Shown piece by piece: positions 1 to 64,000 of a stretch of 64,000 nt of DNA. A program made the translations under genes and the position numbers. Source of the stretch: Lingula anatina (lineage: Eukaryota; Animalia; Brachiopoda); the NCBI GenBank assembly GCA_051362555.1, contig CM120640.1, forward strand, positions 68,674,788 to 68,738,787. The letters are read 5' to 3'. Position 1 is the stretch's first letter. The number at the start of each line of letters is the position of its first letter. The notes beneath the pieces are model-generated. The model worked only from the letters and a program-made list of their open reading frames with translations. It made no database searches and was not told the origin of the DNA.

Positions 1-1152
1 TCTAGAAGAAGTCTGACACGAGGTAACTTCGTTACGAAGTCACTAGTGTGTTTTATAACCTTCCAGTATCAGAATTTAACATGCTCGTGGTTTAACCCAA
101 ATACCTTACAACTTAAAACAACGTGACAGCAAGGAGGGTGTTTTTTTTCTTCATCTGTCCTCCACACAAAACCCCTAGACTCAATTGCAAACAAATCTTT
201 ATGTTCTTTTTAAAATTTATTATACCCAAGTGTTCCTAATAAAATACTTTGCTTCGAAAAAACATTTGAAAGATGTGAGAACTGTTTTCAAGTTCTAGTC
301 ACAGCAATAAATTTTAATTTCGTGACTCATTTAAGACAAAGTTCAACAATATGTAACTTGGGAGAAATTTGCCAATTAAAAATTAAGTTCTACTTGAGTG
401 CTAGTGAAACCACAAAAAGTCTTTAATAGATCTCTTAAATCGATGACATTCATTTTGAAAAGTGTTCCTTTTTTTGTATCAAGAAAACTGTCTCATCATT
501 TTAACATTATTCAGAGCAAAAGAATCATTTCCTTATAAAAGGTAGGGGCATTATGCACCCACTGACATGATGTTGTTGGATATATTGCCTGAATATCAAA
601 TTGCTATACTTCAATGTACTGTTTAATTAATACTGTTACAATTTGTTGACCACGACCACAAACATACTACAGGATAGGATGATAGCAACCCAGTCATTCT
701 TCCTCATTTTTGGGTAAAATATACATCTTAATTTCATGCATATATATATACTTCTTTCCATACTCTACCAGGGTCACAGAGACAACTGTTTTCTGCATTT
801 TTCTGTACTGTCCAGCCCAAAATTTTACAAACAAATGATAATAAGAGTACAAAACCTTGATCATCACCCAGCTAGTCTCTGTTACAGAGTGTAGTATTCA
901 TCACCAGCAGGAATAACATTAAAAATAAATGTCAGGTGTAACGTTGGCTGTATGCTGTAGCTAGCAGCAGGGGACTGTCTGCTTCAATATACACATGTAT
1001 TCATTGGAACACTGAATAGTCTATAAAATACAATGGATATAATTGCTGCATTATGCCTTTTATAAACTGCCCCTAAATAAAAAATTATGTATCTACCATC
1101 AACAAAGTTTTGTCCAGTAGAACAAACAAGTCTGCCAGTTGATGAACAATAT

Positions 1153-1330
1153 CAGGCACGTGGCCAGCAATTTCAGAAGGGGGTGGGGTCTTTTCTGAAA
1201 AAGTGGACCTTTTACCATAAAACCCTCATGTCACTAGATCAACTTTCATGCAGAGTAGACCTTTTCCCAGCAAAAAGGGTGGTTCTTTAAAACCCCACCC
1301 CACCCCCGAACCCCCCTGGCTATGAGCCTG
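1153..1330. mobile_element. Small non-autonomous DNA transposon (hAT-like MITE), degenerate
   Basis: Imperfect terminal inverted repeats caggcacgtggccag (1153) / ctggctatgagcctg (ends 1330), CAG..CTG ends, G/C-run interior. No clean 8-bp TSD. Confidence 0.5.
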
Positions 1331-3092
1331 GATATATACATTCACTAAATTCTACATAACATGGTCCATAGGTTCTGGATCTCAAGCACCAAATCCAAAC
1401 TACTTTATAATCTTTTTAATGCAAACTTGCCAGAAAATCATGGTTACTCTCAAGGTGAACATAAAAACATATCCATGAGACATTATCAATCATTGTGGCT
1501 ACATGTTCTGGTTGGAAAGTATACTCAACTACAGTATAGAACTAAAAAGGTAGTTGAGTATATCACCTATGTAAAGAAAAAAAAGAAGCATATAGCATGG
1601 CATGATAGTGGTACAAAACAGGTCAAATGTTTCGTAAGGTGCTATAAAAACTTGTAAAAACATTTCCCAAAAAGAAAAACAGCTGAAGGACTGGTTGCCC
1701 CATCCCAGGCAGGGTAAGCATTGTGTTCAGTTAGCTTGGTAGTTCATTTTTGTTTGCAAGACAGCTTTAGTGAAGTTCTACTAGTATTTGATTATTGGGG
1801 TCTGGGCAGCAGAGCTGCAACTGCTTGGGTCTTTTGATATAAAATCAGCCACGGGTGAAGTAAAAACAATGTTTAACTTGGCTTCTCCTGGCTGGAATTT
1901 GACACACAGCTAGCAAAAACAAACAAACAACAATGAAAAGCTAGTGTGCCGAAGACTTCCAGCCAGATTAAACAACAGGGTCCAGACATATATACGGCCA
2001 AGTTAACCACCTTGGTCACCAAAACAAGAACATAAATGGACATTTGAAATCAAGAAGAAATTCTTTTCCCAAGGCATTATAAATTATTTTCATAAGGACC
2101 ACAATTTGGTCAGAGGCCCTATGTGAAAGGCATGTCTCAATTACTAAAATATCATGATTTAAGTTTAAAGATCATGAAGCTAGTTATGCTAAACTGCATT
2201 TGAACTTCCACTTATAATAACTTCAATAACGTGTTCCACATTTTATAGTTTCAGTTATGTAATTTAAATACTGATACATGAGCAATGTATGGTTTTGCTG
2301 TGGAGGTGTTCCCATACGGTACAATTCACTTGTTATGTACATATTCTATAACATAATCCCCCACCTAATACATATGGCCATTCACATAAAAATAAAATAC
2401 CTACAACATCAACATCAAAATTCTGGAACATCTAAAATTGTACATGAATGAAACAAACTATCACTTCAAAATACCTCAAAGAACATCGCCATAAAACATA
2501 TACTGTGATAGTTGATAAAGACTGAAAATAAAATGATTAGAAAAAGAGTGCTTTGTTATTTTTAATAAACTAAGAGACTACAGAGACTTACAGATTAACA
2601 TACAAAGTACCAGGCAGATATTTACACCTGTAAACATTTAGCAACAAGTGAGGCAATGTTCTTAGTCATCCAGTAAAACTGGAATCAAGCATAAGTATAT
2701 ATAGATCAAATTCTAGCAATTAGGTGATTAATCATTGATTTTTACCACACAGGTTCCCGAATTTGATTTACATACATTCTTGATTAAACAGCAAGGTTTA
2801 CAAACAAAAAATCACAAAGTACAGCTAAAAATGTTCACATAAAAGAAAAAAAATTCCAGGATGGATCAATGTTTATTATTGAAGAGTGCTGCTATGGCCC
2901 AAGGGAAAAATGTTACTCCAAATAAAAACTGCGAAGGACAAACAACTAAGTTCACGCTTATGAGCCAGTTGCAACTAGGTCTACAGGTGTAAAACAAAAG
3001 CAACACACAACACTGGAAACAAATTGGACAAGTGGAATAATTATACTGTGCATAACACAAAACTAAGGTCTCTATAGGAGCAAATTGTATAC

Positions 3093-4450
3093 CTTCTTCC
3101 TCCTCCACAGTTTCATCAAGGTAAAAGTCTGCAACAAGGCAATTTTGTTAAAGAGGTATTATTTAAAATATAAGATTTTTTAAAAAATTTACGAGATGAA
3201 GAACCAGACAACATTTATTGGAGTAGACAGCAATAAATCAGGCTACACGTGTAGGCATTAATTTGTGCCCTTGTTAAATGTTAGGAGGTTACTAAAAGTC
3301 CAGTATATTTTTGTAGGTTACTAGGATATATAGTTTAGGTCACTAGTATTCTTAACAACCAAATAGATTTGTGCATTATTAATATAAAAAGAGGATAATA
3401 ATAATACTAGTTACATAATACAATGTAATTTTGATGACAAGTACATATACATTCAGTTTTCATTGGTTGGATGGTTGGGATTAAGTTTTGTTCTTGCAAA
3501 GTTTTATTTTTTTCCCTGAGGTAGCGCTAGCACTCGCCAATTTAGCCAAATGCTAAAACTGACTTAATTTGGCTAAACAAAAAGGACTTGATTTGGCAAA
3601 TTTTAGTCAAATTAAAGCTATTTTCATAAGAAATTGACAAAAAAGTGATGATTTGGCTAAGTGAAAAAAATTGCTAACGCTACCGCAGTTTCCACATACA
3701 TGAAGTATTAAAAAGGGGACAAAGACAAAGAAAAGTTGGAACATAAAGCAAAAGAAGAGACATTTTCTACTTTTGATTTGTTCAGTATCTCAGTAATGTC
3801 AATATTGTACATCCCTCACAAGTGTGAGTATACTACGAGTAACTATTTCACTTAAAATTTAATCCCACTAGTATACAAGCAAGTATCTTCTATAGTTTCA
3901 AAATTTAAAATCTGAACCTTTCCCTCTTCCACTTTTTTTCACTATTATATTATTCAGCTTGTAAATTTGTCAATGTGTGATCAAAGAATACAAATACAGA
4001 GTACATACATATGTATTAGTATACAGTATATAACTACTGGTAGTATATACAGTGAATGTAAATGGTGGAAAATCTTATACCATTTTCTTTATATTCTTTA
4101 CACGGGCTGTTTGAAAACTGATTGAGAGCATGTAAAGGTGATATGTCTACTTTTGTCTGGCCGAAGTTTACCTGTATAGATAGACTGCCCTTCACTGAAC
4201 TGTATAAATTAGTGAGTACAGTATACATGTATGTATGAGTATTGACAACGTAAAGTCCGTTCTACTAAATAGATGTTATCAAGAACTTACCCCTCAATCT
4301 GTCTGCTCTTTTCTTGTAGAAGATGTCCGTTTCTATGTCTTGTTTGTGGGTTGAAATGTACTCTTTGATGATCCGCTGTGCATGCTCTTCAATAAGACGT
4401 TCCTTTTCACTGTTGTCCATTTCAGTTTGTCCGAGCAACTTTTCAGCCAT
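3093..4450 (-). CDS. 5' coding exons of an unidentified protein (downstream exons not resolved, possibly leaving the window)
   Basis: Exon 4450-4291 starts with AAAATGG after an upstream in-frame stop and ends at a GTAAGT donor (phase 1). A phase-compatible exon follows a ttgcag acceptor at 3128-3093. Joined peptide: MAEKLLGQTEMDNSEKERLIEEHAQRIIKEYISTHKQDIETDIFYKKRADRLRDFYLDETVEEEE. CpG-containing promoter-like DNA at ~4560-4720. Family not recognised. Confidence 0.5.
3516..3688. mobile_element. ~170-bp TIR element (MITE) in intron
   Basis: ctgaggtagcgctagca (3516) is the inverted match of tgctaacgctaccgcag (ends 3688), 15/17. Internal tttagccaaa / tttggctaa inverted motifs. Confidence 0.55.
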
Positions 4451-4650
4451 TTTGGCAATGTAACAGCTGACAACAACCTCTTTTCCAAAATGTACGTCTT
4501 ATCTTAGCTGTGATAACATTTATAACGCAATGAAGAGCATGACAGTTCAAAAAGTACCTCTGTTCCGGCTCCGGCGGCGATGCATGACTCTCTCTGCGGT
4601 GAGTGGGAAACACCTCGAAATGTTGACCTACAATATACGTTTAAAGAAAA

Positions 4651-4671
4651 TCATGTGACTGGTCATGTGAC
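4651..4671. promoter_or_regulatory. Tandem CATGTG E-boxes (M-box/CLEAR-like, bHLH-ZIP sites) upstream of the left-edge gene
   Basis: tcatgtgactggtcatgtgac contains two TCATGTGAC copies ~200 bp upstream of the ATG at 4450. Confidence 0.45.
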
Positions 4672-7600
4672 GTATTAACATTTCAACGGGAGAACGGTTC
4701 CACAGACCCAGCTTTCAGAGGCGAGTTGCTTGTACAGCATTGAGCAATGAAGCAAATTTAATGTGTATAATTAAATATTAACATGAGACGCCAAAAACTT
4801 CACTAGCTGTAGAATTTTTTTAAATCCAGATCACGCTAGACAACCGAAACTGAAATTCGACCAGGTCCCAATGCCTACAAACAATTTTTGAAGTTGACAA
4901 TGGGTGTAAGGAAGTATAGAACGTACATCCGTTTCACTTTGTAACTTTAGTCTTCGGACGTTCACATCATGAATGCCCATTCACGACACAGCACACCTGA
5001 TGAGCCAAATGGGCTTTGTCAAAGCGGAAAATGATTTTTCTTTTCATACAATTTAGTTATGACTAACTACATGTATGGCAAATTTCGTCATAGTCACAAG
5101 TTAGTAGATTCCTCAATAGAACGTCATGCATGCGCCATTCTTTCAGAAACAATTATCTTTTTTTTTTTTTTTGGTCATAATGACATTACAGTTGTCATCA
5201 TCATGCCCTTTGCTATCCCTATCCAAATATACTTCTTTTGAGAAAATACGTTTCGTCTTTGTTTTTATAATTATGGAATAATCATAAGCTAGGTCATTTT
5301 TACATAACGTACGTACCCCATACCCCCTAAATTGAAGTTAACTTTATAGGTTGGGGTATGAACAAACAGCCTAGTTTCTTCAAAATCTTAATATTTTATG
5401 AAGAATATAATGGCCTTTATAGGCCTATGTACCATTATTGTACAATGATCAGTTGCATGGTAATATGACAAATTGCGTCAATCTGGCAATTAAGGAGGCA
5501 TTTAATGTAAATTCATCAAACATACATTAAAACCCCGCTATTTATGCTGATAAAACGCGGCAAGCGTACGAAAGGAATGTAGCAGAGAAACACTTGGACC
5601 TATATATGTAGGGCGATTAAAACTTATTAATCCTTTAAAAAGCCATCATAAAATAAACATTTCTGTCTAACAGTTCCAAACGATGCTAATGATAATATCT
5701 TGTTCAACAATAAAGAAGACATGGAAACCATAACTGAAGACAGGGTGGGGAAGTCACGTGTGTTGACCAAATTACCGGGGTAATAGCAACTTTCATATCA
5801 AGTATATATACCTTGTACAAAAACACAGGGTTATTTATTATTTCAAGTTGGCATCACCAGCGATTGTTTGGATCACGTAGATGAGGACGTAGGGCAAGGG
5901 TCAGGAGATGAGGGTGGGGTGGGGGTAGTAAGAGTGGGGGGGGGCAGTAAGGGAGATTATAGGGTAGAAGGGTAGTGGCATCGTGAGAGGGATTCTTGTA
6001 AGGAGGATAATGAAAGGAGAGATGCCATGCCATTATCATTATTCAACCTTTTAACGCCTGTTTATTGTTCTTTCCTTCTCTTAGATTCATCGGTTGAAGC
6101 TAACCCATGAAAATCGAAGGAAATAACTGTTTATTGCAACTTTGACTATCGTACGTATTTACAACCAGTCTAAGTTTCTCCTGCAACAGAATAAATGTCG
6201 ATGGAAAGTTGGACTGCACAGTAACGAAGACTCAGTTTTCATATAACGTGCAAAGGCAAGACCTATTAATGTTTGCCAATGAGAGAAGTATATATTCTAA
6301 AGGAGACAGCATACTTATTCCAAAATAATTTACAAAAATGGGTAACATTCTGTAACTATATAAGATTAAAACGATTAGACAAAAATAAATAAACAAAAAT
6401 TTTCATTTCTAAATCCACACGGACTAAACCAACAGTAAGTTTTCAACGTAAGATATTTTCAAAATGTGGCTCTGTCATTTAAAAAAGGGGCAGGAAAAAA
6501 TGATTCTCGTAATATTCTAAGTTCCAAAATCACTTAACTGTTGTAATAATTTGACAGTGATTAACCTCCCTAACGCAGATGCTGCATTTACCCTCTACCA
6601 GGGCGACAGATTGATTTTCCACAAATTGATATTCACAGATATGTCTATAGATAAATAGACAGTCATTTTGGCTCTCAGTCAGCAAAAAATGTCCACAATA
6701 ATAACTGCGGCCCTGGTAGAGGGTAGATGCTGCACACACAGAGTTTCGTGTCAGTGTGGAGAACGAACAGTTCATTTTATCAATATACCATGTAACGACA
6801 TGCGAACAATTTTATATAAGGTATTTACAAAACACTATACCCACTTTGGCCTCAAAACAACCGATGAAAGGTTTACTATCATTATGAAATCTCAAGAAGA
6901 AGAAACCCTCATCGCACTAGATCAGTTTCTCTCCTCTTTTGCTAAATGGATCAAGAAGACAGTGCTACACCCATCGGCAATTGAGCAGTAGTAATAGAAA
7001 CTAGAGTTAATTAATTAATGAATTTATTTATTTATTTATCTATTATTAGTAAATAATCTTACTCATTGTAATTGTTTAATAGCATATTCACTAAAATTAT
7101 ATTTATATTGTCATTTTCATCCACCCAGGTGGATGCATACGAAATAAAATGAAGTGAAATAAACAATTTATATATATTAAGAAAAATACACCATTCTTAT
7201 CAAGGATGTATGTTGATTCCGGAAATTAGAGAAATATAAACAAAAGGTGATGTGACTATAATACAATTTAAAGAGCAAGGATGTCGGTTACATGTCTGAT
7301 AAGATCCGTTTGAAAACCATGGAAGCCAGGTGTGTCGGTTTTTTTTTTTCTACAGACTCATTTTGTGTTTAGTTACAGGTTAATCACACGTACAGGCATT
7401 TTCCTCGGGGCTGAACACTCACCCGAAGAAAAAAAAACGCATTGGTGGGGGTCATTTTGAGCAAGAACGTTAACGTATTTACGTAAAAAGTATGAAGAAA
7501 CCTAAAAATGAGTGTGTTAAGTGTAAGTCTTCTTTTTTCTTGTGAAATACCACGCACTAATGAAACAAAAGTCTGCCGCATTGTATATTCACTATAAATA

Positions 7601-9011
7601 ATGTTTTATTTTAAGTTTAATGTATATAGCAGTACCTATAACCCTGACACAAGGCACATAATTATTTTACACATTAGGCCTTTTTAGGGGTTTGTATGTC
7701 AATAGGATTATGATTGATACATGTAGGTTGCCCACAAGGAACTCATGGGAAACATCTTGATTAGTTCAATTTGTTTGCCTGTCTCAAGTTTTATGATCTC
7801 TCGCATAAATATGGAGATTATTAATCAGTCAGATTTCGTTGCATAATGGAACCCACTCCCTGCAGATAATACATCCTCAGCCGTGACGAGAGCTTGGGTT
7901 TCAACAGCTTGCTGAAAGTTTATTGTTGCAGTAGTTGAGATTTTGATTGTGTTGACTTGTTGAAGCAGGATTGGGTGCGTGTTGAATATCACAGTGGCAA
8001 GAACTCTCTATGTCTTTTTGCTAGAGCGGAATTTCAGACAATAGATTCACCTGCTAAAAAAAAAAAAAAAAAAAAAAAAAAGAATCCTGGCTGAAGACCA
8101 ACCTGTCCTCTTGCGGCATATTAGTTTAAACAATGATGATGTAACTGGGCCTACTGACGAAAAGGAAAACCATCACCAGAATTTTGGAGCCTTGACTCTC
8201 CTGAAAATTAGGGGCCTGTCATTATTTATATCATCCAAGTTATCTTTTCATAAATATGTTTTGCTTTTCTACTGGGATGCATTTTCAAAACCATTGTACG
8301 AGGATCAAAGAAGTCTGAATCAAGGAAAATAGTAAATAGTTAAATTTTCAGGAGTAGAGCAAAGGGAGTCATAATCGAGATCTGAGGGCAACAGAGAATA
8401 TGGGAATCGGATTTAAACGTTTTATTGCCTAACCCTGATGATGGTATGTGTGTCTTACAGAAATATGAATATTTAAATAATTGTTACGCTGTTCGATCGA
8501 GCAAATATTTTCCTGTTGATATATCGACATTAAATGTGGCTGTTGTGGACTCCAGTGTCATTGCGCATTACCTTCTTAATCCAGCCTGAGGACACCCATT
8601 TTACAATATTCTATAATCTGTGGCATAACCAACTAATTGCCGCACTATTGGTATTGTAAATCAATGAGAATAACGGTGTGAGGTAACATGATGCGTTTGT
8701 ACGCCAAGTGCCACGTTGTGCCTTGTCTTTGCTAATGAATGCATTGAATAACTTGTCCGACAGAAATGTTACTGAGGATTCTGTTGTGCATTATTAATTG
8801 CACATTGCATCAAAATCACTTCTCGTACCACTATGCGGTGGGATATTTGAACCTACGGTAATTTTTTTCCAATGGTAAACAAAAACATTGTCTTGGAATT
8901 AATTGTCTGTATATCTAAGTATGGTGGGGTATATGTGAAGCAGTGTATTGTGTATTATAATTCAGATGGAGAGCTTAGCATATTTCCCCGGCATGAGCTG
9001 CGTTGCAATGA

Positions 9012-9229
9012 GCCCCCTTTACACTGGACGACGTCCTTTCTGCGTCCCGTAGTACGACCCTGTTTGAGAGTGAAAAAAATAATACTTTACGTGCCGACAA
9101 CTGGCCGATCATTAAGCATTCTCTCTGCAACCAAAGCGATGCTTTTACCTCATTTCTACGACCTCAGCGATGCTAGTTTCATGGTCACACAAAGGACGCA
9201 CAAAGGACGCCGTCCAGTGTAAAAGGGCC
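9012..9229. mobile_element. PIF/Harbinger-like MITE
   Basis: ~35-bp TIRs gccccctttacactggacgacgtcctttctgcgtcc / ggacgcacaaaggacgccgtccagtgtaaaagggcc, flanked by tga/tca trinucleotides. This element explains the spurious ORF 8872-9222. Confidence 0.7.
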
Positions 9230-11574
9230 TCAAATCAATGTCCCCCGCTTCCATGTAACATGTTGTGAAAATGAGGGAGGCATAAAGAGATAAGAACAAA
9301 ATTACACATTATTCACAAAATTTATCGAAATGTTGAAGCAGAGTTTTGTTCATTTTGACATTTTAAAGGCATTTATTGTCTATGTTTATTCAAAAATATT
9401 TATATGTCTGTTCTGCTTGATACATAGGGGTGCGAGCAGAAGCGCCTGCGAGCACGCTCTTTTGTCCAACTATATCAATCTATAATCTATACAGTAAAAT
9501 TCTGTCCAGTTCGACCTTACAGTGTGGGCAGAGCACGCATTAACTCCATTTCAAGGCCTCCCAACGATAACCATCTTTCTTTCTTCCTTCCTTTTTTTTT
9601 TTTAATCTTGGTTTGTAAAATCCAAAAGGCGGAAAAGTAGCGAGGCACGTGTACAAATACATTTCTAAGTAAGGCGGGAATAGCAAGAAAACATAAAGGT
9701 GATGGAGGATCTGCAAATATGATCACCAAGAACTATCTTATGAAGCTGAGTCTTGGATATTTATCAAGCCTCTATGATAACGACAGGTGCTTCTTTTCCT
9801 GTTCACAAAATGTCATATTCACGACGTGAAATTACTTTTTAGAATCCATCTCGTGCAAATGACAATAAAGGTTGTATTCAATGATTTGGCTTACGGACGT
9901 TTTTTTTTTCGCAAGCTTAAGAAATTCGTTTATCAATTTCTTTTTATGTTTATCATAGTTCAACAACAACAGATATAAAAGATCAACAACAGATATAAAA
10001 GATCAATACATTTCAATATTGTATTTGATCAATGCAAAGTCTTAGAGATAACACCCTAAACAAAAACAAATGCACTTCTACGATTTACTTCACATCATTT
10101 TTAATCCACAATACTGCTTGCATTTTTATTTGCTTGATTAGAATGGGAAACATGCAAACGCGCAATTTCAGTTTCTAGATAATTATTTTCTATTCGGGCA
10201 CTTAAGATCGAATGTATCTATTATCGAGGAAAATGTATTGATCACTTTTAAATATTTAACAAACCGGTGTCGATATTTTGCTGTATGCTCTTCTGACGTT
10301 AGTTGTATTTGTGTTTAATTATTGACGTGGCTGTGCCAAGGGTACCTGGTAGGTGTTTATTTTTATGCTTTCAAATGCACGACAGACCCTTGTGATGCTT
10401 TCCAATTCGATATAATGGCCAGTTGGCTAGGGCAAGCTGTGAACTGCGCTGAAACACACGGCATCCGAAGATGACATGCGGATCGTAAGCTATCTAGAAC
10501 CGTAAGGAGTATCGCGTCCTGAGAGCGTTTGTCTACGGCAGATCTTATCAATCAGCCTCATCGTACTACCACATTCTAACAGATCTTTGAGACTGTAAAC
10601 GTCCATTCCAAGTTTATTGTGCGAGGACATAAGTATCAGAAATGGCATCACTTAATAGATTTTATTCCTGAAGAGGACAAGCCATATCAAGTTTTACCAT
10701 AAAAAGATCACTCATAAAAGCAAAGCTAGTGCTTACTGTGATGACATTAATACCACTTTCCGTTTGTGCTAGCCATTTCGTGTTCAATCTAGACCCAAGC
10801 TGAAAGAGAACCATTCTGACTTGAAAACTAATCATAAACGATGACCATCAGGCGTCTGGTAATGTAGAGTTTCAGTACGAATTGCTGTAGGCACTTACTC
10901 AGTCAAATGCTCTTGCGTTTTTTTATAAATAACATGATAATAACGACTGTCCCGGGACTCCTCTGAAGTTGGCATAAAATCCATTAATAGATAAATGTGG
11001 ATTACAGGTTGGATTTAAAAGCTTTTTGCAGAAATCGAGTGCATTGTGACATTTTTTGAATTAGTCGCTTTTTGTTGTCAGATTTGTGCGTGTCACCAAA
11101 AATATTGGCGGCCGCATCGTCTGCCACTTATTCTGAGATCCGGCGCTTTCGGCTCGATTGTTGTGAGAGAACGAAGTACAGCAATGCAGAGTACATTTTA
11201 ACCCAAATCTATTACTGTCTCCCAGCTCGGCGGCTCAGACAGGGAGTGCCGTGCCGAGAATCGTCTGTGCCAGCAGACATTCAGCCCCGGGAAGCCGCTC
11301 ATTATACCTGGAGATTGTTACTCAAAACAATACTGGAAATTATTTTCATAAGTGAACCTTACACAGGAAGACGGCCAATGATTTATGTCCCTGCAGTCAA
11401 TTATCTCGAGTGGTAGCCTTAAATCGAAGTTATTTTTCTTCATTTTACCAAGTTGGCGTTTGCTAAGACAGACCTCCTCGAGACAAAGCAGAACATCAAG
11501 AAAGAATTCTATGGACCATCGTATGGACTAAGGATCCACAGCTAAGAGGAGGTCTGACAGACTCTTGTCGCAAA

Positions 11575-14500
11575 ATGGGAAACGCGAAGAGTTCCAATTC
11601 AAAAAAGAAGTGCAAATTACCACGAGAAGATATGGATTATTTGTTGGAAAAGACTTGTTTTACAGAAAAGCAGATTAAGGAATGGTATAAGGGCTACATG
11701 GTAAGTTTGCCTTATCAATGAAATACTACAGTCTGCGTAGGATTTTGTGTTATTTTAAATAACTGTAGATTTATCCCCAACATAATCATACTAGGACATA
11801 CAGTATATCTGATGTATGGATGTATGATTCCCCATCTCGCGTAACTGGTTCAAATGGTGTACTAAACAGAAACAATTCGATAAGAATAACACGGCTAAAG
11901 AAATATGGAGCAATTATCCATCATTAGGTTCAAATTATGATTATTGTACTAATAAATTTGTTCATTGATGTTAATTGACTAGCGCGAGAACAGTATTATT
12001 CAGGCACTTTTTAAACGCAAACTAAGACCTATTTATTTGTACTCTATAGTTTTTGAAGACTTTTTATTTCAAAGGGTGCCCATTTATTGATATGTGAAAT
12101 TGCATTTTTTCGAAATTTTATAGTTGCAGACTTTCGTATGATAGAAAAATTATTAAAGAAAGAAAATATAATAAAAATTCGTAATAATGATTACACATTT
12201 ATACGTCAGTGTAAGCATACATTCACATTTAGAAATTTTGGCGGTTGGTTTTCATGTTCAATTTTTCTCCGTTTCCTATGCTAACAGTAAATCGAATATA
12301 GCCTTAAATTAACTGTAGAGTATCGACTACAGATCGACTGCTATATCCTTCTTGTTATTCGTAACCTTTAGCATGTTTTCATTGAGACCCGTTAGATGAA
12401 TTGTCACTAAATCGAGTTCCCTCCAAATCCATAGTAACATGGATGGTTACCGGAATCAATCACCGTGAACGTGGAGAAACAACAGTGCTGGCGAATTATC
12501 ACTGTTTGTCTAAGATACACCATTATTAACACGTTTATGAAAATATGAAGAGCATCTATTTCGCATACAGTCTGACTGGTATACGTTTTGCTTGGTTTTC
12601 TGTTTACATTTTACTGTCGAATAATTTTCATTTGTCACTCGATAGGCCAACCCGTACATTGTGTTTGTCAATTAATTCGCATTTATAAAATATCAATGTA
12701 GATTCATTAACGCGATCTTGTGCGAGCTTAATATTAATTAGTCTATCAGAGTAAATAAAATGCCATCATTGCCATTCGGGTGAACATCATATGGGTTATA
12801 TCTAGGTTAGCTCACTGGCGCCGTTGATCGATGAGAATAAACTGCATTTTAATGAAGTAGGTCTTATTTCTAGCACATCTATATTCTATTAATTTTCAAA
12901 TACTGATATGGCAGGAAATTGACGTAATATTGTTAGAGGATATATCGTGTATGCCGTATAGAGCTAAGGCAGGCCATCACGGGACCTGTTTGGCTTTTTT
13001 TTTTTTTTTTTTTGCCTAATCGTTTGATATTATTTTTTAATGTCATAAGAAGTTGCCTTTAGATATGCCCATGCAAATAGTGCGGCATAAGCGTCTCTCA
13101 AAATACCAGGAAGGCGACTTTTAGAAGGTATTCCGGTGTTTAGTGCAGCCTTAAGATTCAAACGTTCAAAATGCTCTTCTAAATCAATAACAAAACCATT
13201 GCCGTGAAATTCCCCGTATTTACCGGGCACCTTGACAGGTGCATTAAGCAATGTTAAATTGACGGCATTAAATTTCCTATATCTGGTAGTAGAAGTGAGT
13301 GAACACATATATATGCATTTCACGCAGCTCGGAGGAGATGGAGAGGAATGATCACGTTTATTGTCACTAGCCCAAGATATATGAGTCACCATAGCTACAT
13401 TGAAAGTCAACAAAATCAGCGAATTTGGTAATTCATTCAAGATTTGTCCCCTGAGATACAGGTTTATAGCGCCTGTAGAAAAAGAAAACATCGTAAAAGG
13501 CATTTGGTGAAGTGAATTGACACTGGATGTATCTTTCAAGTGTATTTGGGTATGAAGAAGCTTTATTGTTGACGAATGCACTACTGAAATGGTGATTACG
13601 GGCAGGGATAACGGGCTCCATGAAGTGCAGTCTTAACGCTTTCTCCTGGCGCAGTCTGAGCTTTTGTTTCTCTTAAAACTTGCAGGAACATAGTTGTAAA
13701 TGATTGATAACAACATTTTTAGATAAGTAATGTACTGAATTTTCCAGGTTGTTTTAACCTGAAGGTTAGGAGGAAGTGTCTCAATAATTGCATTTAACAG
13801 CACTTATTCTTTACTTTCCACTTCGTTGCAGAAAAGGCAATGTCATTTTTCTTGAAGCATTTTATTCAAAACATTTTAATATTTAGGCAATAGTCATTCG
13901 TTCTTAATTAAGTACGATTTTTTTTCGAGGGGGGAGAGAGAGAATTCTAACTAGGTCCAACCACACTTCTGGGAATTATTCTGTGTCAGAGGAATAATCT
14001 TTGATCTTTCTTCTCTGGTTTGGATCAAGTATCAACAGATACGTTTCTTACACTTTGGCATTTCCCGGAAATTGTATTGGTTTTTGTTAATGTTCCCTTT
14101 TCTTTGTCTTTCTCAAACACAAATTAGATCATGCCAATGTTGAAAGTACCCGCGAGAGATAATAGATCTTATAAATTTTAATTTGTTGCAGAATCCAGCC
14201 TAATAAAACACGCACTTCAACTCGATGTGACTTTGATGGTATCTTAAATTGCCATAATTTGTCGGCCAATACTGTGCTTGTGTTATTCATGTTCCTAAAA
14301 AATTGAAGTAAACTTTAAAATGCCAACTAAGAGAGCATCCTTTATTTGTATTTAGAAGCAAACTGAGAGAAGTGGCAGTTAACGACGATTTTGTGCAATT
14401 TCCGGAAATGAAAAGTAATGATACACTGTGATTATCTTAAGGCACATTTTATCACTTGCAGCGTTTATCTCTCAGTACTCATAAGATGGTGGCAGTGAAC

Positions 14501-17500
14501 TTGCATCTAAATCACTGATGCATACATCGATTTTTGCCGCGGTGTGTAGCATTTTCTGAAGTGATGATATCATTTGATAGGCCAATTATGGAGACCTGAA
14601 AATAAATGCAAATCATTGAACAGTCCCGTTCAGACAGGTAACAGTTCATCTTGGCTAAGGGGAATATCATCTTGGTAGTGAAGGAATCAATCGTTAATAT
14701 AAATGCGTAAAGTCCTTTCTTAGTGTAGGACATGTTGGACTGTGATCAGTCTCTTTGGTGAATTTTGTGCACATTAATTAGTAAGAAGCATGTCACACAC
14801 TTACTGGAGATAACAGAGGCAAATGCAACAAGGTGCCGCTAAATCACAATCATCTAGCCCACACAAAAAATGACTGTTAGCCAGAAGTTCCAGTACAGGT
14901 ATATTTACAATGACGGATTTAGGGAAGGTTGTCAGTGGGGTCCTGACCACCCCCCACCCACCTTCGATTTCTGAAAGCAATCCCACCGATGGTCCCCTCT
15001 TGAAATTGGAATTTTGACTAGCTGAATTAAAGTTCTAAACAAGATCAAATGGCACCGTTCGCCCTCTAAAATATCAAAATTTTTCGGGGCCTTCAGCGGG
15101 CCCCGAAACCCACGCCAAAGGGGGGGGGGGGGGTCGGCTGCGCATCCGCGGACCCCCCCCCCCCCCCCACTTCAAATAATTATGGATCTGCCCCTGTATG
15201 TACCCGATGTTTTCACTGCCTGCAGTATGATAAAATGTCCAAAAGGAAATGGCTTAAACTAAATTAGATAAGTCAAGGCAATTTCTGTGGTTATCGCTCG
15301 TCCTTAACCAAAATATTGAAAACCAGATATGTATCCTTCTCAGAGCGTCCTTCTAGTTTCAACTGAAAATGTATATTGTGAGCAGGTCATGTGGTGGGTG
15401 AACTCTCAAGAGCACGAAAGGTTCATCACTTAATGACCCCTTAGTAGATTCGTCTGTTCGTAATAAGATAAAACTTTTCAAACGCAAAAGCATGTATATA
15501 CTATTAACACAAACTTAGTGTATTGCATTTTGACAAGCATTGCGTACCGATGGAGCATTCTGCCAATTGTTTTTATAGATTTACCTATTCCAGATACAGG
15601 AAAACCACTACACATATCTTGGCAAATTTCATCATTTAGCAATGATATAATACGCCTAAATATAATTCATGTTCAATTGTTTTCGATGGTTTGATCAAGA
15701 GATTGATCAAATCGTTCAGACTACAACTATGTAATCAGTGTCCAGTTTCCAGATTTCCATAGGTGGTGACAGTGTGTGCGGCCTGAGTGACAGATTACAA
15801 TTGCAATTCACCGATCAAGTTCTATAAACATAACAATAATGAACACACAACATTAACATTGGCCGAAATCGGTCAGAATTGATTTGCTTTCCGTTTTCTT
15901 TATTGCTGTTATTGGTTAATTGACGTTTTATAACACAGGTGCTGGCCACAGCATAATCCCTTCTATTTGTTTATGCCACTGATCTCTCAGATTCGAGCTA
16001 GAAGAAATACACATACGCACGGAAAGAATAACCCAATGCTCACTGATAATGTTCTACTTTATTTTGTGTAGCATAACGAGATAATCTCTTCATTTAGATC
16101 TACCTGTTAATCTATAAGAAACTTTTAATAATAAACAAATAGTACACAGTCCTGGGGGACTATGAAGAATTCCTGATAGGAAATGGGACCCAGGCACTAT
16201 TTGCTTAATATGAATATATTGTTTTCTTCGATAAACTTACCATTTTACATTGACTTCAAAAACAAAATAAAAAAAAATCCATAGTGACACGAAATGTTTT
16301 TTTCTAGTAAATATTCACAATGTTATAAAGATTTCCCTGATGCATTTTTCACAATAGTGTGTGGTTAACATATAATCTTTAATAATATAGTGAATATAAG
16401 GTATTTTGTATGATATTGCCACTGTGAAATTGGTGTTCCTTGATCACAAATGAAACCCAAATACTCACCCTTGTAACATTAAATCATACAGGTCCCATAC
16501 ACTCTTTTGGCCATTGATGTTAATATATGACAAGCTTTGAATGATCTTTGTCACCATTTGATTATAATCCACAAGCATTCTTATTGTGTTTGGGGCATGT
16601 GCATTCCTCCATCTGATTCACTTAATAGTTATTTTTTGCACCATTTTTTAGCTACAGAGTGATGCGTAACTATGGTATCATTCACGGAACATATACGCTT
16701 AGAGAGCATTCACATCGAGAAGAACCGCGTAATCCTTTAATGGTCTCTCAATGAATGTCAGTGAATGTCATTGAGAGACCATTAAATGGTTTCCCCGGTC
16801 TTCCTTTCATGTAGGTCCGCCATATTTAGGTCTCTGCCTTGCTAGACCTCGGCTCTTCTCGATGTGAATGCTCTCTAACTTGTGATCCATGGTATATTGT
16901 AAAGAACAACATCAATATGTATATCACATTCTTCATAAAAAATCATGGTACGTTATTGAAAAAGATCAAATCTTCGATGTGAATGTCGTATATTAGACTG
17001 TATATTCATGTACTGAAACATATTAAAGTTTGGGTTACATGACTCATGATTTTGTGTGGTATTACTTTTCTTGCCAAGTACAAAATGTGATCAGTATAAT
17101 GGATGAGAAGGTGTAGGCAAACCCAAGGTAGAAGGTTCAGTGAGAGTTAGTGTACTGGAAACTGAAGATATAAATACACGGTCTGTCACCACTACCCATT
17201 AAACAAATGCCTGCCACGTGTAAGTAGTCGAGGCAGAAGTCTCATAGGACATCAATATCTACCGGGAAAGCCACGTTCTCTCCACTTCAATACCTTAAAC
17301 CAATTTATTGGACGCAGGCACATTTGCGAAATGTTTTTTCCATGGACAGACGCGCTAGTTGGCTTTTTTGCTGTATGTATCTGATGAGGCTGATAATAAA
17401 ATTAAAGAATTATCACAGGTTTGACCTTCCTGCAGTTGATGCAGATGCAAACGAAATGAATGAACGTCCTCCGAGAGTTGGTCTATTAGTAGAGTCAGGC

Positions 17501-19924
17501 AGCGAAATGTCTAATCTTTAACGTATCGCCTTTGGAGGAAATTTCCCACAATTTGTTACAGTACCCAAGTTATCCAACCTTGCTGGTTTTTTTTTTTTTT
17601 TTTTGTGCAAATCGAAAATAAAGAGAGAAGCCGGCATAAACTTATGTTCTCAGTCCATGTAGGTCTAGTTTCTTTTCACTATACAAATCATTTGATTTTC
17701 TGCTTGTCCGGATAATGTTCAATTTCTTATCGACGCACTGGTATGGGCACTTCAAAAGGTCAGGTACTACAGCATCTCTGTTTTTCTCGGTTGTGGTTCT
17801 TGGCAACTCTATGTACGTCACCCTTGTTGTACCCCGTCTCCTTGAGGGTTTGTCCTTCAGAGATACTATTTACTTAATTGGCATTCCCCACCTACGGCGA
17901 ATACAAACGTGTAAATGATCGTCCCACGGTTGCTAAATCTGGGCGAAAATTGGTCTCTGCGGATTTGCAAATCCAGCAAAGCGATCTAGATTTTCACGCG
18001 ACATTTTCATTACATAGTTGAAATGAAACGCAACTTGGGGGCAATTATGTGTATTATTGGAAAGTTGAGCTTATTCTTGTATGAAGTCTATCACATACTT
18101 TCTTTTTGTAAACAAGACATCGTAACGCAGACTTCATGATTAGGTACAGCATTCAACATCAAGATTTTTACATTTCGTGGTTTCTCATATTTATATTTTT
18201 GGCATGGCGGAAACATGCTCTGTGAACGTCTAGATAGACCTCTCGTTAATGAACTGAAACACAACCTGTGGCTTTTATGACAATAACTGACCTGTTATGA
18301 ATGTATATGATAAAGGTGAAAAAATACGGAATAAAGGCGTACTAGGAACTGGTACCTAGATTTCAGTAAAGACATACAGGTGCCTCTGATGTGATTTCTG
18401 GTCAAAAGCAATCTTAATTGATGCTGATCGTGTTCTTCATTATATTTCCAGAAAGACTGCCCTGAAGGATCCTTGACCAGAAGTAAATTCCTCGACCTTT
18501 ATTCAGAATTCTTCCCCGACAGCAAAGCCAAGTCATTTTACGAACACGTTTTCCGGACATTCGACGAAGACAACAGTGGTGCCATCGATTTCAAGGAATT
18601 CTTAGTAGTGAGTATACGGCATTCTTTAATTATTGTCTCCGGCGTAACTACAGACGCTTGGGTATAGATTTTGAAAATGCTTTTTGCCTAATTGCTTAGA
18701 AATTGGAAGTATCAAAATACAAACAATTTGAGTCCATTTAGCGCAATTTATAAATGAGGTTGAGCACGGGTGCCAGTAGGATTATATTTAAGATATTTTC
18801 TTTATGTTTATTTATATCTGTAGCACCCCTAATCCAACAATTTCATTTCATTTGAGCCGGGCGTTAGTACGAGGTAATAGTAATTGGGGACTATCACTGT
18901 AGTATGCAGGTCCCAGGGTGTGTTAGGTAGCACATTTTTACAGTCAATAGTTTTAAATTATTAGATCAAGACTGGAGAGTTAAGAGATTACTGTCACTTC
19001 TCTGATCAATACTTTGAGATCTGGAACGCGGTTTTTTCTGACACCGATGTCCCTTGTAACCAGTGTAAATTGAGGATTTACTAGTGTCAAATTATATTGC
19101 ATGGATATGAAAGCTTTACATAAAAAACCAGCTCCTCTATAACACGAATATATTACTTAAAATAGGCTCTTCTATTATTGTAGAAAAGTAATATATTGCC
19201 ATGACACATTTTAAAAAATACACAGTTCAAATTGGTGACAGTCTTTATTATCTGCTAATATCATTTGCATTAAAATTTCAGGCAATTAGTATAACCAAAT
19301 CAGGAGAACCAGAGGAGAAGCTGGCCCTGGCATTTCGGCTGTATGACATAGACAGGAATGGTACCATTGAGGAGCATGAGATGACGGAGATACTTAAAGT
19401 GAATATCTGTGACTGGACTTTGTCGACTGAATGATGTCAAAATAAGAATGAGTAGAAATACAGATAAGATATACATTGTATATACCCACTATCAGGGCCA
19501 CAGGGATATTTTTCTTTGACAAATTATAGATATTTTCTGGCTAATTCTGTCTACAAAACTGTTCAGCAAAATATTGAAAGCTGGTTTCTGGTGTGGAATA
19601 TTCGGTACTATATTTTTAAGCTCCACGGATTTTAAAAGTCAGTAATCTATGACCTCAGTGCACATGAGTACCTCCCAGCGTTTCGCTTATCTATGTCATC
19701 TATTTCAGGCGATCTACAGCTTAGTTGGTAGGGAACCTCAGTTAGAGAGCAGCCCAAAGGAGAGAGCAAGATCCATTTTCAAAAAGATGGACACTAATTG
19801 TGACGGCGTTCTCACCAAAGACGAATTCGTGCAAGGTTGCTTAAAGGACGAGACGCTGTTTAATATGCTTACTACTAACAATTGTGGGATCAGTACAAAT
19901 GGCAAAGACTCGCTATCTGAGTAA
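11575..19924 (+). CDS. Neuronal calcium sensor family EF-hand protein (neurocalcin/hippocalcin/NCS-like), 204 aa
   Basis: Exons 11575-11700, 18452-18607, 19282-19398, 19709-19924; all GT-AG and phase 0. N-myristoylation motif MGNAKS. Family signature [20 protein letters not shown] (EF1 disabled by CP). Canonical loops [42 protein letters not shown] at 20517. Confidence 0.93.
14908..15196. mobile_element. hAT-like non-autonomous element in NCS intron 1
   Basis: Ends caatgacggatttagg ... tggatctgcccctg resemble the common CAGGGGCGGATCC...GGATCCGCCCCTG MITE type. Long G and C runs inside. Confidence 0.5.
16699..16878. mobile_element. Tourist/Harbinger-like MITE with internal hairpin
   Basis: Perfect 25-bp inverted repeat ttagagagcattcacatcgagaaga / tcttctcgatgtgaatgctctctaa including TTA/TAA flanks. 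Inner 19-bp hairpin stem tttaatggtctctcaatga / tcattgagagaccattaaa (~16736-16787). Confidence 0.75.
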
Positions 19925-20634
19925 CAAGAGGAGCAGCATAAAGACAGAAACATGAGATTGCAAAGAAGCAAGCACGAACTTTACTGCATATTCTCCTTTT
20001 AACGATCACTGAGAATATCCCAATTGTACTGACTTTACCAGGAAGACACACACAGAGGGTATTTTATGTCAGAGATGAAATTCACTTCCAATTCTGTCGA
20101 TAACTGGAATAATAGTTTCCAGCAATAACCAACCCAGTGTTGGATAATCACTTTTTGCAAAATGTAGAAAAGATTATAAGTATCCTGGGCGTTCCACGTC
20201 ACCATGCCTTTTATAACCCTGACGCTGTTTCATTATGTGTTGTCATTTTGCATTGATTTTGAATGTCGATACGGTCACAATCATCAATTTAAATTATATT
20301 AATTTTATTTTCTATAATCGTGATGGTTGTAATGTGCTTATCAGTCTTCTCTTTACGTGGTGGAAAGTTCCAGAGATACCGACGTACCACTTGCTCTTTC
20401 ATTTAGCCACGAAAGCCTGGAATATAATCATGTCAAAATAATCTTACAAGGCAACGTAAGGGCTCACTTCCAGGCAATTTTATTTCAATATGTTTCTCTG
20501 CGATTTCTACAGTCACAATAAATATCAATTATTTCACTATGTCCGTTGTTCTAAGTACTTTGTGTACACAAAAGACATTTGTCGGACGGTGATAATGACA
20601 TATAAGGTGAGCATATTTCATTATTACAAAGGTA

Positions 20635-20960
20635 TTACATAGAAAACGTCTGGGCATCGGTCCAATCACGACCTTCATTTTCCTCGTCTCGTGTTCTTTC
20701 TTCCCCAATAAGCATCGGATCGATACGTCTGTAATTTCGAAGAAGAGCATAGTATTTATACATCATAAAACACATTATTGTCCCAAACACGAAGGCAAGA
20801 ATTGCAAATGTGATGGCAACTGCTCGCATGCCATAACAAACGACGTCAATTTTACAACTATCTGGCATCGTCCCTCCTACGGCTTTCATTAACGTTTTTC
20901 TGAAGTTACGATTCGCCTCACTATCTTTCTGTATTTTCTCAATATGTAGCCCGCCGGCAT
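20635..20960 (-). CDS. Terminal exon of a small single-pass membrane protein, unidentified
   Basis: The ORF has a Cys pair (C-KIDVV-C), a clear ~23-aa TM helix (AVAITFAILAFVFGTIMCFMMY), basic juxtamembrane residues and an acidic tail. The frame stays open upstream to a tgatag acceptor near 20961. Minus-strand AATAAA at 20479-20484. Upstream exons uncertain (candidate ~21357-21432). Confidence 0.5.
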
Positions 20961-21065
20961 CTATCAGTCACGGATTTGAAATCATTGTACAGCACTGAAA
21001 TCAAATGTACGGCATATTAATATGATTTCGAGCAGGAAGAAATGCAAAAAGTATGACGACGCACA

Positions 21066-21078
21066 TGTGTGTGTGTGT

Positions 21079-21125
<47 letters not shown>

Positions 21126-21237
21126 ACAGGTGTGTGTGAGAGAGCGTGTGTGTGTGTGTGTGTGTGTGTGTGAGTGTGTGAGAGAGAGAGAGAGAGAAAG
21201 AGAGCAAGGGAGCGTATGTGTGTGTATGTGTGTGTGC

Positions 21238-21269
<32 letters not shown>

Positions 21270-21274
21270 CAGGT

Positions 21275-21316
<42 letters not shown>

Positions 21317-21330
21317 AAGAGAAAGAGAGG
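21066..21330. repeat. Compound microsatellite (TG)n/(TC)n/(AG)n
   Basis: Directly visible. Generates the HT/SL/RE-rich spurious ORFs 20982-21409. Confidence 0.97.
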
Positions 21331-23139
21331 AAGAGCATGGCAGAGAGGGACTTATTAGGGGCCTACTTATTTTCCCGATGCAAACGGTTTCCACACTTCT
21401 CTCGTTCACCTTATAGAGATAGCTCTTCGAGATAGCCTTATCCTGTGCGGGATAAAATCATCTGAAATAAAGTTAATAAGACCAATGTTTTGAGCTTGTA
21501 CACAGTTGTACATTGCATTAAAACCATCTAAATCATCTTATACCCATGCGTCTACTCTCACTATACAGCTCTGAGAAAATATAACGCAAACTTTACATTT
21601 AGTCTAGTTATATTTAAGAACTTGTTCTTAAGTAAAGTGAATATTTTAAAACAAGCAAGAGAGGACTCATTCAAACCAGGTCACTTCCCACTCACGTCCT
21701 GAAATCTGCCAAATGAATCTCAGCAGTAAAACTACCAAGCAGGCCCATAAGTTACATGGAATGATTTATTTTTCCGGGATACTTTAAACAATAGGAATCC
21801 CGGGAAGAAGTCGCTTGTAATGATGTACTGTCTTTAAAAGAGATAGCCAACTAGATAGTACTTTTTGTACAATGTCTCATTCATCGTCATGATTTTCTAT
21901 CTCCTCCATCATTCATATTAACACAATATATTTAAGTTATAATACAAGATTAAGGAAAAAGAAAAGTCTACCTGCCTTTCGTTGAACCTGGCGTTGTATC
22001 TAAAACATTATACTGAACATAACATGTCTAAAAAGCCGAAGGAGTGTAAAAGACCAGGCTTTCTGTTCCCCCTTTTCCTACTTGTAAAGTATTATGTGAC
22101 CTACTTCGGCGTATCAGATGTGTCAGATTCGTAACTGTTACCAGTATACATCATGCATTCCACTGTTCAAAGTGCAAGTCCTTCAAATCCACTATTCGAC
22201 TAGATCTACACATAAGTCCGCCTTCATATTACTCTTAATAAAAACGATTGTAAAAACCGCAGCGATACGGAGCTAGCAGGCAACGTTCGACACCTGTTTC
22301 ATTGTTGTCATTGTAAATATGGCTTTTTCTACTTCTTTTTGAATTTTAATGTCCAATAGCTTTATGTCTGATATACAGCTGATTTATTACATCCTCAAAA
22401 TCACCCCCCCCCCCTTCTTCAAATTGATTCGGCTGGTGTGAAAACAAGTTTGCAAAAGTTTCGATTCAAACGCATTTTCATTCCGATTTTTACAGTCTTA
22501 CTTTCCCCTTACGTTAGTGGCGTTTTCGCCTTTTTTATTCAGACAGAACAGTCGCGTTTTTCAGATATCGCCTCCTTTTTTCGTTCTCCAGTGAAACAAA
22601 CGAAATCCTCCTGCCACTATGACCCTCTAAGTATGATCTTAAATTTACCATTTTTTTTCGAATAACTTACAAAATGTATATATTATATGCATATATGAAT
22701 AACTCACAGCCAATCCCAAAATTCGTTATAGGCCTTATCGACTGAACAAAAATAGCAATACTAGAAAATGCCCCCTCCACAAAGGCGCAACCGGTTCAAC
22801 ATTCAGAACCCTATTTATCTCGATTGCAACTTGTAAGTGTATAGGCTTATAGGATATTGTGTTTGCTGAGCAAAATTACCAGCGATTACCTAGCTAAGTC
22901 TCTAACTAGTATTAGTTAGAAATTGCTATTTTTGTCTTCATGTTGTATTTTCTAAATGTTTAGGCCTATTAGGCCTATAGTTTATGAATTTTTTTCTAAA
23001 AATTTATTACAGCTTATTGCATCTTCTAAACGTTTATTACAGTTTGTTACAGTTGTGTGTACCATTGTGATCTTTGCAGCATCCATATACTGGACATTTT
23101 TCTTTGTGCTCTCTTCGCATATCTAGGGTTATAAAATTG

Positions 23140-23708
23140 GGTACTTTTGTAGTATACCCCCCCACCCTGTAACTTTCTGTAACTTTCACTTTTCAAACAG
23201 TTTTTTACATTTTCTTGTTCATGTATGTCAAAGCTGTTGAAATAAAATGCTTTTGTAATTACCTGTGGACTTTTTATTTGTTTTAATCACGTTTAATCCA
23301 GCCCATTGAAATACAAAGTTAGAATCTTCAATTTACACCCGCAGTCAATAACTTGCCGCGTTTTCGTTGGCTAACTCAAAGGTAATTTTATGTGAACAAG
23401 TAGCTCATAATAATTTCACAGAGAAAGTCCAAGTATACAATGTATCAATCCTATGTTCACATAAAATAAGGTAGAGTTAGCCAACGAAAACGCGGCAAGT
23501 TATTGACTGCGGGTACATTGTAAATTTTCACATTGTATTTCAATGGGGTGGATTAAACGTGATTAAAACTAATAAAAAGACCACAGGTAATTACAAAAAC
23601 ATTTTATTTCAACAGTTTTGACATAGGTGAAAAAGACAATGTAAAAAAATGTTTGAAAAATGAAAGTTTCAGGAAGTTACAGGGTGGGGGGTATACTACA
23701 AAAGTACC
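23140..23708. mobile_element. Foldback/palindromic MITE, ~570 bp
   Basis: Arm 23140-23377 (ggtacttttgtagtatacccccc...ttggctaactc) is the imperfect reverse complement of 23474-23708 (gagttagccaacg...gggtatactacaaaagtacc). 96-bp spacer. TA on the right flank, TG on the left. Confidence 0.85.
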
Positions 23709-24000
23709 TAGTAGAACTTCTACTAGGCCTACTAGCTACCTACTACCAGACCCAATCAGGCAGTCGATCCAGCCTTAGGCCTACTGCATAGTTGAGTTCT
23801 CTATCCATAATTCAGTTCCAAACACAAAAATATCCCGTAAATGACTTCAAGATCGGCAAATGTCCAAATAATAACGCCTAGGTACGTTTTACTTTTTCGC
23901 TACGTCAGCAGAGAAAGTAAGCCTAACTGCTTAAACACCATGTCTTGCGTTTATCCACTGTCATTGAAACAAAAAGCGTGGACCTCGTTTTGAAAATCCA

Positions 24001-24160
24001 ACGTGACGTCATGTAAAGAAAGCAATGGCGGATGTTTATAAAGTTTTTGATGTATATTGAGCGTCGCTCTATATCTTAATCGCTGTTCTATTAGTGTAAA
24101 CCAACTCCAGGGGAAATTTCATACGTTAAGGACTCCTCCTCAACTGAAGTATTGGTGAGT
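24001..24160 (+). promoter_or_regulatory. Putative TRPC promoter and non-coding first exon
   Basis: Full palindromic CRE TGACGTCA at 24004-24011, CpG-containing context and an ATGGCG (YY1-like) motif. A GTGAGT donor at ~24155 lies upstream of the coding exon at 24391. Confidence 0.5.
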
Positions 24161-24390
24161 ATTTTGTGCAACCCTTTACTGGTTTAACATAACCAACCCA
24201 CGACCCTCTATTTTGAGGGGGAAGACTTGGAAGTTAGTTACCATAATTTAGGTATAAGAGGAGGGGGGGGGGTCATTATTATTTATCAGTAGGCCAGTCT
24301 AGTACATGTAAACGTGGTTCTAGTATAACAATTTCCATTTAAGTTTAACTGTAACAGCCACTCTGATACGCCTGTATGTGAAGAGTAGTA

Positions 24391-25947
24391 ATGGCTTCTT
24401 TCAGCGGGCACATACTGCAAATGACAAAAACGAATTACAGACGCTTCCATTCCCAGCAACAACGCCCAAGGGAAATAACAAGCCTTCAGACCCTTGGGTA
24501 TAATAGTAGGTCAGTGGTACTTGAACCAGCGACATTCAAACCAAGTATACTGCTACCTAATCTAGAAAAGACAGAAAAGGTTTTCTTCGAGATCATTCAA
24601 AAGAAAAGTGTTGAAGAACTTGAGGAATTTTTGAAGGTGAGAAGGTTGAAGTTATGAAGCACAAAGCATTAAAGAATATGGCTTGACATTTCAGAATGGG
24701 GGATTAAGTATTCAGCTACTTAAGCATGGGAAATTTTTATTGATAATATTAGAGTAAATTAAGATAATTTTAGGACTTAAGTTTAACATTATGAGGTCAT
24801 AATTTGCAGAAAAGAAAAGAAAAAATAAGCAAAGAAAAATAATTAAATGAAATAAGTAAATGAAATAAGAATAAATAAGTAACATGGTCTTATGAAGCAG
24901 AACAACATTACACTTCCAGAAAAACAAGAACTTCAATGTGAACTGTCAAAACTATCAGGGTAGGACTGGACTGCAGCTTGCTGTCAAACTTGGTCTGTAC
25001 AAGATGGTACAGTGCCTGGTACAATATGATGTCATTGTTGGAGACTGTGTGTTGCATGCTATACAGAGTGGCCATGCAGGCATTTTAACATTACTTCTTG
25101 ATAAACAGAGGTAAATAAAATTATTATTTTAGTTATGGGGCATTCTTTGGTCTGCGTTTTGGAATTTTGACACCTTAAAATTGTTTTTTTTTTTAAATTT
25201 TGCAGGAATATTGATAATGGCAATCCTAAAACTTTTGACTTTTGAATTTTTTTTAAAAAGTGAATAATTTTTTGAGAAAAACTGATAATTGATAATAATT
25301 TCACTTGAAAATAATGTAATAGTTTATAAATTATATATCCAATCTGCTCTGATATGAATACTACTACTGTTACTACCTAAGGCCTGGAGCAGTATACTGC
25401 AATGATACAATCTGTACCAGTGCATTTTGAGAGATTGACATATTTTAGCCAGCTGTTATGTAAGAGAGTCAACTAAATGGAGTCTCCTGGCTGGACTCAA
25501 TGTGAACTTGGGGAGAACTATTGCTGCTTCATTATTCATTAGGACCTCTTAAAGTGTATGAATGCGGGATATCACTACAGAATGCAGCTTGATGTGTAAA
25601 GGGCCTGCCTAAGTTCTGAATATTTTGTTGCAGCCAAAGCTTTGAATCGGAGAAAAGAAATGTTGCCTTGCACAGTCCTGATTTTCCACCTGATATTACA
25701 CCACTGATGCTTGCTGCACACTTGGGCAACTATGAGCTGATCCAGCTGTTACTGGAGAGAGGGTACACTCTGCCTCCACCACACCAGCCCAGCTGTGAGT
25801 TCATGTACTTGATATTGTGACAGATACAATTTGAGTTCTATGAAATTCACACTCTTTTATGTATCTTTTTTTTCACATTTCTTGCTCACTGAGACTTGTT
25901 ACTATGGTCTTTTGACTAAAGTATTTGTATGTATGCATGTGTGGGAG

Positions 25948-25996
<49 letters not shown>

Positions 25997-28900
25997 CTGC
26001 ATATATATCAATGCATTTCTTGCATCTGCGCATTTATTCTTCACACTTTTCAATTTCTCTCCTTTGCTTTTGTCACATCTCTTTAATAGGCCCATGCAAA
26101 GAATGTAAAAGACAAACAAAATGGGAATATGTGAATTCAACTCGTGTTCGGTACAATATCTACAAAGCACTTGCTAGTCCTAATTATATCTGCCAGTCAT
26201 CTGCAGACCCTGTCCTAACTGCATTCAGTCTAAGCTTTGATCTCTACCAATGTGCTAATAATGACAGGTCATTTAAGGTGAGGAATGTCACTAAAAAGTG
26301 ATCCTAATGAAAAGCTTACCGAGGAACCAAAAAGATTTTTATTTGTTGGTAAAGTAAAGCAGTATGTATACGTATATATGAAAGGTCTGAACCCACATTT
26401 TTCTGATGAATGATTTCGGTAAGCATTGGTAAACATTAAAAATATTCAGATGTTGTTTTCATTTCAGTTCCAGGTATATAACTATCTTTAAAAAGGTATT
26501 TATTGTTTTCTTTTGAAAAAAAAATTGACATATGGGTCATATATGTCAAACTTGAAATTTCAGAAAGAGTACATTGCTTTAGCAGACCAAGTGGAAAAGT
26601 TTGCAGTAGACCTCCTAACACAGTGCAGGAGCAGTAAGGAAGTCCAGCTCCTGTTGGAGAGAAGAGAGGGATACTCCTCTCCAGGAGACAAACCACTGAA
26701 ATTCACACGCCTTCTCAAGGCTATAGACTGTGAGCAGAAAGAAGTGGGTTTTCAAGTTGATTTTAATGTTTAATTGGAAAAGATAATTGTAATAATACAC
26801 CATGTTTGATAAGTCAGATATTTGCTTGATGCATAATATGATGTATTTTACTTAGTTTAGTGTCAGTTATATTTTTCTCTGCCAGGAATGCCATTGGATA
26901 TCAAATATGCAATTTGCAATTTTTTTTTATTTATTTAAATTTGAGATCTTGTGCTTTCAATATGTAAAGGAATGCAACTGATTTTGCTATAGTGCATGTA
27001 GAATACCATGTATGATCGAGTTACCTTTTTTCACTCCTTTTAGTTTGTAGCTCACCACAGTTCCCAGCAAGTTCTGTACGCTGCCTGGATTGAGGGATGG
27101 GAGGATTGGAGAAGGATGGGTTCATTTTCCAAAGCTCTCATAATTTTCCTTCAAACCATCTTCCTGCCCTTAATCGCCCTTTTCTATTTGATGGCGCCAA
27201 ATTCAGGACTTAGCAAGAAACTGAAATCACCTTTGACCAAATTCATCAGCTGGACCATCTCATATGTGTTTTTCCTCTTGATTCTGTATATTCAAAATGA
27301 CATGGATACGATAAGTTACATCAGAGGACCCCCAGACACAGGTAGAGAGAAATGTCCCTTGACATCATTTAATAAACATATTTACTTTTATTTTAGATAC
27401 ATATTGTGTAAATTAAGTGATATAGTTATAATGCTATAATTTTAAGATTCGATTTTATTTGTAGTATAGGTTTTTCTCAAGTATATAAATGTTCTTTAAA
27501 AAGATTTGGTCAAATGCCAGAGCATATTTTAATATTAAAATCTTTGTAACTAATCCTGTTACAGGTCTTGAGTGGTGGATATTTGTGTATGTGTTAGGTT
27601 TGCTGTGGGTGGACTTAAACCAACTCTGGTTCCATGGATGCAAGCGTTATTTCAAGCAATGGTGGAACTGGTAATACTGAAATGATCATAGCCAGTCTCA
27701 CTGCACATGTAGTGTTTTATATTTGATATGAAGGACTGTGCACATGAAATGATTTTCAAGTTGTTTAGTGATTAAACTGAGTCTTTACTACTGAAGTGTT
27801 ACTATTAATTGTACCACCAGCATTAGCGCTGGCGGTACACATGGTTTTAGTCCCGACCGGATCGTTACGCCGGCTCCTGCGGCTCCGCCTACAAGTTACC
27901 GTTACCGCTTCTCCTCCTAGACGGTAAGGGCCCCCATACCCATCTCTTGGATTTAGGTCACCTATAATCTCAACTCGTTCCACGTAAAATTTGGGCTTTG
28001 TCCGTATTGGGGTCTAGGTGTGGCACTCATTGCAATGCACCCTTGTCCAAAAATGGCAAAATTAAATGCTAATTATCTACCCTACGGAAGGAATTATGGG
28101 AAAAATTTCTACAGACGGCTTTCCAAAAGTCATATGTGTAGATTTAAAATATGACCTTGGATTTGACCTTTGACCTTTATTTCAAGGTCAAACGGGCCAA
28201 AATTTTCAAAAAAATGATTTTTTTTACGAAAAAAAAATTATTTGCCCTGTTATTCAGACACCACACAGACTTAACCAATAATATTATTGGAAAGTGTTAC
28301 CCTTCAGGTCATCTTTCATCTCAGTGAATTTGGGGTCAATCGGTGCATTTTCACGGGAGTAGCGGCCATAAGATACCGAAAGTGAAAACTGTCTCTAATT
28401 CGGGAACCGTTAATGCTAGAGACCCATTCTTTTTTGCATTTTGTAGAGCATGTAAAGCCCAACACTGGGGGTGGTCTCGGTTTTTTTGTATTCCATACGG
28501 TTTTCGAGTTACGCTGTATCAAAAAGTACATATTGGTGGTGAAAGCAAAATGTGCAGTACGGTAATGTATAATAAATTTTGAACTCCAGAAAAATAAAAC
28601 ATAAGGCTTGGCAAAGCAGATAACTTGTGGTCAAAAATGACATTATTTCATCAAATTTGAACATCTGGAACTTCAGAGCACCTCCCATTTCAAGAATTTT
28701 GACCAAAATGACCTTTTCTTAATTTTAATTAATTTTTTCTGTAGGAAATTTATGGCACATTATGGTAACTCCAAAATTATAACATTTAGTCCCTTATATC
28801 TCCAAAACTGGCAGAGATAGGTCCATAGTTACTATTGAAGTTGAATATGAAGTCATATACTGGCAATCTTAATGTGACCTTAAAATTGACCTTTGACCTA

Positions 28901-31545
28901 CTTTTCACCATGAACTGAACTTTGCAAATTTTGCTTTTATCTCCAAAACTGGCAGAGATGGGTCCATAGTTTCTATTGGACTTGAATATGAAGTCATATA
29001 CTGGCAATCTAAATGTGACCTTGAAATTGACCTTTGACCTACTTTTCACCATGAACTGAACTTTGCAAATTTTGGTTCCCTTTTATCTCCAAAACTGGCA
29101 GAGATAGGTCCATAGTTACTATTGAAGTTGAATTAGAAGTCATATACTGGCAATTTACTGTGACCTTGAAATTGACCTTTGACCTACTTTTCACCATGAA
29201 CTGAACTTTGATTGTACCATTTTTAGTCATATATGTTTTTTGCATATTTTGAAAATTCTTGTTGATTGCATTTTTACAGCTTGTCAAGCACAAGACTGGT
29301 GGCTGTGTCCCTTATTTTGTGTATGTGGGGGTTTATACGAATGCGCTTGCTCCAGCTGGTGGTACAATATTCGGAGGCGGTATCGCCTCTCTGATCCTCT
29401 AGTTTGCTAAGTGATATAGGTTACTTCATAGTTGTTCTCTGAAATTTATGTGTATTCCAGGTATGATGTGATCCACCGTGCTCTGTTCATTGCCACCTTC
29501 TTAGCTTGGGGGTGGGCCTATTTGGACACTCAAGTGCACGATGAAATCAATTTGGAAAGGAAATATTGGAATCAGTTCGACCCAACTCTCTTAGCTGAAG
29601 GTCTCTTTGCATTGTCAACCATCTTGTCATTTGGGAGATTGCTGTTTTTGTTCCAGCTCAATCCAGATATAGGTCCATTGCAGGTATTTCGATAGGTTTG
29701 TTTTTAGTCCTAAGTAAATAATCTCTGAACGACAGTTGTGGCAAGTTTTGGATTGGAATTTGGAGAACACATGCAGTGATAAGTAAACTTAAAGCATGAT
29801 GAGAATCTTGATCAGCAGCAAATGTGAATTTTTCTTTGCGTTTGGAGAATTTACACTACATTTGTCACCCCCCCCCCATTCCTTTCAGGTATCAATCAGC
29901 AGAATGTTCAAGGACATTATGGTGTTCCTGAGCATCTTTCTGATCATCATGGTTTCCTTTAGCACGGGACTCAGCAAGCTGTATCAGTATTATAGGGGGC
30001 AAAAGAGGATTGATCCTGATGGAACTGAGCACGTCCAGTTGGAGTCATTTATTACGTATGTAGACAGCTGGTTGGAGAATTAATGATCAAATGTTTGAAA
30101 GGGTAACTTGTGAAAAATGTGACCTCTTAGAACATTGCATACACGCTGCAAATTTTCCACATTAACAGTATTTATCCTTACATTTTCTTAGCATTAGGGC
30201 CACTTTCAAAACCTTGTTCTGGGCAATATTTGGACTGTCGCCTGTTGACTCTGCCAAAGTTGTGATCTCCAACCAGGGCACCAATGGCAGCCACATTGTA
30301 GCCAATGAGCACAGTTTCACTGAGGGAGTGGGCTATGTGCTGTTTGCAGTGTTCAACATTATAGTTGTCATTGTTTTGATCAACTTGTTGATTGCTATGA
30401 TGTCTCACTCCTTTCAGAAAGTACAGGTGAGAACATCAAAGGTCTCAAAGGATTTTCTGTTAAATCAAATTGAAACATGATAATTGTTCGTAACACAAAT
30501 AAGTTGCATAAAACCAAAAGTTGAATAATGGTTTGCATGTTATCTTTGAACGTCAGCTGAGGACTTTTTAGAAATTTAGATCACCATTGTTTTCCATTAT
30601 GATAGGACAACAAGGATGTCGAGTGGAAATTTGCACGCACTAAAGTGTGGATGATATTCTTTGAAGAGATAGGAACATTACCGCCGCCCTTCAACCTCAT
30701 TCCCAGTCCTAAGAGTGTGTACAGACTGGTCTACTGGATGTGCAGTTGGTGTAGGGGGCACCCAAAGGCAAACTGCAGCAGAAAGGTGAGGGTGGAAGCA
30801 CCCCTCAATTCAGATACTCTTTCTAACTTGATCCTCTACTATTGAAAACTTGAAGTATATTTTCTCCTTTTTTATTGGGATACATTGGCAATTTGCCTCT
30901 TTTACAAGTAAACATTTTTTTTTTCTGAATAGAATTAACTCTGAAAATGTACTTAAATTACGTTGATCATATTTTTATTGTTTCAGCAAGCATGCCATTA
31001 TAATTGGGGTTATGACCGCGTTAGTTGTACTACGTAATAGTTGTGCCAGACTTGTGACTGCACAGCTTGGTTTTAGTACTTAGAAGTATTTTTTTTTCTT
31101 TCAGAGATGTTGCTTTTTTGAAGATGACGAGGAGATAGAAAATCAGAAAGATGGGAGATACGAGGTACATAAGATGAACATTAGCTATTTAACACTTGTC
31201 ACTTGCAGCTTGCCTTTCTTTCATTTATAAAACATCAAAAGACTTGGTTCAAGTACTTAACTACAGATTTTTTAAAGCAACCCATGTGTTAAGCCACAAG
31301 GGGAATAAATTAGATTAAATGTAATTTTACTATTATTTTAGACACTGATGGGGAAGCTGGTCATGAGATATTTAGCAGAGAAAGGGAAGGTGAAAGACTC
31401 TACTACCAAAATTCAGAGTGAACTGAACACTGTTCAGCGTGAGGTTATTCAAGTGAAGAGTGCCATGAAACAGTTACTGGATAGACTAGAGGAAGCTGAC
31501 GAGATTTCTGGCACGTCTTCTCAACACGAGTTACCAGAAATATGA
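24391..31545 (+). CDS. Canonical transient receptor potential (TRPC/TRP-gamma-like) cation channel, 812 aa
   Basis: Exons 24391-24636, 24920-25110, 25634-25794, 26090-26277, 26564-26743, 27044-27341, 27565-27670, 29461-29683, 29889-30055, 30192-30426, 30606-30785, 31105-31164, 31342-31545 (2439 nt, phases consistent). Ankyrin repeats ([15 protein letters not shown]; [24 protein letters not shown]), Zn motif PHQPSCPCKEC, S4-S5 linker [15 protein letters not shown], pore LFWAIFGL, S6 [18 protein letters not shown] box EWKFAR and LPPPFNLIP. Confidence 0.93.
25951..25995. repeat. (GT)n microsatellite in TRPC intron 3
   Basis: Directly visible. Confidence 0.95.
27808..29402 (+). mobile_element. 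Helentron-associated non-autonomous element (HINE/DINE-1-like), ~1.6 kb, in TRPC intron 7
   Basis: Subterminal IRs attgtaccaccagc (27808) / gctggtggtacaat (29355-29368). 5' internal IR gtaccaccagc..gctggcggtac. Short GC-rich repeats after the 5' IR. Internal tandem array. 3' hairpin gaggcg-gtat-cgcctc (29374-29389), then CTAG (29399-29402) and a T-rich flank. Confidence 0.8.
28797..29210. repeat. Three-copy ~141-146-bp tandem repeat inside the HINE
   Basis: tccaaaactggcagagat starts recur at 28801, 28942 and 29088. Each unit carries tgacctt(g/a)aaattgacctttgacct. Confidence 0.92.
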
Positions 31546-32820
31546 GACGTGCAAGATGTGACAATTTTTTTACACAGAATTTTAAAAACATAAGAATGAC
31601 AAATGGTGTTTGGTATTTGTGTTTCTTTTCTTTATTGCAAGGAAAAATAATTTTTATTGAAGTCAGCAACTGTGCTAAGAAGAAACTTACAGCTTAGCAC
31701 TGATAGACTCCAGCAAATTCATATAATTCAACATGGTGTCAAGGCAACTGAACCAATGTGGTTTACCTAAACCCACATATAACCATCACATAAAATTCAG
31801 ATAAATGCTACAAAGATATTTTTTTATCTTTTTTTTGTTTATAAAATAATATTCTGGCTTACTGTGTAATGAAGCCTTCTAACATTTCTTGATGACACCC
31901 TTTGCAGTTATATATTGGAGAAAACGAGAATTCATGCATGTCTAAAAAAAAAAAAAAGCAGCTCATTTTTATTGCCACCTTGTTGTAGCTGAAAAAAACA
32001 TCTCACTTGATTCAGACAGATCATGTAGAACCACAATATCACTTTTCATATACATCACACTTGCTGTAATTTATTATAATATTTACATGATGTAAACATG
32101 GACATAAACACCACCAATTGCACCTGTGACAGCAGGTTGTGGTACACCTATCACAACCACGTTAATTTCAATTGTGAAACAAAATTGAAAAAAAAAAAAC
32201 AGTGGAATGTTAAAATGGTACTTATGCCATACATAACAAAAAGGTTTCCAGTTTTAACCACCTTATGGTTATGTTATATCAGAATTAGGAGCAGTTGCAA
32301 TGTATATCAGGTGCCCCTTATATTATCTATTATTTTAACTTCTACAATGCAATAGTTTCAAGAAAGCTTAATGTTATATTTTCGCTTTGCCACTTAAAAA
32401 AAAAAAAAGACCAACTTCCATTTATAAGCAATAGGATAAACGGCCATGTTAACATAATAGACGTTACAGCAAGGGTGACAAATGTTCCCTAAAATGCAAA
32501 CTTCTTAACCCGAACCTGATCAAAATGCATGTAATGATAAATTCAACTTCGTGGTTCAAATTACATATAATGATCTGCATCCAAGTTCTCCATCTGCTGT
32601 ATAATGTACTAGGAAAATTAAGTCACCTGATTTTGGTCTGCAAGGGCCTTGTCCCAGTTATTTCTTTCACCATTAAGCACGTCTTTAAAACTTTTCTCCC
32701 CAAGCCTGCCCACCTAGCCCCCACCCCCCTGTCACATGTGCAAAGGCTGGCAGTGAATGTTGACATGTTATGTACAGGGAAATCTGTCAGCTTGACTTAG
32801 TTCCCATTGCTGCCTGGTAT

Positions 32821-35800
32821 TTAATGAAGAGGTGGGTCCTCTTTGATGCGGCCACCATCACCCTCCGATACGAACCTCTTGCGTCCTCTGAAAAAGACAC
32901 AATTCACTGGTCAACAGAGTTTTGGTATCATATCTCCAATTCCAATTTGTCTTAACTCAAAGTACACTAATGGTAACTGAACATGATGACTATACTTGTC
33001 TAACTACATTTTCCCAGTACATTCTGGTGCATTAGTTACAAAGGATATTTATTTACTTACTTGTAACAAACAAATAAGAGAGGAAGAAAAGCATTACCCT
33101 GCTCATCATCATGATTGACAGAAAAAATGTTTGGTGTGTGAACAACATCAAATTAACCCTCTGTTTGAACACAGATAACCCCATTTATTACCTGTTTGGC
33201 ATCTCATTGTATGTGGAAGTTGGCAGTGCTCCTGCAGCATGCAATTTGGTTCCAAAGCGGTCCAATAAATTGTATGCTGATGGTACATCAATACTGATGT
33301 CTGCAATGTTCTCAAATATGCGCTTAAAACCCTGAAATAATACAAATATTCATATAAAACTTACTTCCATTTGGAAATCTTGAAAAAAATATACAGAAAT
33401 CAATTTAACTTGTTAATGGAAATTACAAACTTTATGGTATAAAATGAACAACTCCTCACTTCAACCACTAATATTTGTAAAGAATAGGACACAAGGTTAA
33501 CTTCACTTACCATTTTCATTTGGTCAATAGATATGATATTGGTTTCATAAAGAGATTTAAGAAGTTTCACCATCATGTCTGCAGCACGTTCACTGCTGTC
33601 CTCAATCACCATCACAGTTGCCTGGAAAAAACAATGGCATCGGTAAGACTGCTTTTTGTAATGAAAAACAGATTTTATAGAAAGCAATAAGAAATCAAAA
33701 AAATGTTTTTCTTTTTTCTCCAATTTCCTTAAAAAAATAATTTCACAAGAAAGGATAAGTGCCATGTGGTTAAGAGAGTGGCATAAAACCAGATTACTAT
33801 TACAAAATCTGAAGATTTTAAGACAAGTAAATAATAAGTTGTGATTTAAAAATTTACTTATAATTAATGAATTCTTTTTTTTATTTGGAGGAGCAAGAGG
33901 GGTGTACGCTGACCCCAAAATAAAGTTAATTCTGGTGACAATTAAAAGAAAACTTTCAGGACTGCGTACAGGCTCAGTGAACCACTAGTAAGTTAAGAGG
34001 AAACTTCCTACAGTCTACAAGTCAATGCAGTCACAAGAAGCAGGCATGGGCTGAATTTGAGGTAACCCAGAGTACCAATTCAACTAGCTACAAATAGACG
34101 GACAAATATTTAAGAGTGCTCCACGTTGCTGAAGAATAAGCCATTTACAATCACTACCTCATATACTAGCTCATGGTTGAAATGTGGAACTTCCAATTCC
34201 TTGAGACAGCGGGTTGCCTCGGCTATGTCCCCTGAGGATAAATACTCTTTCAGTAACAGCACCATCTGAGGAGACAAAACATACTGATAATTCAAAGAAA
34301 AATAAAAAAAAATACACTTCAGAATTATATACATGTAGTTCACACAATATATAAAAGTTGACTATATTTGCTCCAGCAAATGCTAATTTTTTTAAAGAAC
34401 AAATAGTACAAAAGCTTAATTTTTGGAAAAGTGAATTATCCAGTGAACCACACACACTGACACAGTGTTAAGACCCACTCTCCACTGATTTTAACAGAGA
34501 ATACTGACCTTCTTAATCAGGTACTTGACTGGCCTGTTGCCTCCCCCCATGCCCCACACATTGTCCAGGCGCACAATGCCATGCTTCATGCTGAGCAACA
34601 CATCAGCTTTGTCCAAGGCAGTCCTGTGTGAAAGAAAGAGTGAAGAAAAAAATGAATGTATTCTTTTTTTTACTAAGAGAATGGGGGGGGGGGGGGGGAC
34701 TAATTGGTCATTTACACATTGTCAAGGCAAATGTTTAGATTAAATGTACTAGTATAGATATTACTTATTCTTTTATTTTTCATTTTTTTATTTTTTGTTC
34801 ACAGTTACATGTAACCAATGCAACTCTTCGACACGCTACTTTGTAGGTACCCATGAAGTAAAATTACCCATCTGCTTGGCATGACTTTACAAGATAAATG
34901 TAGTTGTACTATGTTTTATAGCCGGTTGCATAAAATGAAGGTTATTATCCTTCAATTAGCTACAGATTGCATTGGAAACAGATTGCTCATTTCCATTGTT
35001 TTTCTGATTTATTACAGAAAGAGAGAGACACGTGAAGCTTACATTGTGAAAACAACTGGTATGATATTCAGTCTGCTTTACTAGTCATCTTGTTAATTTA
35101 TCATTAAATATATTTCTGACAAGTTCTAAACCAGACGTAATTATTTAGAAACACTATGCTATATATGTATTTTTAATTCGAATTAATCCCTTGAAATGAT
35201 CTAATTATTCCATTTTTCTCTCACCAAATATACAACTGATAACTTATAACACATGACAATAACACACCCATTTTCACAAAAAATTGTAGAACTATAATAC
35301 TTACTGTGCATGTGGACAATCTACTTTTCCCTTATAGCTAGCCACATACTTGGGTGGGAGGCAGTCATCAGCTACAGCTCTAGCTATGAACTGTCCAATG
35401 ACCTGAAAAGAGAACACATATACAATCAAAAAAAAAGTGAAATATATTAGTAATAATTTCCGTGAATAATCCTAAAACATTATAACCTCAAAAGCAGTCT
35501 TCCTGATATGCCTAGTTTTTAATTTAAATAAAACTGCTCCATTCTACTTAATAACATAGTCAACTTCTGCATACTATTGCAAATGTGTAACCTTTCACAT
35601 TGAAAGTGACTGCAGTGCCACTATGCGTGTTAAATCTCGACTGGCTGCTCTCCAGCATATCCACCCTTTGGCAATTTATTCTGTCTCATGTATGTAGCCA
35701 TCCAAGCCAATTTATGGCACCAAAAATGCAAAGCTCTAATAACAACTAGACCCTGTGTCATTCTTTATTGTTCATCACTAAAGTCAAACAAAACTGCCTA

Positions 35801-38800
35801 CTGGTTTATCCAGTCTCTACGACATGCATAGAACAGGCATATCAAGTTTTCTTTGCCAAGTTTCTTTGAGTTAAACACACACAAAAAACTAGCAGCAAGA
35901 GTCAGAGAAGAATTTCATCAGCTGTTTTAAGTTGAAGATGTCCTAAAGACATCGAAATATTGGAGGTAAAACCTATCTCAATATTAGCTGTTGACTAAAG
36001 AAAAAATCACATCATTCTTAGCAGGAAGAGATTTTTCCTAATGTGAACCAAGCATGTCTTGCCAAGCTACTAAAACAAAAGAGATGTTTGCACTTCCTGA
36101 GTAAGCATGGTCGACAAGTACAAAACTGAACTGTAAGATATCCTTACAGTTCAATGAACAGAAATCATTTTAGGAAGGCACCTACATTTGGAGCATCAGG
36201 TGCGTCCAGGCTAAGATCTGTGAGACCAGCCAGGAGCTGGTCAAAGCCCTTAGCCACATCATCCTGGCTGAGGATGTTGCCATAGAGATCCGAGATCAAA
36301 ATGGAAGTGAGCTCCCTATGGTGAGCTTTTCTATCCAAGGCCAAGCTCACCGCCATCTCTGGAAGTTTGTGAGCATTTTCACCTAGGTTCATCTCCTGAA
36401 GAGAGCTCTGAAACAAAATAAAAACGAGAATTAAAGCGAGCAAATAACTTATTTTTCTCACTGATTTGCAATCAAACCCTATTGCAAGTTTTGTTATTGG
36501 AACAAGGTTTGATGCAGTAGTAGAAACTCCTTTACAAGGGAGCAGAGCTGCTTTCACAAAGGCCTTTTTCATCTTCCTTTACAAGACTTCTATATGCCTG
36601 CTGAACACACATTCATTATTATGCAAAATTGCCCAGTAAGAACTAAAACTAATTTAGTGAATCAAAACAAACTTAGTATGCAAACTTATGGTTTTGGGTG
36701 TGCAGAGTTTACACAGCCGATTGTAGAAATGGAAAAAAAAATTGAAAAATTCTATAAGTTTTTACATTCTTGTTTCCAGTAACTTCATAAACATTACTAC
36801 TGGTCTATACAAGTATAATTCATTAATAGTAAGCAGTCCCATACCAGGACATCCTCTGTGTCTCCACACTCCAGATACTCCTTCAGGATGGGCTCCACAA
36901 CTTGCACCAGATCATTCTCTTGAATGGGGGGTTTGACTGTCTCCACCACAATATCCTCCTACAGTGAAAATATAGACAAATTTCCTGAGCAACCTATCAT
37001 CTCATTTTGCAATACTACTTTTGTGTTCAACATTTAACACTGCTTTAAGCTGCATTTTGCAAATGCAGCAATTATAGTCATTATTCAAATTTGAATTTTT
37101 AAAAGAGAAGAACAAAATTTACCATCATCTATTCTACTTATTTTACATACTACAAAATGCGTTGAATTGCACTGCCAATGGTTTTCCAACATTTTATAAT
37201 AAAAGTAAAATAATTTAATAATTTTGTCATGCAGTCTGTGTTTAAAAATCACTCTTTGAAAACATACCCAAAATTCATTTTCTTAAAGAGTTGGATGCAC
37301 GTACTGTCCCAACAGAGATATTATGTGGTCAAGCGATTAGAGAGAATGTGCCTCCAGCAATCTATTATATAGATCTCCATACTCCTATTCAAAAACTTTT
37401 GACCCAAGGATGGAGAGACACCATTCACAATCTTATCTGTTTTTGTGCAGACAACCATCATTACAACTTTTAACCATCATCTTGTGACAAAATGCAAATT
37501 GCTTAAGGTTTTGATAAAACTGTTCTGACACTTATCCAAAAATACATATTTGGTATTCAGGCATTATCTTTGCAAGAACTCGGGTTGAAAACTGTAAAGT
37601 TAAAGGCTAAGTGTAATTAGACCTTTATCAACATAGGTCTTTGTTGACCCAGTGATCAGTCACATAGAAGATGCACGTGTATTTCCACAGCTCACAAACT
37701 CACTGAGGAGATATTCTGAACTGACAACAGGCAACTGCACTGCTTGATAATAAAAACACATCAATTTTTTTAAATTTCAATATCTCTAGTAAACCTCCCT
37801 TGAATTCAATTCTGACACTGTCTAAACCAAGGTCTTACACAGGACAGGTGTGCTGTACAAAAACTGGCCGTTTGAAAAAAGTTATCAGCCAAAGAATTAG
37901 TTTAAGTGCTTGCAATAACTGGACCTTCATATATTTAGAGTTCAGTAACACCTGGGGTTTTCTTTTCATACTTTTCTTCTTGCTTTTTATCCTGTTTGAC
38001 AGATAATTTATCCCATGATCCAAGCAGCAGTACTAAACCTACATGCTTGCAGAATAGTGCCTAGAATTTAGCCAGTAACTTTGGCCCTTCTCTATAAGCT
38101 TATGCTTTAAATAATATAACACCGTAAAAAAAAAAGTTCCTTACCTCTTTTTCGGAGTCATAGTTGGGATCGTGTGCGTCCTGCGTTTCAGAGGTTTCAT
38201 ACAGTTCAGAGCCTGGAGCCCCCCAGGTCCCCTTACCCCCAGCACCACCTGGAATAAATAGTGAAAATAGCGATTATCATAACTTAAGTTTGGGGGAGGG
38301 AGTATGAATAGTGACCCCACCACTGCCTGGAACAAATAGTGAAAATTGCAATAACATGTGACTTTAGGTTGGGGGAGATTATAAGTACAGTGACCGAAAT
38401 TTCATAAATATGAACTTTCATATGTATCCATTTATATACTGTGCTGTGTACTTGATAATAGTTATGTGTTAGTACTCATGCTATTAGCAACTAAACGTTA
38501 TATCATTACCATGTAATTGTATTTTTCTGGGGACTTGACTCACATTTTACTTTGATGTTGAAAGTGTGTGTGTGTAAGTGCTGGATATTGGACCTTCATC
38601 GGATGCCCTCGAGAAAACAGTGAGTGGAACTTTTAAGGACAATTAACAGGATATGGACACTTTGAGATAAGTTTATCTCTGTTTAATTGTACTTTTATTA
38701 TTAATTTGGTTAAGTCAGTCACTGTTAATAAATTGTTAAGTGTTTGTGTTATTGATTTTTGCTGGCATTTTGGGGTATTCTGACCCTTAACAACTTACAG

Positions 38801-41750
38801 TACCTATTTATTAAATGATGAATTCATTTTACTTCATAAAGAAAATCTTTCAAGATGACAGTGGTAGATTCCTAATTATTTCTTTTTACAATTGGTATGA
38901 TGTAATATCTGCTGATTGATTTTGTACTGTTTAATAATATAACTCCAGCCAAAAAAAAAAAAAATACTTTGAATCAAATTCTTTCATTTCTGTTAAAAAT
39001 TCTTATAGGTATATCTTTCAGACATACTGATCTTATACTTTTCAAGTTCAAGATGAATGCCCGTCTTATAAGTAAACCATGCTGATGTTTTACTGCACGT
39101 AAACAGGCTTCTGTGGTTTCCTGTTTGTCTACACTCCTCCTGGCATGAATGGGGCACAACACTGGCCTGTCTACATCTTACTGTGACGTCATACACCACG
39201 TCTCAACACATGGCCAATTACTATCTCTGACCCTCTGTGCTGGATATTTATAGCATGTTTATGATCAGCTTGTTTACAAACATTTACCATGAGGTCAGGC
39301 ATAAAAAGTAATGCACCCAACTATCAAAAGGATGTTCTTAATGAAAAACAGTTTTAAACTTAGAATGTTTACAAGGTTCACCATCTTCAATATATAACAA
39401 CAGGGCAAAATTATTCTATACCAAGGGCACTCTAATAAGCCGTCAGACCATATAAGCAAGCATGTGCAATAAGCACTTTATTTAAATCCACACTGGCACA
39501 AGTAAGTTTTCATACTGTGACTCCAGAGTAAACACAAGGCTCTAAGAGTGTCTCTACAGTCAATGCATAGTAGCTTATGTTACGGTTCTAAAGTTTAAAA
39601 TGAAGGAAATTTATGTGACCTAATCAGCTGTTTAGAGATATCAAAATGGTTCTAAAGTTTAAAATGAAGGAAATTTATGTGACGTAATCAGCTGTTTAGA
39701 GATATCAAAATTCAGCAACACGTGCAAAAGCTTGCTAGTGCATGCAAACAACAGGCACAGTAACCAGTCAACAACTATATGCCAGGATTTGTCAGTGTAC
39801 TGATATGTGGTCCTGGACTGGATGGCATAACTATGGATATATTGGCAGCTGTTTCTCCTCCCATGCTATTCCACAATAGCCATCCTTATCGTATTTTCCT
39901 GTTGATACAGCTCTTCTACCTGGATCCCTGCCAGGTGTGATAACTGCAATGGTGGGGTGATGTGTCAGTGGCCTTGAGCAATGTGAAACGATATGCTCAG
40001 CTGGAGAGGGTCACCCAATAACAACAATACAATCCAGGCATGTGACTTGCAAACAAACAGAGCATGAAAATCAAAGCGTGGCCCTTTGTAAAGTATTTAT
40101 TGAAGTATTCTGAAAACATGCTAGGTGCATTTAAACATGGGATTTAAAGAGTTGGGGGAGATACTCTATAAACCAGAATTCCATGTATAGCTAAGGTATA
40201 TTTAATGTTTATGTATGTATGTACGATGTCCTTACATTGTTGTGTGCAAACACAGAATAATGCACATATCAGACAAAGGCCTAGGTTTAAAAAAAAAAAC
40301 AAACCTCTGAACATTTATCATGGGACCCAACACCTAACCTTGACGATTCTTAGGAACCATCAGAATTGAATTAAAATAGGCGGAATTCCACTTTTCCAGG
40401 AAAAAAGCTCATGTCTGATATATTATCTGCATTACAGTTGACCTCTTTCCCTCATTACTTACAATATAAATTCAGTTGGCTTGGTATAAATGAGGTGTGT
40501 CAAATCCATGAATCCTGATTGGCTGTCACAATAAGCCAATCAAACATGTGAAAGATAATCTTCTAATCTTTGAACAGACATGCATTAAAGCCCCTTTAAG
40601 GACAATCAAATCAATTTCCATATCGAAAATCCCTTGCAAATGTTCCTTGGTCACTTTCAGTGACCATCAAAAATCACAAGCTTAAACATTCAAATGAATA
40701 TATCCTTATCTTTGCAATACAAAATTGAATTATTTATCAATAACTACTTGTCCACAATGATCATATTGTTACCTACTTCAAGTTAATAATGTACTAGTTG
40801 CAGCAAAGAAGTCATGTAGCATACTGGTGCTAAGTTTTTGGCCTCTTGGACATCCATTTTTATCAAAAGCTGTGCATAAATTAGGATGCCACTACAAGAG
40901 TTAGAATGTATGATTTCTTGGAACTGTGCAAATGACATCAAGACAAATTGATGTAAGCATTCAGTGGCACCATTTAAACCAGACAAAGTTGAAGCTTTGA
41001 AAGGTCAGACTGCAGCACTTGTCTCAATCTTCAACTGAAACCATTTGACTATACAAATGTATGCTGGGGAGGTAACGGGTAAAACGCAGGACTTTCAAGA
41101 CTTCCACTCAGACAGCTTCCCTATAAATTTGTGGAGGACACAAAAGAGAATTGGTGAACTGGTAAATAAACAGGAATGCTATACAAGCAGTTCATTTATC
41201 TTACATATTATGAGTAGACCATGTCTGCAGGACTAATTAATCCCCTTATGTCTACCACTTAAACCATCAAAATAAGGCAGACTTCAATAAGAAACCATGA
41301 TTCACAACATCCATGTGCTGAGCACGCGTTCAAAATTTAGTCAACACATACAGACATGCATGGGCATGCTTATAAAATACGAGAAAAAACATGACGCTCA
41401 AGACGTGGAAGGAATTTATGAGCACTGTCAATAAATATTGCAAAACAACACGTGCATTAAACTTTTTAGAGGGCTTCATGCCAGGGCGTCTGACGTTCAT
41501 TAGCTCTTTGCGTACCTTTCTTAGGAAGTCCTCGTCCCAGACCCATGCGGGACTTGCGCATGTTTTTCACGGAAACTGGAGGTAAATTGCCATTTACCAC
41601 GGGTGGGTCGTCTTTTCTTGGGCTAAGCTTCGTAAGCCGTTTTGCTTTGCGAATCACTCTGTCCTCCTTTGGTACATCATTTTCCATTGAGTCTTTGCTA
41701 AAGAGCACGTTGCCATTTTCCACTTCGCCATTTTCCATTGGCTGCTCCAT
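32821..41750 (-). CDS. PDCD4: Programmed cell death protein 4 (two MA3 domains, eIF4A inhibitor), 437 aa
   Basis: Coding exons (minus) 41750-41516, 38248-38145, 36958-36845, 36407-36186, 35402-35305, 34623-34509, 34265-34158, 33621-33511, 33331-33192, 32887-32821 (1314 nt, phases consistent). Signature motifs RKSRMGLGRGLPKKGGAGGKGTWG, DPNYDS, IGQFIARAVADD, LLKEYLSSGDIAEATRCLKELEVPHFNHELVYE and C-terminal RGRKRFVSEGDGG. Confidence 0.95.
38240..38395. repeat. 78-bp diverged tandem duplication covering a PDCD4 splice acceptor
   Basis: cacc(a/t)..cctggaa(t/c)aaatagtgaaaat...gggggag...agtgacc occurs twice. The minus-strand AGs lie at 38249-38250 and 38327-38328. Confidence 0.75.
39584..39711. repeat. 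64-bp near-perfect tandem duplication in PDCD4 intron
   Basis: ggttctaaagtttaaaatgaaggaaatttatgtgac(c/g)taatcagctgtttagagatatcaaaat at 39584 and 39648. Confidence 0.92.
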
Positions 41751-41879
41751 GACTGCTTGTTACTGGAATATCAACTCTGTAAACAAAGCTCAGCGAACGT
41801 ACTTTCCACGCAAAATCTGCCCAAAGCAAAAATTGACCCTTAAGGACTAGTCCACGAGGACTGTCAACTAGCTGCCTTG

Positions 41880-42025
41880 ACTTACACCTTGGATTAATAA
41901 CAAAACACCTGTAACAACCTGCGCTTCTGCACAACAGATATGGCCGACCTCGAGTTGTTTTGATTCAATGTGTCACGTGACTACGACGAGTTTCGATTGG
42001 ACAAATTGAGCAAGTGCGCCATCTG
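41880..42025 (-). promoter_or_regulatory. PDCD4 non-coding first exon and promoter
   Basis: Minus-strand GTAAGT donor at ~41885 and tttacag acceptor at ~41778. Perfect palindromic GTCACGTGAC at 41972-41981, CCAAT (attgg on plus) at ~41996 and CGCCATCT (YY1-like) at ~42017. Confidence 0.6.
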
Positions 42026-43637
42026 GAATAATGCGTTGTAAACATCCCCTTGCCACGTTTACATGCATTGATGACTCAAAAAATTCCCTAAATAAATGAT
42101 AATCATCGAAGATCTTATAACGCACTGAATTGTTTCGAGGATGAGAATTTGGGGGGAAATTTTTATTTTGTGAATTATAAATACAACCTAAACTAAAATG
42201 TTACTAGTTTTTTTCTGTTTTTACGTACTCGATCTTTCATGTAAACGAACGGCTTATATAAATACTTGTAGAAAAAGGCTTCTATTTTTTGACGTCATAA
42301 TATTAGCATAATCATGATTGTTTTCCATTATTGAAGCGCGTTATTGTGACTAAAACATGGTATAAAATACTTTTACTTCAATTCCAATACAGCTGACATT
42401 CTAACTTAAATTAAAAAACAAATATATTTAGTGTTACCAAAGAAAAATATGAAAATAAAAATAAATGGTTTTTGTGAACAGCTTACATTGCCAAGTTCCA
42501 CAACTACATATTTTTAATTCAAACCCCATGTTCATTCAGGTTATTTCAGAACCCCTAGAATTATTTCATTACTTTAAATTGGTAAGAGTACCTAAGAAAC
42601 ATCCAAGAGCCAACAGAATGTCACCAAACAGTCAGCTCATTTTTTGGTTTGTTCAGAATCAAAAAGGTTTATTCAAATGATTTTTTATACACCATCAGGT
42701 GAATATTTAGCCTACCATACTGCATCTTTCAATATGGAAGCTTACAATACCAACACAGAAGTGTTAGTGTTCCAAATATGTAGGATTTAAGAGAAAGAGA
42801 GAAAATAAAAAGAAGCTGATAAGATGAATATTTATTTGAATATAATATCATGTAGAAAGACTATAGGAGTATCTTTCTTATTTACATGTAGCTATCTATA
42901 AGACCAAGTTTATATATACAGAAGCTTGTCTCCCTATCTATATACATCATTAGGCAAGTAACAGAACTATTACACATTCAGTTTACTTGGTATAAGAAAC
43001 AGAAAGTTGATGGTACATGATCTGAGTTCATTCATTCATCACAAACACAACCACGATCAAAATCATACGAATCAGCATAGCATTCCAATTCAAAATCTGC
43101 CCCAAAACTCAAACAGAAGCACCACAAAGTAATAATCTGTAACGTTAGTGGGGTTGGTACATAGAGCAGGTCAATGGGAAACGGTAACATAGAGCAATTG
43201 TCTAAAAGATGACATAATGTAGAGAAAATGACATGTAATCTAATATACAGTGACAATAGAAGCTTCACAGAGCAAACTGACTTAAATCAGTGAAGATTGA
43301 ATAGACAAATTTTCATTACTACTTGAATTTGAACCCTTGTGTATCATACCCAGGATAACTTGATTTATTACTTTGAAACCCTCGCTGAATAGAGATAATG
43401 TATGGTAGAATCTACTCCACATGTCAGAATAACTTCATACAGCAATTTTCACATAGGAAAATGTACTCGAAAGTTATTTCAGTATATGTCAACTTCATAA
43501 CTAAAAGCATTTTTAAAAAATGTTTTTTGCAGCTATGTTTCATATGTATATATTATCTATTATGAACATATAAATTCTTTTGTTGCAGATAAACCATAAA
43601 CATGAACACTTAACAAAAATCAATTCACATTAATAAA

Positions 43638-45282
43638 TTAATTTCTTCTGGATCTCAGTCTTCTCTTAACAATGTCATGGGAACTGTCTTTCTTACATGT
43701 GTCTTCTGTGGAAGTAATTATCTGAAAAATACCCAAACAGATATGAAATATAATGCAGATACACTGTGCAACATCTGAAATACCAAAAAATTCAGACAGT
43801 TACCTAAAATTACCGCTTAACAGCAAGTTTTTCTCAATCAACCTGATATTACCTTAATCTTTTAGTTAATCTACTGAACCTATCCAGATAATAAACGCCA
43901 GAGACAGGCATATAACCCACCATGTTAGGCGCACAATCAAAAGGAGCTGATATGTCAGTCTTGAACAGTTTTCTTTTCTTCTTCTCTGTCGTAGGTGGTG
44001 GTGGAGGGGAGGAGGTCGACGACGGAGACTTCACTGGCGAGGTCATACTGTCCCAGATTTTTTTTGCTGTGGAGGTAGAGGTGAAGTCACATGATTTTGA
44101 GGTCTCTGAAATTTGTGTGTGCAGCAAGGAGTAAAGAGCTTCATTGCTCATCAACAGGCGTTAATGGATAACTTCACAAACAGGTTCCTCACCTACCAGG
44201 AGGCCCAGTGCTACATCAAATATTTCTCTTACATTACTCTTACACCCAAGAAATAACTTTTATTCTTTCAAAATTCCCAAAAGAATACAGGCAATCTGAT
44301 AAATAAGGAGCTGTTTGTTTCCAGAAAACAAGCATAACTTATTTTGCAAAAATCTGTTAGAGTAAATAAGAAATAAAAGCATATTTAAAAAATCACACTT
44401 TAAGTAAATTCACTCTTGCAATATTGTAGGATTTTATTTCAACAGAATCTTCAAGTCGAACCACTCAGATTTAATGTTTGTTATTTTCTTTTTTCTATGT
44501 GAATAAAAATATGTATTGGAGTATTGTTAAGATAATGTCACCAAAAAAGTGTTATGCTAGTGGTTGGAACAGCTGTCAGCTAAAAATGGGAGTTACTAAT
44601 CAACAAAGTGACTGCATCATACTTCATGCAGAAAAATGTTCCAAGCAAGGACAATGTTATATCAGTTTTTTTGGCTTTTAAGTTGTGCACATATACATGC
44701 CTACAAGTCATTATTAGTTTAAAAACAAAATCAAAAAAAATTCTGATAATACCTGACTTTCCTATGGGGGAGTTGGTCAGAATGTTGCCCAGTTTTGACA
44801 GGCCATGTCTCTTACTGGCTCTGTCTTCTGACCTCTGGAACTGGTCCTGCTCCTGGAGTGAAACAAAAATGCTACACTTCAAAGAATGGATATAATTTCC
44901 CCTTGGTATTTTAAAATAGATAAAGAGAACATTGGAGAAAATCACCTATTTCATGTGAAACTATGATATCAACAGTATCTAAATGTTAGCGTTGTTCAAG
45001 GTAAACAATTACTATTAAAAATGCTTAAGAACAAAATTTAACACAGTTTCATGCAAAAACTGAGACTTCTGTTTATACGAGCTGAGCATATATTTCACCT
45101 TGTCTGTGCTATATGACTGATTCTCTTGATTTTCTTCCTCTTTGATCTTCTCCACTTTTGACCTGGTCCTACTTCCTCTGGTGGCCCTCCTTGTCTTTGG
45201 AGGAGTTGTCTGAAAGAATTAGCTGGTTCTTTGTTAGAAAACTGAGATAACCATCTACAAAGCCTTGTAAATAATTATTTGG

Positions 45283-45361
<79 letters not shown>

Positions 45362-47685
45362 AAATATCTGAAAGTTTATATTACTTACAGTAATTACAGG
45401 CAAACACCAAGATCAATTTTGCCATGACTAGCATACCTCAGCAGTCTCTACACTCTTCCTCTTCTTGCCACGTGTCGTGCGTGTGGTCCGCCTCGTCTTT
45501 GCCACCTCAGGCGTTGCATCTATCTCCAGGTGTGTCGACGTGAAGGAGTCCTCCACCAGCACGTCGTCCTCGCTGACAGACACAGACACAGACCTGGTCC
45601 TAACAACCTGCTCCTAGGAAGAACAGCAAAACACTTAGATGCCATATCAACTGACTCAACACACAAAGAAAAAATCTAGTGCTATCTTTTGTTATTTGGC
45701 TTCCTCACTCCATAGCAGGGGTTAATGAAGAACTTCATATGGCACATTACTGATCAACCTACCAAATACTGTTTCAATCTTATTGTTTAAACAAAATCCC
45801 CTCCTCTGTACACAACTTTGCAGTCTGACATCTCATTTTCCCTTGGATATTGCAACTTGATCTATCTATTATTATTCTTTTCTTTTTCCCCTTTACTTAT
45901 TGTAAGGGGTATATATTCAAGGTGACATAATAAGCACACAGTTATCCAAATAGAACAGAAAACTGGACACATCAAAAGGAAATTAGCACATGGCTGCCAG
46001 ATGGTACAGGCGTAATTTGGCAATAGCAAAGGTCTACAAGCAGATTAAAAATCTAAACAGGTATACAATGACAAAATAATAATAATAATAATAAATATAA
46101 GCATGCTCATGGAAGGCTCTACGGTGAAATTATTAGAAACAAAATGCAACTCAACCATAAGACAAAACCAACAGGAGTTAAAAAAACAAGATATTACAAA
46201 AGAAGCCACTTTAAGCTAAATACAGTGAATATACAGTTATCAAAATAATGATTTCAAAACTATCTTAGGATAGCCTTGAAAAATCTGATAGAGTATTTTT
46301 TGAAAATCAAACAAAATGGCTCTTTTAGTCACTCTCATTAACCTGCTATAAAATTTTGAAGATTTATCCAAAAAAATTATTTCTAAAGAGCTAACATTAT
46401 TAAGACTCCAATGAGATATTATTGATAATGGTGAATTAATTTCTGGATGATCTACTGGTGATGCAATCAGATAATGCTTTTCTGGATTATTTTGTGCTTT
46501 AACAAAATTGCAATAAAAAGGGTGGAAGAAGAGTATGTTGTGCAGATCTAATAAGCAAGCAAATAAATGAAATAAAAACACAACATCAATTTACCTCAAG
46601 AATTTTGATGTGGTTTTGTAATTGTTTGTTTGCTTCAAGAAGATCCCCAACAATTTCATCTTTAGACAGATAGACCTTATCGAGGGTCTTACTGACGTCA
46701 CTACTCCTTTCCCTCTCCCTCTCCAACTACAACAAGACAGTTGAAGCAGACCTTTTAACACTCAAATCATGCAACAGGGGGTATGGTTAGTGATATAAAA
46801 TAGTAATAATAATAATAATATAATAAAAAGAAAGGCAAACACATAACTGCAAAGACAAAATTGAAGTAAAGATAAAAAGAAGGTTGGGAATATAATTAAC
46901 ATGGATTTTTGGGGGCTAAAGCAAATTCATAATGATTTTCATGCTCTTTGCATACAAAACCTTATTTGTGAATCAACTTTCACATTTCAGGCAACAGATG
47001 TTTAATACAGAAAGATATTTTTAACAATGTCTACCAACATAACCAGGCAGTCAATTATTATACTTCATATAAGCAATGCTTTAAGAGATTCATAAAAGTG
47101 ATATTTTTAGAGCAGATAGTATTTATCTAGATACTGAAATGTTTGCAAACAGTTTGCGCACTTTTTACAGTCCTACTACAGAGAACTCTGATACTGAACT
47201 ACAGTATCATCTACGCAGTCTGTGTGATGGGAGGCATTTATGCACAGGTTGAAGTCTATACTATGGGAGAAATAACATGGGCACGTGCACCTGGAGACCA
47301 TAAAAACCCTATTAGCACACCCTCCCTCCATCTTCAGCCTGTATCCCACTCACCTCCTCCTGCAGGTTTTTCACCTCCCTGGCTGTGCGGTGATGGTGGT
47401 GGTGGTGGTCCTGTTCTGCTCTAGACTTCTCTCCTCTCTTGGACCTGCGGTTATTGGAGCCAGCGCCCAGTGCTGCAGACGCCCCCTGCTGGTTCAGCTG
47501 GTCTAACAGCTTGGATATTGTCAAATCCTTGTCTTTTACTTGGTTTTCTAAATCTCTCACTGTTGAGTACTTGACCTACAATTTGTCCAGAATGTCAAAC
47601 ATGACTAAACAAAACTCCAACATAAATTTTTAATAAATCAAAATGTTTAGTTCTCACTTTTCAGACAAACAATCTTTGCTCTGAC

Positions 47686-47732
<47 letters not shown>

Positions 47733-50700
47733 GATAAGATTTATATATCGATAAGGATATTGCTAATCACTTCATGAACAATTGCAAAATACCTCTCCTT
47801 CATTGCCACCATTTTCCTTGAGGCTCTTAATTTCTGCATCTTTGTCCTTAATCATCTGCCCTAGCTGTTTGGCAAGCTGGTCACGCTTTTCTCTGAACTC
47901 CTGTATGATAAGATAGATTGGAGCACAATGTGAACCGGTTTTGAAACCACACTCTAATGTCAAGCAATCGCCATAAACTAGTTCAACTGTTATGTTTAAA
48001 TTGCTCCGAGCATCAGGTTGTGGAACTAGACAGAAGGGACACACAACTACCTGTGTTACTTCTAACTGTGATTCACACATAAATTTTGCCTACTAAAAAG
48101 ACAAAAATTCACATATCAAAATATCTCTGACCAACTGACTTATTAAATACAAGTCATACCTTGAGTTCAGCCTGCTTCTTCTCTTCTGCAGAAGCCAGTT
48201 CCTTGTGCAGTTTATCAAGTTCCCTTTGCATTTCGCTGATGGCATCCTCCTTAATCTAAAATTATATAAATAAATAAACACTGTTTATACTACATTAATT
48301 CTCAAATGCTACAACATGCATATCCCATTTTCAATTCCGATGTATACACTTTGTTTAGAATTCTCTACCATTTCCATCCTTTTTTTTCCTCTCACTGACC
48401 TTGACCTGCATACTGAGTTGCCGGACCTCCTTGCTGGCATCATTCGCCTTCTGCTTCGTCTTCTCCAGGTTCTCCTGAATGGACTGCTTGGCCTCTGAGG
48501 TGGCTTTGTCCACTGCTTGCTGAACAACTTTCTCCTGGTCAAACTTCAGGGTCTCCAACTGCTGACGGGTGTCTGGAATATCAAACAGATCTGTGTTCAC
48601 AAATTCATTGTAAACTTAACTGCACCAGTTAAACGGAGTGTGATTCAAAAACCACATATTTTGTAAAATGACAAAATTGCTTTCTAATATCAACAATTCC
48701 CCACTCACTTTAACCAGGAGGAAATGTTTGGGTTTTTTTAAAATAAATTACTTTGAAACAATAACCTGATATCATACAGTCATAACGATACGCTTATTTA
48801 TGAGTATTTATTATATAACAATGTATCACTTACCTGAAAGCAGTTTCTCCATTTCTCTCAGCTCCTGCTCATTCTCCTTGAGTACTCTGTCCATCCTGGC
48901 CTTCTCAGTCTCCATCTTGGTCAGCTTGCTGGCCTGGCCTTCCACCTGCTTCATCAGGCCCGTCTTGATCTCGTCCAGTGTCTTCTTCTCTGTCTCCAGG
49001 TCCCGGTACAGCTGCTGCCAGTTGTCAGACTCCTTGCTGGAGGTACGTTTACTGGACTGCAGCTCAGAGTGCCTTTCCCTGAGCTCTTCTAGTTCTGAGA
49101 CAAAAAATTAAAGAGGGAGATTTATTTAAATTTGATCAACTTGACATAATATTATACCCTGCACCTCTTGTATTGAACCTAAATAGACAGCCACAGCAAA
49201 ACGTTGACAGCTTATTGCTAATAAACTAACCAAAAAAGAAGAAATATATATTTCACATCAATATTTGAACTCATATTTTAAAATTTAAGACGTATTTCTG
49301 TACCTCACTTCTAAATTTTTATGAAAGGTAAGAATGATCATTCAAAGCTGCAAAATAATACCTAGCACAAGCACACATGACTCACCTTGAGAGAGGTCCC
49401 CAATCTGTTTTTCCCTACTGTTCAGCACCTTGTCTTGTTGCTCCATTACGCTCTCCTGTTCTGCAAGGGCCTCCTTCAGAGTCTCTATAAGCATTTCATT
49501 TGATTTGGCATCTGAAAAGACAACAAGAAATCATTGAAAAAAGTTATCCTAAAGAATTATGACAGATACTAAAATTGGCCTGTAAAAATTTAGATAAAAA
49601 TGCACAGCTGGTGTTTTTATCTTCCACTGTAGGTGCACTTCTAATAAATACACACAAAAAGGAAATATGTTTTGCAAAATAATAGAAGTTGTTTATATAT
49701 CCAACGGGTAACGTTCTCACCTTTAAGAGCCAATTCAAAGCTGTTCCGCTCAGTCTCAATCTTGGTCCAGAGCTCGGAGATAGTTTTGTTCTTGTTCTCA
49801 ATTTTCTGGTCTCTGTTTCTCAGCTCTTGCTGCAACTCTTCAACTTCCTTGCCCTTGGCAGACAGGGCTTCCGCGTGTTCCTTCAGGATTTTCTGCTGGC
49901 TGGCTGACTCCTTCTGTAAGAAAGTTCAAACACTTTTAAAAAGCACATCCCATACACCATTTCAGTACACTAACAAACAGTCAACTGGGTAATTATTTTC
50001 ATTTTTTAAAACATCTTATCCAATTTGCTACTTGACAAACCAATTTGTGCCATGTGTTCAAGTAATTACAATGGAAAACAACTTATTAATAAAAATTAAC
50101 TCAAAGAGTGCAGTATTCTGCTTTATGCTTTGATTATTTGGTTATAAAGCCTAAAGAAATTGGTAATATGGAAAAGCTAACCATTCTACAATAGTTCACA
50201 AGCATAGTAAGAGTACTTTGAGAAAGTTTCCACTAATGCCACCACCAAGGATCACACTGCGAGTGAGACAGAAAAGAAAGTTTACATTAGTGAAAGCAGC
50301 GGAAAGAATTATATGTGTGCCGCACACCTCTAGCCTAGCACAAGCAGCTGAATTCTCCTGTTGTTTCCTATCGTACTCCAGCAGGCTCTGGTTGGCGCTA
50401 AGGAGCTGGTCCTCCAGCAGGTTGTACTTGCAATTCTGCTCTTCCATAGAGCGTGATGCCTCCTGGAGCTGACTCCGCAGGGTAGCCTCTCTCTCCTGGC
50501 ACTGCAGCACACACACACAAAACAGCAGCAGCATTAATACAGGTGGCTAGGTGCACTGCAGTACAAACTCTACATATGCTACTAAATCACTCACTTGATT
50601 TCTTTTCTTGTGTTATTAAGATCTTACTTTGCTTTCAAAACTCTGTCTCTCTCTCTCTCTATCACACACACATCCAAACACAGCATTAGTCAAAACCAGT

Positions 50701-53700
50701 CTTTTCAACCTTTCAGTGTACTCCAAATGTTAGCATTCTGTAATTCTTGTTGCTCTTGCACAAGGACAGCATCCAGGCCCAAAATCAGTTTCTTGGATTT
50801 TTCTTTCATTAGTTGACATTCAGAAAGTCTAAAGAAAGCTAAAAAGGTCACGTATATGGTCAGCACACTATTTTAAGACTGAAATTCCTTACCTTCTTCA
50901 GGTCTTCCAGCAGCTCATCAACCTTCTTCTTTGACTCCTCCAGTTTAGAATATTCCTCCCTCAGCTGAGTGGTGGACTCTTTCTTAGCCTGCAGTTCCTG
51001 TTGGAACGTCTCCAAGTTCTGCTTGGCTGCCGTCTCGTGTTCAGTGGCTACCTTTACCTGGAACAACATATAACAAATCATTTTTAACACTAAATCAACT
51101 CCTTTACTAGGTTCTTGGTTCTGCTAATAAAATCAAGGAGACAATTGTGAATTAAGTTCAATGTACAAAGCTATTGAATATCCACTCATCCTTAATGTCC
51201 AACCAGATACAGAGTAGAATTTAAACAATCAGTCTGATGGTCTCAGCAACTTTAGCTGTAATCCTAATGGACATGATCATAATGTCCTTCAAACTCTCAC
51301 CTGGTCATGTAATATGGCTGTCTCATTTTTAAGCAGGTCAATTTGCTTCTGGTATTTCTGCACAGAGTCCTCTCTGCTACTGAGTTCATCCTGGTACTTC
51401 TGCTCCAGTCCCTCTATCTTTGCAGTTTTCTCCTCCAGCTCCTGCTTAAGTCTGGCAACTTCAGAGTTCAGGTTGGAGACGTGGTCACTCTCTTCTTCAG
51501 AGTCATCCTTCAATCTGACATTTTCTTGTCTGAGCGCGGTCAGAGTGTCTCTCAAAGTGGCCACTTTTGTTTCAGAGTTCTGTAACTTGGTTTCGTTTTC
51601 TTGTAAATCACGTTCCAGTTTTGCGAGTTGGTTATTCAGTTCCTGTATGGCACTTTCTTTGTTTCTGAGTTCTTCATTTTCTGAGGAGATTCTGGACTCC
51701 AGGGCTGACTGCAACTCCTCCTCCAATTTAGTTTTTTCTTGTAAAGTCTTTTCACACCTTTGTGAAATGTCTGCCATTTCAGATTTCATTAAATCATACT
51801 GTTCATTTGCTTTGAAAAGCTTATCCGCATTTTCATTTTTCTCTTTCTCAAGTCGTTCAATCTCTTTCAGCAAATTACCCTCAAGTTCCGATGAACTTGC
51901 CTTGAACTGTTGGAGTATTTTATCATTTTCTTCCTTTTCTGATGTAACTTTGTCCAATTTTTCCTTAGTCTCACTTTGCTCTGCATTTTTTGTTTTTAAC
52001 TCTGACATAGCTTCCTCTAATTTCATCTTATTCTCATTCAGCTCTGCAGTTTTTATTTTTAATTCTGACATAACTTCCTCCAACTTCTCTTTACTTTCAT
52101 TCAGCTCTTCAATTTTTGTTTTCAACTCTGCCTCAAGCTGAGCTGCAGACTGCCGCACAGCATCCAAATTTGACTGCACCTCTTTTAACCTCTCTTCCAC
52201 CTTGGCATGCTCTTTCTGAAGTTGAGCATTTGAAGATTTTGTCAGTCGCCATTCTTCGTTACTTTTCTGCAAATCCTCCACACTCTTCCTCAACTCAGAA
52301 ACTTTCTCTTCAGCCGCCGAGCAGTCTCTGGTTTTAGCATCCAGTTCTCCCTGCAGTTCTTTCGCCCTTTGCCTCAGTGTTTCCGTCTCCCTCTCCGTGT
52401 CCTGGAGTCTGGAAGCCAAGGCATCCAGTGCCTGGACCTTGGCCCTGTGGCCCTCAGTCAGCTCCTCCAGCTTCCTCTGCATGTCCTGCTCCTTCTCCAC
52501 ATGGTGCCTCACACTGGCCTTGGACGCCTCCAGATCTCCCTCCAGGTCCTCGATCTGAGAACTTAGGGCCGCAGTCTTGCTCTCCAGCTGCTCCCGCGAT
52601 GCCTTCAGTTCCTTTTCCCTCTCTGCCAGCTGAGACTTGAGTGTTTTTATCTCGGCAGTTCTTTCCTCACTGACGTCTTCATTCTCAGTGGCAATATCTA
52701 AAGACATTTTCAAACCTGCAATTTTGGTCTGTGCTTCTTCGTACAGTTTTTCATATCTTTCATTTTCTTTTTCAAGATGGCACAATTTCTCAGATGTCTC
52801 ACAGTGGACCCTTCTTTCTTTTTCCTGCACCCCTTCAAGTTTTTCAATCTGCAGTTGCAAGTCTATTATCTCTTTTCTTTCTTTTTCTTGCTCTTTCAGT
52901 ACGTCATCATATTTGCACTTTAATGATGTCACTTCTTTCTCCTGCTTTGCGCAGTGACCATTGCTGTCTTTGAATGCAACAAGCTCTTTCTCAAGCTGTT
53001 TGATTTTAGCTTCCTGCTGTTGGTTTGAAGTCGACATTGTAGCAACTTCATCAGATAATAGTTTGTTTTTGTTTGCCAGAGCCTTACTTTCTTCCTCAAC
53101 CATCTGTAATCGATTAAGAACTTCATCTTTAGTTTGCACTTCTGTTCTGAGGTCTGATTTTAAGATGTCTATCTCACTCTTCAGTTTGTTAATTTCATTG
53201 TTCTTTTCAATGCATTCCTGTGAAAGACGATCAATTTCAGCATGCTGGCTACCTTGGGAATCCTTCAGTGACTGCTGCTGTAGTTGCTCTTTTCCCAGTG
53301 CAGTTTCATTTTCCATCACCTTCTGCTGTAGACTGGCAATAAAGGCTTCTTTCTCAACTAATTTTTCATCCAATTCTCGTTTCTGCTTCTCCAGCTCGCT
53401 GCATTTATGTTCTAGTACATCCTTCTCCTTACACTCTTCTTTCTTGGAGTCTTCACCCTTCTTCTTGTCTTGTGCCAACATTTCCTCCAGCTCCTGAATC
53501 CTGTACTGGAAGATGGTGACATTATCGGCGGCATTGGCATACTTCTCCTGCTCAGACTCCAGGTCAGATTTCAGTTCCCTCACCTGGGTCTCCAAGGCGG
53601 CTACCCTCTCACAGGAGGCTGTCAGTTCAGAGGCCTGGCTCTGGCACAGCACAGACACATCCTGAGACTTCTGCAGACCAGACTTTGCACCCTCCAGCTC

Positions 53701-56700
53701 AGATTGCACTTGCTTCAGCTTCTCCTCCATGGCAGAGACTGCAGCCTCGTGGGTCTGCCGTTGCTCCTCTGCCTGCTTCTCCAGGGCTTCAACTTTCTGC
53801 TTCACTGCAGACTCCTGGCTCTCAAGCTGGCTTTTCTTTTGGTCCAACTCTATCTTTGCATCTCTTAGCAGCTGATTTAGTTCAGAGACAAAGGACTCAT
53901 GATCACTGAGGGATTTCTTATACTCTTCAATGCTCTCCTCTAGCTTAGTGATCTGGGCCTGTTTCTGTTGAAGCTCCGAGTTTGTCTGACCGACAGACTC
54001 CTCTAGAGCTGCCACTTTGGAGGTTAGCATGCCAACTGTAACTTCCTGTTTGTTTTCGTTCTCTGTGAATTAGGAAAACAATTACAAGTTAATCCCGAGA
54101 AAACTAATACTAAAATGTCTAGAACAAATTAACAGTGGTATGTTAATATGGTCCCCGTCTGCTCCAACTTCACATCCCCAAAAAGCACCTAGACCAAAAA
54201 AGATCCAGCTATTAGTTTTCTTCCCCATTAGGCACTTCCCTAATTGTCCAACTCACAGCAAGCATAGAAGAGTCTATAAGAAAAAACACAAAACAAAAAT
54301 TAGTTTTTAAGATTACATTTATTAATAAATAATTTTAATATCAATTTAAAAGTCACAAAAGAAATGACTGAAGGCTACACATTAAACTATCTAAAAAACA
54401 AAGATGTAATACTGGGAGTGGAATAAAGCACCAGCAAAAATCAATAATACCCTATATATTCTACACATAAGACATTTACAAAAAACAGTGATCAAAATAA
54501 TATATTAAAAATGCGTCTTCACAAATAAAATTTGGTATAAAATGCACCACTTGTAGAACAAATTTAACATAAAGAGATCAATCTGCACAATATTTTGTCA
54601 CTACAATGTTTTAACTAAGACTTTGAACGTAAAAAGTATACTGTAGAAACCCTGTGGAAAGGACAGCTGTATCACATGCTGTGGCACCATCACATTTTTA
54701 TAATCAGGTGACAAGAAAATAACATGATTTTATGTTTTTTCACTGGAACTAACCTTTTAAAAATGAGATCTTTTTTTTTTTTTTTGAAATTCACATTTTG
54801 TATTTTGAAAAATTAAAAAAAAAAAGGCTTTTGCAAGATTCATAAAAAAATTCAGGCAAAGGGCAATTTTTTCTTGGTTCTGGATCTTAAACTGTAAGGT
54901 TTTAGTAGACTGGACTTTCTCTTAGCAATTTTACTGTCAATAACCTTGCTCTTCCTACGCCCTGGTGTACCTCCAAAGAGGGAGGACCTTTTACGCTTTG
55001 AGGCCGAACTGAGTTTTTCATCAGTCTTTTCCTTAGATTTTCTTTTCAAGGGACTTTTGCCCATTAAACGAAGAAGGCTAGTTTTGGTATGCTTTGCAAT
55101 AAAGCCACATTTTGAAGGTGTGAGCTTAAGTCTCATACTATGAGCAGCAGCCTCGTGGGCTTCTTGTCTTTCATCGTGTCTACTAGGCGTTCCTTTGGGC
55201 GTCTCTACCTTCTGGTCAACTACAATTTTAGGCACAGGACTTGAGGAGACGCCGTCCTGAGCATTACAAGCTGCCAGTGAGGGGCTGACCTGGGTTGTAG
55301 TGTGACTTGTGCTAGGTTTACTACCTGATGTAGTCTCTAGCTGAGACTGAAGCTCTTGGATTGTCTTGTCTCGGGCATCCAGCTTACTGTTGGCAGTCTC
55401 CACAGCCTCTCGGGTCTCTTCAAGTACCTTGTTCAGTTCTTCAATGGTCAATGCCTTTAAAAAAAATTTAAAAATCTGACATCAGAACTTTAGGTGCTAC
55501 ACCAGTATTGAAGTCTGTATGAAGACAACAGCATATTTTAGAAACCACATAACTTATTTCACTTACGCATGCAAATTTGAAGTTTGTTTTCTTTTTTTTT
55601 TTTTAATAGAAAAAGTAAGCTTAACTTAGCAAAAAATAAATTGCAACATTAAAAACAAAACAACAAGCATATAACCAAAAATATTTTTCTCATTGGGTTT
55701 GGGAAAAACTGTAACTGTGTGTCAGAGTGGAGAGCGGTTGTCAGCAGAATTGTTCTTCCAATATTTTAAGGGTGACGTACAGTGCACCCAGCAATACCTG
55801 TTGTTCAATTTTCTCCACCTCCTGTGATAATGCCTCCTTCAGCTTGCCTATCTCTTCCTCCTTCTGCTGGAACGTCTCTCCCGCTTCTGTCAGCATCTCA
55901 TTCAAGTCCTCTGCCTCCTTACTCTGGGGAAGAGAAACCAAGGCAAACTGTTAAAGGAATGCTTTTTAAAATTTTGTTGTTCTTTATTTTGACCCTTTAA
56001 AAACATTCCCAGCCTCTGTCGACAATCAACTCTCATCATTTTCATTCAAACTATAGACAATCATCCATTAGCTCTCAATTTCCCAAAAGAGTTCCCAGTT
56101 ACCTTCTGTGCCAACTGTTCTTTGGAGTGCTGGAGTTCCCTTCCAAGATTCTCCATTAGCTCATTAGTTTCAATGTCTCCTGAATTAGACCTCTTATGTT
56201 CTACCTGAGCCTGGCAGAGAAAGAAAGAATGAGTGCTTCTTTTCAATGACCAATTTAAGATCTAGTGTTAAGTTAGTCCCTTGATTGGTAAAATTTGAAT
56301 TTAAATGACAATTAAAGTATCAACTAGAAAAGCACTCCGAGAGCGCAGACCTCCGCCAAGGCAGCAATTTTGATTATTATTGATTATTGATCTGGATCAT
56401 CACCAAAAACTAATCACTTCTAAGTTAACCCATTTCTGACCTACCCTGAAAATTTCATCAAAATTGGTTGATGACAAACAGACAGACAGACAGACAAACA
56501 AACAAACAAACAAGGGAGAAAACATAACCTCCTTGGCAGAGGTAAAAAGGAGTTATTGATAGAGAAAAAAAAAAAAAAGCTCTTACTTGTGTGATTTTCC
56601 TCTTCACCTCATCCAACTGTTCCTTGGCTTCCGCCAGTTCTGCTTCCAAGCAGGCTTTTTCCTTCTGTAACTTTTCACAGGCCTCTTGTTCACTCTGGGA

Positions 56701-59700
56701 ATTTTCCTGAAAGATGGCACATACTACAAAACCAAGACTCTACATTTCAAAAATTCTGTTTTCTCTGACCAACAGGTGGAACAATTTTGCAGGTGCTTCA
56801 AAACACATGGAGGAGTGGATGTCTTTTTAATGCAAAAAGTACCAAGTTCCAGGATTTCATCCTAGGCAAATCAATGGGGTAGAAACACAGGCCAAGCCAA
56901 TGCACTAAAAAACATATAACCTAATAATTTTGCTATCAGAGATAAACCTGACACGCCGATTTAAACTTCTGACCTACCGACTGCTTGCTCTTGAAGCTGG
57001 CCACTTCAAACTGCAGTTTGGTGTTTTCTGCCATCAAATTGTTCTTCTCCGTGGTCATCAGCCTCATGTCCTCCCTGCTGGCCCTCAGGTCTGCCTGGAG
57101 ACTGCCCAGCTTGGTCTGCAACTCATGGAGCTGCTTCTCCAGGTCCTGCATGGGGGAAAAAAAACAATAAAAATTATCAACATGGAAAGGGATATTACTG
57201 TAAGCGAAAAAAATGTTTTTTCTAATCCTTACAACCAAACAAAACTACGGAAGCAGATATCATAAATCAACAAGAATCTGGAAGAACTTATGGTTTGATC
57301 ACATTGATCTCCTGGTGAAAGGAGGCATAGAAGAAAACATTCTAACTTTGTCGTTGTTGAAGTTTATTATACTGTATAACACCTTTAATGGAGAACTTGA
57401 GCAGGGTCAGTAATTCACCTGATTCTTAATCTGAGCTGCATGTAGCACCTGGCTGGAAACCCATTCATCCTCCTCGTCTTCAAACCTGTCCACTCGTGCT
57501 CTCTTCCTGGTCTTCCTCACAGACTGCGTGAACATCTCGATCCTCTTCTCTGCCTTCTCCTCCACCATGATGGTCTCCTCTCGCAGTCTCTCACTGACAG
57601 AAATGATTACAAGGTTTTGATAATTTTGTTCATCTTTAAAGCTAATAAAAAACACTTCTCTGTATGAAATTCAAAAACTGATCTTAAAAACCATTTCAAT
57701 AACAATATTAATGAGTAGAGAGCTGAAGCTAATATAGTCAAAATTTATCAAAAGCGCAACCAAAACCCGTTTGCCTGGGTTTCTTCATAGCAAAATTTGC
57801 CCCCTTTGCTTTCAACTTCATTTTAAAAAGAATGTTAAAACATAATTAGAAAGCATAGTCTGGGCATCTTCCACGCTAACTTATAATGAACAAGACAACA
57901 ATTTCCAGTACAGAACCTCAAGGGAAAACAAGCTCAATATGTCTGCATTTCAATGAAAAATTGTTATGTGCAAACAGTGAAAATCTCAGTGTGCTCAGTT
58001 ACCTGTACTGGTTCTCAATCTGTACCAACTGTTGCGCCATCTCCTGACACACCTCCTCCCGTATCTGAGCCTCCATCTGGGCCATCTTGCGCTTCTCAGA
58101 CAGCAGGTCCTTCTTCAGGGACTGGATGATGTCCAGCAGCTCCTACAAATGGGGACAAATGACACAAACTGGGTGAAAAGTATGCCAAACATACTAGCCA
58201 CTGAGACCATTCTTATCTTTGAGAGGTTCACATATATTTTTACATTGAACAGCACACTGAAGACACAACATCCATAAACTACTGGATTCATAACTAATGT
58301 TTTCACATATTTCCAATCAGATAAAAAAAACTTTCATATGAAACTAAAATCAGAAATAAATGTCAAATAAACTTATCAGTTTTCCAGATAACCATTTTAA
58401 ATTACATGTAGCTCTCAGCCCTGTTGTTATCCACATGGTAAAACACAGGGGGCCATAAGATATCTGCACACTGACTTCAGGAAGCCAGCACTATGTGAGC
58501 AAGGATATAATTCATCATTGAGCTAGCAGACTCAACATTTTACTATAGATTATATATATAGGGAGAGAGTAAAAAAATTACCTGTTCCCTGTCTGTCTCA
58601 GACTCCTCAAACAGGCCGTCCTCATCGTCCTCCGGAATAGGCAGGTTCATAGCCTCCAACATTGTGCCTGTGGGAGAAAGAAAGCGGGACACCGGTGTCA
58701 TGGTCTCATCTTAAGTAAGCCAAGTGTATTTTTCAAATCCCTTTCCTTGCTGGGTTGGTTATCATGACAACATCTTTTTGGAAGTTGTTATTTACTGTCA
58801 CTAATTTAAATGTTCAATTTTACAAAATATAAATGAAAGTAACGTAGGTGTTAGAGCAAGATTTTTGGGTGCAGGACTAATTAAAGTACTAAAAATAACA
58901 TTTGATGCCAGGAAATTTTAACAGTCTGTTCTCTTTGTGAAAAATTACAACAGAGATCTGTTAGAAATAGTCGTCAGAGTGGCCCATACCAGGAGTGGCC
59001 CAGCTGATGGAGGGCCTGACAGCAGAGGATCTGGGCGTCTGAGCCAAGGCCATGGAAACCAAACGAGCTGCATTCCTCGTCTTCTTCTTCTCTTCCTCTG
59101 GGGGTTTCTGTATCACAACCACCTGATAACACCAAACAACATACAAGTCCATTAATACCTGAAGGTCAAGGTAAAGGCTCACATATCATCAGAATCACAT
59201 TTAATATACATTTCACTAATAAATTGCCATAATCATGAATAAAAACTTAATTCTCTCTGGAATACAAATAGGTTTTGACAGTATTATTATTTGTTGAAAT
59301 GCTATTCTGAACTTTTTCAAGTTACTTAGAGTACAGGGAGCAAAGAGGGTATGGAATAAATAAAATATCCTAGGGAGATGTGAAAACAGGAGATTCACAG
59401 ACAAGGTGGATAAAAGAGTGAGAAGAACATCCAAATTTCTGATGTCCTCCACCTCCTCACCTGTTTTGCTATAGCTGAGAACTTCAAGACGTGAAGAGTT
59501 TCATCAAACAAAGAGGCACACTGGTTGACGTTCACTATCATGGCAGCCTTCCCTTTGCCACAGAAGAAGTTCTGGAACAGTCGGGTGAGTTTGCTCTCAC
59601 GGAAGGGAATAATCTTCGGATGTTCTCTAAACAATGAAATAACATTTTTTTTTTATAGAAAAGGTTGACCAAATGAAATATTGTTGCACAGCTTATACAT

Positions 59701-59770
59701 TTTTGCCATTTATCAAAGCTGAAAAATATTTTAGAGGTCAACTCAGCTATTTGGATAAGAGAATTTTTAA

Positions 59771-59806
<36 letters not shown>

Positions 59807-62800
59807 TAACATACTTGAAATCTCACAAGAATGATGGAACTATCATCACTAAGATAAAGGATCTCTTCGGGAAAACCAGTAGCAATTCTTTCTGACTTGC
59901 AAGTTTGAGCAAGTTCATTTTATTATTTCAGCTAAAAACATTCTCTTACACTATATGCAAGGAAATAATGAACACCTACTTGTGGAACTGATTATGTTTA
60001 AGTGCAGCAATACATCTCCCCAACGTGAGGAGGGAGGTGTTGATGTTCCCAGCTTCCTTCAGTCTCTCTCCTGTATTGTGAGTCTTGGTGTAGCGCTCGG
60101 ATCCAGCCAAATCACAGAAAGACAACCTAGACAAAAAATCAATCAAAACTCGATTGCATCAACAATAAAATGCTAAAGACCAAACATATCCAGACTTATT
60201 ATATCTGTTTTGTTAAAAGACCAGCTGAACAGTATTTCATTATCATCTCATACTCACATGCTGATTCTAGCTACATGGGGATCATCTTTGGCAACTACTC
60301 GCAGCACCTTGATTGTGAAAATACAATGGCTGAAAAAAAAAAGATAATTCCAATATTTACCAACATTGTAGTGTATCAGCCAGAAAAGAGGAGAAATTGA
60401 ATTGGCAATGTTAATCATTTACTAGTAGTCAAGCATGATTTTGGATTGCAAGAAAAAAAGTTGAAGAAATGGCTTCGTGGCCATATGATCACATTCGGAA
60501 CTCCTCGACAATTTCCGGCTATCTTCCGAACGCCTTGAAACTAGTCTCGGATGTATGACAGTAAAAAATGTTGCCTAAGCACAACATATGTGATCAGGTC
60601 AAGAACCCGGATGGACGGCGCCGCATCACTAATGTATACTGCAATCAAAACAATATAGTTCCCCCAAAACACGTGGATCTAACAAATATGGCGTCATTCG
60701 ACGAATGTATTGAATATGCACTATCTTCCTGCCCACTTTTTAAAGATCAAGACTTCAAACTACGTGAAAAACAACTGGAAACACTGAGGATATTGTCGAG
60801 GAGTTCTGAATGTCCTGTCAGGGCGCCGTCATGTTTATTATTGTTTACATCCGGGTATCTAGAGTAGTTTGCACTACTACCAAAATGGCGACGTCTGTCA
60901 TACGGCCGAGATATGATGACGCAGGAATCAATCGACGGTGAGCCGAGTGCATATGATCAATGAAGTTCAACTGTGAAGAAAAAAATGTCAAAGTTTGAAA
61001 TACTCATCATCCTGCCTGGGACATCAGAGCATACTGAACACCGAATCAAATGCAGAAGGCACAGTTTGGAAGAGATCACATACCTTCTACTTGAGCTATG
61101 GTTCAGCTTTGTGCAGGCCACCTGTAGGTTCTTCTTCCCAATGGTCAGAACCCGGTAAGCTTCATCAGCACTGGTTACCTGAACAGACTTCAAACCTGGA
61201 AACATGGCCAAAGTTTAGTACAATTTTTGTCTTGTGATTTATCCTACTGCTCTATTTCATACACACAAAAGAATATTTTACTATGCCCAGGCATGAGACC
61301 AGTCCTCACTGAAAAAGTAGGATTTACACAATTCACAAGAATGACACAAATGACTCTGAAAAAGTCAGAATTCCGTCAAAAGTTGGAAAAGTCTCATCAG
61401 TGCATGCCAATTCACATATAATGCACAGCTGACACCTATCTCACCTCTAATATATGGGCTGCCATTCTTGTCTTCACTAAGTTTGAGAGTAGGCCGCCTA
61501 GCATTTTTCTTCTTAGGGAGAGGTTCCAGTAAGTCGTAGATGTACTCGTTGTAGACCTCAGCAAAGCTGACCCACACAGAGAACTTGACCTGACCTTGAC
61601 CTTCCACACTGATCGCTGCCTCCTCACGAACGCGGTTCTCTGCCTCCTCAAACAGCTTTTCCAGGTTCTCCTTGTCTTCTGCAAGTCCGATTATATAAAT
61701 AAATGCTAACAGCCATTTGCATACACCATCTAATTTAAAGTATGTAAAATCTTTCTACAAATTATTGTAATGTAATTCTTCAGGAAATACTAAAAGTTTA
61801 AAGACAGACTTGACTAATTCTTCAAAGGCAATAGTGCAGACTGATTTACCAATAAACAGTTTAAGGGCTAAAATTGTGTTTGTCCTATTGCAAACCCTTA
61901 TAACTGACTTCAGGAATGCACAATTTTGTTATGATACAACTACACACACCATCTTCAGTCTCAATAGCCGACTCTACGGGATTGCTTTCTTGACTCTCAT
62001 CCTGGCTTGTGGCGGTGGATGTGGAATCTAAGCTTGGAGCCAGGGACTCTGCAGAGGTCCGCGTGCTGCAGCTAATCCTGGACATGTCACTGAGGTCATC
62101 TCCAAGGAGGCTGGTCACGTCAGGCTCCTACAGGGAATGAATGGGGGGGGGGGGGGGGGAGGTCAAACAGTGAAACCAGCCACTAACAACTGAGCATTCA
62201 TATTTGTAAAAAATGTTCATGAAATCAATTATAATCCACTTGTACTACCCAAAATCATAATTCATGTTTATTTCTCTGCACTGATTATTGTAACCACTAT
62301 GAAAGTGGTATATTTATATCTATAATTTATTTGACATTATCACTGCTTATCACTACACTTTGCTCAAAATATTTGTCGTACCTCCGGAGTGGCAAGGCTC
62401 ATGACGTTCTCCTTGTTTTTCTTTTCTAGTTCTACTTGTTTATCCGAGAGCTTGACGACGTCAGTGAACATCCTTGGTTTCAGACTCATGCTCTCCCACT
62501 GCTGGCCCTCTATACTGTTGAACAGCACGTCCAAGGCTCTGGGGAGGATTCCGCCATCTTTAGGGTTACCTGGAACGCAGGAGCATCAAAATGATTACTT
62601 TTCATACACTTTCTGAGTTGAAAAATTGGTGTACTGACATTTCAATGGCAATGTCCGAGACTAACCTTAGGGGTGTTTTACAAGCATTTAAAAACATCTT
62701 AGTTGTTTTTAAATGCACAGCAAAAAAGGCAGTAAAAAAGGGGCCTTATCTTTCCCAATTCAGTCCCCAAACAAAAAAATCCTCTTATTCAAGTTTACCT

Positions 62801-63293
62801 GAAGTTTACCTGTTGCTGAGCTTTAGAATTTCAATTAACCACGATTCCTTCAGAACCATCCATATTTTTTAATTAGAAATTTTGTAGAACTATAATTAGT
62901 GCATAGCAGAACATGCTTTTTCCTTGAGGGAAATTAGACTTGGAGTAAAAAATGTTGTACAGAACACCTTTCAAATAAAGTGTATTACAATGTAAACACC
63001 CCACCATTAGTCATAGCACGATTTAAGAAATCACCTTGAATAGTGTAAGTCTTTCCAGAGTTTGTAACTCCATAGGTAAAAACAAGGCAGTTCTGCCCAT
63101 CAATAAAGTCTTTCACAGTGCCAAGCATGGTCTCATCAAAGAACTGTTTCTGTTCCGTTCCCTCTGAGAAGATCTTGGAAAATGTGAACTTGTGAGTCAT
63201 TTTTCCACAGCCATGTGTGCTGTTCTTGAAGGTAACAGACTCCTTTGGTGCATGCATGACCAGGTTGTTGATATTCTCAAGTTCCATACAGCC
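43638..63293 (-). CDS. KIF20B: Kinesin-6 family motor, long KIF20B/MPP1-like isoform (>2520 aa in window; 5' end beyond 64000)
   Basis: Exons (minus): 63293-63035, 62569-62382, 62127-61950, 61678-61445, 61195-61084, 60329-60258, 60126-59980, 59626-59461, 59122-58990, 58667-58582, 58142-58003, 57593-57419, 57145-56978, 56706-56587, 56210-56103, 55923-55798, 55454-55325, 54062-51301, 51057-50893, 50501-50328, 49913-49721, 49511-49386, 49094-48834, 48572-48400, 48255-48160, 47900-47793, 47575-47354, 46726-46595, 45613-45437, 45209-45099, 44852-44753, 44066-43921, 43721-43638 (7572 nt, phases consistent). P-loop [11 protein letters not shown], long kinesin-6 loop-6 insert, switch I NHSSSRSH, switch [29 protein letters not shown], very long coiled coil. 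Tail motifs resemble vertebrate KIF20B as recalled ([12 protein letters not shown]; [11 protein letters not shown]). Confidence 0.88.
45286..45357. repeat. Poly(A) plus (AT)n microsatellite
   Basis: Directly visible. Confidence 0.95.
47689..47730. repeat. (AG)n microsatellite
   Basis: Directly visible. Confidence 0.95.
54281..54323 (-). terminator. Intronic polyadenylation signal of the short kinesin isoform
   Basis: Minus-strand AATAAA (plus tttatt 54318-54323), followed ~20 nt later by a U/GU-rich element (minus atttttgttttgtgtttttt, 54300-54281). It sits ~220 nt before the next acceptor at 54063. Confidence 0.65.
54852..55454 (-). CDS. Alternative (composite) terminal exon giving a short KIF20A/MKLP2-like isoform
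   Basis: Acceptor at 55454 (phase 0). The frame runs through the weak donor CAG|GTAGTA (55324) for 157 more codons to TGA at 54852. The tail is basic and S/T-P rich and ends [16 protein letters not shown]. Confidence 0.75.
   Translation of the reverse strand, partial: ALTIEELNKVLEETREAVETANSKLDARDKTIQELQSQLETTSGSKPSTSHTTTQVSPSLAACNAQDGVSSSPVPKIVVDQKVETPKGTPSRHDERQEAHEAAAHSMRLKLTPSKCGFIAKHTKTSLLRLMGKSPLKRKSKEKTDEKLSSASKRKRSSLFGGTPGRRKSKVIDSKIAKRKSSLLKPYSLRSRTKKKLPFA
56324..56545 (-). mobile_element. Short HINE/DINE-1-like Helentron derivative in kinesin intron
   Basis: CTAG end at 56324. Adjacent hairpin gcactc-cga-gagcgc. Subterminal IRs acctccgccaagg (56349) / ccttggcagaggt (56531-56543). 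(GACA)n(AACA)n microsatellite at ~56473-56512. Confidence 0.8.
59773..59804. repeat. (AT)n microsatellite
   Basis: Directly visible. Confidence 0.95.
60459..60972. mobile_element. Non-autonomous DNA element with interleaved inverted repeats and a truncated ORF start
   Basis: CpG-rich island in an AT-rich intron. Ends agttgaa/ttcaact. Direct repeat catatgatca (60482, 60950). IR pairs 60491-60516/60788-60813 and 60545-60561/60895-60911. Confidence 0.65.
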
Positions 63294-63344
63294 CTGAAAA
63301 TGAAGAGAGAGATCAATATTACCACTAAATTTAAAGTCATAATA

Positions 63345-63950
63345 ACTCTTCGTTTTGGCCAAAAATTGGATTTTCCTGGAGTAAACGGCAATTTTCCCGT
63401 ACTCACCAATGGTCAGCGACCCCATTCCTGCATTCAAAGTTAATCCAGGGTTTTTTTCCTAAACGTACGGTTTTTTGTTAAAATCTCTTAAGTGATTTTA
63501 ACTGACGGAGCCCTCTCTAACATAGCATATCGAGCGGGGTTTCTGATGACCTACTTAAAACCGCGGGAAAAGCAGACAACAACAACACTTTATTGCAATA
63601 AAATAAGATTCATACGATATAATCGTCTTAATTGCTCATATTCACAAGTGTGCAGTTCTGGGCTTTTCGTTATCCGACACACTGCACAAAAACTCGCAAC
63701 TTACGTCTGAGGATTGTGTCATGCGCCTGTGTTATTTTGGTCTCGACTGCACGCGAGAATCCGCGTGATGCGCCAAAATCCTTGGCAACGAATGCCTTGA
63801 TGACCGGGAAAAAAGGCACCGAAAGCCCTATTGACAAGCACAGTTTTTAGTTTTACTACAATAAGAGCCGTTTTAGTGGTGAAATGCAATATAATATATT
63901 TCCGTGTGTTGTTTCGAATGTATTTCTTGCGGAATTTTGAATCTCAAAGG
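63345..63950. mobile_element. Probable DNA-transposon remnants in kinesin intron
   Basis: CpG-rich non-coding stretch with hAT-like starts (caggaatggggtcgctgacc on minus at ~63430; cagggttttttt at ~63446). No kinesin-like exon found. Boundaries uncertain. Confidence 0.35.
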
Positions 63951-64000
63951 AAGAGTTATTATTGCTTTAAAATATTGTCATACAGTGGAACTTATGAAAT

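Follow-up and report, generated by a model that had tools for sequence, protein, structure and literature searches.

A splice switch in a Lingula anatina KIF20 gene between a KIF20B-type long motor and a likely read-through short motor

The 64,000-nt stretch of Lingula anatina DNA analysed here (the window) carries a gene on the minus strand that is, to judge from its predicted protein, a kinesin-6 of the KIF20 subfamily. It was modelled in 33 exons, each with AG and GT at its borders, and has no internal stops. The first modelled exon matches the Pfam Kinesin family (PF00225, E 6.8e-16), and wherever a family name was given among 50 protein-search matches it was KIF20A or KIF20B. In gene trees, which contained no KIF23 row, FastTree placed the window protein among the lophotrochozoans and outside the molluscs; the nearest row in IQ-TREE was Mytilus (69%). 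A long loop-6 insertion in the motor is given as a KIF20 trait in the accessible text of PMC5909929; the motor exons here encode ~452 aa against the 327 positions of the Pfam model, a surplus that may include such an insertion. Two products are predicted from the model, a short one of 1004 aa and a long one of 2542 aa, with the N-terminus outside both; the motif of the first motor strand was detected in none of the frames of the 64-kb window. A reading made earlier from the sequence alone had given the same short length and a long one of ~2523 aa. A region at 63460-63800 (within 63294-64000) looks CG-rich and promoter-like, which may bear on the gene's 5' exons or on a nested start. The locus is laid out as follows.

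55798..63293, minus strand: 16 shared upstream exons, encoding the kinesin-6 motor, neck and short stalk.
55325..55454, minus strand: composite exon, shared 5' part (130 nt, or 43 codons plus 1 base), coiled coil.
55319..55324, minus strand: switch donor G/GTAGTA, phase 1, Gly-Ser when read in frame, used in RNA.
54852..55324, minus strand: read-through frame encoding a 157-aa basic tail, with an HTKTSLLRL block and a terminal YSLRSR.
54300..54851, minus strand: putative 3'UTR of the short form, GC 0.26, with sense reads at 54508-54740 fading by ~54400.
54281..54339, minus strand: candidate poly(A) signals (ATTAAA at 54339, AATAAA at 54323) and a downstream U/GU-rich stretch.
54063..54280, minus strand: intron-only remainder and acceptor of the giant exon; RNA depth 0-2 at 54088-54297.
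51301..54062, minus strand: 2762-nt coiled-coil exon, the first that is specific to the long form.
43638..51057, minus strand: 15 further long-form exons, ending in a KIF20B-type tail.

An AATAAA is found at 43369, beyond the long-form stop codon.

The exon at 55454-55325 ends in the donor CAG/GTAGTA. The sequence-only reading had described this as a weak phase-1 donor; the phase holds, but the weakness is only moderate (tied 12th weakest of 32, in a matrix built from the gene's own donors). When this exon is left out, translation of the model stops at aa 817; skipping it breaks the frame, and the long form therefore requires the 55325 donor, as had been proposed. If the donor is ignored, the frame remains open for 157 codons to the stop at 54852, just as first read. 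At the other 31 donors the corresponding frames have a median length of 13 codons and never exceed 57, and of 20000 base shuffles just one stayed open. The tail so encoded has 37 K+R and 11 D+E residues, with 28 K+R within the last 80 aa, and seven S/T-P sites. No Pfam family matched either the short or the long tail. The AATAAA and U/GU-rich element noted earlier are present at 54323-54281, but AATAAA alone is weak evidence, because the gene's 31 other introns contain ten more, with ~0.5 expected per 550 nt. Two AATATA variants, at 54506 and 54460, could serve as poly(A) signals instead.

RNA evidence was sought in four of nine same-species raw-read runs (X1, X3, X4, and X7), sampled at ~6% of reads for X1, X3, and X4 and 25% for X7, and aligned to 53500-54740. 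X1 and X3, which are samples of one study, gave 114 and 59 matching reads; X4 and X7 gave none and are uninformative. In 12 X1 reads and seven X3 reads, the loose ends at 54065 carry the closing letters of exon 55454-55325. These are the junction reads from 55325 to 54062 that the sequence-only reading implied, and the internal donor is demonstrably used for the long isoform. Sense-strand depth is 9.6-27.2 (X1) and 3.7-15.2 (X3) at 54508-54740, within the intron, and just 0-2 (X1) and 0-1 (X3) at 54088-54423, where a few pre-mRNA reads were found at 54130-54297. There is therefore an RNA that includes the first part of this intron and not the rest. On the 2762-nt long exon, depth is 6.4-35 (X1) and 0.6-20 (X3); the short and long forms look similar in amount, with poly(A) selection favouring the short-form UTR. 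Sense coverage fades between 54510 and 54400, a very AT-rich stretch, 100-200 nt short of the AATAAA at 54323, and no untemplated poly(A) loose ends were listed at this depth among reads on 53500-54740. Cleavage near 54300 is plausible as a candidate site compatible with this fade. Cleavage at 54513, where six fragments begin, was considered and rejected: there is no upstream signal, there are no poly(A) ends, and the next bin has 19% GC. Within the giant exon, at 53767-53824, reads from both positive runs differ from the window at 7 positions in 58 nt, likely representing another allele.

Short proteins with a related tail were found in Mytilus, oyster, Sinanodonta, Mactra, Patella, Pinctada, and one Logan cluster. 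An HMM built from these seven non-window tails scores the window tail at 41.9 bits, a value reached by none of 1000 shuffles; the read-through frame has been kept in molluscs. In pairwise comparisons of the window tail with seven other lophotrochozoan-type tails, 0-3 of 3000 shuffles scored as well for six of them, and 99 of 3000 for P0138. Across species the read-through tail is 128-265 aa long. The oyster has both products. Its short form of 956 aa, encoded on a 3520-nt Logan contig, agrees with its RefSeq long form (2302 aa) at 796 of 798 residues, after which the two diverge, Gly versus Asp, at the point homologous to the window switch. That the whole short CDS fits on a contig of this size points to an origin in spliced RNA. 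At least seven full-length short forms, on contigs of 3.3-3.6 kb, are present among the 15 of 40 oyster cluster members listed, and the read-through frame is contiguous in the oyster contigs; complete short CDSs on contigs of ~3.5 kb are found for oyster and P0138. A 200-aa query spanning the exon and tail had no matches among 3064 candidates, the tail HMM found no arthropod or cnidarian match among 292 collected proteins, and none of 26 echinoderm entries is a short form. Two gene models, Littorina P0122 (998-1122) and Mytilus P0052 (855-978), read through almost all of the short tail before splicing onwards; these are either chimeric predictions or a third isoform made through a late donor. 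The coral Montipora has extra, internally shortened KIF20 genes (P0059, P0061, P0062, and P0020), ~94% identical to its long gene and with long-type ends, suggesting a lineage-specific route to short motors.

The split is also seen in amphioxus. Branchiostoma belcheri has models for a short form of 976 aa and a long form of 2133 aa, from different assemblies, identical at 817 of 846 residues and parting at the same place; the amphioxus short form, like the coelacanth and sturgeon ones considered below, is a gene model. In six of eight species, amphioxus among them, the split comes 72 aa after an AGETF anchor. All eight tails with a definable start begin with Gly followed by Ser, Thr, or Ile, the kind of residues that a G/GTA donor read in frame would give. 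The amphioxus tail itself has 128 open codons and ends in YNLR, lacks the HTKTSLLRL block, and is matched weakly by the mollusc-type tail HMM (16 of 1000 shuffles). The expectation that the same composite exon would be split elsewhere is borne out by the oyster sequences and the amphioxus models and not by the echinoderm entries. Overall, the switch is very likely real and shared with molluscs, and, judging from the models, it is quite likely shared with amphioxus as well.

Among vertebrate kinesins, the long product resembles KIF20B (MPP1), with which it shares a long stalk and a homologous C-terminal tail; the resemblance of tail ends first noticed by eye is upheld by profile-profile comparison (probability 99.4, E 6.5e-22). 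The difference is that in Lingula the long motor is one of two products of the gene. According to the accessible text of PMC5909929, the long KIF20B stalk apparently evolved in vertebrates. Long forms are however known in amphioxus, echinoderms, molluscs, arthropods, and corals, and together with the KIF20B-homologous tail this argues, against the view in that part of the source, that the long stalk is ancestral. Short KIF20B models also exist, in coelacanth (888 aa; three records) and sturgeon (651 aa; a record flagged unverified). Both exit the long frame after a conserved PP-KK-G segment and start with Gly-Ile, and their tails (P0159 849-888 and P0258 617-651) share a basic sequence, with 1 of 20000 shuffles doing as well. 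When the coelacanth tail region was used as a query, the sole hit among 7988 scored sequences was the query itself. These models may reflect a short KIF20B isoform that is unannotated in vertebrates. Their donor would be that of the same intron as the invertebrate switch; this is put no more strongly because the profile match of the pre-split segment to KIF20B (29.7) did not exceed controls (up to 37.1).

The vertebrate duplication appears to postdate the two-form gene, as the sequence-only reading had presumed: all 16 vertebrate-type rows in the tree (P0160, with no motor match, was left out) fall on one side of a 100/100 branch, so that the duplication is confined to vertebrates. The vertebrate motors form not two clades but three, KIF20A, KIF20B, and a third, short-tailed paralog found in sharks, bichir, anchovy, and newts (P0127, P0045, P0145, P0148, P0158, and P0238). 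The last is annotated as KIF20A and forms a separate clade (100/98). KIF20A groups with it (89/85), with alternative orders not rejected (p-AU 0.167 and 0.096). The earlier proposal that a pre-duplication gene made both motors and that each paralog then kept one isoform fares differently in its two halves. One gene with two forms is what the window, the oyster sequences and the amphioxus models indicate, in line with the first; the second is contradicted in part by the short KIF20B models and the third short paralog, and one isoform per paralog is therefore probably too simple.

KIF20A (MKLP2) is like the short product in its motor, short stalk, and short basic tail, and it ends soon after what may be the same exon boundary; the differences are that homology of the tails is undetectable and that an RRSQR element is missing from the invertebrate rows. 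The similarity of the short-tail end to that of KIF20A, suggested earlier, did not hold up. In profile-profile comparisons the short tail shows no significant likeness to the KIF20A tail (probability 0.2%, E 0.27), and the long tail is equally without homology to it (E 0.3). With the mollusc-type tail HMM, 114-773 of 1000 shuffles score as high as KIF20A tails, and pairwise short-tail scores range from 1 of 3000 shuffles (frog) to 2561 of 3000 (deer). The layouts are closer. Ray KIF20A isoforms part after 799 aa, with 106 aa to the stop, at what would be an exon boundary in register with the window donor at 55798; human KIF20A has 19 exons in the available part of PMC11393963. The window pre-split segment scores 27.6 against KIF20A, compared with at most 18.4 for 13 control coiled-coil windows, the match itself being weak (probability 7.5%, E 0.005). 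The link to KIF20A is thus one of layout, not of sequence. In the available text of PMC7337490, an RRSQR-type element helps human KIF20A to bind the passenger complex, and the mapped region aligns to the shared stalk. In an alignment made by eye, frog, ray, and sole rows have RRSQR variants, and a counterpart was found in none of four invertebrate rows (window, amphioxus, oyster, and Mytilus). The motifs of the short form lend no support to a KIF20A-like role in transporting the passenger complex. As far as the available text of PMC3672163 goes, KIF20A depends on its residues 843-890 to bind myosin-II and to be targeted to the cortex, which implies that short tails can carry function.

Taken together, the findings are probably best explained by a splice switch between a KIF20B-type long motor and a likely read-through short motor, in place before the molluscan and chordate lineages separated. 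Splicing of exon 55454-55325 to the giant coiled-coil exon gives the long motor with its KIF20B-type tail. When the donor is ignored, translation would continue for the further 157 codons, and polyadenylation within the intron would complete a short, basic-tailed motor. The moderately weak donor presumably sets U1 binding against cleavage ~1 kb downstream. One motor-neck module would in this way bear either a ~1700-aa stalk and tail or a tail of ~160 aa. Composite terminal exons made by intronic polyadenylation are familiar from lamin C and secreted IgM, where a 5' splice site is likewise in competition with a poly(A) site further downstream and a new C-terminus comes from the read-through; the KIF20 read-through tail differs in being long, at the 128-265 aa given above, and conserved across phyla.

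After the vertebrate duplications, the long-form exons would likely have disappeared from KIF20A and the third paralog but stayed in KIF20B, which in the coelacanth and sturgeon models apparently kept an early exit too. Whether KIF20A descended from the short isoform is an evenly balanced question. The full scheme, in which the single KIF20 gene of the bilaterian ancestor chose at one phase-1 donor between a short nucleosome-binding motor and a long-stalked one, KIF20A and the third paralog are fixed short forms, and KIF20B hides an unannotated short form in some vertebrates, is offered tentatively and falls somewhat short of an even case. A parallel is Drosophila domino, where, in the excerpted text of PMC7239659, the DOM-A and DOM-B isoforms and human EP400 and SRCAP are called convergent. 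Both systems have isoforms of one invertebrate gene corresponding to two vertebrate paralogs; the difference is that in the KIF20 outgroups both isoforms arise at one and the same conserved intron, a sign of an ancestral state, and that a vertebrate paralog may keep both.

The strongest competitor, itself on the doubtful side, is that the invertebrate switch is real and KIF20A was shortened independently after duplication, by exon loss and a new tail or by internal deletion, making the likeness convergent. This would fit the absence of homology between KIF20A and invertebrate short tails, and a basic/PP-KK segment is common to KIF20A and the pre-variable part of KIF20B (E 0.0025, probability 12%) and absent from invertebrate exon ends. 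A tail motif of the third paralog also resembles a long-tail motif by eye, without confirmation from profiles (E 0.42). KIF20A is, though, just as unlike the long tail, whose conservation elsewhere is good, echinoderms and mammals included; it ends 106 aa past the same inferred exon boundary; and the early exit is kept in KIF20B models from two distant bony vertebrates, all of which speaks against this alternative. It is improbable that the switch is a lophotrochozoan trait and that in amphioxus and the bony fish the short models come from gene prediction running on past a donor. The late-splicing Littorina and Mytilus models indicate that predictors do mishandle this donor, and the amphioxus and bony-fish short forms are known as models, the former without the HTKTSLLRL block; the lack of short forms among the echinoderm entries is in keeping with this too. 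A run-on would nevertheless be unlikely to stay open for 128 codons and finish in YNLR (121 of 100000 shuffles of the amphioxus tail end so), and matching tails in coelacanth and sturgeon would not be expected of run-ons. It is very improbable that the intronic reads come from unspliced or degraded pre-mRNA, oligo-dT primed on the one sense-strand run of 15 A in the putative UTR, with no stable short mRNA here: the absence of listed poly(A) ends and the few pre-mRNA reads agree with such an origin, but these reads are as deep as those on the spliced long exon and thin out roughly tenfold over 300 nt, protein comparisons show the frame to be conserved, and the ~3.5 kb oyster and P0138 contigs hold the whole short CDS.

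The conserved end of the short tail suggests what it might do. A terminal Y[NS]LR is present in all nine invertebrate short tails, as YNLR in eight and YSLR in the window, and in none of 132 collected proteins longer than 1300 aa. In the available part of PMC12527912, the arginine of lamin A YNLRS anchors on the H2A-H2B acidic patch of the nucleosome, and that of PMC12125541 describes foamy virus Gag YNLRPR as a nucleosome acidic-patch motif. Short KIF20 tails share Y-[NS]-L-R with the anchor arginine, the KIF20 case being a four-residue match in a motor tail. By this analogy, Y[NS]LR is predicted to let the short tail hold the motor on chromatin or on other acidic surfaces, and the S/T-P sites might control the tethering. 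Nuclear import or microtubule binding could equally well be the role of so basic a tail. Three amniote-type KIF20B long tails (P0184, P0206, and P0233) contain an internal YSLR[SN] upstream of their conserved terminal block, and short forms may therefore not be alone in having the motif.

A search of largely open-access literature found no account of an invertebrate gene that makes two KIF20 isoforms, or of how such isoforms relate to KIF20A and KIF20B; the supposition that the arrangement had not been described agrees with this, and the switch, real and deeply conserved, is apparently undescribed. It would reverse the printed polarity for kinesin-6, with the KIF20B-type stalk and tail being old and short motors arising from or beside long ones, and a single choice between splicing and cleavage would change the length of a mitotic motor 2.5-fold. 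Vertebrates are also predicted to have a short KIF20B isoform and a third KIF20 paralog, which bears on the interpretation of fish and amphibian knock-outs, and the lamin and Gag analogy supplies a specific hypothesis of how the short tail could bind chromatin. Downstream of the KIF20 gene, at 33000-41760 on the minus strand, is a PDCD4-like neighbour with MA3 domains; KIF20B and PDCD4 both lie on human 10q, and an old linkage is possible.
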